Of a DNA stretch of 56,002 nucleotides, positions 1-56,002 are shown piece by piece (position 1 is the first letter of the stretch; each line of letters starts with the position of its first letter). Made by a program: the position numbers and the translations under genes. The stretch is from a virus (Duplodnaviria; Caudoviricetes), in IMG/VR virus record IMGVR_UViG_3300021197_000758, positions 1 through 56,002 of that record; one strand, 5' to 3'. The notes under the pieces were generated by a model, which had not been told where the DNA came from, ran no database searches, and saw only the letters and a program-made list of their open reading frames with translations.

Positions 1-8
1 AAATCACT

Positions 9-515
9 ATGGAAAAATTAAAGACAAAGGTGCTTAGGCACATAACTGTATTCGGATGTAGCGTATCAGAATTAGAAAACAAATTAAGTACAATAGACGG
101 CGATAGCATTGTAACAAATAACGGAACATACACCATTAAGGTTGGTGGTTATGCTTACGATTGGATTCTATCCAACGTAGAGTCTTACTATGATGATCAG
201 TGCTTCATTAGAAATGAGAAGCTAATCGCTAACTTATTCAATTCTGAGATGCACGACCTAAAGTCTAACAGTGGAGTTGTTGACTCAAGTCTTCTGAATT
301 TAGTTGTCAATCACGTTTACAAGGAAGGTATGATAGTACCTAATAATAGGTATCTGATAATAGCTAAGTTACTTAATAACATAGACACCATTATTGAAAA
401 TAATGACGAGTTGGTAGCTGATGCAATGGCTGATGCAATAATAAACATAGTCGCACTATCTGAGATAGAGATTCACCCTATTGAGTATGCGATAAAATCT
501 AAGTTAAAACATTAA
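9..515 (+). CDS. hypothetical phage protein (168 aa)
   Basis: ATG-started ORF in a tightly packed + strand run; C-terminal DAMADAIINIVAL faintly recalls a MazG-type helix but is not diagnostic. Confidence 0.7.
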   Translation: MEKLKTKVLRHITVFGCSVSELENKLSTIDGDSIVTNNGTYTIKVGGYAYDWILSNVESYYDDQCFIRNEKLIANLFNSEMHDLKSNSGVVDSSLLNLVVNHVYKEGMIVPNNRYLIIAKLLNNIDTIIENNDELVADAMADAIINIVALSEIEIHPIEYAIKSKLKH

Positions 516-526
516 AAAATAGAGTT

Positions 527-946
527 ATGAGTAAGGAAATTATAGCATTTAACAATGCAATCGATGTGTCACCTATGTATAACCCACTTAGTAAAGGGAA
601 TTATTCCCTAGAAAAAATTCTAGAGGACGTATGTAATTATTATAATTTAAAAATAGATTTTGTTAAGAGTAATGATAGGTATCAAAACCTTGTTAATGCA
701 AGGCAAGTATACTGTTACTTGTGTAGAAACTACACCGTAGCATCACTTAGTGAGATTGGAAATCTAATTAATAGAGACCATAGTACGGTTGTTTGGTCTG
801 TCAATAAAATTAAAGACTTTATTGATGTAGACAAGTCTACTTCGAGAGACATAGAGTCTATAGTAAATTCAGACAAAGAAGTGTACCGAGAAGATGTAAG
901 AAAAGTTGTTAAGCAAATAAGAGATAGTTATGGTAAGGGATATTGA
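527..946 (+). CDS. DnaA C-terminal (domain IV) HTH DNA-binding protein
   Basis: ARQVYCYLCRNYT..SLSEIGNLINRDHSTVVWS matches the DnaA domain IV signature (RQ..MYL...SL..IG..F.RDHTTV); no AAA+ domain. Confidence 0.85.
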   Translation: MSKEIIAFNNAIDVSPMYNPLSKGNYSLEKILEDVCNYYNLKIDFVKSNDRYQNLVNARQVYCYLCRNYTVASLSEIGNLINRDHSTVVWSVNKIKDFIDVDKSTSRDIESIVNSDKEVYREDVRKVVKQIRDSYGKGY

Positions 947-1130
947 TGAGATATATAAGGCAATAGATTTATCGGTAAGTTATAGTGACTTATCGATATG
1001 CTGCCGAATGATGGAAAGTCTTAAAGACTTTATTAATGACAAAGAGTTTATGAGTCTACTTGATGCCATAGCTAAGAGAAGAAATGTTATATCTTCTTCG
1101 ATTGAGGATGTCCAAAAAAGTGGACAATAG
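930..1130 (+). CDS. hypothetical protein (66 aa)
   Basis: Overlaps the upstream gene end, operon-like packing; its stop lies inside the palindromic element at 1108-1163. Confidence 0.55.
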   Translation: MVRDIDEIYKAIDLSVSYSDLSICCRMMESLKDFINDKEFMSLLDAIAKRRNVISSSIEDVQKSGQ

Positions 1131-1163
1131 ATTATTAACTAAAGAGTAAGTATCTAATGTCCA
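1108..1163. repeat. pseudo-palindromic element, copy 1 (TGTCCA / TGGACAATAG-N23-CTAATGTCCA); putative operator or origin site
   Basis: Arms TGGACAATAG (1121-1130) and CTAATGTCCA (1154-1163) are inverted repeats with 1 mismatch; extra TGTCCA half-site at 1109-1114; second copy at 55617-55671. Confidence 0.85.
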
Positions 1164-1795
1164 ATTTTAAGAGAATAGACTTCCTGCATAAACATCGTAT
1201 ACTCTACAGAAGAATGCCCATCAGTGATGTGCCTACGGAGTCTTATGATTGGGGATTCTACTACGAGAATGGGACTCACGAGTGCTTTGAATTATTTAAC
1301 TCAGAGGCTAAGATAAGCACCTACAAGTCACTTAAGTGGCACTTGCTTGTAATTAGGCATCTGAATAAAGATATAAGTTTAGATTTATTTAATAGGGTTT
1401 CTAAGTTTATATCAGACAAGAGGAATGGATTCGTTACGTTCGATGTATCTGACATAGCTATGCATCATATGATTAAAGATACGCTAGAGATGGATGTAGA
1501 TAGACCCCCAAGTAATAAGCTAAGGAAGGTTATATTTAAGCCATTCTGTGGACTTAGTAGGAGCGAGAAGATGTCTATAGTTGGTAAGATTATGGGTAGG
1601 ACTACTAAGGTTACTCAAAAATCTATTTTTGCTGCGATGGATGTCATACATTGTAGAGGAGATAAGATAACGCTTGGGAGTATAGCTAAGGAGTTATCTT
1701 GCAGTACTAAGTCAATACAGCGGAACGTAAACGATGACTTTAATAGTAGGAAGAGGGAGATGAATAACGCTATAAAAAAACCAAGAAGAAAATAA
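1157..1795 (+). CDS. DNA-binding protein with C-terminal HTH, possible replication initiator (212 aa)
   Basis: C-terminal ITLGSIAKELSCSTKSIQRN is a typical HTH; its ATG lies inside the right arm of the palindromic element; the initiator role is inference. Confidence 0.6.
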   Translation: MSNFKRIDFLHKHRILYRRMPISDVPTESYDWGFYYENGTHECFELFNSEAKISTYKSLKWHLLVIRHLNKDISLDLFNRVSKFISDKRNGFVTFDVSDIAMHHMIKDTLEMDVDRPPSNKLRKVIFKPFCGLSRSEKMSIVGKIMGRTTKVTQKSIFAAMDVIHCRGDKITLGSIAKELSCSTKSIQRNVNDDFNSRKREMNNAIKKPRRK

Positions 1796-1819
1796 ACTAT
1801 ATTATTAATAAAAAAACAT

Positions 1820-1827
1820 TATCTTTG
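1820..1827 (+). promoter_or_regulatory. Bacteroidota-type -7 promoter box TATCTTTG
   Basis: Exact TAnnTTTG match in an AT-rich intergenic stretch, 25 nt before the sigma-factor ATG; no clear -33 TTTG seen. Confidence 0.5.
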
Positions 1828-1851
1828 TCCTATATTTTAAAAGATGTAGGT

Positions 1852-2610
1852 ATGAAAAAGTATAATTTAAAAAACTACATTCGCTATAAAGAAGACTTAA
1901 GTAGATGTATTCCAGTAGGTAAAGACTTAAAGGATTACACTAGAGACGAATTTATAGTAGGGTTTATGCCATTGTGCGAAAACTTAGCAAGAAAATTTTC
2001 ATCAACTGAACAGTCTATAGGTGCGTTAACTGTAGAAGACTTAATTCAATTTGGGGCTGAAGGGTTAATAAAGGCAGTAGACAAACTCGACTACGATAGG
2101 GTTATGGCTTCTGAAAACATAGAGAAAACGCTTCAGTCCTTCTTTGGTAAAAGGATAAGAGGATCTATTCGCAGAAGGATAGACGAGAGCAGGTCCTCTA
2201 TGAGGATTCCAGAACATAAAAGAAACTCTATGCGTAAGGACTCTGACAATAAAAAGAATGTAGAGATATTCTTTAAGTCTATTTTCTTGAGTATAGATGA
2301 ATTCTCTACAGATGAGGATGGCGATAGCATATTCTTTGAAGTTGCTGACAATTCAGAGCCGTATAACGTAGAGATACTCAACTCTTACTTGAAAGGCGTA
2401 ATGAAGAAGTACTTAGATAGAAAGGAGTATGAGGTGCTTAGAATGTCTTACGGACTTGACTGCGTAAGTTACCCAGCTATAGAGATAGCTAACATCCTTG
2501 GATTGAATGGAGCGAGTAACTTTGTTAGAGTATCCGAAATAAAAAGGCAAGCAGTGGATAAATTAATATTAAATGTAGATTACAATCAATTAATGGATAA
2601 ATTAAATTAA
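1852..2610 (+). CDS. phage-encoded sigma70-family RNA polymerase sigma factor
   Basis: Region 2 EDLIQFGAEGLIKAVDK, RIRGSIRRRID..RIPEH; region 4 LDRKEYEVLRMSYGL..EIANILG. ATG 1852 preferred over TTG 1825, which falls in the promoter box. Confidence 0.88.
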   Translation: MKKYNLKNYIRYKEDLSRCIPVGKDLKDYTRDEFIVGFMPLCENLARKFSSTEQSIGALTVEDLIQFGAEGLIKAVDKLDYDRVMASENIEKTLQSFFGKRIRGSIRRRIDESRSSMRIPEHKRNSMRKDSDNKKNVEIFFKSIFLSIDEFSTDEDGDSIFFEVADNSEPYNVEILNSYLKGVMKKYLDRKEYEVLRMSYGLDCVSYPAIEIANILGLNGASNFVRVSEIKRQAVDKLILNVDYNQLMDKLN

Positions 2611-2615
2611 ATCAA

Positions 2616-3050
2616 ATGAAGAAATACAAAGTAAAAGTTTACAAAGATAGAACCGTTTGGTGTAATTCGGAAGGTCAAATCCATAGAGAAGACGGCCCAG
2701 CTATTGAATACACAAATGGTGATAAATATTGGTATATAAATGGTGATGCTCACAGAGAAGACGGTCCAGCTATTGAACGTGAAGGTGCATGTACTAAGTG
2801 GCTTATGAATGGTCTATTTCACAGAGAAGACGGACCTGCCGTAGAGTATGGAGATGGTGAGAAACATTGGTATATAAATGGTAGGCTTCACAGAGAAGAT
2901 GGCCCAGCTAGTGAGTATGCAGAGGGTAATAAATATTGGTATATAAATGGCAAAGCGTTAACTGAATCACAATTTAATCAAAGAATAAACTCATATGAAG
3001 ATACCGTAGTAGAAATATACGGCAAAAAGTATAAACTAACTCAAGTATAA
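2616..3050 (+). CDS. HREDGPA-repeat protein (144 aa)
   Basis: Four 23-aa repeats HREDGPA(I/V/S)E...K.W(Y/L).NG, a family common in phages and giant viruses. Confidence 0.85.
   Translation: MKKYKVKVYKDRTVWCNSEGQIHREDGPAIEYTNGDKYWYINGDAHREDGPAIEREGACTKWLMNGLFHREDGPAVEYGDGEKHWYINGRLHREDGPASEYAEGNKYWYINGKALTESQFNQRINSYEDTVVEIYGKKYKLTQV
2682..2957 (+). repeat. 4 x 69-bp coding tandem repeat
   Basis: CA(T/C)AGAGAAGA(C/T)GG starts at 2682, 2751, 2820 and 2889. Confidence 0.9.
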
Positions 3051-3074
3051 ATATTTACAATTAAATTAAATGAA

Positions 3075-3767
3075 ATGGAAGCAATAAACAGACCTTTATC
3101 TGTCGAAGAGATAGACTTTAGGATTCAGAGTATTAACAATGGCAAGTACGCCACAATATTAGCCTACAAGGATGCGAGGGTAGATATGAATAGGTTGGAC
3201 GAAGCTTTTGGGGTATTCGGATGGAAACGAGAGCATACTAGAGACAACAAGAACTGTATAATCTCAATATGGGATGCCGAAAATAAGCATTGGGTATCTA
3301 AGGAAGACACTGGAACAGAGAGTAACACTGAGCAAGCTAAGGGATTAGCTAGTGACTCATTTAAGAGAGCAGGCTTTAACATTGGTATAGGTAGAGAGTT
3401 ATACGACTACCCAGTCATATCAATTAGATTGAATGACGATGAAGTTACTAAGGTTGGTGATAAGTACAGACAGTCGTACAATTTGAAGCTAAAGGATTGG
3501 ACTTGGGAAAGTAAGTTTGAAGATAGTAAGATTGTATTCTTAAAAGCTACTGACGACAAAGGCAAAGGTAGATACCTTTGGAGCATTGGCAATAAAGCAA
3601 AGCCAATTCAATCGAAAACAGAATCTCTGTTAGCAATGGATGCAGCTGCACTTGCAGGGGCTATTAAATTCGTAGCGGGCGGTGGAGACATTAGCAAGAT
3701 TAACACTAAATATAAAATGAGCAAAGCTCAGGAGTTACAAATAAAATCAGCAGTAAAAAATGGATAA
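3075..3767 (+). CDS. Sak/Rad52-like single-strand annealing protein
   Basis: LAYKDARVDMNRLD, KEDTGTES..EQAKGLASDSFKRA.FNIGIGRELY are Rad52/Rad22-family phage SSAP motifs; adjacent to an exonuclease. Confidence 0.85.
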   Translation: MEAINRPLSVEEIDFRIQSINNGKYATILAYKDARVDMNRLDEAFGVFGWKREHTRDNKNCIISIWDAENKHWVSKEDTGTESNTEQAKGLASDSFKRAGFNIGIGRELYDYPVISIRLNDDEVTKVGDKYRQSYNLKLKDWTWESKFEDSKIVFLKATDDKGKGRYLWSIGNKAKPIQSKTESLLAMDAAALAGAIKFVAGGGDISKINTKYKMSKAQELQIKSAVKNG

Positions 3768-4494
3768 GAAAGAAATAATCGAAAAGCTTAGAGACGATGA
3801 TCACTACTACGGTGAGTTTGGGCAGCAATACTTGTCTAATTCTAAGATAAAAACACTACTTGAGAACCCATTAGCATTTAATGAACCTCAAGAGCCTAAC
3901 TCTAACTTTATAATCGGTTCGTACTTCCATACGTCAATATTAGAGCCTGAGAAGAAAGAAAACTTTAAAATAATAGATTCATCCACAAGGACTACAAAAA
4001 TATATAAGGAGGAGTCTGGTGGCGAAATGTGCCTACTTTTAAAGGAGAAGGAAGCTGTGGATATTATGGTTGACAAAGTAATGAACATAAAGGCTCTCAG
4101 TCGTTTAATCAAGGGTGGCGATAGCATAGAGTACGAAGTTCCAAATATTGCAGACTTGTTTGGTAACAAGTGGAAAGGTAAGGCTGACATAGTTAATCAT
4201 GATGAAAAACTTATTGTAGACTTGAAGACTACTTCAAATATTAATAACTTTGAGTGGTCTGCTAGGGATTACAACTACGATTCTCAAGCTTGGTTGTATA
4301 AGCAGATGTTTGGCTACGACATGGTCTTTATTGTGATTGACAAGAACACCTTGCAGACTGGATACTTTGAATGCTCAGAAGAATTCTTAAGTAGAGGAAT
4401 GGAGAAGGCTAAGAAAGCAAGTGGGGTTTACGACCTTTTCTTTAAGAACGAAGACTTTAATTCAGAACAATTTTTTATTAATCGTACACTATAG
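3760..4494 (+). CDS. PD-(D/E)XK exonuclease (RecE/exonuclease VIII-like, DUF3799 type)
   Basis: LSNSKIK, GSYFHTSILEP, KGKADIV..IVDLKTT, YNYDSQAWLY. Confidence 0.85.
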   Translation: MDKKEIIEKLRDDDHYYGEFGQQYLSNSKIKTLLENPLAFNEPQEPNSNFIIGSYFHTSILEPEKKENFKIIDSSTRTTKIYKEESGGEMCLLLKEKEAVDIMVDKVMNIKALSRLIKGGDSIEYEVPNIADLFGNKWKGKADIVNHDEKLIVDLKTTSNINNFEWSARDYNYDSQAWLYKQMFGYDMVFIVIDKNTLQTGYFECSEEFLSRGMEKAKKASGVYDLFFKNEDFNSEQFFINRTL

Positions 4495-4514
4495 TACACA
4501 AAAACAATTTAATT

Positions 4515-4877
4515 ATGGCAAATAAGATTACAATAACAATTAGTAAAGACAAAGAAAAAGAGATATCATTTAAGAGGTCGTACAAAAACAAAGAAGGAGT
4601 TAATGTAGAAGTGAGTGAGCTTAAGTTCGAATTAATAGAAATGAAAGAGGAGTCTAAAAAGGTTGTTTACGACTCTGAAAAATTTCAACTAATTAAAACT
4701 CACTTTGCTGTTAAGCCTCAAAGTGCTGAAGATAGAAAGAATAAAGTCGAAACGGTATATGTAGGCGAAGGTATTACTCAGGCTTGGAAAGATGATAATG
4801 GAGGTGGTAGTCAAAGTCAAAGTCCATCTCAGCAGAATAATGCTCCAGTTGCAGAAGATGATGATCTTCCATTCTAG
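4515..4877 (+). CDS. single-stranded DNA-binding protein-like
   Basis: G/S/Q-rich linker then acidic EDDDLPF C-terminus; sits between the recombination genes and the primase-helicase. Confidence 0.65.
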   Translation: MANKITITISKDKEKEISFKRSYKNKEGVNVEVSELKFELIEMKEESKKVVYDSEKFQLIKTHFAVKPQSAEDRKNKVETVYVGEGITQAWKDDNGGGSQSQSPSQQNNAPVAEDDDLPF

Positions 4878-4893
4878 TAAGCAAAACAATAGC

Positions 4894-4919
4894 GGTGGAG
4901 AGCAATCGTGTTCTCCACC
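4894..4919 (+). other. intergenic stem-loop GGTGGAGAGCA-ATCG-TGTTCTCCACC
   Basis: 11-bp stem with one G-U pair, no U-tract; between the SSB-like gene and the primase-helicase. Confidence 0.6.
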
Positions 4920-4948
4920 ATAATTAAAATCAAATAAAACATATACCT

Positions 4949-6667
4949 ATGAATGTAGAGACAAAAGAAATAAATGGATTCATTATAGACACCTTTAATC
5001 AGTACGAATTGGAGACTGGTAAAACTCAAGGTGTGTGTCCTCTATGCTCTGAAGACAGAAAGGAGCAGAACAGAAAAGCTAAGTGCGCTTCTTATGACTG
5101 GGATAGAGGCATTGGAACTTGTCACAATTGCAACGAAACATTTCAACTTCACACTTACAAAAGAAAAGGCAAGTCAGAGAAAGTGTACGTTAAGCCATCA
5201 AACTATGATGGGTCTAAATCTGGAACAAAAGTTGAGCAGTGGTTTAAGTCAAGAGGGATATCAAAGAAGACTATTGATGAGTTAAATGTTTCTGAAGGCG
5301 TAGAGTGGATGCCACAAACGCAAGCTGATGCCAATGTTATTAAATTCAATTACTTTATGGGTGGAGAACTTGTTAACATAAAGTACAGAGACGGAAGAAA
5401 AAATTTCAAACTATTTAAGGGAGCAGAGAAAATATTCTACAACATAGATAACATTGTAGGTCACAAGGACTGCATTATTGTAGAAGGAGAAATGGACGTA
5501 ATGTCTTTCTATGAGGCGGGTATAAAGAATGTAATATCAGTACCTAATGGGGCTACATTAAGTAGCAATAACTTAGACTATTTAGATAGCTGCATAGATT
5601 ACTTTGAAGACAAAGAAAGAATTATACTTGCAGTAGATTCAGATGATGCAGGTCAAGCTCTTCAAAGGGAGTTAATTAGAAGACTTGGTGCTGAATACTG
5701 CTACATAGTTACGTTCGAGGATTGCAAGGACGCTAATGAGTACTTAGTAAAGTACGGAATATCGAAGCTAAGAAGTAGGGTGTTAACTGCATCTCCAGTT
5801 CCACTAGAGAATGTTGTTACGTTCAGAGATATTGAGGACGATATAGTTGACTTTGTTAAGAATGGATTCAAGAAAGGGTATCAAGTAAACCTACCAAACT
5901 TTGATAGTATATTTTCTACATACACTGGTCAGTTTATAACTGTTACCGGGATACCATCATCTGGAAAGTCTGACTTTGTTGATCAAATGGTTGTTGGATA
6001 CAATGAACTTTATGGGTGGAAGACAGCATTTGCGTCTCCAGAAAACGTACCTACATACATTCACGCACACAAGCTAATGCGTAAGACATGGAAGCGAATG
6101 CCAAGTAAGCACGACATCAATACTGAGAAGTGGAACGAGGTGGCAGAACACTGCAGTCAGAATTATTTTCACATAGATATGGATAGATATACCCTTGATT
6201 CAGTACTTAATAAAGGTGCTGAGTTAGTTAAAAGAAAGGGTATAAAGTGCTTAGTTATAGACCCATTCAATAAGGTTAGAGATATTGAATTAAAGACAGA
6301 AGACGTTACCAGATACACAATGGAATATCTATCTAAGATAGAAATATTTGCAAAGAAGTACGATGTTCTTGTATTTATAGTTGCTCACCCAACTAAGATG
6401 TACAAGGACAAGGATGGAAATCTTGATGAGCCTACTATGTACAGCATTAAAGGGGGAGGAGAGTGGTATGACGCTAGTTATCACGGACTTCTAGTTCACA
6501 GAAACTACGACAACAAGACTGTTAAAGTTAAGGTATTGAAGGTTAAGTTTCAAAACTTAGGAGATAATGGGGCTGAAGCTCATTTCACTTGGGACCCAGG
6601 TCCAGGAATTTATACACCTGTAGCTGCAGATATGGCTACTAACGAAAAATATCCTTGGGAGAAATAA
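4949..6667 (+). CDS. primase-helicase (T7 gp4/Twinkle-like: Zn finger, TOPRIM, SF4 helicase)
   Basis: CPLC..CHNC zinc finger; IVEGEMD and DSDDAG TOPRIM; KDANE; Walker A GIPSSGKS; LVIDP; VAHPTK. Confidence 0.95.
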   Translation: MNVETKEINGFIIDTFNQYELETGKTQGVCPLCSEDRKEQNRKAKCASYDWDRGIGTCHNCNETFQLHTYKRKGKSEKVYVKPSNYDGSKSGTKVEQWFKSRGISKKTIDELNVSEGVEWMPQTQADANVIKFNYFMGGELVNIKYRDGRKNFKLFKGAEKIFYNIDNIVGHKDCIIVEGEMDVMSFYEAGIKNVISVPNGATLSSNNLDYLDSCIDYFEDKERIILAVDSDDAGQALQRELIRRLGAEYCYIVTFEDCKDANEYLVKYGISKLRSRVLTASPVPLENVVTFRDIEDDIVDFVKNGFKKGYQVNLPNFDSIFSTYTGQFITVTGIPSSGKSDFVDQMVVGYNELYGWKTAFASPENVPTYIHAHKLMRKTWKRMPSKHDINTEKWNEVAEHCSQNYFHIDMDRYTLDSVLNKGAELVKRKGIKCLVIDPFNKVRDIELKTEDVTRYTMEYLSKIEIFAKKYDVLVFIVAHPTKMYKDKDGNLDEPTMYSIKGGGEWYDASYHGLLVHRNYDNKTVKVKVLKVKFQNLGDNGAEAHFTWDPGPGIYTPVAADMATNEKYPWEK

Positions 6668-6697
6668 ATAATTAATTAATTTCCTTATATTTACGAA

Positions 6698-6964
6698 ATG
6701 CCAGCACTAAAAAAGAAAGACCCAATGGGAGTTTATATGTTTACTGACGAAGAGTTTGAGGCTGCTAGGTGGTGTATTAAAAATGGAATAGTTATAAGTG
6801 TATTTCCATCATCTATGACTACTAGGTGGTACATAGATGTAGTTATAAATGGAAAGTCAAACTTAAGTCCAAAGACTTTTGGGTCGGTAGAGATATGGAT
6901 TAAACTATATGAATACTACTTATATTACTTTAATAAATACAATAAAAAAGATGAAAAGAAATAG
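6698..6964 (+). CDS. hypothetical protein (88 aa)
   Basis: ATG ORF after an AT-rich leader, in operon. Confidence 0.65.
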   Translation: MPALKKKDPMGVYMFTDEEFEAARWCIKNGIVISVFPSSMTTRWYIDVVINGKSNLSPKTFGSVEIWIKLYEYYLYYFNKYNKKDEKK

Positions 6965-7223
6965 TTTTTTTAAGAGTAAGGGGGTTATAACTATAATAGA
7001 TTTCCCATACAATAAGGTTAAGGGGAGACTTATGGATATGATTGGAGCAAATATAAGCATTGAAGGTAAAGATTTTACTATAAGTAAAGATTTTGCAATG
7101 TGGGTTGGGGTTGCTGCTAATTATTATTCTCGATCTAGTTGCTTTGTAAATACCAATGAAGCACTAATCATTTTGAATGATATAGAACGTAAGGGTCTTG
7201 AGTTAAATGTAAAAAAAGTTTAA
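6951..7223 (+). CDS. hypothetical protein (~90 aa)
   Basis: In-frame ATG 6951 of the 6909 ORF gives a short overlap with the upstream gene. Confidence 0.55.
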   Translation: MKRNSFFKSKGVITIIDFPYNKVKGRLMDMIGANISIEGKDFTISKDFAMWVGVAANYYSRSSCFVNTNEALIILNDIERKGLELNVKKV

Positions 7224-7241
7224 TCAGTAAATAATTTAATT

Positions 7242-7577
7242 ATGACAAAAGAAGATCAAGAAAAAAAGTTGGAAGAGATATTCAATACAATGAGGGGTGT
7301 CATCCTAAAAAAGGGTAACGACTACGCTAACTTAGATAGATTAAGTAACTTCAAGTTAGCAGGTTCTGTATCTGGACTTAGTGCAGAGCAGAATTGCTTG
7401 TCACTAATCGCAACAAAGGTAGCTAGACTTGGAGTTCTATTCAATTCAACAGAATCCCCAAATAATGAATCTATATTAGATTCAATTGTAGACTTAGGTA
7501 ACTATGCTGTTTTACTAAACATGATCGTTACGGAAGATAATTCAATTAATTCAAATAAAATTAGTAGTTATGAGTAA
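7242..7577 (+). CDS. DUF1599-like (nucleotide-modification-associated, alpha-helical NTP pyrophosphohydrolase-like) protein
   Basis: KKGNDYA..NF, KVARL, NESILDSIVDLGNYA pattern. Confidence 0.7.
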   Translation: MTKEDQEKKLEEIFNTMRGVILKKGNDYANLDRLSNFKLAGSVSGLSAEQNCLSLIATKVARLGVLFNSTESPNNESILDSIVDLGNYAVLLNMIVTEDNSINSNKISSYE

Positions 7578-8739
7578 GTATGATAAATACATAAGTGAAA
7601 TAAATGAAATAAGGGAAGACATGGGCTTCGGTTCAGATAGGATAGCCTTAGAGCTATCTAACAGACACCCTGAAGATAACATAAATGTTCCATCATTATC
7701 TAGGATGATACGAAAGAATGGGTGGATAACTAAGTCTATTGTTGATGAGTCTATGCACAGAAACAATTTAAACCCATCAGACAATTGGAAGCTATCGTGG
7801 ATAAAAGATTCAGTCACAGGAACTTCGACTTTAGTTGTTAATCCAGACTACAAAGATTCTGTTGCTGTTAAGTACGATAGAATCAGAGAGGACATGATTT
7901 CTGAAATGAGAGAAATGTCTCCCATAGTTAAGAAGTACGATAGGGTTGCTACACCTGACCCTCACTGTTTCGTTTTAGATATAGCCGACCTTCACGTTGG
8001 TAAGTTAGCGACGGAAGCTGGATCTAACAGCGAGTACAATGTAAAAATAGCTGTTGATAGGGCTATTGCTGGAGCTGAATCACTTATAGATAAGTCGTCT
8101 CCTTACAACATAGATATGATAGTTTTTGTGATAGGTAACGATGTGCTACACATAGACAACCCAAAGAGGCAGACTACAGCAGGAACAAGTCAAGATACAG
8201 ATGGAATGTGGTACGACAACTACGTTATTGCAAGAAAAGTTTATACTCAAATAATAAACAGACTTTCAACAATTGCTGACGTTCACGTTATTCACTGCCC
8301 ATCTAACCACGACTACATGACTGGATTTATGTTAGCAGATGCATTGAGTTGTTACTTTTACAATAATGAAAACATTACGTTTGACGTAAGTACTATTCAT
8401 AGAAAGTACTTTAAGTATGGGAACAATATGATAGCCCTAAGTCACGGAGACGGATGTAAGATTGATCAGATACCTTACTTAGCTGCAAACGAATCTCCAA
8501 AGATTTGGGCTGAGACTCAGTATAGATATGCCTACCTTCACCACATACACCACAAGGACTACTTTAAGTTTAGAGGTGGAAAGGATTTCATTGGAATGAC
8601 TGTTGAGTTTGTTAGGAGTCCAAGCTCTTCAGATAGATGGCACAATGATAATGGATACACTGGAGCTAAGGTAGCTATAGAGGCTTTTATTCATCACCCA
8701 CTGAATGGTCAAGTTAGTAGGTTAACTCATAATTTTTAA
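7570..8739 (+). CDS. calcineurin-like metallophosphoesterase with N-terminal HTH-like region
   Basis: Metal-ligand motifs DLHVG, GNDVLH, SNHD, SHGD, HHIHH. Confidence 0.85.
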   Translation: MSKYDKYISEINEIREDMGFGSDRIALELSNRHPEDNINVPSLSRMIRKNGWITKSIVDESMHRNNLNPSDNWKLSWIKDSVTGTSTLVVNPDYKDSVAVKYDRIREDMISEMREMSPIVKKYDRVATPDPHCFVLDIADLHVGKLATEAGSNSEYNVKIAVDRAIAGAESLIDKSSPYNIDMIVFVIGNDVLHIDNPKRQTTAGTSQDTDGMWYDNYVIARKVYTQIINRLSTIADVHVIHCPSNHDYMTGFMLADALSCYFYNNENITFDVSTIHRKYFKYGNNMIALSHGDGCKIDQIPYLAANESPKIWAETQYRYAYLHHIHHKDYFKFRGGKDFIGMTVEFVRSPSSSDRWHNDNGYTGAKVAIEAFIHHPLNGQVSRLTHNF

Positions 8740-8740
8740 T

Positions 8741-8748
8741 TATATTTG
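8741..8748 (+). promoter_or_regulatory. Bacteroidota-type -7 promoter box TATATTTG
   Basis: TAnnTTTG match at the start of an intergenic gap before the endonuclease gene. Confidence 0.4.
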
Positions 8749-8798
8749 TACATAATGGGTTTTTGATGTAATATTAATAAAACCACTTTTATTTAATT

Positions 8799-9248
8799 AT
8801 GAGAAGAAAAGTTTCAAAAAAAAGAGGTCCAGTAGTTTCTAAGAAGGTGACTTATGATGGTATTGACTTTAAGTCTGGGCTTGAAAAGTATATGTATATA
8901 GCCCTTAAGTCAGCAGGTATACACGCTGTTTATGAGGGCAAAACATTTGAGCTTGTGAGTTCATTTAAATTTTCTCCAGATAGCTACGAAAGACAAGCTA
9001 ACGGAAAAGGAGAGATGATAAATAGAGGAGGAAAGAAGCATCAAGGCATTAAGTACACTCCCGACTTTATTGGAGAGGGATTTATTATCGAATGCAAAGG
9101 GAGGGCAAATGAGTCCTTCCCAATTCGATGGAAGTTATTCAAAGACCACATGAAGCATAACAAAGACGTTACGCTGTATAAGCCTCAATCTCAAAAAGAG
9201 TGCGATGAGGTGGTTAAATTAATTTTAAAAAGTAGAGAAAATAGCTAG
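8799..9248 (+). CDS. T7 endonuclease I-like Holliday junction resolvase
   Basis: FKSGLE, YE, YTPDF..IIECKG PD-(D/E)XK motifs. Confidence 0.8.
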   Translation: MRRKVSKKRGPVVSKKVTYDGIDFKSGLEKYMYIALKSAGIHAVYEGKTFELVSSFKFSPDSYERQANGKGEMINRGGKKHQGIKYTPDFIGEGFIIECKGRANESFPIRWKLFKDHMKHNKDVTLYKPQSQKECDEVVKLILKSRENS

Positions 9249-9253
9249 GTATT

Positions 9254-9511
9254 ATGACATTTAGAAAACAAATACAATTGCATAGACGAGCAATGATAGA
9301 AATGTACGCTGCATCAACTCCAAGTGCAAACTATTTAGAAGTGATAGATCGAAAGGATCTTCCGGTTGACTTCTACGCAGACTACAAGATAGACAGAAGT
9401 TCCTATATCAGGATCTTGAAAAAATACTCAAGATTAATAAAGACAACTTACAAAAGAAAGCTTTTCGAAAATACTATTCACTTAGGCCATTCTCCAACCC
9501 TTAGTAAATAA
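9254..9511 (+). CDS. hypothetical protein (85 aa)
   Basis: ATG ORF filling the gap in the operon. Confidence 0.6.
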   Translation: MTFRKQIQLHRRAMIEMYAASTPSANYLEVIDRKDLPVDFYADYKIDRSSYIRILKKYSRLIKTTYKRKLFENTIHLGHSPTLSK

Positions 9512-9535
9512 TCAAAATTTAAAAACGAATTACGC

Positions 9536-10525
9536 ATGAATATAGAAGAACAATACCTAGACTTACTTGATGACGTTTTGTATAACGGAGTAGGCAAGAG
9601 CGATAGGACTGGTACTGGAACCATATCAGTATTTGGTAGGCAGATTAGGCACGATATGTCTTTAGGGTTTCCACTACTTACAACCAAGAAGATGCCAATA
9701 AAAACTATAGCTACCGAACTTCTTTGGTTTTTAAGAGGCGATAGTAATATCAAATACTTGATAGATAACGGATGCAATATTTGGAACGGTGATGCCCATA
9801 AGAATTACTTAAAGTATAATAATCCATGCTCGATGTCTGAGTTTATAGATAAGATAAACAATGATAGACTTTTTGAGTGCCAATGGGGCAACCTTGGTCC
9901 TATCTATGGAAGGCAGTGGAGAAATTTTTATGATGAAGGGATAGATCAGATAGCGAATTCGATAAGACTACTTAAAACAGACCCAGACTCAAGAAGAAAT
10001 AAAGTTTCTGCTTGGAGTGTAGGCGATTTAGAATTAATGGTTCTACCTCCATGCCACACAGGATTTCAACTTTGCACGAGAGAGTTGACTCAATCAGAGC
10101 GATTTAATTATTACGGAAAGCTAATAGGATCTGATATGTATCACGACCATATCGTTGAAGAGATGAACGAGAACAATGTTCCGACAAGAGCAATCTCTTT
10201 AATGTGGGAACAAAGGTCTGCTGATTTATTTTTAGGATTACCGTTTAACATAGCTTCATATGCAATGCTTTTGTGTATATTTGCTGAGGAGGCCAATATG
10301 ATTCCAGATGAATTGATTGGCAGTTTAGGAGATGTCCACTTGTACACAAACCACATAGAGCAAGCTAAATTACAGTTGTCAAGAGATCCATACGATCCAC
10401 CATTACTAAATATTAATAAAAAAGAAGGTTCAATTGTAGATAGAATAAATGAGTACGAACCAAAAGATTTTTCAGTACTTAAGTATAATTACTACAACAA
10501 CATTAAAGCACCTTTATCAAATTAG
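9536..10525 (+). CDS. thyA: thymidylate synthase
   Basis: DRTGTGT, FPLLTTKK, ELLWF, LGPIYGRQWR, catalytic LPPCH, QRSAD..LGLPFN, GDVHLY. Confidence 0.97.
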   Translation: MNIEEQYLDLLDDVLYNGVGKSDRTGTGTISVFGRQIRHDMSLGFPLLTTKKMPIKTIATELLWFLRGDSNIKYLIDNGCNIWNGDAHKNYLKYNNPCSMSEFIDKINNDRLFECQWGNLGPIYGRQWRNFYDEGIDQIANSIRLLKTDPDSRRNKVSAWSVGDLELMVLPPCHTGFQLCTRELTQSERFNYYGKLIGSDMYHDHIVEEMNENNVPTRAISLMWEQRSADLFLGLPFNIASYAMLLCIFAEEANMIPDELIGSLGDVHLYTNHIEQAKLQLSRDPYDPPLLNINKKEGSIVDRINEYEPKDFSVLKYNYYNNIKAPLSN

Positions 10526-10527
10526 AT

Positions 10528-10695
10528 ATGGACAGCAAGAGAGAATTTTACATAGATAGAAAGGAGTTAGCTAGAAAGAAGTACTCCGAGAGACAGTTTG
10601 CTAAGTGGGTGAACTGGAGCATAAAGAATAGAGGCAAGGTCCTATTCAAGGAAATTATCGAAAAACAAATAGAATATAAAATAGTAAAACAATGA
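10528..10695 (+). CDS. small hypothetical protein (55 aa, MDSKREFYIDRK...), not in the ORF track
   Basis: Read by hand; ATG 2 nt after the thyA stop, ends in an ATGA overlap with the next gene. Confidence 0.65.
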   Translation: MDSKREFYIDRKELARKKYSERQFAKWVNWSIKNRGKVLFKEIIEKQIEYKIVKQ

Positions 10696-10844
10696 AAGAA
10701 GACGAAGAAAAAGCAGCGTACATTTTATCGGTTGGATTGTATCCAGGAATACTAATAGGGTTCAGAAGTTACCAACAATCGGATGGATCCATTCATGTAT
10801 TGTACCTACCATTTATAGACATATCATTAACAATTATTAATTAA
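10692..10844 (+). CDS. small hypothetical protein (50 aa, MKEDEEKAAYILSVGLYPGILIG...), not in the ORF track
   Basis: Read by hand; ATGA-coupled to the previous ORF, ends 5 nt before the next ATG. Confidence 0.65.
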   Translation: MKEDEEKAAYILSVGLYPGILIGFRSYQQSDGSIHVLYLPFIDISLTIIN

Positions 10845-10849
10845 ACATT

Positions 10850-11083
10850 ATGAGTAAGCAGAAACAAAGTAGAGTAGATCTACTAGAGAAGAAGGTAAAA
10901 GCAATAACATGGGTATTGCAGGATATAAAACAAGAAATGAATAACATTAGAGATCTTTCTATCGGAACGACGGAGACGCTTAGGCTAATGGATGGGTACG
11001 ATAAAGCGATGGAGTCGCTTAAGGATATACTTACGGAAGATATTGACAATGAGTCTTTAAAATTTAAAGTAGATAATAAATAA
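10850..11083 (+). CDS. hypothetical coiled-coil protein (77 aa)
   Basis: ATG ORF directly upstream of the RNR. Confidence 0.7.
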   Translation: MSKQKQSRVDLLEKKVKAITWVLQDIKQEMNNIRDLSIGTTETLRLMDGYDKAMESLKDILTEDIDNESLKFKVDNK

Positions 11084-11087
11084 ACAT

Positions 11088-12950
11088 ATGGAAACGTCTA
11101 ATAAAATATTGAGTGATATTACCGTGTACATGAAGTACGCTAAGTACCTACCAGAGGTAAATAGAAGAGAGACTTGGGAAGACCTTGTCACTAGAAATAA
11201 GTTAATGCACATAAAGAAATACCCACAACTTAAGGATGAAATTAACGAGGTTTATAAATTTGTTTACGACAAAAAGGTTTTACCGTCAATGCGGTCTTTA
11301 CAATTTGGTGGAAAGCCTATTGATATCTCACCGAATCGTGTTTATAACTGTGCTTACCTTCCTATTGATCACATTGATTCTTTTCACGAGACAATGTTCT
11401 TATTGCTAGGTGGAACAGGTGTAGGATACTCAGTTCAGAAGCATCACGTCGACAAACTTCCTCCGATAAACCACCCATACAGCAGAAGAACTAAGAGATA
11501 CCTTATTGGCGATAGCATCGAGGGATGGGCTGATGCAATAAAGGTTCTTGTTAAGTCTTACCTTGGGGATAAGAAAAGCTCTAAGGTTGAGTTCGATTAC
11601 TCTGACATTAGACCTAAAGGTGCGCAGCTTGTTACGTCTGGAGGTAAAGCCCCAGGACCTCAGCCACTAAAAGAATGTATGCTGAAGATTAAGGGATTAC
11701 TTGAGGCTAAAAAAGATGGAGACAAACTGTCTAGTCTTGAAGTTCACGACATTGTGTGTTACATTGCTGACGCTGTGCTTGCTGGAGGTATTAGAAGAGC
11801 TGCTCTAATTAGTTTGTTTTCTGCTGATGATGACGACATGATATCTTGTAAGTCAGGATCTTGGTGGGAAAGTAATCCTCAGAGAGGTAGAGCCAACAAT
11901 TCTGCAGTGCTTATGAGACACAAGATTAGTAAGGAGTTTTTTATGGGTCTTTGGAAGAGAGTTGAGCTTTCTGGAGCAGGTGAGCCTGGAATATACTTTA
12001 ACAACGATAAAGACTGGGGTACAAATCCTTGCTGCGAGATAGCTTTGAGACCTTTTCAGTTCTGCAACCTTTGCGAAGTAAACGCTAGTGACATATCGTC
12101 TCAAGAAGACTACAACGAAAGAGTTAAAGCAGCAGCTTTTATTGGAACGCTTCAAGCTGGCTACACAAACTTTCACTACCTTAGAGATGTGTGGAGAGAA
12201 ACTACCGAGAAGGATGCTCTTATTGGCGTATCTATGACTGGTATAGCTTCTAATGCTGTTCTTAGTTTAGATATGTCGGAGGCTGCTAACGTGGTTAAGG
12301 AGGAGAACGAAAGGATTGCATCTATAATTGGCATTAACACCGCTGCTAGATGCACCACCGTAAAGCCTGCTGGGACGACTTCTCTTACACTTGGAACGTC
12401 TTCTGGTATTCATGCATGGCATAACGACTACTACATCCGTAGAGTGCGTGTAGGTAAGTCTGAGTCTATGTACAAGTATTTATCGGAGAACCATCCTGAA
12501 TTGATCGAAGATGAGTACTTCAGACCTCACGACACTGCAGTTATTTCTATACCTCAAAAAGCACCTGATGGAGCTATACTTAGAACTGAGTCTCCATTCG
12601 ATTTACTTGAAAGAATTAAAGATGTAGCTACTAAGTGGGTTGCTCCTGGACACAGAAGGGGGTCTAATACACATAATGTATCGGCTACGGTTTCTTTAAA
12701 AGAAAACGAGTGGGATTCTGCAGGAGAGTGGATGTGGGATAATAGAGAGTTTTACAATGGACTATCTGTGCTTCCTTACAATGGAGGAACTTACACTCAG
12801 GCTCCGTTCGAAGATATAGACGAAGCTAAGTACAATGAAATGATGAAGACGCTTAAGGATGTAAATCTTTCTAACATCTTAGAGTCTGACGATAATACTG
12901 ATTTAACTGGTGAGCTTGCCTGTGCTGGTGGAGCTTGCGAAATAATTTAA
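11088..12950 (+). CDS. nrdJ: class II (B12-dependent) ribonucleotide reductase, monomeric RTPR-like
   Basis: RRETW, LPSMR, YNCA, GGIRRAALI, TNPCCEI..CNLCE, TTVKPAGT, C-terminal CAGGACE; no beta-subunit gene. Confidence 0.92.
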   Translation: METSNKILSDITVYMKYAKYLPEVNRRETWEDLVTRNKLMHIKKYPQLKDEINEVYKFVYDKKVLPSMRSLQFGGKPIDISPNRVYNCAYLPIDHIDSFHETMFLLLGGTGVGYSVQKHHVDKLPPINHPYSRRTKRYLIGDSIEGWADAIKVLVKSYLGDKKSSKVEFDYSDIRPKGAQLVTSGGKAPGPQPLKECMLKIKGLLEAKKDGDKLSSLEVHDIVCYIADAVLAGGIRRAALISLFSADDDDMISCKSGSWWESNPQRGRANNSAVLMRHKISKEFFMGLWKRVELSGAGEPGIYFNNDKDWGTNPCCEIALRPFQFCNLCEVNASDISSQEDYNERVKAAAFIGTLQAGYTNFHYLRDVWRETTEKDALIGVSMTGIASNAVLSLDMSEAANVVKEENERIASIIGINTAARCTTVKPAGTTSLTLGTSSGIHAWHNDYYIRRVRVGKSESMYKYLSENHPELIEDEYFRPHDTAVISIPQKAPDGAILRTESPFDLLERIKDVATKWVAPGHRRGSNTHNVSATVSLKENEWDSAGEWMWDNREFYNGLSVLPYNGGTYTQAPFEDIDEAKYNEMMKTLKDVNLSNILESDDNTDLTGELACAGGACEII

Positions 12951-12952
12951 TT

Positions 12953-13210
12953 ATGGATATTAGAGAATATATTGAAGAGTACGCTAGCGATCAAGATGTT
13001 TGGTTTGCAGATGGATTTGATGAGGCAATTTTAGGGATTGACCCATTGTCTGGCAAGGTTGTTTACTCAAGGCGTAAGTGCATAGAAGCTCTTATTGAAG
13101 AAGGTATGGACTTCGAAGATGCGATAGATTTCTTGGAGTTTAATACATTCAATGCATACATTGGAGAAAATACTCCAATATTTATTGACGATCTTTGTTT
13201 AGGATTATAG
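12953..13210 (+). CDS. conserved-type phage hypothetical acidic protein (85 aa)
   Basis: ADGFDEAILG..VVYS..FNTFNAYIGENTPIF; ATG 12953 directly after the nrdJ stop. Confidence 0.75.
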   Translation: MDIREYIEEYASDQDVWFADGFDEAILGIDPLSGKVVYSRRKCIEALIEEGMDFEDAIDFLEFNTFNAYIGENTPIFIDDLCLGL

Positions 13211-13222
13211 GTCAAAAAAAAT

Positions 13223-13255
13223 AAAAGGGGAAGTCTTAATGACCTCCCCTTTTTT
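13223..13255. terminator. bidirectional intrinsic terminator
   Basis: AAAAGGGGAAGTC-TTAAT-GACCTCCCCTTTTTT, A-tract before and T-tract after, where the two arms converge. Confidence 0.9.
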
Positions 13256-13311
13256 AATAAAGAAACTTTAGGTATGGTACGCCTATTGTGTTTGTTTCTT
13301 ATATTTAATTC

Positions 13312-16300
13312 CTACTTTCTAGCTTTTAAAGTTTTTAACCTAGCGTCCCTATCTCTGGAGCTTCTTGAAGATGACTTTGATTTCTCAACCCCTTGGAACA
13401 AATACTTTAGGTATATCTTTCTGATATCTTTATAAGCAGGTACTGCACCTAAGTTTCCAGCGATCTCAAAAGGTATTCTAGTTAATAACTCATTTTGATT
13501 CTTATCTATAGTTTCCTGAGTCTTAGCTGAAGACGCTCTAGATTGCAAGGTAACTCCCCTCTTTATTGTCTTAGCCATTGGAGTAAACGAACCTAGCGAA
13601 GATACTACCATATTGGTAAATACGTCATCTCTAGGTGATGGATCTAATGGTATCTTAGAAAACGCTAAGTTATTCTTATAAGCGTCGTACTCTCCAGTTC
13701 TTGTTATACCTTCTCCATACTCCTTATTTAACCATTCCGTACCGTAGTTTATTGGTATCTGAGATAAGTTACCGATATTTCTACCTAGCGCAAGAGTGGC
13801 AACTCCTGCTAATACATTTCTAGTTAAGTCAGTTCCTAATTCGAATTCGTCTTCGTCATCATCTATACCAAGTGCCATAAATATTAAGGCAAAGGTCATA
13901 TCCATAGCCATCTTGTACATAGACATACGAAATACCGTACCAGCTAAAAGCATAGCTCCCTTAGTTCTAGACATATCACCCTTTCCAACAAGAGACTGAA
14001 TCGCCTTTAATGCTGAGTAGTATTCAAAAACTCTAAACCTACTCATATACCTATCCATTATTATTGCAGCACTCTTTATTGCACTTGCGTCTTTTGGATT
14101 TATATTCTTAGGTATTCCATCAAATGGATTGTTAGACGCAGCGTTATCTATTACAGCTGAGTCAGCATCAAATGTAGCCTTTTCAATTGCGGATGCGTAC
14201 TTCTCTCTGTATTCTGTATCTGTAGCTACCTTATTCCAATCTACATCAACTCCAGTTTCTTTCTTAAACGAAGTATTAAATGCACCGACAAATAAAGGTC
14301 TAGCAACTAACGTATCTGGTTTTGTTATCAAGTTTTCATTGAACTTTATAAACCAATCTAACGGCTTCTTAGCTACATTTCTAACAATCTCGGCATCTTC
14401 GGCAATGTCTGAAGTCATATCTTCAGGCTCAAATAACTTAGATTTGGAAAACAATCTATCTTCTATATCCTTACTTGATAAGTCTTGTTGGTTCGTCAAT
14501 CTAGCTGTCTGAGTTGATCCAAGAACTTTTAATGCGGCATCTATTACTGCATTATTAGAACCAGACGCTGACAATGTTTTTATACCACTTATGAATTCTA
14601 TAGGATTTACGATCATTGCGTGTCCTGCATTCGTGGTAAGCTCTACTGCTGCTTTAACTGGTCCAGCAAGTTGAGCAAGGTATCCTGCTCTACCTAAAAA
14701 GCTTATAGCCTTCTCTGAAAACGCTCTATCTTTTGTTACGTTTTTAAATTCATAGCTAATTATTCCATCATAAACATCTTCTAATGCTTTAGCTAACTCC
14801 TTATCGTTCTTAGTTGTAGCCTCGCTTCTTAAGTTTGACAGCGCTATCTTAGCTCTCTTCACAATTGGATACATATAGTAACTAGTCTCTGTCTTTCTAG
14901 AAGCAGTGTAAGCGTTATGCACAGGATCTAGAGATATAGAGTGTACGTTTCCAGTCCTCTGTATTGCTGCTTTACTTTTTAGAGATGGATTAGTAAATGA
15001 ATTATGGAGATCGTCAAACTCTTTAGTCATTTGGGTCTCCTGATTAGTAACCTTAGGAAGGTGAACGTAATTCTCTCTAGGTATAAATGTCATACCTCTG
15101 TTGGCTGCATCTGCTGCAGCTTTTTCCTGTATTGATGCATATGTCTCGTCTACAATTGCCAAAAATCGCTTCTCTTTACTAGTCATTCCTTCTAGTATTT
15201 TAGAAGTGCTAACCTTCCCATCAACAGTAAACTCATTCATTAGATCCCTAATAGCAGCTTTCTCTCTTTCGTCATAAACACTATTTTCATCATCTAATGT
15301 AGCCTCTATCCACTTCTTAGCTGTATTGACCTCTTTATTTTTAGGATTACTTTCGTACTCCCTCTGTATCTGATACATCATCACCTTTACTTTCTGCAAG
15401 AATCTAGTATTCTTCCTAATAGATAGTAACGCTTCAGCCTTTTCTAGGTTAGTCTTAATGTCCTTTAAAGAAGCCTCTAGTCTTGAAAAAGCTTGAGATG
15501 ATGGATAGAGTATTGACTTGTATATATTTGTAGTCTTAAGCTTATCTGATGCTGACTTTATAACTTGGTCGATGTTTCTAAGTGGGGTAGACCTAATTCT
15601 ATTCGATATAGATGTCTCCTTTTTATTTTTACTTAAGAATAAGTTTTTTGTAAAAATCTTAGACTTTGATATCAACTTGTCTATTGCGCCACGTTCCTTT
15701 ATCTCTTTAGAAACAGATTGTGAGTCTCTATTTCCTTCGACTCTTATCTTACTCTGAAGTAGTTTTGTTGAAACAAATCCATCCTTTAACATCTCTAGAC
15801 CTCTAACAAGATCTCTAGCTTGTTGAGGAGTTAGCGAATCAAAATCTTTTTCAGTTAATGAGTTTGCGAATTTTACTGCACTCCTTTCGTCGCCAGTGAT
15901 ATTAAGTATACTTGGAGTCGGCTCATTCATAGCGTCAAGAAACTCCTCCTTTATTTCAGCTAAAACTTCTTCTTTTGACTTTCCGCCAGCATTAGACATC
16001 TCTTCGTCAGCATTTGTCTCATTAAATATATCTAAAAATCTCAACGCTAACTCATGATCATCCTTGCTTATAATCCCATCTTTAAGCATCTTGTCCAGAT
16101 TCTTTCTTATGGTTAAGTTCGGATCCATAGAATTAGAAATTCTATCTTTCAATTCATTGGCTCTTTGATTATCTGAAGAGTAGTCGGAAAGTATTGAGTC
16201 TATCATATCAGATAACTCTTCTCTAGACATCCTACTGTCGTACTTTTTATCTACATTAACTAGGTCTGATATAACTTTATCGTACTTAACTAAAGATCGC

Positions 16301-19300
16301 TTAGATAGGTATGCTGGGTCCACAGAGAATATAGACAATAGCTTAGGTTGAAGCTCTTTCAATACCCCAAGGTTCTTTATTCTTTTTATTGCTATGCCTC
16401 TATCTTTGTACCTCTGTCTCCTTAGGATTCTATCGATCTCCATATTCAAAGCATCGGCTACTTGGTCAACCATCTTTTGTATGTTGTTGGCGTTTGTTAG
16501 CTTTACTCTGGTGATTATCTTACCTATAGTACTCTTGGATAGCTTACTAAGCTTAGAGTCTTTTATCATAGACTTTATTTCCTTAACGATTGCAGCCCTA
16601 GCCTTGTCGTTATCTTTCATTTTGTCTATTCTAGCCTTAAATGAAGCTCTAAGTTTTTCGATTCTCTCCTTTGTCTTAGCAGCAGCTTTCTCTCTAGCCT
16701 CCTTCTTATCTCTCTTTACTGAGTCAAAAAACTCTGCAAACCCCTGCTCAAACATTTGCTTTTCTGTCAACCCTTTGGTTTCAGATGCTATCGTTACTGG
16801 CTTTTCTTTTTTGAAGAACTGCTTTATTCCGTTTCTTATCTCGTCTTTAGTAAACCCAACTTCCTGCAATACTTCTATAGTCTCCTTTCTTGTAAGGCCT
16901 TCTTTTTTAGATTCCTCTATTACATCTTGTATTGTGAAATCTTCTTGCGATTGCTGCTGACGAGTTTGTGGTTTTATGTCATAAACTACAGTTCCATAAG
17001 TAGAGTTGTCCAATTCGGTTCCTGTAGCATTAACACCTTCGAAGCCTAATGCTTTCATTATTAGCGTGGATGGTGTGTCGGTGTTACCACTTGATTTTAA
17101 TTTTTCGTTAATTTCATTAGCAACTATATCTCTTTTTTCGTCCTGACTTTGTTCAAAACTTATATAGTTACTAGAACCTTTATCAATTTCCTCTTCAGTA
17201 TATTTTTTTAATAATAATACATATTGATCATAGTTTCTATGAAAGAATTCTTTATAAGGGTTTTCTGTACTAATTTGATTAGGTGAATTAACCCCTAATA
17301 TTTTTGATACTGTCGATATGTCATAAGTTGTTATACTAGTTGGTTTATTTGACATAGCACTATCATTTATACTTTTTAGTGCATTATGTAACCTTAAACT
17401 GGCTGGTGCTAAATTATAATCATCTAAATCAACTACAGAAACAATTCGTGATGCCGTATCTGTGCCTGTTCTTTTAGCGTACTCTTGAGCATCTTCTTTT
17501 TTACCGAAAAAATAAAACCCTGTACCAAAATGACCTGTACTTCTTTGCGTAAACTCAAACTTATATATTGGTTCGGCTTTATTGACCAAATCTCCAGCTC
17601 TAAAAACTTTCTGCTGACGGGTCTGTGGAAAATCATCACCTATCTTTTCAATTATTACACCTCTTTGACCAAAAGTGTTATTTGGATATACATTTACTTT
17701 GTCTCCAAGTAAGTCTTGCACATACTCTACAAACTCATTGCCATCAAACCCTTTTTGATATACGTCAATTGTTTCTCCGCCCTTTTTCCTTTTAATAATA
17801 TAGCTCTTATCCTCAGCTCCTTTTTCAAAGTTTTTAGCGTTTGCTATGTCATTTTTAAAAGCTCTTGAACTAATTGCTGCAACACCACCTATCTTTAACT
17901 TATCATATATGTCTTCTAAAATAAAATCTCGAATATTTTTTGGTACAACATTAACTACGTTTAGTGATACGATAGCATCGTATTTTTTATTAATATCGCC
18001 AGATTTAGTGTAAGTTACAGGACTTTTACCCTTCCATCTTTCAGGATTTAATTCATAAGAATCAACCTTACTCCCTAATACCTCTGACATTGCATCAGTG
18101 CCAAGTCCAAGACCAGCCCCATAATCTAATACTTCGCCCTCTTTCTCTAAGCTATTCAGTATTTTAGCGGCTTTTACATAGCTACCTGTAGTGGTGGCTA
18201 CCTGTGTAGTGCCTGAAGCTTTAGATAATGCATTGTCTATTTTCTGCTGACGAATTTGTGGTATTTTTACTTCGGCCACCTTAACAATAGCTCCAGCGGC
18301 AGATGATACATTAACTGATTTAAAATCTATATCAGGATCTGTCTTTCTAGATACTACGGTTTCTTCAGAGTTATATTTAGTATACGACTCTGTTATATCA
18401 TATGACTTATAAAACTTTGTAGGTTGCATTATCCTTTCAATCTTAGCTTTAACAGTCCATCCAAACGAAGGATGGTGATCTACGTCACCAGGATTTGTTT
18501 TTACAATTTCAAACGTAGTAGGATCAAACTGAACAAACGTCATAATCTCTCCTCCTACTATGCCTTTATTGAGAGGATCCATTATCTTCTGGTGAAACTC
18601 CTGTAAGCTTTTAACTCCTATTGCTTTTTGAAATTTTTTATTGGCAGCTATCTTTTGGTTTAGGTTTTTTCTTAAATCAGGCGAAAAATTATTCTCAATA
18701 TTTAAAAGACGTACTAATTCTTTTGGGTTAGACTCAAAGGAATCTAGGTTCTTTATATCTAAACCAGAAGCTTTTATAAACTTTCTAAAAGCACTTAAAA
18801 GCTCAGATGGTTTAGCTGGTTTCTTTGTGACTTTAACTTCTTTGCCATCTACTTTTTTTATATAATATCCTTTTTCTTCTATACTTTTAATTCTTTTCGC
18901 ATAAGTTTTTTTAGCAGATTCATTCCTGAGATTAACATTAAACAATTTTATAATATCTTTATTACTTAATATATTATTATCAAGAACCAAGTCCACTAAC
19001 TGTTCAAATATGTGTTGTTGAAACTGCCAAGAACCATTTAAAGTTCCTGAATGGGGGGCAAATAAATTAGCTTTACCTTTCGTTGCGTTTCTTATAAATC
19101 CTTCAGCCTGAGACTTTGTGTTAAAAGCAGCAAGATTAGAAATATCTCCCAAAACCTTGCCCATTTTATGCATAATTAAAGGAACGTAGTTACGTCCGCC
19201 AAGTAGCTCTATGCTGTACCCATTACCTAAATCAGTTTTACCTGCATTAGTATAGTCATACATATTAGTTACAAACTTCTTAAGGTCAAATTCATTTATA

Positions 19301-22300
19301 TCTACATATTCTACAAATTTTCTTATCCAACTTCGTGGATCGTCTTTAACACTTGGCGAGTCAATTACTTTAATTTGCCGTCTAGGTATCTTTATTGTTC
19401 CAACTTCGCCTTCAGAGCCTTGTTCTTGATTCTGTAGTACGTCTATGTCAGCTTGATTAACAACTTCTCCCTTTGCAACTTTTGCAGACACAACATCTAA
19501 GAAATCTAACACTTTCTTGTCACTACTTAGAATCCCATCTTTGTCGCTGTCAAGTAAAGCTTCTACTGGCACATTAAGAACCTTAGCAAGCTTTCTCAAC
19601 CAATCGTTTATTAAGTCTTTCACAGACTGCGGAGACGACTCGTAGTTTTCTGCTAGTATGCCAAAAAGTTGAGCCATACTCTCCTCAGATTGAAGCTCAT
19701 TTTCATAATTACTAGCAAAGTCATCAAGCTCTTTAAGTAGCTTAGGAGACGCAACCTTACGAACAGAATCTATCATATTTGATGTAATCTGTTGTGCTTT
19801 AGCGTTTGTTATGCCATCCTTGAGTAATAGCGCATGAAAAACTTCGTGCGCAACTGTTGTCATGTTAGCCTTTTCAAGATTTATTCTAATTGTCTTTGTT
19901 CGTAATGCATACTCCCCTCTTGAAATAGGGTTCCCTCCAGCGGCTTCAAAATCTTCTTGAGTTTCGTATACCTCTATAGTAACACCAGGAGCAACTTTCG
20001 ATAAAGCCTTTTTAGCATTTTCAACTTGCTTTTTGACTCTACTCTGCATTCGAGACTTTCCAAATTTACTAGCAACCTTTTCTATTACAGTAGGCTTTCT
20101 TTCAGTTTTTGGAGCCGCATTTGTTGTTTCTGTTGGAGAGACCTTAGTCTTCGGTGTAGCCTTTGTGGTTTCTTTTGGTTTAGAATCACTCAATATATCA
20201 AGCACTAACTCCTTGAAGTAGAAATCGTTTGGGTAAAATCCTTGATCTTCTATAAATGATAACGCATCGTCTACAGCTTGAAGTATATTCCTTCCTGCCG
20301 CATATGAGTTTCTAATAACCTGCAGTGCTGCAACAACAACTGATTCAGGAGCATCTATTCTTTCATTGAATGCAGGTTTAGATCCTTCTGATTTTTGCTG
20401 TCTTGCAGAAAGCTTTTCATCAATAGCGTCGTCTATTTTTTGTAGTTCTTCTTTTTTAAATTCATCTATAAGTTTTTCTGCTTTAGCTAAAGCCCTTCTT
20501 TCTTGGTTTGACTTTTTAGACTTAAATACCCCTATGGCTTTACTTCTCTTCGCTTCCTCTCTAGTTCCAATTAGCTTACCGCTTTCGTTCATCTGAGATA
20601 CAGAAAAAGACCCATCAGCATTCTTTGTTACTTGGAATACGTTTTCTCCAACCTGGACTAAGTCCTTGTCTTTAGACTCATTAGCAGCTTCTTCAAGAGC
20701 AATTTCTTCAAACTCTTGAACGGCTCTCTGATGCTCTTCTTCAAGCTTAGAAAGATCCTCCAAAGCCTTGCTGTCGTACTCTTCTCTAGCCTTTATTTTT
20801 TCTGCAACCTTTTTGGCTCTCAATTCTTTTTTTGTTGGAGCAGCAGGAGTTTCCACTTCCTTTCCTTCAACTGTTAGAGGTAGCTTTTCGTCTACCTTCT
20901 TATCTCTTAAGGATACGTCTTTTAATATTCTTTCTGCTTTAGCTCCCTTAAATGCTCGAATAAGGCCTGTTGCCTTCTCTTTTACCTTTACTACAGCTTT
21001 GCCTTTCTTGTTTCTTCTTCTACCTATTACCTTGTACTCTTTGCCATCTATAGAAACAGCGTCTGAGTCCATGCCTTCAGTTTGTACGTCTACTCCTTCT
21101 GGAGGCATTTTAGTTAACCCGAATCCTGATATAGGCTCCGAACCTACTTCATCTTTGTTTCCAAGTTCAATTATCTCCTCCCCAGACTCAAATACAATAG
21201 TATTTTCGTTTTCTGGATCAATTTTTATGTTACCCTCTTTTCCGTCTAGATATACTTTTTCTTGCTTGTTCGCATTATCTAAAAGATTACCTTCTCTTTT
21301 CTTTGTCTCTACCTCTTTTTTTAGATCCTCCAGATATTCTTGAGGCATTGCTTCCTCTGCAGGAGCAGTCTCTACAGTCTCTTGCTCTTCTTGGGTTGGT
21401 GGGACACCAGTCTCCTTTTCTGTCTCTGTCGATGGCTTTTTATCTTTAGGGTTACTAATTTCCTCAAGTCTAGATTGAACTTCTTTAAGTCTTTCTGACT
21501 CGGTCTTAGTTAACGATGCATTGTCAACATCCTTTATCTTATCTTTTAACCTCTTCTCTTCTATTAATAGCTTTACAGCCTCTGGCTTATTCTCGTCAGT
21601 AAGCCTATCTATCTTATTAGCCGTATTTACAGCACCCTGAGTCTCTCTAAAGTTTGTTTTGATAGCTTCGGCTCGCTCTTCATCCATTCGTCCATTAGCG
21701 ACCTCTATTTCGACTTGCTCGTCAACTATATTAGAGGTATTTTTTTTGGCAGCCAAGTCCATAGTCGTCTTGTCTATATCCGTGTCTGGATTGAATACGG
21801 AAGAAACACTTTCGTACCCTCCAGCTTTAGCTTCATTTGTCGCTTTTACTCGTCCACTTACTACATTTATATTTTTTAACGTAGTTGGTAAAACTGTTAA
21901 TGGCGCAGTTCCTAAGCCAGCAAATCCCTCAAATCCTATCTCTTTAATGTCCATTTCTTGATCAGCAGCTAGTCTACCAGCTACCTCTCCAGCCATACCA
22001 CCCGCAACTTCAACGGCACCACCGGCTGCAGGAGCAGCTATTTTTCGTGCAGCCCTTTTACCAATAGTCTTTCCTCCTTTAACTATTCCAGCTCCGACTT
22101 TTGTGGCTTTACCGGCTAGTCCTCCAGTAAGTCCTTCTATAGCACCAATAGCAACACCTCTACCAATAGCTTTTGATCGTATATCCTTAAGCTGTTCTGG
22201 ATCGTTAAGTATTGCTCTAACTTTTTCAGGAGTAGCCTCTCCATCTATCTTTTCTTGTAGTAATTCAGATAAAGTAAGGCTCGCTTCCATGGCTGCCGCT

Positions 22301-23175
22301 CCAGCTCCTATGCCTCCAGATAAAGCACCTCCAGCAGCTCCCGCTGCTGATGTTATTGGAGCAAAAACACCTCCAGCTAATCCTAATGCAGCTCCAGTTC
22401 CAGCACCAGCACCAGCTCCTGCGACTGCTGCTCCTAGAACTTCTCCAGAAGCTAACGATCCAATTTGAGTGGCCATTGAACTTACAAATAGACTAGTTAA
22501 GACCGTAGGACTTTCTAGCGTACCCATCAAGAATCCAAAAGCACCTCCTCCATTTTCATCAAAAGCCTTATTGAAGTCCTTCATCTCATCAGACTCAACA
22601 GACTTCTTAGCTATCTTGTCGTTTACACGAATCCATTCGCTAATCTCTTTATCTGAAGCATCTGAACCAGACTTTAGTATGTCCATAGAAGGATCTACTG
22701 CTTCGGCCTGAAGAAATCCCTGAACTCCAGCTCTATATATGTCACCAAAGAAGTCGGTTATTGAGTTTTTGCCAAGCGTTCTCTCAAGAAGTGTGTCTTC
22801 CTCTTGTGATGCCAAAAAACCATTCTCCGATACAGAATCCGTACCTGTTGCTTGTTCGTCCATCGCTGTCTGAGTCGCAACATCTTCGACAGCTACTCCC
22901 TTTCCCAACCCTTCTTTCTTTATAAGCACTCCGTCAGCAACTAACTTGTCAAATTGGTCTGGGTACCCCTCCCTAAGTAGGGACTCGCTATAAAGCTCCC
23001 CATCGTACTCATACATAGACTCTTCTTGATTTACTACAGGCTCTTCTTCTTTTTTCTTCAGAACTCCGTCCGCAACTAGTCTATCAAAATCTTCTGGATA
23101 TCCTTCTCTAAGTAAAGATTCGCTATAGTATTGTCCATCGTACTCATACATATCATTTAATTGCTCTTTGCTCAT
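13312..23175 (-). CDS. giant polyvalent internal virion/ejection protein (3287 aa): N-terminal repeats, Gly/Ala hydrophobic segment, coiled coils, HEXXH metallopeptidase, unknown module, SAM methyltransferase, ART-like module, helical C-terminus
   Basis: Last gene of the structural arm; TVAHEVFHALL..EE; VLDYGAGLG; GHFGTGFYF..AQEYA..GFEGV. Confidence 0.8.
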   Translation of the reverse strand: MSKEQLNDMYEYDGQYYSESLLREGYPEDFDRLVADGVLKKKEEEPVVNQEESMYEYDGELYSESLLREGYPDQFDKLVADGVLIKKEGLGKGVAVEDVATQTAMDEQATGTDSVSENGFLASQEEDTLLERTLGKNSITDFFGDIYRAGVQGFLQAEAVDPSMDILKSGSDASDKEISEWIRVNDKIAKKSVESDEMKDFNKAFDENGGGAFGFLMGTLESPTVLTSLFVSSMATQIGSLASGEVLGAAVAGAGAGAGTGAALGLAGGVFAPITSAAGAAGGALSGGIGAGAAAMEASLTLSELLQEKIDGEATPEKVRAILNDPEQLKDIRSKAIGRGVAIGAIEGLTGGLAGKATKVGAGIVKGGKTIGKRAARKIAAPAAGGAVEVAGGMAGEVAGRLAADQEMDIKEIGFEGFAGLGTAPLTVLPTTLKNINVVSGRVKATNEAKAGGYESVSSVFNPDTDIDKTTMDLAAKKNTSNIVDEQVEIEVANGRMDEERAEAIKTNFRETQGAVNTANKIDRLTDENKPEAVKLLIEEKRLKDKIKDVDNASLTKTESERLKEVQSRLEEISNPKDKKPSTETEKETGVPPTQEEQETVETAPAEEAMPQEYLEDLKKEVETKKREGNLLDNANKQEKVYLDGKEGNIKIDPENENTIVFESGEEIIELGNKDEVGSEPISGFGLTKMPPEGVDVQTEGMDSDAVSIDGKEYKVIGRRRNKKGKAVVKVKEKATGLIRAFKGAKAERILKDVSLRDKKVDEKLPLTVEGKEVETPAAPTKKELRAKKVAEKIKAREEYDSKALEDLSKLEEEHQRAVQEFEEIALEEAANESKDKDLVQVGENVFQVTKNADGSFSVSQMNESGKLIGTREEAKRSKAIGVFKSKKSNQERRALAKAEKLIDEFKKEELQKIDDAIDEKLSARQQKSEGSKPAFNERIDAPESVVVAALQVIRNSYAAGRNILQAVDDALSFIEDQGFYPNDFYFKELVLDILSDSKPKETTKATPKTKVSPTETTNAAPKTERKPTVIEKVASKFGKSRMQSRVKKQVENAKKALSKVAPGVTIEVYETQEDFEAAGGNPISRGEYALRTKTIRINLEKANMTTVAHEVFHALLLKDGITNAKAQQITSNMIDSVRKVASPKLLKELDDFASNYENELQSEESMAQLFGILAENYESSPQSVKDLINDWLRKLAKVLNVPVEALLDSDKDGILSSDKKVLDFLDVVSAKVAKGEVVNQADIDVLQNQEQGSEGEVGTIKIPRRQIKVIDSPSVKDDPRSWIRKFVEYVDINEFDLKKFVTNMYDYTNAGKTDLGNGYSIELLGGRNYVPLIMHKMGKVLGDISNLAAFNTKSQAEGFIRNATKGKANLFAPHSGTLNGSWQFQQHIFEQLVDLVLDNNILSNKDIIKLFNVNLRNESAKKTYAKRIKSIEEKGYYIKKVDGKEVKVTKKPAKPSELLSAFRKFIKASGLDIKNLDSFESNPKELVRLLNIENNFSPDLRKNLNQKIAANKKFQKAIGVKSLQEFHQKIMDPLNKGIVGGEIMTFVQFDPTTFEIVKTNPGDVDHHPSFGWTVKAKIERIMQPTKFYKSYDITESYTKYNSEETVVSRKTDPDIDFKSVNVSSAAGAIVKVAEVKIPQIRQQKIDNALSKASGTTQVATTTGSYVKAAKILNSLEKEGEVLDYGAGLGLGTDAMSEVLGSKVDSYELNPERWKGKSPVTYTKSGDINKKYDAIVSLNVVNVVPKNIRDFILEDIYDKLKIGGVAAISSRAFKNDIANAKNFEKGAEDKSYIIKRKKGGETIDVYQKGFDGNEFVEYVQDLLGDKVNVYPNNTFGQRGVIIEKIGDDFPQTRQQKVFRAGDLVNKAEPIYKFEFTQRSTGHFGTGFYFFGKKEDAQEYAKRTGTDTASRIVSVVDLDDYNLAPASLRLHNALKSINDSAMSNKPTSITTYDISTVSKILGVNSPNQISTENPYKEFFHRNYDQYVLLLKKYTEEEIDKGSSNYISFEQSQDEKRDIVANEINEKLKSSGNTDTPSTLIMKALGFEGVNATGTELDNSTYGTVVYDIKPQTRQQQSQEDFTIQDVIEESKKEGLTRKETIEVLQEVGFTKDEIRNGIKQFFKKEKPVTIASETKGLTEKQMFEQGFAEFFDSVKRDKKEAREKAAAKTKERIEKLRASFKARIDKMKDNDKARAAIVKEIKSMIKDSKLSKLSKSTIGKIITRVKLTNANNIQKMVDQVADALNMEIDRILRRQRYKDRGIAIKRIKNLGVLKELQPKLLSIFSVDPAYLSKRSLVKYDKVISDLVNVDKKYDSRMSREELSDMIDSILSDYSSDNQRANELKDRISNSMDPNLTIRKNLDKMLKDGIISKDDHELALRFLDIFNETNADEEMSNAGGKSKEEVLAEIKEEFLDAMNEPTPSILNITGDERSAVKFANSLTEKDFDSLTPQQARDLVRGLEMLKDGFVSTKLLQSKIRVEGNRDSQSVSKEIKERGAIDKLISKSKIFTKNLFLSKNKKETSISNRIRSTPLRNIDQVIKSASDKLKTTNIYKSILYPSSQAFSRLEASLKDIKTNLEKAEALLSIRKNTRFLQKVKVMMYQIQREYESNPKNKEVNTAKKWIEATLDDENSVYDEREKAAIRDLMNEFTVDGKVSTSKILEGMTSKEKRFLAIVDETYASIQEKAAADAANRGMTFIPRENYVHLPKVTNQETQMTKEFDDLHNSFTNPSLKSKAAIQRTGNVHSISLDPVHNAYTASRKTETSYYMYPIVKRAKIALSNLRSEATTKNDKELAKALEDVYDGIISYEFKNVTKDRAFSEKAISFLGRAGYLAQLAGPVKAAVELTTNAGHAMIVNPIEFISGIKTLSASGSNNAVIDAALKVLGSTQTARLTNQQDLSSKDIEDRLFSKSKLFEPEDMTSDIAEDAEIVRNVAKKPLDWFIKFNENLITKPDTLVARPLFVGAFNTSFKKETGVDVDWNKVATDTEYREKYASAIEKATFDADSAVIDNAASNNPFDGIPKNINPKDASAIKSAAIIMDRYMSRFRVFEYYSALKAIQSLVGKGDMSRTKGAMLLAGTVFRMSMYKMAMDMTFALIFMALGIDDDEDEFELGTDLTRNVLAGVATLALGRNIGNLSQIPINYGTEWLNKEYGEGITRTGEYDAYKNNLAFSKIPLDPSPRDDVFTNMVVSSLGSFTPMAKTIKRGVTLQSRASSAKTQETIDKNQNELLTRIPFEIAGNLGAVPAYKDIRKIYLKYLFQGVEKSKSSSRSSRDRDARLKTLKARK
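16951..16971 (-). repeat. cassette-boundary repeat CCACAAACTCGTCAGCAGCAA (PQTRQQQ)
   Basis: Closes the ART-like module; matches copies at 17608 and 18241. Confidence 0.85.
17608..17628 (-). repeat. cassette-boundary repeat CCACAGACCCGTCAGCAGAAA (PQTRQQK)
   Basis: Between the methyltransferase and ART-like modules. Confidence 0.85.
18241..18261 (-). repeat. cassette-boundary repeat CCACAAATTCGTCAGCAGAAA (PQIRQQK)
   Basis: Between the unknown module and the methyltransferase. Confidence 0.85.
22912..23151 (-). repeat. 2 x 35-aa N-terminal repeat MYEYDG..YSESLLREGYP..FD.LVADGVL.KKE
   Basis: Copies at 23151-23047 and 23016-22912. Confidence 0.9.
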
Positions 23176-23208
23176 GCTTATTCTTTTGTTGTAATAAGTT
23201 GTTTTTAT

Positions 23209-25821
23209 TTATTTCTTTCTTTCAGATCTAAGTATAGCCTTTGACTCCTCTACAGAGTGATTAGCTTTATTTCCTCCGCTATACTTGTAGTAGCTTTCCC
23301 CTGCTTTCAGATTGTTTCCTTTACCGTCCTTCATGTCGTAAGGTACTGGGAATGAAGCAAACTCTTTAGCTAACTCCAATAAGGCTTCGTCTTCGCTCAC
23401 GCTTCCACCATCGATATAATCGCCTAATTTGCCACGCTTATTTTTGATAATCCACATTCCTATATTATCTTGAGTTTGTTTATCAAATATAGCATCCTCA
23501 TTAAGACCTAAACCTTTAACTGCTTGCTTCATAGTGTCTGGTATAACTTGATATTGACCAACAGCAAATAGCCTATCTTTGTTTTTCGGATCATTAATTG
23601 ATTGATATTTCATTATCTCTCCAATTGTCATTTCAGATAATTGCTTTCCGCCTCGCACAGTTTCACTTGTTGATCCAACTATACTTGAACCAGAAGTTCC
23701 TCTATTGCTAGAGTTTAACCCACCTTCTCCTGAGGAGATATATTTAAGTAATCCTTCTGCTTTTTCAGATGTTTTAGGGTTAACTTCCTTTATGACTGGA
23801 GTAGAATTAGCTTCCTTTATAACAGGCATCTTTTGATTAACATTAGGCTTCTCTTGTTCTGGAGCCACTACTTCCTCTTCTTTATATTTAGAGCTAGTGG
23901 TTACGGCATCGCTGATAGCTTTTTTATACTCGCTCTTCCAGTCTGCTTCCTCTAGGTCTATTTCAACAACCTTTCCATCATCTCTAGTTATTGCTATAAC
24001 ATCAGACCCTGGACTTGATTCATCTATAAATATTCCTAGTTCGGATAGTGTTGAGAAGTAGTTATCATTAAGCTTACTCATAAATGACTCTTCCGATATA
24101 TTATTATCAAACGTCAATACTGGAGAAATTAAATCAGAGACAATCTTAGGAGTAGGCTTCTTATCAGAAGCTCCTGCAACTAATCTTTCTATACCAAACT
24201 CGCTATACAATTGCTGTAAGGCAAGTTCTGGGTCAGAGATATCTATTTCATCTTTAATTGACACTTTTTCTCCTTTATTATTTGTCTTATAAACAGTTAG
24301 CAAGTTAGGCTTTTCTATGTCTTCTATCTCTACAGTCAACCCTTTATATCCACTAAGTTCATCAAAGTTCATAGCTGCGTAATCTTTATTCTCAAGCAAC
24401 TGTAAGTTAGACATAAGAGCATTAGCTATTAAGTTAGCTCCCTCACTGTTTTTTGTATTAGAATTTGTTTCAATGTACTTTCTAGTAGTTCCATCAACCT
24501 CTTGAGGAGGATTTAACGCTCCAACGTGCTTCATAGATGCTTTTAGTGCAAGCCCTTGTATTTGATCGTACTGATCCTTCGTATATCCATACGTTTTTTC
24601 GGTATTCTCATTGAAGTCTCTTTCCATAATCCCAGAGTCTCCAAGAATCACCTCTTTTCCCTCTACCACATTTCCATTAGCATCCACGGCAGGTACTCCG
24701 TTTTCCATTTTTATTGGTTTGTAGAAGTATTCGACATCCCCATTCTCTAGTTTCCTACTTTCTGCGTAAGACTGAACGAAGTTATTAACCTCTGGACCTT
24801 TAAGGTTCATTATCCCATCAACAAATGCAGATGAGCTTGGCGATACAATTGAAGCTATTTTTGCATAGTCATTTTGAACAACTTGAGCGTAGTAACTCTT
24901 TTCTTGCCCACCAACAATTTCGCTTTTAACTATAGTTTTATTCGGAGTCTTAAAGTCTGCTGTAATGTTACCTGTGCTTTTATCTATAAGTCCAGTCTTA
25001 ATAAAGTCGTCTTTTATCCCAACATCCCCTTCTTTTCCAGATCCAATTATGTCTGGGTTTATAGCAAACGCTCCATAATTATATGGACTTGCTCCAGGCT
25101 TAGTTGTAGAGTTATATATCTCTTGAGCTGATATAGTATACTTGTTACCAGCTTCTAAGTATTTTTTATCTCCTGTCTTTTCGTATAAATCTTTATTGGC
25201 CTTTAATATGGCATCTCCTTCAACAACAACTAAGTTTTGGAATCCACCAGCATCTCCAGAATAAATAGTCTCGTATCTTATTGTGCCAGAAGAGTTGTTC
25301 CCACTCTTCGTAATATCGTTAGCTATTAACCATCTAGGGTCAGTATCATACGCACTAATTTGCCCAGGTTTAGATCCTATTCCTCTCTGAACTAGTGTGT
25401 TATTAAATGTTTCTGAAACAGCAGTTATTGCCGCTACTTGCTGTTGCGCTCCTGCAGCCACATATGTTTTGTATTGAGATACGAATCTTTGATCTTCTTC
25501 GTATCCATCATACTCCTCTGTAGCTTGAGAGAGTCTTAGGTTTCTTTGCTTGAATTCTGAAGCCGCTACCTTTTGTCCACTTAAAAATGAATTAACGTCT
25601 ACTTTATTTTCTATAGCGACCTTAGCTAATCCTAATTCAAGCTGAGACTGATAGTTATCGATCTCTCTAGTTATTTTAAAGTTAGCATCTCTTTTAGCTT
25701 TAGCTTGCTGAACTGTGCTAGTAACAGTTTGAGCTATGTCGCTACCTATTTTTTTAACACTTTCAATGTAAGCTTCTCCAAGTCTGTTATCTATGACTAA
25801 CCTTGGTTTTGTATAACTCAT
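23209..25821 (-). CDS. internal virion/ejection protein with C-terminal lysozyme-like domain (870 aa)
   Basis: C-terminal ISSGEGG..MTIGEI..FAVGQYQVIPDT..FDKQTQD..LAKEFASFP..YY..GNKA resembles lysozyme-fold muramidases; lies between tail genes and the giant protein. Confidence 0.7.
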   Translation of the reverse strand: MSYTKPRLVIDNRLGEAYIESVKKIGSDIAQTVTSTVQQAKAKRDANFKITREIDNYQSQLELGLAKVAIENKVDVNSFLSGQKVAASEFKQRNLRLSQATEEYDGYEEDQRFVSQYKTYVAAGAQQQVAAITAVSETFNNTLVQRGIGSKPGQISAYDTDPRWLIANDITKSGNNSSGTIRYETIYSGDAGGFQNLVVVEGDAILKANKDLYEKTGDKKYLEAGNKYTISAQEIYNSTTKPGASPYNYGAFAINPDIIGSGKEGDVGIKDDFIKTGLIDKSTGNITADFKTPNKTIVKSEIVGGQEKSYYAQVVQNDYAKIASIVSPSSSAFVDGIMNLKGPEVNNFVQSYAESRKLENGDVEYFYKPIKMENGVPAVDANGNVVEGKEVILGDSGIMERDFNENTEKTYGYTKDQYDQIQGLALKASMKHVGALNPPQEVDGTTRKYIETNSNTKNSEGANLIANALMSNLQLLENKDYAAMNFDELSGYKGLTVEIEDIEKPNLLTVYKTNNKGEKVSIKDEIDISDPELALQQLYSEFGIERLVAGASDKKPTPKIVSDLISPVLTFDNNISEESFMSKLNDNYFSTLSELGIFIDESSPGSDVIAITRDDGKVVEIDLEEADWKSEYKKAISDAVTTSSKYKEEEVVAPEQEKPNVNQKMPVIKEANSTPVIKEVNPKTSEKAEGLLKYISSGEGGLNSSNRGTSGSSIVGSTSETVRGGKQLSEMTIGEIMKYQSINDPKNKDRLFAVGQYQVIPDTMKQAVKGLGLNEDAIFDKQTQDNIGMWIIKNKRGKLGDYIDGGSVSEDEALLELAKEFASFPVPYDMKDGKGNNLKAGESYYKYSGGNKANHSVEESKAILRSERKK

Positions 25822-25842
25822 ATTTATATTATTTCATTACTA

Positions 25843-26493
25843 TTATTTACCACCAAAAGAGCTAATTCCATAAGCTGCTGAGCCAAGCATATCTCCAACT
25901 AGATTTAGTCTAGACTGATTAGCTAGGATCTTATTAGTTTGAGAAGCTCTAGCTTGAGCTGTTGCATTGTCTGCAAGGGCTGCCTGTCTATCTAATTTAT
26001 CCATCTCTCTTTGCTCCTTAACATTAAATACTCTAGTATTTTCAGCTAGAACTTGTTGCTGCAAGTATGCCTCTCCTTGAGCAGCTAACTTTTGGTTAGA
26101 TGCTTCCTGAGACTCTATGCTTGCGGCTACGCTCTGCTTACTCTGAAGTGCAGCCTGAGCTAATGCAGTAGCGCCTCCAGCAGCTCCACCAGTAGCTCTT
26201 ATTGTATCTAGCGTGTTAGCTAGAGCTATATCCGACTGCTCTATTTGCATTTCCGCAGCAGCAGTAGCTACACCTAAGTTATTGAATGGGTTACTCAACC
26301 CAGAACTGAAGTTAGTAACATCCTGCCTATTGTTTTCTAATTTCTCAAGCTTATCCATTTGCTTCTTAGCATTGAATTGATCTTCTGAGTTTTGTTTTCT
26401 TAATGCACCGAAAGTATCACTAGCTCCTTTCATTTTTGATGCTATTCCGCCTAAGCTTAGAGCTGTAGCTGCTATCGCTATTCCTAATCCCAT
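25843..26493 (-). CDS. small internal virion/ejection protein (216 aa)
   Basis: Hydrophobic Gly/Ala termini and A/Q-rich coiled coil; first of three putative ejection genes, a layout typical of podoviruses. Confidence 0.6.
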   Translation of the reverse strand: MGLGIAIAATALSLGGIASKMKGASDTFGALRKQNSEDQFNAKKQMDKLEKLENNRQDVTNFSSGLSNPFNNLGVATAAAEMQIEQSDIALANTLDTIRATGGAAGGATALAQAALQSKQSVAASIESQEASNQKLAAQGEAYLQQQVLAENTRVFNVKEQREMDKLDRQAALADNATAQARASQTNKILANQSRLNLVGDMLGSAAYGISSFGGK

Positions 26494-26505
26494 ATTATTT
26501 ATTTT

Positions 26506-28212
26506 TTATGATTTTACAAAATTTGAAGACACTGCAAATAAGTTTTTGCTACCTCCTAAATCTGTAGAACTATCTGTGCTAACTTTAACTGTAGCGAAGT
26601 ACCCCTTTATTCCACTCATACTAGATCCTTGAAGAACCTGTCCAGGCATAATCTGAGTATTAGGTCCAGATGAAAGGACTCCTTTATTAACCAAGTTAGC
26701 ATAGTACTTATTGTCCTTTCTATTGAATCCTGCTCTGTAATTTATTCCACCTTCTGTATAAGCTCCAGACTCGTAGCTATATATAAACGAAGAGTCATCC
26801 TTATAGTTGTTGTTTCCAGATGTAGATGTATCATAACCAGTAGGGTCTGACAAGAAGAAATCTACTTGCCATCCATTACTACCTTCGTAGTTCACTGTAT
26901 TGAAATTCTTGGGTATCGATACTGATGGATTAAATACTAATTCAACCGATGTTGGATAGTATGCTCCATAGAAGTTACCTCTATTATTAATTACAGATTG
27001 ATCGTAATGTTTCCATAATGAACCGCCTTTCACTGTGTAGTAGGTATTATTCAATGTTCCACCAAACATAGGGTCGTAATCCCAAAAGCTAGTCCAACCT
27101 CTTGCATTTTCTGAGAACGATATTGTACTATATGTCTCTTCTTCAGACATATTTATTGAAAGCACATACTGATCATAGTAGTTATCATAGGATCCAACTA
27201 TTTTGTCTTTCACTGGCTTATAGAATGTTACTGAGGAATAATTAACATAGCTAGTTATTTCTCCACTAAATGTTACTGGAACGGTTCCATCAACCTCCGA
27301 GATTGCGCCTATTCCTATAACGTATAAACCACTGGGGCTTATTTGCCCACCAATAACTCTCATTCCGTACTCTAAATCTTCTGCTTTATTAGATGATGAT
27401 GGGTAGAATGGTATAGTAGTTGCAGGTAGAGAAGGTTGAATTTCCCCTTCTGGGGGTAGTTTAAGTATTATCTGTTTCGATCCGCTTTGTTCAGAAACTT
27501 TTGACAATTCATCCCTGAAGTAGTCTCTCATTCCGTAAGAGCTAATCTCAGTTAAGCCATCAGAAGACAGCCTCATTATTGAGCCTCTATTCTTATCTGA
27601 GAAATATATTCTATTTCCCTTAAATGCAAATGATTCTGGATTATCGCTTATCCCATACTCTCCTGCGTATTGGTTTATTTGACCTAGAACTAATCTAGAT
27701 GCTGTTAGTGCAGGGTTTCCGTCTGCAGTGTAAATGGCGTCCTTATCTATTAATGCCATACTAACCTTATCTTCTTGAAAAACAACTAAGTTAGTATCAG
27801 AAGTATACAGCTTTTGTATTGCTCCGTATCTTGGATCAAGCTCCTTTGTTATGTTTTGACCTGTTGAAAAAACATTTGTTTCGTTAACCCCTGTTCTTGA
27901 ATTATACAATCCAGAGTATATCAATCCATTCTCAAGCCTAAGTGAAGTGTCCTCGGTCTCCGTTATATATGCCTTAACTCCAAAGTCAACTTGAGTATTA
28001 TTATACCCTCCTCTTATTCTCGACTCTTCAATATACCAGCCGAATAGCGCATGGTTCTCATTAGTTGATGCCTCTAAAGGGAATCTAGGATATCCATAAG
28101 GCTGCCATGGCAATCCAGGCCAAGTTGCTTTCCCTGGATTTCCTTCAGAATCTTCTACAGCCTTCTTAACTAAAAATGAATTAAAGTAAGATATTTCTTT
28201 TATAATGCTCAT
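26506..28212 (-). CDS. tail protein (nozzle/stabilization protein-like, 568 aa)
   Basis: Beta-rich; YGISDNPESF, YFSDKNRG, GWTSF motifs recall P22 gp10-like/crAss-like stabilization proteins. Confidence 0.7.
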   Translation of the reverse strand: MSIIKEISYFNSFLVKKAVEDSEGNPGKATWPGLPWQPYGYPRFPLEASTNENHALFGWYIEESRIRGGYNNTQVDFGVKAYITETEDTSLRLENGLIYSGLYNSRTGVNETNVFSTGQNITKELDPRYGAIQKLYTSDTNLVVFQEDKVSMALIDKDAIYTADGNPALTASRLVLGQINQYAGEYGISDNPESFAFKGNRIYFSDKNRGSIMRLSSDGLTEISSYGMRDYFRDELSKVSEQSGSKQIILKLPPEGEIQPSLPATTIPFYPSSSNKAEDLEYGMRVIGGQISPSGLYVIGIGAISEVDGTVPVTFSGEITSYVNYSSVTFYKPVKDKIVGSYDNYYDQYVLSINMSEEETYSTISFSENARGWTSFWDYDPMFGGTLNNTYYTVKGGSLWKHYDQSVINNRGNFYGAYYPTSVELVFNPSVSIPKNFNTVNYEGSNGWQVDFFLSDPTGYDTSTSGNNNYKDDSSFIYSYESGAYTEGGINYRAGFNRKDNKYYANLVNKGVLSSGPNTQIMPGQVLQGSSMSGIKGYFATVKVSTDSSTDLGGSKNLFAVSSNFVKS

Positions 28213-28259
28213 TTATTTTAACATTGTTTTATTAATGAAAATTATTTTTTTTTAATTCT

Positions 28260-31200
28260 CTACCTAAATTTAGGAAGCATTGCGTCAAAGCAAAATAAAA
28301 ACTCGCTATAGAAATTATCGGCCTCATCTTGCGTTTTTATATTTAGAGATCCAACTCCTAAGCTTGCATCTGCTACATACATATAAACATAGAATGTTGT
28401 TGGTTCGTAAAATACTATATCAAAACTTCCTGCTTCTTGCTTGTTGTACTCTAATCTATACTTATCTCCGCTAGAATTCTTTACAATCCTAATTTTATCT
28501 TTCTTCCAATCCCAGCTTGGAGTACTTAGATCCATTAAGTAACCTCCAAATCTATAGTCGTAATACATAACGCTAGATAAAGATACGTCTAATCCTTCGT
28601 AGACATCTCTTCCGCCTCCATTTTTAAATTCAAACTCTTGAATCAATGCCCATTCTGTAGTATTAGAAAAGTCCATATCTACATCTACAGGGCTTGGATC
28701 TATAGTAACTCCATCAAATTCGTTCCACATAATAGCCTTACTGGTTGGAACAACTTGTATAAGATCGCGTGGATTAGTTATTGGATAGGGGGTAATTTTA
28801 TAACTATATGGGTATTTAACTATTTCATTACTAGCACCAGTATCTTCGAAAGGCGCATCGTTTGACAGTACGCTCAAAGAGCCAGATACCGTAATGTAGT
28901 TTTCGTACAAAACGCCAGATTGATTATTCGTGAATTGAATGGTTATTGTATATCTATCCTTGTTTACACTTTGATTATTAAACATAAAATATGAACCAGG
29001 GGTAGTTTTCAATCTAAACCTATTGCTTGGTTGTTGTTCCACCTCAAATAGGTTCAATTCAGTTATGTCTTGGTTAAAACCATTGAATACTCTAGTTATT
29101 GTTGCAGAAACATTTGTTCCATATAAATTAGTTAAAGACTCTCCTTGAACATTTAAGATGTCAAAATCCTCTGGACTTACAAAGGATCCAGGAGCATATC
29201 TTTCGTAAAGAGTAAAAGTCCAATTATTTATAGAAAAAGGAATTAATCCAGATTGACTTGTATCTACCTCTAAATTTAAATCTGATATAAGTCCAGAAGT
29301 TGTGGTTTCATAGAATATATCTAGGTTAGACTTAAATGGTTCAGATTCGTACACGTTAAGCCTTACGTCCTCATGAGTAACTTTTGAACCATCAACTAAA
29401 GTATCTCCTCCAATTGCGCCAATTTCTTTTTGAGTAGATATTTTACCAATATATGGATTAGAGCCAATATTTGGCTCTTCAGAACCAACAGTAAGTTTTG
29501 CAGCCTTTGGTATACTAAAAAATGGAGATATATCATACTCGTCTCCGTCTATCTTAGTGTTTAGTCCAATATCATCTCTAGTGCCTATAAGGACGACTTT
29601 ATCTGGTATAGTGCTGGGTACATATTGTTTATTAGTAGACTCTGTGCTACTAAATTCATTATTCCAAACCCTTCCAAACACATTGACAGAACTAGAGAAC
29701 TGAATTTGTTGAGGACCTACTTCTTTTAAGTCTCTAGGAACTTTATTTATATTATCGGAAAATAAGGTTATGAATGCAGTGTCTTTCGATGTAACATACT
29801 GAGGCGTAGGAGGTGTTGGATTGTCATATTGAGGATAGTTGTTTAAAATTGTTGGTAAGAATATATTATAATAGTCCTGCTCTTTTTGCTGAACAACTAC
29901 TTTATATGTGTACCAACCATTTGGGTTCGTTTCGCTATATAGTCCTGCGTATCCAGGAGTAGTTATTTGATCTGGTATTCCAGATTCAAAAACAATCTTA
30001 AGAGAATCTCCTCTATACACATCTTCGCTAGTTAAAAATGAGCTAACTAAAGAGTTGTATGGATTATAAACAGTTGAATTGTTTGATGTTATAACATCCG
30101 ACTGTCTGCCAAATTTATCTACCAATACGATTCCAACTCTGTACGACCTATTTTGTTTCAACGTGTGGTTTGGGTATTCCAGCTCACTAACAGAGTTTAA
30201 TTGACCAAGCTTTGACTTTTCGCTAACTGTAGCTATGTAACCAAGATCTGTTGGTCTAGTAGTTCTAACTAAGTAGTTTCCATACATAACTCTATTTCCT
30301 GCAACTTCTTGAGCCTTAGCTCTTATTGGCACTTTATCTGAAGCTCTACTTGTTTCGTCTTGAGGAAGAACCTTTATCGGAGATTGGGAGTTGTATGTGT
30401 ACGCATACTTTTTATCACCATTAGATAAAATAGAGTTTTTCGTTATTGTGTCAATAACCTTTATTGACGTCTCGTCAGACTCTTTGTATAAGATTTCAAT
30501 AGCCTCAACCTTTAACTCATTTGGTAAGTCGCTAACTGAAGACACGCCTTCTGGCATATCTATCATTAACTGAACTGAGTTTATTTTATTTTCAAAGAAA
30601 CTTATTATAGTACTCTTTATTGCCTTGTTCTCATCAGACTCAGTTGTTTCGTCATTTACATTTGTTGGTAAAGAACCTCCATCTAAGAAGTATCCATCTT
30701 GCTTTGGTACAAAAGCTATTTGAGAGAACGGAGCTATTAATGAATACTCTCCATCATCGTACTTAAACCTGTAGCTAAATCTTACAAACTTGTCAGATAA
30801 GTATTCCGAGTCTCCTTCGAATAGAGCATCGTAATTTGGGTTAGCCCCTATAGTTACTATGTCTGTTGCACTCAATGGGGTTGTGGATGTGTGATTTACT
30901 GTTGTACCAGAGGTACTAGTTACAAGTATATTATCACTAACATCTATTAACTCAACAGTGCCTAGTGCGTTTGTTGCTGTTATTAGTGCGCCTGTCCAAT
31001 TATCATTAACAGGTTCGCTTGCTGTAAACGATGTGACTGTTGTAGATCCAGATACTGTTACTACTTGACTCTTAGGTAAATTTTTAGAAGCAACATCCTT
31101 CATTGTTGAGTTCTTGGCTAAATTCTCATCTCTAACCAATACAATTAAGTCTCCGACCTGTCCGCTAATTCCACTTATAGTGATAAGGTCCCCAGCATTG

Positions 31201-31961
31201 TAATTACTTCCAGCCTCATAAACTTCTACTTGAGCCACCTTACCTTCTACGCAAGAAACTGTAAAAGTTGAATCAATACCTCCAGATGGAGAAACGCTAG
31301 TAGCTGGAACCCCTACATATACACCATTATCAACTGAGTCAACATTAGTAGATATTCTCATACTACTATTTACAAGAAGCGATCCGTCTTCTTTGTTTTT
31401 AACTAAAGACGGTGGCTGCCAAGGATAGTACTTAGCTACAGATATATGCTCCTCTCTAGTGTAGTAGCCTAAGTTGTTTATTGCTGTACTTACGTTTATT
31501 TTTCTAGGTTGATTTCTATCATCAGTAAAGAATAATAAATTCTCAAGCAGGTTGATGCCAAGTACTCTATGAGTCTTAGAAAAATTCAAAAAGCTACCGC
31601 TAACTAACGTATATACTTGATTTGAAGATTCGTCATACATACATATGTAGTGGTGAGACTGTGCAGACGCAAAGTTATCAAGCTCGCTTGGAGAGGAGTC
31701 GTTCCAGTCAGTAATAAAAGCAAATAACCTATTTGCTGTTGTGTCTACATAAAGACCTATTATTTCAAGATTAACTCCTTCTAAGTTAAAGTTGGTTAGG
31801 AATCGATTGCCTTCCACGTTTTCAATCAATCCAGATTCTCCACCATCTGAATTTATAACAGAAGCATTTCTAGCATCTATGTAGTCGTTATTAGATATAA
31901 GTCTTGGAGAAAGATCTTTATTCATCTTAGCCCCTGTAAAATTATTTTTAACCTCTGGCAT
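28260..31961 (-). CDS. tail stabilization protein-like (1233 aa)
   Basis: MNKDLSPRL..YIDARN N-terminus, LLFFTD.RNQPRKIN, FSYRFKY.DGEYS, GNRVMYGNY, GIVLVDKFGRQS. Confidence 0.75.
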   Translation of the reverse strand: MPEVKNNFTGAKMNKDLSPRLISNNDYIDARNASVINSDGGESGLIENVEGNRFLTNFNLEGVNLEIIGLYVDTTANRLFAFITDWNDSSPSELDNFASAQSHHYICMYDESSNQVYTLVSGSFLNFSKTHRVLGINLLENLLFFTDDRNQPRKINVSTAINNLGYYTREEHISVAKYYPWQPPSLVKNKEDGSLLVNSSMRISTNVDSVDNGVYVGVPATSVSPSGGIDSTFTVSCVEGKVAQVEVYEAGSNYNAGDLITISGISGQVGDLIVLVRDENLAKNSTMKDVASKNLPKSQVVTVSGSTTVTSFTASEPVNDNWTGALITATNALGTVELIDVSDNILVTSTSGTTVNHTSTTPLSATDIVTIGANPNYDALFEGDSEYLSDKFVRFSYRFKYDDGEYSLIAPFSQIAFVPKQDGYFLDGGSLPTNVNDETTESDENKAIKSTIISFFENKINSVQLMIDMPEGVSSVSDLPNELKVEAIEILYKESDETSIKVIDTITKNSILSNGDKKYAYTYNSQSPIKVLPQDETSRASDKVPIRAKAQEVAGNRVMYGNYLVRTTRPTDLGYIATVSEKSKLGQLNSVSELEYPNHTLKQNRSYRVGIVLVDKFGRQSDVITSNNSTVYNPYNSLVSSFLTSEDVYRGDSLKIVFESGIPDQITTPGYAGLYSETNPNGWYTYKVVVQQKEQDYYNIFLPTILNNYPQYDNPTPPTPQYVTSKDTAFITLFSDNINKVPRDLKEVGPQQIQFSSSVNVFGRVWNNEFSSTESTNKQYVPSTIPDKVVLIGTRDDIGLNTKIDGDEYDISPFFSIPKAAKLTVGSEEPNIGSNPYIGKISTQKEIGAIGGDTLVDGSKVTHEDVRLNVYESEPFKSNLDIFYETTTSGLISDLNLEVDTSQSGLIPFSINNWTFTLYERYAPGSFVSPEDFDILNVQGESLTNLYGTNVSATITRVFNGFNQDITELNLFEVEQQPSNRFRLKTTPGSYFMFNNQSVNKDRYTITIQFTNNQSGVLYENYITVSGSLSVLSNDAPFEDTGASNEIVKYPYSYKITPYPITNPRDLIQVVPTSKAIMWNEFDGVTIDPSPVDVDMDFSNTTEWALIQEFEFKNGGGRDVYEGLDVSLSSVMYYDYRFGGYLMDLSTPSWDWKKDKIRIVKNSSGDKYRLEYNKQEAGSFDIVFYEPTTFYVYMYVADASLGVGSLNIKTQDEADNFYSEFLFCFDAMLPKFR

Positions 31962-31964
31962 ATT

Positions 31965-32909
31965 TTATCGTTTTATCCATTTAGACTTACCTCTCATTAC
32001 TTGAGTTAACTCTTCAATTTTAATGTTAGATAGCCTTATTTTTGCGTTTCTAATCTTAGAGCTTCTCTCTCTTCTTAATCTGTTTACGACATACTCTGGC
32101 TGATTTATTCTACTAGCTATTATAGCGTGGCTTATGTGTGCGTACATCGCCTCTTCTATCATCTTTGGTACTCTTGTATCCAAATCATACGCTAAACCGT
32201 CTGAGATGTACTCTATGACGATTAGACGGTCTTTTAGATTACTTGAGAATGTGAACACCCCTCTAGCTTGATCTATACCGAACCAACCATTATTCTGAGT
32301 CAAGGCTGGATCTTCTCCATATCTCTGTCCATAAGCCCCTCCCCAGTATAAGTTATCTATGTAAGTGTCATCTATATCATATCCAGAATTTAAGTCATCT
32401 GAGTCGTATAGTCCTGTTATTTTTTTAGTGTCGCTTTTCCTCCACTTTAACACTGTCTCTGAAGGGAAACTCTCTATGTTTTCTCCAGAACCATCTTGAA
32501 TCGGCTCTCCAGTAGAATCCTGCTGAAGTGCTTGCGATGGGTTTATCGTCAAGTTGTTGCTTGGGTATATAATCCTCTTAACTCCTTGACTATCAGTAAA
32601 GGAAATCTTTATGTAGTTAACGTAGTCTTGTGGTATTATGGCTGTTAAGCTAGGAGATATAGTTAACTCCTGCGACTTTATACTCTTTAGTGTGTCGTAG
32701 CTAAACTCTTGCATACCACGCTTGGCATGGAATATAACATCAGTTCGCTTTACGCTAGGTATTAGTTTGCCTGCTCCAACGTATGCTACGATAAAGTTGT
32801 TAATTATGTCGTTAAGGCTAGTATACTGATAGCTACCAGTTGGTCCGTTTACCTCTCCGTAGTAGTCTGCATTAGTTTCGGTTATTAAACCTCCGTTTGG
32901 ATTTGGCAT
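31965..32909 (-). CDS. virion structural protein (tail tubular/ring-like, 314 aa)
   Basis: Between capsid and tail genes; IPQDYVNY, IEYISDG motifs. Confidence 0.6.
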   Translation of the reverse strand: MPNPNGGLITETNADYYGEVNGPTGSYQYTSLNDIINNFIVAYVGAGKLIPSVKRTDVIFHAKRGMQEFSYDTLKSIKSQELTISPSLTAIIPQDYVNYIKISFTDSQGVKRIIYPSNNLTINPSQALQQDSTGEPIQDGSGENIESFPSETVLKWRKSDTKKITGLYDSDDLNSGYDIDDTYIDNLYWGGAYGQRYGEDPALTQNNGWFGIDQARGVFTFSSNLKDRLIVIEYISDGLAYDLDTRVPKMIEEAMYAHISHAIIASRINQPEYVVNRLRRERSSKIRNAKIRLSNIKIEELTQVMRGKSKWIKR

Positions 32910-32915
32910 ATTATG

Positions 32916-33977
32916 TTATATTTTTGAGTTATTTTCTTCTTGAGCTATTTTACTTGACGCAACCTGGATTACTTGTGGGTCCTTTATTACTACTCCAAAG
33001 TAGTACAACGTATTTATTATAAAGTTAGTTTGCTCTGATTCGTGCAGCTCTATTTGCGTTGATCCGTAAGTGCTGTTACCCATAAAGTCTGTAGACTGAA
33101 GGGTTATTTGAAGAGAGCCAGATCCACCAAGAATACTGGTGTCAACTGTTAATACATCTCCAGGAGAGTACGTTCCACTTGTGGTGACTCCAGGATTTAT
33201 TACAGATACAATTGTAGCTACACCTCCCTGAACAGTAACTTGAAGCTCTAATCCAGCAACAGAGACTCCTCCATCGCTCCAGCCAGGATCTCCTATAGTC
33301 CCAGTGTACACTCCATCGTTAAAGTCACTTTGATTTATTGTTATGCTAGACGTAAGTGTTCCTGTTCCTGTATTTAATTGATTAGCGTTATATGGAGTAG
33401 GGTCGTATACGAACTGACCAAACTGACCAATAGAGTATCCCCACCTAACATTTAGTGGCTTTCTTAGGTAGTCTATAGTTATGCCGCTTGTTATTGAGTC
33501 TGGCTTAATAAATAGTTTATTATTCTCAAGCAAATACGTTGGAAATGATAGTGTTGATTTTGTTAGTGGAGACTTTTGTATGTTATAAAAGTCCATTCTT
33601 TGAAGCCTTTGCAGCTCCACTTCGCTGTTGTATACTACTGCTCCTATGCGATAAACGTCAGAAGCGTTTCCATATATATCCGAGAATGGAAAAACGAAGT
33701 ATGGATTTGTGGGAACCGTAGAGTTGTCGTACTCTGCACTTCCTGTAGTTTTAAATATGGCAAGCTTTTCGTCGATGTTAGATATTCTATCAGCATAGTC
33801 AGTGTCAGTTTGCATGACTCTTAACTGTTGATTCAAGTCTTCGCTATACTTTTCAAATATTTCTAACTGAACTTGAGTTCCGATTTTGTTAAACTCATCT
33901 GGAGTTACATATCCTCTCTCTTCTTTGTTTAATATCAATAACGATGTCTTATATGCGCTATCTATGTTTATTGCCAT
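32916..33977 (-). CDS. virion structural protein (head-tail connector/ring-like, 353 aa)
   Basis: LNKEERGYVTPDEFN, IDYLRKP motifs; position in the structural operon. Confidence 0.6.
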   Translation of the reverse strand: MAINIDSAYKTSLLILNKEERGYVTPDEFNKIGTQVQLEIFEKYSEDLNQQLRVMQTDTDYADRISNIDEKLAIFKTTGSAEYDNSTVPTNPYFVFPFSDIYGNASDVYRIGAVVYNSEVELQRLQRMDFYNIQKSPLTKSTLSFPTYLLENNKLFIKPDSITSGITIDYLRKPLNVRWGYSIGQFGQFVYDPTPYNANQLNTGTGTLTSSITINQSDFNDGVYTGTIGDPGWSDGGVSVAGLELQVTVQGGVATIVSVINPGVTTSGTYSPGDVLTVDTSILGGSGSLQITLQSTDFMGNSTYGSTQIELHESEQTNFIINTLYYFGVVIKDPQVIQVASSKIAQEENNSKI

Positions 33978-33996
33978 ATTAATATTTTTTGTATTT

Positions 33997-34029
33997 AAAA
34001 AGATAGACTAACAATTAAGTTAGCCTATC
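33997..34029 (-). terminator. intrinsic terminator
   Basis: Minus strand GATAGGCTAAC-TTAATT-GTTAGTCTATC-TTTTT. Confidence 0.7.
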
Positions 34030-34049
34030 CCTATAAATATATTTACACA

Positions 34050-34820
34050 TTAAGAGAATTTTTTCTCTATACTTTTGTATACCTGCATACCTTCATCAGT
34101 CTTAAACCAACTTGCTAGTGCAGAGTATGGATGTTCATCAAATGGCACAGTCATTAATTTTTTACCATTAGCAGCCCAAGAGAATGTCTTTTGATCGCTA
34201 GATAGTTTAATAATGTTCGCTTCTGCCGCCTTTATACCAAAACTTCTAAGTGATACATTTTCATCCTGAGCTAAGTTTATAAATAGAGCTGGATTATTTT
34301 TAGCTAATAACATTAAGTCTCTCTTTAACTCTTTACTTGTCATTTTCGAAACAGCACTACCAACCTCAGTTCTAAGTATTGCCTCTGCGTGATCCAAGTC
34401 TAATGATTTTGCTAAGTTTAATGCATCAATCTCAAGCTCAATATTTTCTAATTCATCAACTGCTTCAGCTACATCATCCTGCTCTAGATACTTAAATCCT
34501 CTATGTGGGTGATATAGCGATAATAATTTTTGTAAGTTTTGTTTTTCTTTTGGAACCATTAACACCCCATTCATGAAAACTACATGAGCCAAAGTAGCAG
34601 GTCCTTTCTGCTCGTCTACAAATGGTGACTTTTGGTTTGTAGCATACCTCAACTCTCTTTCGTACCCAAGCTTTTCATCGAAGTGCATCAGTGGGTGTCT
34701 ACTAGTGTGTTTTACCGCTAAGGTATATGTTAGTGGGGATAGATTATGGTTTAAGTAATACATTCTATCTTTAATTTCCCAAGTTTCTTTTGCTTTCGCT
34801 GTTGTTGATTTTGTTGTCAT
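34050..34820 (-). CDS. hypothetical protein downstream of the capsid gene (256 aa)
   Basis: Start moved to ATG 34820 (MTTKST) because the longer ORF start crosses the capsid terminator; AT-rich leader like that of the scaffold gene. Confidence 0.8.
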   Translation of the reverse strand: MTTKSTTAKAKETWEIKDRMYYLNHNLSPLTYTLAVKHTSRHPLMHFDEKLGYERELRYATNQKSPFVDEQKGPATLAHVVFMNGVLMVPKEKQNLQKLLSLYHPHRGFKYLEQDDVAEAVDELENIELEIDALNLAKSLDLDHAEAILRTEVGSAVSKMTSKELKRDLMLLAKNNPALFINLAQDENVSLRSFGIKAAEANIIKLSSDQKTFSWAANGKKLMTVPFDEHPYSALASWFKTDEGMQVYKSIEKKFS

Positions 34821-34841
34821 AATAATATAATAAGATTTAAT

Positions 34842-34886
34842 AAAAAAAATAAATAGAGCCTGGAGTCGCAATATGCGACCCCAAGC
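34842..34886 (-). terminator. intrinsic terminator after the major capsid gene
   Basis: Minus strand GCTTGGGGTCGCA-TAT-TGCGACTCCAGGC followed by TCTATTTATTTTTTTT. Confidence 0.8.
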
Positions 34887-34904
34887 AATATTCAATGGTT
34901 AATA

Positions 34905-36380
34905 CTATGCAGCTTTTGTAAATAATACAAAGTTGTTAGCTGCTTGAGTTACTAAACATCTTTCTGACAAGAAGTTAACCTTCATTGTGTCAAGATCAGT
35001 AGTGTAAGCTCCACCTACAGAACCAGTAATCCAAGACTTCATTCTTCGGTCATCAGCTTCAGAAGCTCTGTATCGAACGTGTAAGAATGGACGTCTGATG
35101 TTAGTACCTAACATTTGATCGTAAACAGTACTTGTTCCAGCAGGAACTAATACTCCCTCCACGTTGTTAATTAAGCCACGAGTAGAAGCATCGTTTAAGT
35201 ATTTCCAGTCAGTCTTGTAGAAGTCGTAAGATCCTCTTCTGAATCCAGAGAAACCTAAGTTTAACGCCATCTCAGAAGAATTTTCAAATACTCCATAAGA
35301 AGTACCACCCTCTCCATAAGAGTTTTGAGCAGCTAACATATCATCAAAATCCAAAGCCAATGCTCTGTCTAAGAATAACATATTCTCCTCAATAGCTCCC
35401 TGCTTGTCAAGGTTTTGAAGAATAAAGTCAAAGTCTTGTAAAGCAGTTCTTGCAACTGCTCCAGAACCATCTCCGTTTGCGTAGTTCTCATAAACATTAC
35501 CTCTTGCTGTAATAGCAGCGAAAAGACCTTCAGTACCAGCAGTAGTTTGATTTAATTCAATCTGAACTTTAGATGCAGCGTCAGCTAACTCTCCTTCAAC
35601 TACAGACATCTCTAAGTAATCTTGGAAACGTAGTCTAGTTTCTCCTTCAGACTTTAAGTACCATAAGTATCCAGAAGTACCATCTTCAGCAGCAACTTCA
35701 ACCCATCCAATTTGAGATGCGTCAGAACCACTGATTTCATAGTTATCCTTGATAATAATTGGCTTGTTACTGTACTGAGTGAAAGATGCTTCTAAAGATC
35801 CTTCCATTCCAAAGTCTGCTTTCTTGAACTCAGATCCATAAACAAATAAGTTTATAGTATCGTTCGTAACAAATCCTGCTGTCGCTAAAGTAGCTGCACC
35901 GTAAGGTAATGCTGTAAATTGGTTTGCAGTAACACCTGTTCCTACAGCCGAAACGTAAGCTTTAACTGTAACTCCAGCACCAGTACCAGTAACTCCTTGA
36001 ATTACAACTGTATTACCTTTTCTTATTGCCATATTGTGCGCAGTACCTAGTACAATTGTACCTGCAGCAGCATCAGTAACTGTAACCGCTAAAGTACTAG
36101 CTCCAGTTGCGTACCCAATATGTAATCTATTTTGCTCCGACCATACAACTTGATCAGAAGTCATTGGCATTTCAGCACCTACCATTCTTAAGAATCCTGA
36201 TAGAGTTCTGTTTCCGTAACGCTCTACCTCAGCTTCGTAAAGCTCTGGTAAGTATTGTTGAGCAAAGTTTCCACCAGTCTCACTAGTGAAGTCTAGGTAG
36301 TTTTCATTACCTGTTGTTTTAGTTGGCATTGGTCGTAAGCTAAATACGCCTGCGCTGTCATTAATTGCAAATGTTCCCAT
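34905..36380 (-). CDS. major capsid protein (491 aa)
   Basis: Follows portal and scaffold, followed by a terminator; strong GCT/GCA/ACT codon bias; size and C-terminal FLSERCL..AANNF consistent with an HK97-fold MCP. Confidence 0.8.
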   Translation of the reverse strand: MGTFAINDSAGVFSLRPMPTKTTGNENYLDFTSETGGNFAQQYLPELYEAEVERYGNRTLSGFLRMVGAEMPMTSDQVVWSEQNRLHIGYATGASTLAVTVTDAAAGTIVLGTAHNMAIRKGNTVVIQGVTGTGAGVTVKAYVSAVGTGVTANQFTALPYGAATLATAGFVTNDTINLFVYGSEFKKADFGMEGSLEASFTQYSNKPIIIKDNYEISGSDASQIGWVEVAAEDGTSGYLWYLKSEGETRLRFQDYLEMSVVEGELADAASKVQIELNQTTAGTEGLFAAITARGNVYENYANGDGSGAVARTALQDFDFILQNLDKQGAIEENMLFLDRALALDFDDMLAAQNSYGEGGTSYGVFENSSEMALNLGFSGFRRGSYDFYKTDWKYLNDASTRGLINNVEGVLVPAGTSTVYDQMLGTNIRRPFLHVRYRASEADDRRMKSWITGSVGGAYTTDLDTMKVNFLSERCLVTQAANNFVLFTKAA

Positions 36381-36394
36381 TTTGTTTTAATTTT

Positions 36395-37576
36395 TTAAAA
36401 TTTACTTTTTATTTTTAGTTTCGAAGAATCAACTCCACTTATAGCCTTAACCTTCAATCCATTAATAAAAACACTGTCGCCTGCAGTTTTTCTAGGTTCG
36501 TTTGATAGGTTCTTAGAACCACCAATAACCTCCTTAACTGCGTCAGCTTTACCTTGTTCGTAGAAATGAGTTGCAATCTTGTCTATGTTTGAAGCTGCGT
36601 ACATTGCTTTATGATACCCCTTGTGGTCTACTACCTCTCCGCTTTCTCCCAGAAACTTTCCGATGACGTTCGATAGTTCAGACTGTTTTTCGGCAACACT
36701 AGTTGGATTGTTTATGCCATACCTAAATTTCTTTTCACCAATATTGAAATCAAAACCTTTGAAATCGTTAGTGAAAACTTCGGTTGTGGCTTTTTTAAAC
36801 CTTTCGTGCTTTTGCTTCATTAAGCTCTGCTCTTCATTATATCGATTGAAGAAGTCCATTGCTTTCTTCTGCTCTTGAGTTACGCCTGGTCTCAACTTGA
36901 TCTCATCGTAGTACTTACTCTTTAAGCTTTCTAAAAAGTCTTTAGCTTCTTTAACCTCTTCTTTAAACGCAAGCTTTTTCTTGCGTATGTCTCTTTCGTC
37001 GTCAAGGTCTTCATCATATGAAAAACTATCCTCCAAAAGGAAATCTATTTCTTCCTCATCTAAGTGAGGTTTGCTCTTCTTGTAGTACTCTTTAAGAAGT
37101 ACATTATTATCAACATTACTGTAGTCTGCATTAAGCCTAACGTAGTCTTCTACCGTTCCACCAGTTTCTTCCATAAAAGATACTAGCTTCTCAACATTCT
37201 CTGGTAGGGGTTTTCCTGTTGCGTTAGACTCACTAACAGCTTTAATCATTTCACTTTCAGCAGTATTGGCACTAACTTGCTCCTCTTCAGTTATTTCTTG
37301 AATAACAACTGGCTCTTCATCTTGAATGGAGCCTTGTTTTGGTGATACTTCTGTATCCACTTTTTGTACAGGTTCGGCTTGTTTATCTGCAACCACTGTT
37401 GCTGCTTCTTGCTCTTTATTGGCATCTTCCTGAATTAAGTTAACTTTAGTAACATCCTGCTCGACATCCTTCTTTGAAAAGTCTACCTTAACAGGCTCTG
37501 TACTTTTATTTAAGTTCTTCATTTTAGGCTTGCTTTTTACTTTAAAGCTACCCTCTTGCTTTACTTCTTTCTCCAT
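36395..37576 (-). CDS. capsid scaffolding protein-like (393 aa)
   Basis: Acidic, disordered N-terminus and helical C-terminus, between portal and MCP. Confidence 0.65.
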   Translation of the reverse strand: MEKEVKQEGSFKVKSKPKMKNLNKSTEPVKVDFSKKDVEQDVTKVNLIQEDANKEQEAATVVADKQAEPVQKVDTEVSPKQGSIQDEEPVVIQEITEEEQVSANTAESEMIKAVSESNATGKPLPENVEKLVSFMEETGGTVEDYVRLNADYSNVDNNVLLKEYYKKSKPHLDEEEIDFLLEDSFSYDEDLDDERDIRKKKLAFKEEVKEAKDFLESLKSKYYDEIKLRPGVTQEQKKAMDFFNRYNEEQSLMKQKHERFKKATTEVFTNDFKGFDFNIGEKKFRYGINNPTSVAEKQSELSNVIGKFLGESGEVVDHKGYHKAMYAASNIDKIATHFYEQGKADAVKEVIGGSKNLSNEPRKTAGDSVFINGLKVKAISGVDSSKLKIKSKF

Positions 37577-37603
37577 AATATAATATAATATAAATTTAAA
37601 AAA

Positions 37604-40009
37604 TTACTTAGGACCAAATTGGTCTAAGCTAAATCCACCAAGTACGTCATTCCCTGACGACTCAAAATTCTTTGGCAATAAGTTATTCTTTCTTTGATCA
37701 ATAAGCTCAGACTGTTGCGTTCCCTGCATCTTAAGTCTCTTATCTTTTCTATCCTCAACAGATTGCTCCTTGCCTGCTTCAGCACTAGCTCTTATTTGAG
37801 CCAACTGCATATTGAAGTTAAACTCCTCAGCCATAAGCTCTCTCTTTATTTGAGCCTCAGTTCTAAGTCTTTCTATCTCAAACTTAGACTTAGCCTGCTC
37901 TATACTTATCTTTTCAGCCGTAAGTGCTTGCTGCTTTTGAACATCTGTCATAGCTGTCTGCTCTGCTAACTGAGCGTTTGCCTGAGCTTGCGCTTGTATG
38001 TTTTGTTGTTGAGCTTGTTGTGCTGCAGCTACTTTTTTCTTTCTCCTATCCTTTAGCATCTCATTTGCCAACTGTAGGTTCTTAACTCTCCTTATGTCTA
38101 TAACATCTTCTAGGTCTATGCCTCCAGATTGAAGAGCTATTTGTATGTTTTGCTCTAGTTGAGCTTTCTCCTCGTCGTCTGGCTCCAATTCTAAGAATAT
38201 ACCAAAGTCGTGAAGATTTAAGTTAGATATCTCGTGTAGGGTAGCTGTATTAAACTTAGATATACTATTTACTAATGCGTTCTCTGTTAATGGAAACTCC
38301 AAAGAGTCAGCAACTCTCCTAGAGATGTTTTCGCACGCTCTAAGCGTCAAGTAGCAGCTTGCCTGAAGTATGTGCCTAGTTGCAACATTAGATTGATTAG
38401 CTGCCATCTTTTGAAGCCCTACTAGCGCATCTTTTGATGGTGCAGATCCGTCTCTAGCTTCATTCAATCCTGTTACGTCTCTAATCATTTGCAGGTAGTA
38501 CTGGTAAATACTAACCAAAGAGCTTATCTTGCCACCTCCATTTGATGAGTTTAACTCTTGAATTGGAATCTTACCTCTATTTAATTCCCCATCTTGAGTT
38601 AATGATCTACCAAGGACACTACCAGTTTGGAAGTACATATTTAATGCCTCTGCAGGATTGTAAGTAGTTCCATTTCCTAAGTCTACCTCAGCCAACCCAT
38701 CAACATCTAAGAATACTCCATCTGGAACCATTCTGGCAATAACTTGCTGAATTTTTATGTGAGTCAACTGAATCATATCAGCAAACCCAGTTATTCTACT
38801 AACTACAGAGTCTATCTTTCCGTTATACATCCTTGGCGCACATATAACGTAGTTCATCTCAACCTTAGATGTATCTCCATAGGGTCTAGTCATATTCTCA
38901 CTAAGTTCCCACTGTAGCATTATATTGCTTCCTAGTATCTTAGCCCCAGAATACAGAACCTCAATACTTCTTGATACCTTCTTGAATGTATCGCTCTCAG
39001 GTGGATTAAAATTGTCGTCTTTTTGTATGACCTTCTCTAATCCATTAGGACCTTGCTTTATTTTAAAAACCTGATTATTATAAGTCTTGTACTCAAAGTA
39101 AAGGACTTGAACTGTATTTTCATCATAACCTCTCCACCCAGAAATGTATTCCTTATTTCCAGGCATACTTTCTATCCTCTTAAGGTCTTCTTGGCTTATG
39201 TTTGGGAACTGCTTCTTAAGCTCTGGTATAGATACCGACTTAACTTCTCCAACATAATATATATCTTCAAAGTTCGGATCTTCACTGTAAGAGTAAACCA
39301 TGTTCGCTGGGTCGCAGTAATCAGCCTTAACTCCATTCGATTTATTCCAAGTTGTTTTAACTGCACCTATTCCAAGAACTGTTAAGTCGTAGTTAAACCT
39401 TTTTCTTACCTCATCAAACTTGTTCTTATCTAAAACGTAGTTTATAACTTCTTCTTCAGCTATTTCTACAGACTGCTTGTAGTCAAGTTGCATATGAAGA
39501 GACAGTTCCTCTTTTGTTTCTGGTAAAGACGCTGGATCGCTAGTGCTAAAACCATTAACTCCAAGATTTTCTTGAAGCATCATCATCTCTTCCTTAGCTG
39601 CCATATCTTCCATTATAGAAGTGGCGTACTTAGTTCTCTTTTGTATTGATTCTGGATCTTGAGCATAAGCACTTATCTCGTACTTCTTTTCAGTTATTCC
39701 ATTAGCAACAATATCCACGAACTTTGATATCACAGGCACTGGTTTCCAATCTAAGTTCAAGTAAGATAAGTCTCCATTTATAGCCAACTCGTCCTTGTAC
39801 TTCTGAACAGGCTGCTCACCTCTAGCGTAAAGTCTAAGAGTATGAAACCTGTTATAGTTTGTAGAGAATCTACTTCCAGTACCTCCCTGATTAAACCACT
39901 CAGATTCAATAGCTCTACCTACCTGCGAACCATACTCAGGAGTATTCTTCTCTATGTCACTAACTACTTGGCTAGGAAATGCACTATTTGGGTTTGCGCC
40001 TACATTCAT
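37604..40009 (-). CDS. portal protein (801 aa)
   Basis: Directly after the terminase; GLNEARDG motif and long Q/A-rich C-terminal coiled coil typical of podovirus portals. Confidence 0.8.
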   Translation of the reverse strand: MNVGANPNSAFPSQVVSDIEKNTPEYGSQVGRAIESEWFNQGGTGSRFSTNYNRFHTLRLYARGEQPVQKYKDELAINGDLSYLNLDWKPVPVISKFVDIVANGITEKKYEISAYAQDPESIQKRTKYATSIMEDMAAKEEMMMLQENLGVNGFSTSDPASLPETKEELSLHMQLDYKQSVEIAEEEVINYVLDKNKFDEVRKRFNYDLTVLGIGAVKTTWNKSNGVKADYCDPANMVYSYSEDPNFEDIYYVGEVKSVSIPELKKQFPNISQEDLKRIESMPGNKEYISGWRGYDENTVQVLYFEYKTYNNQVFKIKQGPNGLEKVIQKDDNFNPPESDTFKKVSRSIEVLYSGAKILGSNIMLQWELSENMTRPYGDTSKVEMNYVICAPRMYNGKIDSVVSRITGFADMIQLTHIKIQQVIARMVPDGVFLDVDGLAEVDLGNGTTYNPAEALNMYFQTGSVLGRSLTQDGELNRGKIPIQELNSSNGGGKISSLVSIYQYYLQMIRDVTGLNEARDGSAPSKDALVGLQKMAANQSNVATRHILQASCYLTLRACENISRRVADSLEFPLTENALVNSISKFNTATLHEISNLNLHDFGIFLELEPDDEEKAQLEQNIQIALQSGGIDLEDVIDIRRVKNLQLANEMLKDRRKKKVAAAQQAQQQNIQAQAQANAQLAEQTAMTDVQKQQALTAEKISIEQAKSKFEIERLRTEAQIKRELMAEEFNFNMQLAQIRASAEAGKEQSVEDRKDKRLKMQGTQQSELIDQRKNNLLPKNFESSGNDVLGGFSLDQFGPK

Positions 40010-42222
40010 TTATTTATTATTTTTGAAAATTGTCCAGAGTTATCGTATCTCTTTAACCCTAGATTTATGTTTTTTACCGTAACTCTATTGATAGGTGCGT
40101 ATCTATTCTTATTGCAAGCCATTATGGCTAAACCAGAACTTATCGATGCATCGTGAGCTGTTCTATTATTTATGTTAAATCTAGCCCAATCCTCTAAAGT
40201 TCTTTGAAAATAAATATCTCCCATTTCATCATCTCCAAGAACACCAACCAATTCTTCAATATACGTTTCAATTGCGGATGCGTGAGCCTGCTTAATGTCC
40301 TCACTACTGTTTGGTATCCCACCAATTTCTCTCTCAGTAACAGATAGCTTAGTGTAAGCCTTGTCTGGTCTATTCATTGAGAACCCTCTATATCCTCTAT
40401 TTTTTAGATGGTATAGAAGTCTTGGCTTGTTATTCTCTGCTAGTATTGGCATTCCGTAAAACACTAAAGACATTAGAACGTCTTCAAAAAATATTTCTGC
40501 AGTCTGCGGCCTAGCTATGTACTCTAAAAAAAATCTATTTGATGGAGCATCTTCCATACTGAACTTAGTTAATCCGTGAAGAGACCCCTTAGATCCCTTG
40601 TTGTCAACAGTTCCAGATATGTCATATGGGTCACACCCAAAAGCTCCAAGATGTTCATTTCCAGGATACTTTACTCCATTTTTGATTACAACTCTATTTT
40701 GTAGACTTACTGGAGGTATCCAGGATAGGTGAAATCTTCCAGCTCTATCTGGTGAAAAGACAACCTTAGTGTCTTGTATTCCATTCTCCCAATGAAAGTT
40801 CCCAATTGTAACTAATGAACTTGCTTTCATCCCCTCGTTGTGATCTATCTGTTGATATATCTTTGTCAAGTTAAATAGAGATTGCTTTGCTTCATCTCTA
40901 AATGCGTGCTGCTCAGTTCTAGGGAACTGTCTATAAAATTCATTAAGACCGTCTTGATCACTCTTTAATCCATCTACCTCATTATTCCAATACTGTATTA
41001 CACCTTGCTCAATATTGTATCCATGCGTGTCTTTAAGTGGCTTTTCTGGTGTATCGAAGACAGGTATTCCATAAGAATCAATGTATCCTTCGTAGTTCCA
41101 CTCCATAGGTATAAACAAAGAGTATAATCCAGAAGCAGTTTGTCCATTACTGTTTCTATTTGTGACATCTGATGCATAATATAATTTCTTAAAATTATCT
41201 CCTCCTTTATCAAGTGCATTACTTGTTGAACCCATCATGCACTTACCTATAATCTTACTACCAAGCCTTAAGCAGGTCCTAGTAACTCTCCAGTTATTTA
41301 ATATATTATTAGGTCTCTCCCACTTTCCAGACTCGTCATGAACTAGTAGCTTTAATTTTTCTCCATCATAGGAGTTGTCACCTGTATTTTTCCAGTCAAT
41401 TGTAGTATCAAGCCCTTCGAGATCCTCTTCTCTTTCATTAGAGTTAAGCTTCCTTCTTGTAAGTTTTGAAGCTGGCACTCTATACGCAAGTTCCGTTTTT
41501 GGTCTGTCCATACCATCTTGGATCGGCTTGAAGAAAAATGGATAGTTAACTGAGATTGGGACAATCTTGTCGGTAAACATTTTTTTCGCATCAGGTCCTG
41601 ATTTTGATAAAACCCCAAACCTTGAGTCTGCTGACATTGTTGCAAGATTAGCTGTCTCTCCTGACGCCATGAACGAAAATCCACTCCGTCTGTTTTTAAG
41701 GTAGCACATTCCAAAACATCTAACGTCAGCTTTGCAGGCTTCCCAGAATATATAGAAGAGTCTGTTTGACTCTCTAAAGTCTGCATACCCAACATCAATC
41801 TTTGACCATTGCAGATACATATAGTGAGAGCCAGTAATATAAGTAGGCTGACCCTTATTAACAAACCAAAATCCGTGTTCTCTTTTTTCAAATTCTTTTT
41901 CAATGTAATCGTACCACTTTTCTTGAAAATCTTCGGGGTATTCCCTCCAGTCAAATATAGTTTTAATCCTATCTAATTCCTTTGGAATATCGCCCCTACT
42001 CCACCTATTATCCTTAAATTTATGAACGCTAAATTCTGCAGGAAGAGCTATCTTTAAGTTTTGTATTTCGTAAACATCGCCTATGGTTCCGTTCTTACTA
42101 ATAATAACCATGTCGTGGTCCTTGTCGTAGCCGTACTTCCACTTCTTTAAACGATTGTTCTTTTTTATTGTAGATGGCTTTACATAACCATCTAATATTT
42201 TATATAGAGTTTGCTCGTACAT
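40006..42222 (-). CDS. terL: terminase large subunit (~738 aa)
   Basis: Walker A-like LKNRRSGFS, Walker B LLVHDESGKW, GSTSN coupling motif, nuclease FGCDPYD and HDA; ATG 42222 lies just after the upstream stop. Confidence 0.9.
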   Translation of the reverse strand: MYEQTLYKILDGYVKPSTIKKNNRLKKWKYGYDKDHDMVIISKNGTIGDVYEIQNLKIALPAEFSVHKFKDNRWSRGDIPKELDRIKTIFDWREYPEDFQEKWYDYIEKEFEKREHGFWFVNKGQPTYITGSHYMYLQWSKIDVGYADFRESNRLFYIFWEACKADVRCFGMCYLKNRRSGFSFMASGETANLATMSADSRFGVLSKSGPDAKKMFTDKIVPISVNYPFFFKPIQDGMDRPKTELAYRVPASKLTRRKLNSNEREEDLEGLDTTIDWKNTGDNSYDGEKLKLLVHDESGKWERPNNILNNWRVTRTCLRLGSKIIGKCMMGSTSNALDKGGDNFKKLYYASDVTNRNSNGQTASGLYSLFIPMEWNYEGYIDSYGIPVFDTPEKPLKDTHGYNIEQGVIQYWNNEVDGLKSDQDGLNEFYRQFPRTEQHAFRDEAKQSLFNLTKIYQQIDHNEGMKASSLVTIGNFHWENGIQDTKVVFSPDRAGRFHLSWIPPVSLQNRVVIKNGVKYPGNEHLGAFGCDPYDISGTVDNKGSKGSLHGLTKFSMEDAPSNRFFLEYIARPQTAEIFFEDVLMSLVFYGMPILAENNKPRLLYHLKNRGYRGFSMNRPDKAYTKLSVTEREIGGIPNSSEDIKQAHASAIETYIEELVGVLGDDEMGDIYFQRTLEDWARFNINNRTAHDASISSGLAIMACNKNRYAPINRVTVKNINLGLKRYDNSGQFSKIINK

Positions 42223-42223
42223 A

Positions 42224-42508
42224 CTATGGAGTTTTTGCTCTACCTTCAGCGAATCCTTTGAAATTGTTCTTTGCTTTAGGCTCCTCTTTTGGTCTGTCAT
42301 TAAGCATATCGTCTTCGTCTTGTATCCTCTTTAGTATCTCAAAAGCATCAAATATTGCTAACTTCTTTGTAGCAGCAGCATTCTTAAGCTTGTCTGCCGT
42401 TAAATCGTCATCCTCATCTATAATTGGCTCTTGAGCTACTTTTATCAATTCTTCAACTGCTCTTTGCCCAGCTAGGATTATACTCTTTTTCGTCTCCTTT
42501 ACGTCCAT
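42224..42508 (-). CDS. putative terminase small subunit (94 aa)
   Basis: Small helical protein directly upstream of terL; positional inference only. Confidence 0.45.
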   Translation of the reverse strand: MDVKETKKSIILAGQRAVEELIKVAQEPIIDEDDDLTADKLKNAAATKKLAIFDAFEILKRIQDEDDMLNDRPKEEPKAKNNFKGFAEGRAKTP

Positions 42509-43049
42509 GTTTCGCTACGATATTATTAAATTTCATTCCATATAGTAGTTCGCCATCTATTACGAAGACAAACTCTGATGTTGGTCTAAAAGAGACTAAG
42601 TCTCCCTCCTTAACGCTAATTTCACTAAGCTTCTTGTTTCCATGCTTAAGTATGCCCATTAGCGGCTTTTCTGTAGTCAAAGAGAATACGTCATCAGTTA
42701 CTATCGGTTTAACGAAGCAGTAATCTAAATGAGTGTTATTCTTCCCATACATATATATCTGCTCAGGAGAACATATATACATATCTTCATTTATAAAGCT
42801 TCGACTATTTTTCTCTAAACCTCTAATGTCATAGAACCTTCTAAATACATTGTGGTGAACTATAACCCTGTCGCCAACCTTTATGTCGGTATCCATTGAT
42901 AATGGAAGACCTACTACTTCAGCTACTTTACTTACGCTTTTAAACTCTTCTATTCTTGTGTTTATCACAAGGTCTACATCTCCAACCTTTACCGTGTTAT
43001 TGTATCTGCCATCAACAGGCTTTACAATAAAGTCATATATGCTTCTCAT
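42453..43049 (-). CDS. tandem GroES/Cpn10-like protein (198 aa)
   Basis: Two GroES-like units: FIVKP..AEVV..IKVGDRVI and CFVKP..GIL..VKEGDLVSF..IDGELL. Confidence 0.6.
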   Translation of the reverse strand: MRSIYDFIVKPVDGRYNNTVKVGDVDLVINTRIEEFKSVSKVAEVVGLPLSMDTDIKVGDRVIVHHNVFRRFYDIRGLEKNSRSFINEDMYICSPEQIYMYGKNNTHLDYCFVKPIVTDDVFSLTTEKPLMGILKHGNKKLSEISVKEGDLVSFRPTSEFVFVIDGELLYGMKFNNIVAKHGRKGDEKEYNPSWAKSS

Positions 43050-43276
43050 TAGTAATGCAAATCATATTCAACAGATATTGCCATATTGGAATTAAATTTC
43101 TTCCAAGGCAAAGTTTCCCCATCCTTTTCGATGTAGATGTTATAAGAATTATCCTTCTCGTCAAAAAGAATATTGGATATTTCATGACCACCGTACACGC
43201 TCTGACCAACAGAGTAGTGCATCGCATCATTTTTATAATCAGAACCAATGCTGATTTTTCTTACAACACTACTCAT
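43049..43276 (-). CDS. hypothetical protein (75 aa)
   Basis: TAATG-coupled on both sides. Confidence 0.75.
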   Translation of the reverse strand: MSSVVRKISIGSDYKNDAMHYSVGQSVYGGHEISNILFDEKDNSYNIYIEKDGETLPWKKFNSNMAISVEYDLHY

Positions 43277-43512
43277 TATTTCGTAGGTTCTTCTTCTATT
43301 TTAGAATATGACCCATCACTTAGATCAATATTAACTAATCCGTACTTCTCTTCAAGTTCAGCTTTCGTTTCCTCAACATCCTTATTAACACCAATAAAAA
43401 CTTGCATAAGTTCGTGCTTTCTAAGTTCTAGTGTTCCTAAGTCTTGCTTTATTTTAGCTATAGTTGACTGCTGCTCTCTTATTTTTTCTAATTCTTCGTC
43501 TGTTATTCTCAT
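43276..43512 (-). CDS. hypothetical coiled-coil protein (78 aa)
   Basis: AT-rich leader, coupled to the next gene. Confidence 0.75.
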   Translation of the reverse strand: MRITDEELEKIREQQSTIAKIKQDLGTLELRKHELMQVFIGVNKDVEETKAELEEKYGLVNIDLSDGSYSKIEEEPTK

Positions 43513-43533
43513 TTGATTAAATTTAATTAAATT

Positions 43534-43998
43534 CTACTTATTACTATTATTACTTATGTTTTTCCATTTTTCTGCTCCTCTAGAACCAAAGTATGCAACA
43601 TATACAGTTGTTAACAACATTTGCAATAAATCAATCCAAGCATCTTTTACATTGAATGAAGACATTGCGTAGCTATCTATTAACACAAAGATAGTCATTG
43701 ATAAAGTTAAAAATATCAATGATATTGGTCTAGTGTTTTTAGATAACCAAGAGTCTGAACCCATATCGGCTTTCCATCTTTCACTAACTTCACTCATTTC
43801 GGCCATGTCCATTTCAATCATCTTCATAGCCATCTCCTTATCTTCTTTAGACATAGAGTGATCTTTAGAAATTAAGTTCTTTATTACACCTAATCCACCA
43901 GAGCTAGGCAACACGTCACCTATTGTATCTAGTATCTGTGGAGCTTTTTCTTTTAAGAAAATTCCAACTTTAGTTTCTGATAATTTTTTCTTAGACAT
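43534..43998 (-). CDS. holin-like membrane protein (GTA 3TM-holin type)
   Basis: SERWKADM.SDSWLSKNTRP, two hydrophobic helices, YFGSRGAEK. Confidence 0.75.
   Translation of the reverse strand: MSKKKLSETKVGIFLKEKAPQILDTIGDVLPSSGGLGVIKNLISKDHSMSKEDKEMAMKMIEMDMAEMSEVSERWKADMGSDSWLSKNTRPISLIFLTLSMTIFVLIDSYAMSSFNVKDAWIDLLQMLLTTVYVAYFGSRGAEKWKNISNNSNK
43542..43557 (-). promoter_or_regulatory. putative late-promoter motif ATAAGTAATAATAGTA
   Basis: Identical 16-mer at 50007-50022; both lie 30-35 nt upstream of a gene start. Confidence 0.5.
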
Positions 43999-44341
43999 TA
44001 TACTTACTATTTTTGTATTTAGTACCTGACTTTTTATATGCCTCAGCCTCCCATGGAGAATTAGATGGACTAGCCATAGCTATTTTTTTTGATGACTTTG
44101 AGTAAGTCTTACCTTTCCAGTAAATGTTTCTGTCATCGTAGTCAAGATCACCTCTAGATATTTGATTGATGTGAACCATTTCGTGACCTATAACCTCGTT
44201 ATGGAATTTAGGATCAAGCTTCTCGTTAATCAATATCGTTCCATTCCTATTACTCTGACCAAGGACTCCAGGTCCCAAGTCAGCTTCGTAAACTTGGGCC
44301 GACTCACTCATGTATGGTGGGTTAGATAACTTAAATCCCAT
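43991..44341 (-). CDS. small zincin metallopeptidase-like protein (116 aa)
   Basis: GTILIN..GHEMVHINQ..PWEAEAY (HEXXH plus downstream E). Confidence 0.75.
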   Translation of the reverse strand: MGFKLSNPPYMSESAQVYEADLGPGVLGQSNRNGTILINEKLDPKFHNEVIGHEMVHINQISRGDLDYDDRNIYWKGKTYSKSSKKIAMASPSNSPWEAEAYKKSGTKYKNSKYNV

Positions 44342-44877
44342 TATTTATTTTTTAACTCTTCTCTTCTTAACCCTTCGTTATTATAAGAATTAAATCTTTC
44401 CATAGTAGACTTAGTTTTAGAAGAACCAGGTATGTTGCTGTAAGAGCTTGATCTTGCGTCAAACTCTTCAAACTTTTTAAATAACTCTTTGTCACTTAAA
44501 GTTTTTGCTACATCTTCAGCAGTTTGTGTGTTATACATCTTTCCTTCGTACTCAAACTCTTTCTTACCAGCTTTTCTATTTTCTGCAAACGACTCTCTAA
44601 ACCCTTTCTTTTCATCACCACCCATCATTTTTGGGCCGCCCATATGTTTTTTTATTTGACATCCGCCCTTCATCATTGGCCCACCTTTCATCATAGGCTT
44701 GTCGTAAGATCCCATTGATGTTCCTGACATATTAATGTCTGAAATTGCGATTGCATTAAGCCCTTCAGCCTTCTCTTTTGCTTTTGAAGACACTTCTTTA
44801 CCTATTTTTTCAGAATTTTTAATGTAACCTTCTGCAAGTCTATTATCTACAAATAGTTTTGGTTTTGAATAACTCAT
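44341..44877 (-). CDS. hypothetical basic protein (178 aa) sharing its N-terminus with the 870-aa ejection protein
   Basis: MSYSKPKLFVDNRLAEGYI..KIG leader; PMMKGG repeats; FRESFAENRKAGKKEFEYEGKMYNT module. Confidence 0.75.
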   Translation of the reverse strand: MSYSKPKLFVDNRLAEGYIKNSEKIGKEVSSKAKEKAEGLNAIAISDINMSGTSMGSYDKPMMKGGPMMKGGCQIKKHMGGPKMMGGDEKKGFRESFAENRKAGKKEFEYEGKMYNTQTAEDVAKTLSDKELFKKFEEFDARSSSYSNIPGSSKTKSTMERFNSYNNEGLRREELKNK

Positions 44878-44902
44878 ATTTATATATATTTATTGTTTGT
44901 TT

Positions 44903-45169
44903 TTACCACTTAACTTTGTCCGCCCAGTAAGCAGCAGACATCTTACCTTTAGCTATATTCTTTCCGTGTCTAGCCTTAAAACTCTTTCGCTTTGCTTTCA
45001 TTTTATCAGACTCTCCTGCTTTTGGTTTACCAGCCGTACTGGCTCCCTGCTCTCCAAATCTAATTATCTTTTCCTTTCCATTTGAGCAAGCTTTTACAAT
45101 GTGAGACTTCTTCGGATGACCAGTTGTTCTCTTTGGCTTATTGCAAGCCATTTTAGATTTATCTACCAT
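44903..45169 (-). CDS. small basic conserved viral protein (88 aa)
   Basis: KIIRFGEQG..RKSFKARH..SAAYWA..W pattern. Confidence 0.75.
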   Translation of the reverse strand: MVDKSKMACNKPKRTTGHPKKSHIVKACSNGKEKIIRFGEQGASTAGKPKAGESDKMKAKRKSFKARHGKNIAKGKMSAAYWADKVKW

Positions 45170-45522
45170 TACTTTTTATTTTTCTTAACACTAGAAACTC
45201 TGCTACCCATGCCAACCTTAGACTTCTCTCTCTTCTTTTTTGCAAGTTCAGACTTACTCATCTCTGACTTAGTTACAGGAGTTTTTGACGACACTCTCTT
45301 TGAAGGTCTGCAGTACTCGTTCTTTCCTCCAGCTCCGCAAGCTTTACCAGTTCTGGTATCAACCCACTTCTCTTTCTCCCACCTTTTCAAACTTGTTCCA
45401 CTGCTAGATTTCTTTACTGAACCACTAGCCTTTCTACACTTAGCTATAGCCTGAGAAGCTCTCGCTGATGGAAACACATCGTATGAAGCCTTTACTTTTT
45501 TATAACAAGCATCTTTAGGCAT
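45169..45522 (-). CDS. small basic Cys-containing viral protein, DUF5872-like (117 aa)
   Basis: FPSA.AS, LKRWEKEKWVD..CG..YCRP.KRVS.KTP.T. Confidence 0.7.
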   Translation of the reverse strand: MPKDACYKKVKASYDVFPSARASQAIAKCRKASGSVKKSSSGTSLKRWEKEKWVDTRTGKACGAGGKNEYCRPSKRVSSKTPVTKSEMSKSELAKKKREKSKVGMGSRVSSVKKNKK

Positions 45523-45980
45523 CAGTATATCTCGTATTTAGTTACACCATTATCTCTATACGCTCTTAAGCAAATATTTCTATTCTTTTCTTCAGATACA
45601 TACGACACATGAACCCAATCAGGATTAGTGCTTGATCCAAATTCCCATATAAGCTGATCGAAACTTAATTCGTTTTTTATGTAGTTAAACATATCCGCAT
45701 TAGACATATGGCCATGTGTGTCATCTAAGTCCATAGCCCTGCCCTCCATGTGTTGAGATTTTTTACTTCCTCCCAGCTTTTTGTTAAGAGCCTTTGACCT
45801 GAAGAAGCTATTTATCCGTATTGGACCACCCACAGCTCTTCTAAGAGGCTCAAATACTTTTTTGGCAATAATCTTCATCCTTTCTAATTCAGTCTGTCCT
45901 GGATCGTTATTTATGCCATATCTCGAAGCTGTATTACTTCTAGTGGCTTCCTTATATGATATGTGGTCACTTATCTTCAT
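45522..45980 (-). CDS. peptidase M15A-family endolysin (152 aa)
   Basis: INSFFRS..LN..GG..SQHMEGRAMD..DQLIWE..WVHVSY (Zn ligands H, D, H). Confidence 0.88.
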   Translation of the reverse strand: MKISDHISYKEATRSNTASRYGINNDPGQTELERMKIIAKKVFEPLRRAVGGPIRINSFFRSKALNKKLGGSKKSQHMEGRAMDLDDTHGHMSNADMFNYIKNELSFDQLIWEFGSSTNPDWVHVSYVSEEKNRNICLRAYRDNGVTKYEIY

Positions 45981-46134
45981 TCTTAGTATTTTTAGCTGCA
46001 GAGTACCACTTGAAAGCAGTATACCCTATAGTTGTCAATAATAGAACTATTTTCAAAACTACCTCTATGCTAGATAACGACAATGCCATTACCGCAGAAT
46101 TTATAATGTATAATTTCAAATCAGCGTAGTTCAT
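45967..46134 (-). CDS. small membrane protein, holin candidate (55 aa), not in the ORF track
   Basis: Read by hand: MNYADLKLYIINSAVMALSLSSIEVVLKIVLLLTTIGYTAFKWYSAAKNTKNEDK; hydrophobic core, charged tail, overlaps the endolysin start. Confidence 0.65.
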   Translation of the reverse strand: MNYADLKLYIINSAVMALSLSSIEVVLKIVLLLTTIGYTAFKWYSAAKNTKNEDK

Positions 46135-46141
46135 ATCACTC

Positions 46142-46345
46142 TTAGTAATTAAAGCCCTTAGCTCTTTCCGTTACTGGTCCTCTAGCACAAGCAGGTTGAT
46201 TTTTAGCTAAAAGTTTAATTCCGTTAGATCCATTACTAGACCCCTTTCCTTTTGGCATCATAGACACATCTAAAGGTCCATTCCATATTGCATCATATCC
46301 TTGCTCGTTAGCATATTGTCTTGGCTTCATTTCTTTACCTTTCAT
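46142..46345 (-). CDS. hypothetical protein (67 aa)
   Basis: ATG ORF with A-rich leader, in operon. Confidence 0.65.
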   Translation of the reverse strand: MKGKEMKPRQYANEQGYDAIWNGPLDVSMMPKGKGSSNGSNGIKLLAKNQPACARGPVTERAKGFNY

Positions 46346-46356
46346 GTTTTTTATTT

Positions 46357-46599
46357 TTAGTATCCTCTAGCAATATCGCTACCATAAACATAATCCGCAG
46401 CACCTCTAACTGATGGAGAAAAGTTTGGGGCAGTTGCGTTAACCATTGGGTCAATTTGAACTTGTTGTTGTTGGGTTGTTGATGGGTTTGGAACCATAGC
46501 TGGCTGACTAGGTCTCATACCTAAAGATGATAACTCTTGGTCTGTAACACCTAATGTATTCGCAGGCGTTGCTCCTAATTGATTTAGTACATTCTTCAT
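46357..46599 (-). CDS. hypothetical low-complexity protein (80 aa)
   Basis: ATG ORF in operon, P/Q-rich. Confidence 0.65.
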   Translation of the reverse strand: MKNVLNQLGATPANTLGVTDQELSSLGMRPSQPAMVPNPSTTQQQQVQIDPMVNATAPNFSPSVRGAADYVYGSDIARGY

Positions 46600-46604
46600 G
46601 TTTA

Positions 46605-47729
46605 CTACTTTTTATATTTACTTTTTCTTAACATTGCTTTACTGAATCCGTCACCAACCATATTTATGCCAAGCCTTTTTTTAGACGCCTCAATTGATTC
46701 ATTCCTTTTTTCCTGCATAGATTTTGCTTTCTCTTCTTTGTTCTTAGCTAAATCTGTTTCTCTTTCAATTCTTTGAGAAGCTCTTTGGTCGTATCTATTT
46801 TTTTCAGCATCAGATCTGTAACTGTCAAAGTCAGAGCCTGCTTTATTGATTATGTCTCTCTGATCAGAAGAAATTCTCTTCGTTCCACCTTCCGTAAATA
46901 CATTTCTCATGTCTCGCTGCATTCCCTCCATTGCCTTGCTTGCTGCTCTAGATTCTGGAGCATACTTTTTCCACGGAGCGTCTGGATACATATTCTGCTT
47001 AAAATTTTTAGGACCAATTTGACTTCCAATTGGTTTAATTCCAGTTTCCATTTCAAGGTCAGTTGGAGGTTTAGGCATCTTTGAAGTATTCAACCCTAAC
47101 TGTTCTCCGATAGACTTGATTTTTATTTTAGACTCTGACTCATTAGATTCCTTTCTAGCTAAAGGTAGAAACGCAGGTTTAGTTTTAGGAGGAGTTGATG
47201 GAACAGAAGGAGAAGTGATAGACCTTTCTTCTGTAGGCGACGCAAAGCTTTTAGGTGCTTCTTTAGGTGTCATTGGCTCAACTAGAGACGGCTTTTCTTC
47301 CATTAGAGACTTCTTGGCTGCCTTTCTAGCTGAAATAGCCGACCCAAGATGTTTTGCAATATTTTGAGCAGTAGCCGCCATCATAGATGAAAAACTTGAA
47401 TCTACAGGAACTGCAGCGGTAAATGGTTCAATATTCTCTTTGTAAGCACTTTTATATGCTTGTCTATCTTCCTTACTTTCTGCTCTCTTTTCCTTTCTAT
47501 TGGCCCTCTTTAATGAATTATCAGTAACCTCTGGCAACTCTATTGATGAAGTAAATGAGTTGTTAGGTTTTTGCTTTTTAATTTGACTAGCTAAAGATGT
47601 AGACGCATTTATGTATCCACCACCACTAGAGAAGTCTGATTCTATATTTTTACGCTCTTGTTTATAACTAGCAACAGACCCTATTCCTGATGTTTGCTTA
47701 AGTGGTGATCGTTTTTGATTGTATGCCAT
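46605..47729 (-). CDS. hypothetical basic, disordered protein (374 aa)
   Basis: K/S/P-rich long ORF starting MAYNQKRSPLKQ. Confidence 0.75.
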   Translation of the reverse strand: MAYNQKRSPLKQTSGIGSVASYKQERKNIESDFSSGGGYINASTSLASQIKKQKPNNSFTSSIELPEVTDNSLKRANRKEKRAESKEDRQAYKSAYKENIEPFTAAVPVDSSFSSMMAATAQNIAKHLGSAISARKAAKKSLMEEKPSLVEPMTPKEAPKSFASPTEERSITSPSVPSTPPKTKPAFLPLARKESNESESKIKIKSIGEQLGLNTSKMPKPPTDLEMETGIKPIGSQIGPKNFKQNMYPDAPWKKYAPESRAASKAMEGMQRDMRNVFTEGGTKRISSDQRDIINKAGSDFDSYRSDAEKNRYDQRASQRIERETDLAKNKEEKAKSMQEKRNESIEASKKRLGINMVGDGFSKAMLRKSKYKK

Positions 47730-47730
47730 A

Positions 47731-48177
47731 CTATATTGATTTGTCGTTGTTTGTGTTATTTATTGATTTTATGAGTACCTTGTCGGTGTAAGTATTACCC
47801 TTCATAATGCTGTTTCTTTTCTTACTTGTTGGAATATCTTCCTCTCCAAGCATTATCTTGTAGATCCTGTTAATAAGCTGCTTTCCTTTAAAGGAGACCT
47901 TATACACATTGCTCTTTGTCGAAACTCTATTCCTTTTTGCAAATAAGGTTATCCATCCATTGTCCTTTAGCTTAGACCACCTCTTAGCATCCCAACTGTA
48001 AGCGTATGTTCCGTTAACAAAGTCAAGCCTATTAAAAAAACCTAAGCAGTCTAAGTAAATTATTAGCTCAAGTTCAGCACTTGTTATGTCATTGTTCCTT
48101 GCCGCCCACTGTCTTATTGTTCTGTAGTGTTTAAGGAGCTGCATTTCACGAAGGTCAGAGTACTCAATCCTTTTCAT
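47731..48177 (-). CDS. hypothetical protein, possible winged-helix (148 aa)
   Basis: TSAELELIIYL..LKDNGWI..YKVSFKGKQL resembles a MarR-like winged helix; coupled to groES. Confidence 0.55.
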   Translation of the reverse strand: MKRIEYSDLREMQLLKHYRTIRQWAARNNDITSAELELIIYLDCLGFFNRLDFVNGTYAYSWDAKRWSKLKDNGWITLFAKRNRVSTKSNVYKVSFKGKQLINRIYKIMLGEEDIPTSKKRNSIMKGNTYTDKVLIKSINNTNNDKSI

Positions 48178-48437
48178 TACAACACAACTACTACGTCAAA
48201 CTCTTTTATGACTTTGTATACAACCTTATCAATTTCCATATCAAACCCAGCGTGCCTGTCGTAGTATATAGTATCTCCATCCTTTACACCCTCTACGAGC
48301 GTCCCTATGGTCTTAACTACAGCTCTCCTATATCTTATGTCCTCTCTTTGCTTTTCGCCCAAGAGAAGACCTCCTTTAGTGGAGGTTGAGTTCTCTTTGA
48401 TAGGCTCTATTAACATATACTTTCCTACTGCTTTCAT
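48177..48437 (-). CDS. groES: co-chaperonin GroES (Cpn10)
   Basis: MKAVGKYMLIEP, mobile loop TKGGLLL, VKDGDTIYY, DVVVVL; coupled to groEL. Confidence 0.85.
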   Translation of the reverse strand: MKAVGKYMLIEPIKENSTSTKGGLLLGEKQREDIRYRRAVVKTIGTLVEGVKDGDTIYYDRHAGFDMEIDKVVYKVIKEFDVVVVL

Positions 48438-49972
48438 GCTCTTAAGTTATTAATTACACAATCAGTTGATAGTATTGTATTTGCAACAGATGCAGCATTC
48501 TTTAGTGCGCTCTTGGTAACAAGAAGTGGGTCAACTATTCCAGACTTAACCATGTCAACGACCTCACCTGTAATTACATTGTAACCATAACCTACTTTAA
48601 CAACGTGTTCTGGATCTATTATTCCAGCATTATTCATTATTGTGTTAAATGGAGACTGAATTGCCTTAAGAAGAATCTCCTCTCCCTTAGACTCTGGCTT
48701 TATGTGATAGCTAGCATTTAATAGTGCGATACCTCCTCCAGGAACAACACCTTCTTTTATTGCTGCCTTTGTTGCACATATCGCATCCTCTACTCTGTCT
48801 GCCTTCTCTCTTAACTCAACTTCAGAGTTTGCGCCAACATTTACAACTCCAACCTTTCCAGCAAGTCTAGATAGTCTCCTTTCTAGTTGATGTTTTTTAG
48901 CGTTGTTTGTTTCTGACTCAATTTCTTTTTTAATTAACTCTATAGCTTCCTTAACTTCACTGCTCATCGTTTCAACCTGAATGATTGTTTCGTGACCTGT
49001 CGTCTCGGATCTCTTGCAGGTTCCTAGGTGATGTATATCAATTAGGTCCATGTCATCTCCTAAGTCTTCGTTAATAACAGTTGCTCCAGTTAGCATAGCT
49101 AAGTCCTGAATTGTCTGCTTTCTATTTATACCGAAGTCTGGAGAGTCTATTATGTTTGCCTTAATGTTCTTATTCCTTACGTTCATTGCGAGTGCTGCAG
49201 TAACTTGCTCGTCTGCGTCTCCAATGATTAATAGCTCTTTTTTGCTCTTTATAACATACTCCAGTACTGACTGGATTTTTCTTATGTTAGGTATTCCACT
49301 TTCAACTATAAGTACTAGTGGGTTATTTAGTTCGCAAGACCCCTTTCCTTCGTTGTTAACAAAGTGAAGGTTCTTTAAACCCTTGTCAATTGAGGTCCCA
49401 CTTACGACCTTAGCGTATGTAGACTCTTCGTTTGATATCTCCATACTTACAACACCGTTCTCCCCAACGTCTTCAAACGCCTTAGATATTATTCCTCCAA
49501 GCCCTGTGTCGTTGTTTGCTGATATCGATGCAATGTTATGTAACATATCTCCACTAACATCTATAGATATATTCTCAAGATACTCAACAACTTTATCTAC
49601 AGCGGAGTCTATTCCATCTCTAATTTCTCTAGATCCGTAGTTATCACTATCGAATGCATTGCTAAGTATTGAGTGCGCTAGAACTGTAGCCGTTGTTGTT
49701 CCATCTCCAGCTTCCTTAACAGTTTGCCTAGCCGCTTCCTTTAGTAGCGTAGCACCCATATTTTCAATAGGATCTAACAGCGTAACTGAGTTAGCAACTG
49801 TTACTCCATCCTTTGTTATCACAGGCTTACCTGAGCCGTCTTCAAGTATTACACACTTACCACTAGCTCCGAGTGTTGAGCTAACGGCTTTTGTTAGTTT
49901 TGTTACTCCTTCGAATATCTTAGACTGTCCGACAGCACCAAAACTTAAATTCTTAACTATTTCGTTAGACAT
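48434..49972 (-). CDS. groEL: chaperonin GroEL (Cpn60), phage-encoded
   Basis: ITKDGVTVA, AGDGTTTATVLA, GVVPGGG, GIVDP; lacks the GGM tail. Confidence 0.95.
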   Translation of the reverse strand: MSNEIVKNLSFGAVGQSKIFEGVTKLTKAVSSTLGASGKCVILEDGSGKPVITKDGVTVANSVTLLDPIENMGATLLKEAARQTVKEAGDGTTTATVLAHSILSNAFDSDNYGSREIRDGIDSAVDKVVEYLENISIDVSGDMLHNIASISANNDTGLGGIISKAFEDVGENGVVSMEISNEESTYAKVVSGTSIDKGLKNLHFVNNEGKGSCELNNPLVLIVESGIPNIRKIQSVLEYVIKSKKELLIIGDADEQVTAALAMNVRNKNIKANIIDSPDFGINRKQTIQDLAMLTGATVINEDLGDDMDLIDIHHLGTCKRSETTGHETIIQVETMSSEVKEAIELIKKEIESETNNAKKHQLERRLSRLAGKVGVVNVGANSEVELREKADRVEDAICATKAAIKEGVVPGGGIALLNASYHIKPESKGEEILLKAIQSPFNTIMNNAGIIDPEHVVKVGYGYNVITGEVVDMVKSGIVDPLLVTKSALKNAASVANTILSTDCVINNLRA

Positions 49973-50006
49973 TATTGATTAAATTAAATTAAATTGTTTA
50001 TACTAC

Positions 50007-50022
50007 TACTATTATTACTTAT
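50007..50022 (-). promoter_or_regulatory. putative late-promoter motif ATAAGTAATAATAGTA upstream of groEL
   Basis: Identical to 43542-43557, followed by a similar AATTTAATT.AATTTAATCAA leader. Confidence 0.5.
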
Positions 50023-50287
50023 CTTCTGACTTTTTTACTCTACTCTTCGCAACGTGCAGCATTCTTTCTTCTAGTTTAGATACCCTTATTGTTAACTCAA
50101 GTATAGTTTGATTAGCTTCTTTTAGCTCATCCTCTAGTTCTTCTATTCTTTTTTGCTTGTAGCTGCTATAACTTGAGGAAACAGAGTGATTGATGTCCAT
50201 CTTCTTTTTTATGATGCTCCAAATCTCTTTCACTCCGAAGGCCCCTGCTAGTCCAGAAACTAATAAGACTAAACTATCATTATCCAT
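50015..50287 (-). CDS. membrane-anchored coiled-coil protein (90 aa)
   Basis: N-terminal hydrophobic helix plus heptad-repeat coiled coil. Confidence 0.7.
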   Translation of the reverse strand: MDNDSLVLLVSGLAGAFGVKEIWSIIKKKMDINHSVSSSYSSYKQKRIEELEDELKEANQTILELTIRVSKLEERMLHVAKSRVKKSEDK

Positions 50288-50389
50288 CTGTCTATTTTTG
50301 AGTATTAGTTTTTCTATTTCATAACACTAGATTAAATTGATTAATAGTAATTTGTTTAAATTATACTACTGATTCGTCGTATACAATCA

Positions 50390-51274
50390 TTAATATATGT
50401 TGTAATGTGAATTAATGTTAGATTCTATCTGTGTTCTATTAGTAGATTGGTCGGACTTATAATTAACAATCTCACTTATATTAGCAATCACTCTATTTCC
50501 GCCTAAACCGTTTGAACCAATATACATTGGCCCTACACTCGTGTCTATTACACCATTAGCACCTAATACCCTAACTATTGCATTTCCATCCAAATACATA
50601 TTATTACCAGCAAATAAGTTAGCAGATGAAGCATATATATTTGTTAACAATGATTGGTTATTCTGAGGAAGCGGAGTAGAAGTAATCCAAGTGTAAGTAT
50701 TAGCCCTTACTGCGATTTCAGGTGTTAATATCCATAATTTCCCTGCCCCAGTACTTAAATTACTTAAACTAATTATCCCTTTAGTAGATACACCTTCAAG
50801 TAGGTTTATCGTTATGAATATAGACCTGCTACTTGTTCCATAATTCGTATTGTTTGCAGATATAAGTTCAGAATTACTATTAAAATAAAGTGTTGGCTTG
50901 CCATTATCGGTAACTAAGTTACCACTTATAACAATATATGGCTGCTTCCAAGCTGTTGACTGATTAGCGTGATTGTTATTTCCACTTTGGTCGTACCAAG
51001 ATACGACTTGCCCATCTCCTGCACCGCAAAATGCTTCCAATGTTCCATCTATTATCTCAGTTTCAGTAAAACTTTGTTCAGCATTATCAGAATTTCTTCT
51101 TATCAAAACTAAAGGATAAGAAACTCCTCCATTACTTTGTAATTGCCTTAATGAATAAGCCTCTTGTGAGTTTGGATACAGATCTAGTAGCCCGTCTGAA
51201 GGCACAACTGCACCGCCACTTCCTCCCCTAATATTATTATAGGGGGATATTACTGATGCTGATATAAACGGCAT
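50390..51274 (-). CDS. tail-associated concanavalin A-like / arabinofuranosidase-B-catalytic-like domain protein (294 aa)
   Basis: AYSLRQL..IRRNSD..WYDQSGNNNHA.Q..QP, ISEIVNY..IESNINSHY. Confidence 0.7.
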   Translation of the reverse strand: MPFISASVISPYNNIRGGSGGAVVPSDGLLDLYPNSQEAYSLRQLQSNGGVSYPLVLIRRNSDNAEQSFTETEIIDGTLEAFCGAGDGQVVSWYDQSGNNNHANQSTAWKQPYIVISGNLVTDNGKPTLYFNSNSELISANNTNYGTSSRSIFITINLLEGVSTKGIISLSNLSTGAGKLWILTPEIAVRANTYTWITSTPLPQNNQSLLTNIYASSANLFAGNNMYLDGNAIVRVLGANGVIDTSVGPMYIGSNGLGGNRVIANISEIVNYKSDQSTNRTQIESNINSHYNIY

Positions 51275-51579
51275 TACTTATAAACTATTATTGCCCCATC
51301 TGTGGCTATTGTAATACTTTGGAATAGTTCCCCTGCTGGAGCTTGTATTAATGCCCCTTGCTTTAACGCTACTCCAGTTAAATTCATTGCTGTTAAATAG
51401 TCATCTGTCGTTACCCCTGTACTTGCGTCCCCACCTGACAATGTTGATATTGTAGTGTCGTCAGCCTGCACAATAAACGCATACGCTTTTTTTAATGTAT
51501 GTGTACCTGCTGCTAAATACTCAGAGCCGAATGTTCCTATTAATCTACTTGGGTTTACACCCTTACTTTTACTTGCCAT
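51274..51579 (-). CDS. small beta-rich virion protein (101 aa), paralogue of the N-terminus of 51794-52909
   Basis: FGSEYL..GGDAS..LTGVALKQGALI.AP..FQSITI aligns with the 371-aa protein. Confidence 0.75.
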   Translation of the reverse strand: MASKSKGVNPSRLIGTFGSEYLAAGTHTLKKAYAFIVQADDTTISTLSGGDASTGVTTDDYLTAMNLTGVALKQGALIQAPAGELFQSITIATDGAIIVYK

Positions 51580-51590
51580 TTTTCTTATTT

Positions 51591-51794
51591 TTAAATAATT
51601 TCTTCGTCTACTGTAGGTAGTACTGTAACAGTTGTTAGTGTTGTTGGGTATCTATCGTGAACTGCCATATAATGGTATCCATCAATTTCCGTCGGCTCTG
51701 CCCATCTAACTGTTCCACCTGTGTAGTTTTCACCTGCTGTTACTTCAGCGTCATACGCAAGGCATTCAGCCTCTGTTCCTTTTATGTATTCCAT
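51591..51794 (-). CDS. hypothetical protein (67 aa)
   Basis: TAATG-coupled to the upstream gene. Confidence 0.65.
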   Translation of the reverse strand: MEYIKGTEAECLAYDAEVTAGENYTGGTVRWAEPTEIDGYHYMAVHDRYPTTLTTVTVLPTVDEEII

Positions 51795-52909
51795 TAGTAT
51801 ATGTTATAGTGTGAGTTAAGAAATGCCTGTATATCTGTCACGTTTGTTGATTGGTCAGTCGTATAGTAGGCTTCGAATTGTATATTACCATTTAATGAAA
51901 ATCTTGCGTCAGAAGAGGCAACTCTATTTCCAACATTTTTAGCATATATGTCATCCATAGTTACAAAAGAGCTTAATGGGTCGCCATTAATTCCTAATCT
52001 AAGATCACTTGAAGTGACAGTTACTATATTTAAAGTTTGACTTGAATTTTCTAAATTGCCAAGTGTTCTTATTTCTGTTCCATCAAATGAAGACAATCCA
52101 TCTATCCCTGTGTTGCTGCCTTGCGCAATCAACCCAGAGCTAAATACACCTTCATCACCGAAGATGTAATTCACTATAGTCTTTGTAAATACATTATTAA
52201 CAATGAATGCCGATTTAACTAAAATTGAATTATTTAAATTCATTACGTGTGCAGGTTCATAAAGCTTAGATTCCTTTCCATTAAGCGTCATCATTCCTGT
52301 AGAGCCATCATATATCTTTGGCTGCTTGCTGCCTTGAGCTTGGGTTTTATTGTTTTCATTATAAGACTGGTCGTAATCAGTCACCAAAAACCCATTATTA
52401 CTTCCGCAAAATGTAGCTATTGCAGCTACATCAAGGTAATTATCTACGAAGCCAATATCTAAATCAGCAGAAGGTACACTATCTCTTCTAATTTTAATAC
52501 AATTCCCTTCATAATCACTTCTTAATTTAAAATAAGAAAACGCAGCGGCTGCATCAGGGTATAAGTCTAAAAATCCAACAAAAGAACCAGGCTTTTCGCC
52601 ATTAATAACACAGTTGTAAGCCATTATAGCCCCACTGTCAATAGTAATACTCTTAAACGCCTCACGAACAGGTGCAACTATCAATGCCCCTTTCTTCAAT
52701 GTAACACCACTAAGACTCATTGACGCTTTGTAGTCTATGTTGTTTTCAGCTATAGAAGCATCCCCTCCTGTAAGTACAGATATAACAGCATCCTCTTGAA
52801 CAACAAACTGGTTAGAGTTTACGTCTGTGTATGTACCTGAAGGTAAGTACTTGGACCCAAATGGGTTTAGTAGTAACTCCTCGTCTTGTTGAAATATTGG
52901 GTTTACCAT
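51794..52909 (-). CDS. tail-associated two-domain protein (371 aa) with ConA/arabinofuranosidase-B-like C-terminal domain
   Basis: LDLYPDAAAAFS..KIRRDS..DIGF..YDQS..DQSTN..NSHYNIY; paralogous to both 51274-51579 and 50390-51274. Confidence 0.7.
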   Translation of the reverse strand: MVNPIFQQDEELLLNPFGSKYLPSGTYTDVNSNQFVVQEDAVISVLTGGDASIAENNIDYKASMSLSGVTLKKGALIVAPVREAFKSITIDSGAIMAYNCVINGEKPGSFVGFLDLYPDAAAAFSYFKLRSDYEGNCIKIRRDSVPSADLDIGFVDNYLDVAAIATFCGSNNGFLVTDYDQSYNENNKTQAQGSKQPKIYDGSTGMMTLNGKESKLYEPAHVMNLNNSILVKSAFIVNNVFTKTIVNYIFGDEGVFSSGLIAQGSNTGIDGLSSFDGTEIRTLGNLENSSQTLNIVTVTSSDLRLGINGDPLSSFVTMDDIYAKNVGNRVASSDARFSLNGNIQFEAYYTTDQSTNVTDIQAFLNSHYNIY

Positions 52910-52915
52910 ACTATA

Positions 52916-53173
52916 CTAGTTTATTATTCTTGGTTTTGTCCACTCTTCTTTGTTCATTTCAGTAGCCATCTCTGCATATGTAAATATGGAGTAAGGTCCC
53001 TGAAGTAGGCTAATAAATGCTGGGGTTTCTTTTGTATTCCAGCTTACTACCACCTTAGTTGTATTGAAGTTAAGCCTTGAAGACTTCTTCGATGTGTTTA
53101 GTACCTGACTGTAGTCTATTAGATCTACGTCTGAGTAGCTTATTGTTGCGTATTTATTGTTGCTATAAACCAT
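52916..53173 (-). CDS. hypothetical protein (85 aa), tail-fibre-associated
   Basis: IDYSQVL.TS..S.R..EEW pattern; follows the LamG gene. Confidence 0.65.
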   Translation of the reverse strand: MVYSNNKYATISYSDVDLIDYSQVLNTSKKSSRLNFNTTKVVVSWNTKETPAFISLLQGPYSIFTYAEMATEMNKEEWTKPRIIN

Positions 53174-53975
53174 AGTTAGCTTTTGTTGCGTTAAATATCG
53201 ATAGGATCTCTGGCTGAGTAAGCACTTTACTGTACTCTATAACCTGAGATATCTTACCCTCAAAGTATGCGTCACCAGAACCAAAGTAACTTGCAGCACC
53301 AACCTTGTAGTAGTTTGAGAGGTTCGTTACGTTAGATGCACTGTAAGAAGATATATCTCCAGAAGTTGCAAGATTCTGCTCGACTCCGTTTACATATAGC
53401 TTAATGCTTCCAGCTCTGTCGAACACAGCAGTAGCTAGTAGCCACTGGCCAGAATCTAGTGATGAAGATGCGTACGTCTGTATGTAAGACTCTCCATTAG
53501 CTTTAAAGAAACCTTGAATAGCTCCAGTATCAGATACCATTAATCCGTACGAACCATCTGTGCTACCTGAAAACCCAGGCTCCATTCTTCCTGCTACTGT
53601 TGCCCCGCCAAATCCTCCGCCAAATCCTCTGTTTATCCAGGCGTTTATAGTTACACTATCCGTACCCATTTCAGGACCTGGACCGTATGCCTCCATGTAG
53701 TTAGTAAAGCCATCAAATTCCCAGGTTTTATATGGACCTGCAGTAAAGATCGTTCCATTAAGTAACTCAAAGTCGTACCCATTTGGAGACAGGTCAGTAA
53801 CATTTGTACCAGATCCAGGGTATGAGGAAGAGTTTGTTGCGTCTATGTAAAACTGAAGCCTGTCAGTTGGAACTCCACCGCCCCCACCAAACACCTCGTC
53901 AATACCTAAGTAAGCCTTAGCCACTTCGGTGCTTCCTAAATATATTTTTGATATGTCTAAGTTTCCTAGCTTCAT
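53163..53975 (-). CDS. LamG/concanavalin A-like lectin-domain tail protein (270 aa)
   Basis: DATNSSSYPGSG..DLS.NG, FDG, TINAWI, W..TAVFD..KLYVNG, FEGKISQV..YSKVLT..EI. Confidence 0.8.
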   Translation of the reverse strand: MKLGNLDISKIYLGSTEVAKAYLGIDEVFGGGGGVPTDRLQFYIDATNSSSYPGSGTNVTDLSPNGYDFELLNGTIFTAGPYKTWEFDGFTNYMEAYGPGPEMGTDSVTINAWINRGFGGGFGGATVAGRMEPGFSGSTDGSYGLMVSDTGAIQGFFKANGESYIQTYASSSLDSGQWLLATAVFDRAGSIKLYVNGVEQNLATSGDISSYSASNVTNLSNYYKVGAASYFGSGDAYFEGKISQVIEYSKVLTQPEILSIFNATKANYGL

Positions 53976-53977
53976 AT

Positions 53978-55186
53978 TTATACAATAAAGTAAATAGTAT
54001 CTGGGTCTGGGCCTGGGGCTGGAAGAAGATCGTAATCATTCTGAGTCAGAACTTCAAACTGAAGTAGGCTGTACCCATACGAGTTGTTAGAAATCTTCTG
54101 TAAAGAAGTAGATCCTAAAGCTGCCCCACTAGCTACGTTTGCAGCTGTAGACCCACCAACAGATGTAACTGTCAATGCCCCTGTATTAGATAGAGTAGCA
54201 TCGCCACTAATAGCTCTAGGCTGCGACTGGTTGGTTGAATTCCCAACGAATACTTTGCCTGAGTTTAGGTTTGGTGTGGCGTTTGTTCTTCCTGCACCAC
54301 CAACCTTAATTATACCGTTGGTACCTTGTCTCCTAACCACCTTGCCTATGTTTTGTATAAACACATTCTCCCCTTGTGGAGTGTTCTTAACAAATCCACC
54401 AGGAGTTGTGGCGCTAACGTATAACGTGTCCCCAAACGTAAGTGAGACTCCGTCTGAGTCTATAGTAGTGTCTAGCGGACTTGGGCCGCTTCCGTGTATG
54501 TTACCTGCTGTAATTATTTGCACTTCGTTCCCAGAAGTGGCACTTGAAAGAACAAAACCAAATGCAGGCATCGTTAAATCGCTACTTGCGTCTGCCTTTG
54601 CTACTCTAACAGTATCACCAGAGTTGCCTGACAAGTAAACTACGTCTCCCTTTGATAGGGTTTCATCAGCTACTGCTGTAAATCTCATTGCTCCATCGAG
54701 GTCTCCCCTAAACTCGTAAGGAGACTCCTGCCACCCAGCTAGTGTTACGTTACCAGATATGGTTACGTTACCAGATATGGTTCCACCTGTAGAGCTAAAC
54801 TTGTTGTTAAACGTCGCCCAGTCATCCTTAGATAGGTATCCATCAGTAGAAACTGAAGACTGAGCTATCCCAACAACACCACTCGTGGTTATTACACCAC
54901 CTGTAAGTGGAGCAGTAGCTGTTATTGCAGAACCACCACCACCACCTGTGGCAGATATCTCAATGTTGTTACCTACAGTAGTTAGTGTGACATTGTCACC
55001 AGCAGTGATCGTAACATCACCAGTTAGTGTATTGAATGATGCTACTCCTGATCCAACGGATGCCAACTCAAGTACACTAGATATTGTAACCTGTTTTGTC
55101 GCGTTAGAATCCTCGCTGTCGATGATTAGGAATTCATCGTTTATAGATGGACTACCCTTTACTGGGTATGTGTAGTTTATAGCCAT
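53978..55186 (-). CDS. tail fibre-like protein (402 aa)
   Basis: G/T/S-rich fibre motifs (VASFNTLTGDVT, ATAPLTGG, DGYLS..DW.TFN.K), KGDVVY..KADA module, C-terminal LTQ.DYD..DTIYFI. Confidence 0.75.
   Translation of the reverse strand: MAINYTYPVKGSPSINDEFLIIDSEDSNATKQVTISSVLELASVGSGVASFNTLTGDVTITAGDNVTLTTVGNNIEISATGGGGGSAITATAPLTGGVITTSGVVGIAQSSVSTDGYLSKDDWATFNNKFSSTGGTISGNVTISGNVTLAGWQESPYEFRGDLDGAMRFTAVADETLSKGDVVYLSGNSGDTVRVAKADASSDLTMPAFGFVLSSATSGNEVQIITAGNIHGSGPSPLDTTIDSDGVSLTFGDTLYVSATTPGGFVKNTPQGENVFIQNIGKVVRRQGTNGIIKVGGAGRTNATPNLNSGKVFVGNSTNQSQPRAISGDATLSNTGALTVTSVGGSTAANVASGAALGSTSLQKISNNSYGYSLLQFEVLTQNDYDLLPAPGPDPDTIYFIV
54744..54782. repeat. perfect 18-bp tandem duplication GTTACGTTACCAGATATG x2 (TISGNV)
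   Basis: Seen directly at 54744-54761 and 54762-54779, plus GTT. Confidence 0.9.
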
Positions 55187-55193
55187 TTTTTAG

Positions 55194-55454
55194 TTATTTT
55201 TTAGTTGTTTTCTTGCCCTCTTTCTTAGTTCCCTGACCATCGTTACCACGGTTAGCCTTAACCGACTTGAATTTACTGTCTTTGTGGTCGTAGTCCTTAC
55301 CTAGTAGGTAAAGTTTACCGTTCTTCTTCTCAGCCTCCCTGCGCTTTCTCTTGCTCTCTGCGTTCTTTGCTCTACGCTCAGGTGTACTGGAGATTTTAAC
55401 GTCTCGCTTGGCCTTTGCTTTAGCTCCCTCCTTGCTTAGTTTCTGTTTTCTCAC
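55194..55454 (-). CDS. small basic HNH-like protein (86 aa)
   Basis: RR..GKDYDH..SVKANRG resembles a minimal HNH motif; GTG start; first gene of the minus arm. Confidence 0.5.
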   Translation of the reverse strand: MRKQKLSKEGAKAKAKRDVKISSTPERRAKNAESKRKRREAEKKNGKLYLLGKDYDHKDSKFKSVKANRGNDGQGTKKEGKKTTKK

Positions 55455-55616
55455 TTCGTGTCGATGTTTTATTATTGGTGGGGGTTCCCCATACTGTATA
55501 TATTTACACGAAAGTCCTAATTTTTACATTGTCCTATGTAGTACATCGACTACTTATATTGTGGTAGATCTATGACGATGCTCACTATTATGTCAGAACG
55601 ATCACTTACCTAGTTT

Positions 55617-55671
55617 ATGTCCAAAAAGTGGACAATAGATACTTACTCTTATATTAATAAGCTAATGTCCA
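55617..55671. repeat. pseudo-palindromic element, copy 2, with inverted core
   Basis: ATGTCCAAAAAG-TGGACAATAG-ATACTTACTCTTATATTAATAAG-CTAATGTCCA; arms identical to copy 1, core matches the reverse complement of the copy-1 core at 19/23. Confidence 0.85.
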
Positions 55672-56002
55672 TATTTTGTGCAATAGTTTTTTAATAAAAA
55701 AACCTTGTACTTTCAGCGTGTTGTGAGCTATAGAGAGTATTTGGGTAATACAACAAATTTTAGAGCGCCACCCCTAAAGGAAAACGCATTTCATTCGACC
55801 CAGCCCCACCCCAATTTCAGCATTCAGAATTAAAGTTTCAGCTAATGCATAAGATTCTTAGGCATCTTTCAACTATTACCTAGGAGTCTTAGGTATTTAT
55901 CTCAGTCTTTCGGTTATAAGGAGTGAACGTATTACCTTATCCCATATCTTAAAGCATCAATAACCATCTAAACAAAAACTATCTTTTTACTTACTCATCT
56001 AC

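Follow-up and report, generated by a model that had tools for sequence, protein, structure and literature searches.

Why do three unrelated modules inside one giant phage gene end in the same short repeat? The window, i.e. the whole stretch of DNA analysed here (56,002 nucleotides; a 56-kb record estimated to be 87% complete), carries an open reading frame of 3287 amino acids in which this is the case, and the initial annotation read the repeat as a protease cleavage site, as a microhomology site for swapping cassettes between phages, or as both. From N to C terminus, the frame is laid out as a constant N-terminal part, a domain with an HExxH motif ("Pep" in the architectures below), three cassettes, and a constant C-terminal part of about 1210 amino acids:

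13312..23175, minus strand: giant ORF (P0001), 3287 aa, putative virion-module polyvalent protein
20392..23175, minus strand: constant N-terminal region, aa 1–928, ending in SARQQK
20392..20409, minus strand: seam-like SARQQK at the border of N-terminal and HExxH regions, in the ordinary codons AGA CAG CAA
19369..20391, minus strand: HExxH region (Pep), aa 929–1269, putative zincin-type metallopeptidase
19834..19848, minus strand: HEVFH motif, aa 1110–1114, from the sequence and an alignment of relatives
19369..19386, minus strand: degenerate seam PRRQIK at the end of the HExxH region, in the ordinary codons AGA CGG CAA
18238..19368, minus strand: cassette B, aa 1270–1646, 377 aa, no assigned function
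18241..18261, minus strand: seam 1, CCACAAATTCGTCAGCAGAAA = PQIRQQK, aa 1640–1646, from pattern match and translation
17605..18237, minus strand: cassette E, aa 1647–1857, 211 aa, SAM-methyltransferase-like by a weak Methyltransf_23 match
17608..17628, minus strand: seam 2, CCACAGACCCGTCAGCAGAAA = PQTRQQK, aa 1851–1857, from pattern match and translation
16948..17604, minus strand: cassette D, aa 1858–2076, 219 aa, ART-like by a weak ART-PolyVal match
16951..16971, minus strand: seam 3, CCACAAACTCGTCAGCAGCAA = PQTRQQQ, aa 2070–2076, from pattern match and translation
13315..16947, minus strand: constant C-terminal region, aa 2077–3287, a coiled-coil-rich part followed by a phrog_32588 domain

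A search with the 21-bp pattern of the initial annotation returned exactly three matches in the window, all on the minus strand and all within this one frame; 100 dinucleotide shuffles gave a mean of 0.01 matches, and none of them contained three. Neighbouring copies are 633 and 657 bp apart, both distances being divisible by three, and the cassettes are continuous in the single reading frame, without stops. The description of the surroundings held as well: the repeats close an unknown, a methyltransferase-like and an ART-like module (377, 211 and 219 aa), both degenerate copies lie where they had been placed, and the modules are indeed more AT-rich, if modestly (GC 0.32–0.36 and GC3 0.19–0.24, against 0.36–0.41 and 0.28–0.35 in the flanks). 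Arginine is mostly encoded by AGA or AGG, as had been noted (95 AGA, 25 AGG, 13 CGA, 1 CGG and 9 CGT among the 143 arginine codons of the gene), and three of the nine CGT codons sit in the repeats. The core CGYMAGCAG occurs three times in the whole 56-kb record, each time at a seam.

The gene is located at the end of a block of portal, terminase and structural-protein genes. Its 86 giant homologues range from 1898 to 4558 aa; the close relatives are all metagenomic contigs, and cultured relatives are limited to phages of Flavobacterium. A distant homologue (23% identical) in Elemovirus records, which are cultured, is annotated as "structural protein". The best explanation is that the source is an uncultured marine podovirus-like phage and the gene product a virion-associated polyvalent protein, the predicted packaging into the virion resting on gene position and on the annotation of this distant relative. 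The constant N-terminal region contains Gly/Ala-rich hydrophobic stretches on inspection, is 67–70% identical to that of four relatives (P0004, P0011, P0013, P0014), and matched no family in a Pfam scan. In the C-terminal part phrog_32588 is matched at 9.5e-108, and alignments of the same four relatives to this region begin at its residue 1, right behind their last seam.

The HExxH region may represent a peptidase of its own kind. In 8/8 aligned relatives, HEVFH is unchanged, and so is SEES further downstream. Pfam yielded no significant peptidase family for this domain in the window or in any of the 8 relatives, a PDB profile search returned IrrE at a non-significant E of 0.44, and Foldseek gave 0/66 matches at E<=0.001, with collagenases, lethal factor and IrrE in the top ranks; the AlphaFold model is poor (pLDDT 52.2). 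A search of the record for MPTase-PolyVal (PF18818) found nothing. The invariant motifs, together with zincin-ranked, non-significant fold hits, suggest a zincin-like domain distinct from MPTase-PolyVal.

Cassette B had no match in family searches. It is 87.8–88.6% identical to the B cassettes of P0015 and P0016, and the C-terminal parts of the same pairs share 53.5–54.0%. Cassette E matches Methyltransf_23 at E 9.3e-6 (25.9 bits, under the cut-off of 27), and a DYGAGLG stretch is visible in its translation; part of gp40 of Roseobacter phage CRP-738, which adjoins the portal gene, aligns to it with 40% identity (E 1e-19), and among the 20 catalogued relatives the E family is represented by the window alone. 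Cassette D, also present in P0011, P0014 and L004, matches ART-PolyVal at E 0.0023, under the cut-off, and its nearest Atlas cluster (score 0.93) has ART-PolyVal in 22% of members. An AlphaFold model of D, for which 13 sequences were used, is of poor quality (pLDDT 55.8), and its homologues share conserved R-[ST]-TGHFGTGFYFFG and S-T motifs. Free-standing homologues of D (P0090 at 86% identity, P0094–P0100) stop at ...YDIK, before PQTRQQ; because they end just ahead of it, the seam is a linker outside the domain. Cassettes of relatives do exceed the cut-off, C being ART-PolyVal (7.3e-24) and A carrying LPD23 (2.5e-14). An anti-defence role of the cassettes may be proposed from the family names ART-PolyVal, LPD23 and methyltransferase.

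The comparison set comprised the 86 giant homologues and 38 related loci, and the cassettes were catalogued in 20 non-redundant relatives. At least eight families (A with 11 copies, B and C with 7 each, D with 4, E to H with 1 each) occur there in differing combinations and orders, all seamed by [T/I]-R-[Q/K]-Q:

Pep, B, E, D: the window
Pep, D: P0011 and P0014
Pep, A, D: L004
Pep, B, A: L005
A, C: L009
C, A: L027, the order opposite to L009
B, C, A: L029
F, C, H: L040
A, A: P0018
B, then directly the C-terminal part: L053

At the junction IKIPQTRQQK/VFRAGD of P0011, for example, a VFRAGD module follows that in the window has Pep, B and E ahead of it. Two architectures were each recovered twice, as identical ORFs on contigs from different datasets (L004 = L008, L005 = L010), hence they are not an assembly artefact. 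Cassette identity was further compared with identity over the last 760 aa, and the two are incongruent: cassette A is 98.0% identical between L004 and L005 (last 760 aa 64.0%) and 52.7% between L005 and L017 (99.5%), cassette C 88.3% between L009 and L040 (57.2%), and cassette B 87.8% between the window and P0015 (53.5%). Cassettes 88–99% identical thus occur in genes with constant parts only 54–64% identical. In L004 and L005, a tract of 894 nt with 99.2% identity spans from one core to the next. Among blastn matches of at least 85% identity and at least 150 nt between ordered pairs of 11 genes, 44/110 internal match ends lie within 20 nt of a core, against 1.5 expected by chance. The other 66 lie away from cores, many of them 150–167 nt inside A cassettes; therefore, ordinary homologous exchange within cassette families occurs too. 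Breakpoints at the seam are also partly built into such a count, because alignments necessarily end where non-homologous neighbours start. The independent facts on recombination at the seam are its sameness and the sameness of its codons.

Codons were counted in 24 distinct seam contexts with DNA, which are related by descent and not phylogenetically independent, so that p-values computed from them come out too strong. The seam arginine is CGT (21) or CGC (3) in all 24, codons that together make up 5.6% of 1750 background arginine codons in these genes, which bears out the synonymous conservation claimed for the repeat core. The consensus is CGY-(C/A)AG-CAG; the last glutamine is CAG in 23/24 contexts (background 30%), and the glutamine two codons upstream is CAA in 11/12. 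The codons beside the core vary (proline CCA/CCC/CCT; threonine or isoleucine ACC/ACT/ATT/ATC/ATA; eight forms of the next codon). At distinct R[QK]Q look-alike sites in constant parts, outside the seams, arginine is AGA in 11/11.

Comparison of the genes demonstrates exchange between lineages, the cassette structure and codon-level conservation of the seam, and a seam that serves for recombination is well supported, in agreement with the cassette-swapping half of the initial proposal: homologues of the giant gene differ by added, missing, replaced and reordered modules, with the R(Q/K)Q seam at the borders. We consider the following explanation, taken as a whole, to be probable. The gene carries an array of self-contained modules in one frame, between the constant N-terminal part with the HExxH domain and a C-terminal part of about 1200 aa. 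Every module closes with the brief linker P-x-[T/I]-R-[Q/K]-Q, outside the folded domain, and the DNA of this linker, a nearly invariant core A(C/T)(C/T) CG(T/C) (C/A)AG CAG, is the sole sequence common to otherwise unrelated neighbours. Related phages swap, delete, duplicate and reorder modules, probably by recombination in or beside the core, each event preserving reading frame and domain borders. An Erf-like SSAP (4.9e-23) and an exonuclease (2e-30) encoded in the window would make plausible catalysts; a Holliday-junction resolvase (1.6e-13) is encoded there as well. The linker may also be the cut site of the HExxH domain or of another protease, which would split the polyprotein into individual effectors, either inside the capsid or once it has been ejected. 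The invariant core of about 9–13 nt is short for homologous recombination, and repeated exchange, not selection, could account for its conserved codons.

It seems unlikely, by comparison, that the motif is a protein feature only (a flexible linker or a protease site), its codons inherited with recently spread cassettes or homogenised by exchange, and its DNA core without a role in recombination. The protein level alone can maintain such a motif, as indicated by copies at constant sites and in Elemovirus that are encoded by ordinary codons; the many borders within cassettes and the shared descent of the seam contexts point the same way. However, neighbouring codons vary where the core is kept, even across genes with constant parts as divergent as those above. 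The upstream CAA and the complete split between CGY at seams and AGA elsewhere argue against this reading, too.

We regard it as quite improbable that cassette capture is driven by a dedicated nuclease or recombinase with CGYMAGCAG as its recognition site, comparable to an integron integrase at attC. For ordinary homology the core is not long enough and too strongly conserved; it is also confined to seams (3/3 occurrences in the record) and always of the same orientation and frame, all of which would suit such an enzyme. Against it, no candidate was found among 30 ORFs scanned against PHROGs, and the Erf/exonuclease pair offers a generic route. Integrons depend on the tyrosine recombinase IntI, on attC sites that fold, and on one promoter shared by separate genes. 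The 56-kb record, 87% complete by estimate, gave 0 matches to the tyrosine recombinase family PF00589 (the control matched in 14/14 genomes), shuffled sequences fold as well as the 81 nt around each of the three cores (z 0.89, 0.07 and 0.75), and no spare cassettes were found elsewhere in the record. Integron identity is hence rejected, since the cassettes are not separate genes either, and "integron-like" survives as an analogy only: exchangeable cassette arrays bounded by a recurring short site, with changeable order, are common to both, but the phage cassettes are in-frame protein modules and not promoterless genes, without IntI or an attC fold. That ACC-CGT-CAG-CAG is kept for translation, a pause or accuracy at domain borders aiding module folding independently of shuffling, has hardly any probability: minority codons (CGT 4.9%, ACC 12.4%, CCC 3.8%) do cluster at the domain linkers, but constant borders that share these amino acids (SARQQK, IPRRQIK) are written in common codons, a pause would not require the same three codons each time, and the rare CGA and CGG are absent from the arginine position of the 24 seams.

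Cassette swapping at the seam, with the linker as candidate processing site, may be placed among known systems as follows. Polyvalent proteins of phages and conjugative elements have been described by Iyer, Burroughs, Anand, de Souza and Aravind (2017, PMC5512222). The accessible portion of that paper predicts autoproteolytic release of their domains, notes mosaic architectures, considers, for one group with kinases, cassette-like variability through recombination, compares polyvalent proteins with polymorphic toxin cassettes, and cites processing of P1 DdrB; it gives no cleavage or junction motif ("linker" and "shuffl" each occur 0 times in that portion). The likeness consists in several effector-type domains per polypeptide (here HExxH, methyltransferase-like and ART-like in one ORF), in the hallmark ART-PolyVal and LPD23 in cassettes of relatives, and in the presence of a zincin-like domain. 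In contrast to what that portion of PMC5512222 covers, a defined seam with codon-level conservation lies at every mobile border here, and the HExxH domain of the window does not match the paper's MPTase-PolyVal model. By its domain content, the gene belongs with the phage polyvalent proteins, as a variant with seam-bounded swapping.

MARTX toxins of Vibrio and relatives are secreted bacterial toxins, giant proteins with constant ends and a central in-frame effector array whose repertoire varies by strain via recombination; an internal cysteine protease domain cuts the inter-domain linkers, freeing the effectors after delivery, and RTX-type repeats are present. The likeness is one of architecture, an analogy and not membership: here an HExxH domain stands in a putative phage virion protein, the linker is conserved at nucleotide level, and neither the whole protein nor any of its seven parts gave a MARTX cysteine protease domain or RTX repeats in Pfam scans at E<=5. 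In Rhs and CdiA polymorphic toxins, a short conserved motif at the border of constant and variable parts is the recombination border for toxin tips, in Rhs also the self-cleavage site; a single C-terminal tip is variable in these toxins, which also possess orphan cassettes accompanied by immunity genes. A short motif marks the swap border in the window as well, but for several internal cassettes in series, with no spare cassettes in the record and no immunity genes. Related phages appear to swap, drop and reorder enzyme modules at one short seam, as modular bacterial toxins do. The Dar proteins of P1, as well as Alt and internal proteins of T4, are capsid-packed, injected with the DNA and proteolytically processed; ART and methyltransferase activities, as predicted for the cassettes, are among them. 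They are separate genes or fixed fusions, and we know of no seam-bounded interchangeable array of this type among them, such as the window has in one ORF.

The seam as a processing site is plausible from sequence comparison. The amino-acid motif flanks the HExxH region on either side, there in ordinary codons: SARQQK is kept in L003, L004, L013 and L040 (coded AGA CAA CAA), and the PRRQIK site reads IPRQQI, LTRQQI, LTRRQV or EKRKQI in relatives, with AGA throughout. The Elemovirus protein has the motif as RFQ, TRQQK and VRMQK, spaced 396 and 223 aa and coded AGA. Other clades have repeated variants of their own (ESIKKSK[RKT]Q, RKQV, R-x-Q-[LK], SKQSR), the first copy of which, in patterns picked after inspection, always lies 139–160 aa past HExxH.

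The giant gene closes a block of structural genes on the minus strand of the record, which holds 56,002 bases and is estimated to be 87% complete. Several families of the type 'virion structural protein' are also matched in this block, the main features of which are:

40006–42300, minus strand, terminase large subunit
37604–40009, minus strand, portal
13312–23175, minus strand, giant ORF (3287 aa), closing the block

Between its constant N-terminal and C-terminal parts (the latter called the C part) the protein carries a region with the motif HEVFH (the HExxH region), followed by three modules, here called cassettes:

cassette B, 377 aa, no family matched
cassette E, 211 aa, methyltransferase-like (Methyltransf_23, E 9.3e-6, just below the cut-off)
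cassette D, 219 aa, ART-like (ART-PolyVal, E 0.0023, below the cut-off)

A search of the Atlas gave no usable match for cassette B, and ART-PolyVal occurs in 22% of the members of the Atlas cluster nearest to cassette D. Each cassette is closed by a linker of the form [T/I]-R-[Q/K]-Q, here called the seam, and its DNA, CGY-(C/A)AG-CAG, is called the core. Three in-frame 21-bp repeats on the minus strand (18261–18241, 17628–17608 and 16971–16951; 633 and 657 bp apart) encode PQIRQQK, PQTRQQK and PQTRQQQ. Against these three matches stands a mean of 0.01 in shuffled sequences, and none of 100 shuffles reaches three, which rules out a chance origin of the repeat. Degenerate copies, SARQQK and PRRQIK, flank the putative peptidase region containing HEVFH. 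The observation of repeat and modules made in the initial annotation is confirmed, as are its remarks on codon usage and base composition. The following genes were also recognized in the record:

48434–49972, minus strand, GroEL-like chaperonin (phrog_5725, 3.7e-131)
42453–43049, minus strand, GroES-like co-chaperonin (phrog_13932, 6.8e-20)
1825–2610, plus strand, sigma-factor-like ORF (8.6e-20)
9536–10525, plus strand, thymidylate synthase (2.4e-98)
11088–12950, plus strand, ribonucleotide reductase (8.4e-133)

The chaperonin pair could aid the folding of a multidomain protein of 3287 aa.

With the conserved last 767 aa of the giant protein as query, 86 giant homologues of 1898–4558 aa were retrieved. 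Mapping of the seven parts of the window's protein onto these homologues displays constant ends and a variable middle. Two homologues (P0011 and P0014) are devoid of cassettes B and E; their HExxH region leads directly into the ART-like module (IKIPQTRQQK/VFRAGD), after which the C part is entered at the same residue as in the window (DIKPQTRQQQ/AQDDFT). Related DNA from 12 viral and 26 metagenomic loci was recovered by alignment-based scans of contigs, a scan of viral contigs with a single protein having returned none. Twenty non-redundant proteins were cut at the motif and the pieces clustered, which yields eight cassette families in many arrangements. The order is inverted between relatives (A–C in locus L009, C–A in locus L027), a cassette is duplicated in P0018 (A–A), and in the IMG/VR contig L053 cassette B is joined straight to the constant C part (...KTPQTRQQ/LQEDFT). 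Cassette C is clearly an ART-PolyVal domain (7.3e-24), and cassette A has LPD23 at its start (2.5e-14) as well as a second HExxH; the ART-PolyVal and LPD23 domains assign the giant gene to the polyvalent proteins (Iyer et al., 2017; PMC5512222). No known family accommodates cassettes B, F, G and H or two inserts following the peptidase region. Among cultured phages megablast found no close DNA relative, and at the protein level the only relatives are the Flavobacterium phages of Elemovirus (about 23–37% identical). Assembly chimeras are ruled out as the source of these arrangements, because the cores do not reach the length of usual assembly words and because two architectures, of the L004 and L005 type, recur as identical ORFs in contigs of different datasets.

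Comparison of related loci displays cassettes and C parts at very different levels of identity. Loci L004 and L005 share cassette A at 98.0% identity versus 64.0% in the C part, their common tract (894 nt, 99.2% identical) spanning one core to the next. L005 and L017 are 99.5% identical in the C part and 100% in the B cassette, and their A cassettes are 52.7% alike. Cassette C is 88.3% identical between L009 and L040 (C part 57.2%), and the B cassette of the window is 87.8% identical to that of P0015 (C part 53.5%). When all ordered pairs of 11 genes are compared, high-identity matches have 110 internal ends, of which 44 lie within 20 nt of a core versus 1.5 expected; this count is partly built in because alignments must end at unrelated neighbours. 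The initial annotation had proposed a swapping of cassettes at the motif, and this proposal is supported: modules occur in differing order and content in relatives with borders at the motif, and a fixed order is clearly not found. From these comparisons, the seam is very probably the place of in-frame cassette exchange. A second class of match ends lies 150–167 nt inside A cassettes, hence ordinary homologous exchange between cassette alleles also occurs. In A-type cassettes (e.g. L004:13724–14605, L017:3405–4409) the first 150–170 nt (LPD23 domain) and the last ~160 nt are conserved, the middle with the second HExxH has diverged to about 50% identity, and many exchange borders are located at the inner edges.

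In four marine or seawater metagenome runs, parts of the giant gene are present as short contigs, none of which joined across a cassette. Four listed contig joints skip 88–97 nt and resemble diverged stretches, and no conclusion can be drawn from the uneven coverage of the cassette region. In run X1 one contig is alike to the window up to position ~19445 from one side and then continues as unlike sequence, in which the core is present as its reverse complement. As a lead only, this would point to a relative whose seam is placed some 25 codons upstream of the window's PRRQIK site.

Synonymous conservation of the seam, also claimed initially, is borne out by codon counts. In 24 distinct seam contexts from 14 gene copies with DNA, the arginine codon is CGT (21) or CGC (3), the middle codon CAG (20) or AAG (4), and the last codon CAG (23) or CAA (1). 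As a background, CGT and CGC together account for 5.6% of 1750 arginine codons in the same genes, and CAG for 30% of 1351 glutamine codons. Codons adjoining the core vary, and CAA encodes 11 of the 12 glutamines found two codons upstream. R[QK]Q sites outside the seams, in contrast, use AGA at all 11 distinct non-mobile sites, comprising SARQQK, the site after the HExxH region preceding B or fixed inserts, and one site within the C part. Nominal p-values of this test are too small, since seam contexts are related by descent; still, so complete a split is hard to explain without constraint at the DNA level or continual homogenisation. The core is present nowhere else in the 56-kb record beyond the three seams. 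No more than 5 IMG/VR contigs contain the extended 21-mer, and each of them appears to carry the giant gene: four are from loci already shown to contain it, and the fifth is L053, which was checked separately.

The initial annotation had called the array integron-like. However, the locus is not an integron: no integrase was found in the 56-kb record, and the DNA around the three cores folds no better than shuffled sequences (as opposed to an attC-like site). Neither spare nor silent cassettes were found in the rest of the record. In its mode of working the locus would be closer to MARTX or Rhs/CdiA toxins, within a polyvalent protein of a phage, and this parallel suggests a convergent design of modular delivered proteins. 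Three genes of the record are plausible candidates for catalysing short-homology exchange at the seams:

3075–3767, plus strand, Erf-like single-strand DNA-annealing protein
3760–4494, plus strand, exonuclease
8799–9248, plus strand, Holliday-junction resolvase

Free-standing homologues of cassette D (P0090, 86% identical; a group of 205 aa, about 40% identical) have their own short N-terminal leader and end at ...YDIK, immediately ahead of PQTRQQ. Hence the motif is a feature of the fusion and no part of the domain. The leader of these ART-like homologues (P0090, P0091, P0093–P0100) is conserved over ~15–27 aa, reads MKKITLNEE...SSE or MKGYIKKLLREN, and could be a capsid-targeting sequence or a pro-peptide.

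At both ends of the HExxH region the amino acid motif is kept without the DNA core. Elemovirus displays R-F-Q, T-R-Q-Q-K and V-R-M-Q-K after the HExxH domain, spaced by 396 and 223 aa and all with AGA. More distant clades repeat short motifs of their own, of basic residues and Gln, between modules: ESIKKSK[RKT]Q in P0023–P0037, and [TP]RKQV, [IV]RxQ[LK] and [IG]KSKQSR (the last in up to 5 copies) in P0079, P0084, P0086–P0088 and L054–L059. The first copy is located 139–160 aa after HExxH in each clade, the patterns having been chosen after looking at the sequences. Codons of the SKQSR clade are fairly uniform (TCT AAG CAR TCA AGA), which is weak evidence because the loci are 90–93% alike, and in loci retrieved with P0029 of the KKSKRQ clade the KKSKRQ motif was absent. 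The clade motifs would be in keeping with a recognition site varying in step with the neighbouring HExxH domain, as a self-processing peptidase would predict. Such self-processing has been proposed in general terms (Iyer et al., 2017; PMC5512222).

On these sequence grounds the seam is a linker and probably has a function at the protein level; that it is also a proteolytic site appears possible, at slightly less than an even chance. The HExxH domain matched no peptidase family at significance. AlphaFold models are poor (pLDDT 52.2 for the HExxH region, 55.8 for module D), and the poor model of the HExxH region found no significant match with Foldseek. The seam-bearing tails are of low confidence in both models and were not counted as disorder. 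A complex prediction of the HExxH domain with the E–D linker scored 0.01 and was counted neither way. Simply counting repeated 4-mers gave no separation between proteins that have the HExxH domain and those that lack it, and the association of [TI]R[QK]Q with this domain (13/31 against 5/56) is confounded by phylogeny.

Taken together, we consider the account as a whole probable, with cassettes exchanged in frame at the seam, which may also be a processing site. A stronger hypothesis, which we regard as unlikely, is that of a dual-coded punctuation. Its nucleotides would be a dedicated signal for recombination on which some function of the phage acts, giving an 'in-frame integron' that draws on a common pool of effector cassettes to assemble new polyproteins. 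The encoded amino acids would be the site that the embedded HExxH protease recognises, and clades would differ in their motifs (TRQQ, KKSKRQ, SKQSR) because protease and seam co-evolve. If true, assembly and release of the payload would both be set by the same 9–13 bases.

Polyvalent proteins have been described as variable multidomain weapons, their processing being predicted only (Iyer et al., 2017; PMC5512222). The text of that paper, as far as available, gives no junction motif, and neither the seam nor any processing of the giant proteins was found described in the literature that was searched; the supplementary files of PMC5512222 may list related architectures. The locus and its relatives offer a concrete rule by which polyvalent proteins may be assembled and remodelled: the modules are self-contained units that also exist as genes of their own, and a short seam, its DNA conserved against codon usage, joins them and marks exchange between lineages. 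Two questions arise, namely whether a core of 9–13 nt is sufficient for in-frame domain shuffling in phages, and whether the effectors are set free by cutting at the same sequence. A metagenome search for the seam may provide exact borders of unknown effector modules, and the modules without a family may provide a catalogue of candidate domains for host takeover or counter-defence in marine phages of the Flavobacteriia type. A counterpart of cassette E (40% identical) is located inside the 835-aa gp40 of the Roseobacter phage CRP-738 (L002:7449–9956), the gene of which lies close downstream of the portal gene with one short ORF in between. As this is an alphaproteobacterial phage, the methyltransferase-like module crosses host phyla.
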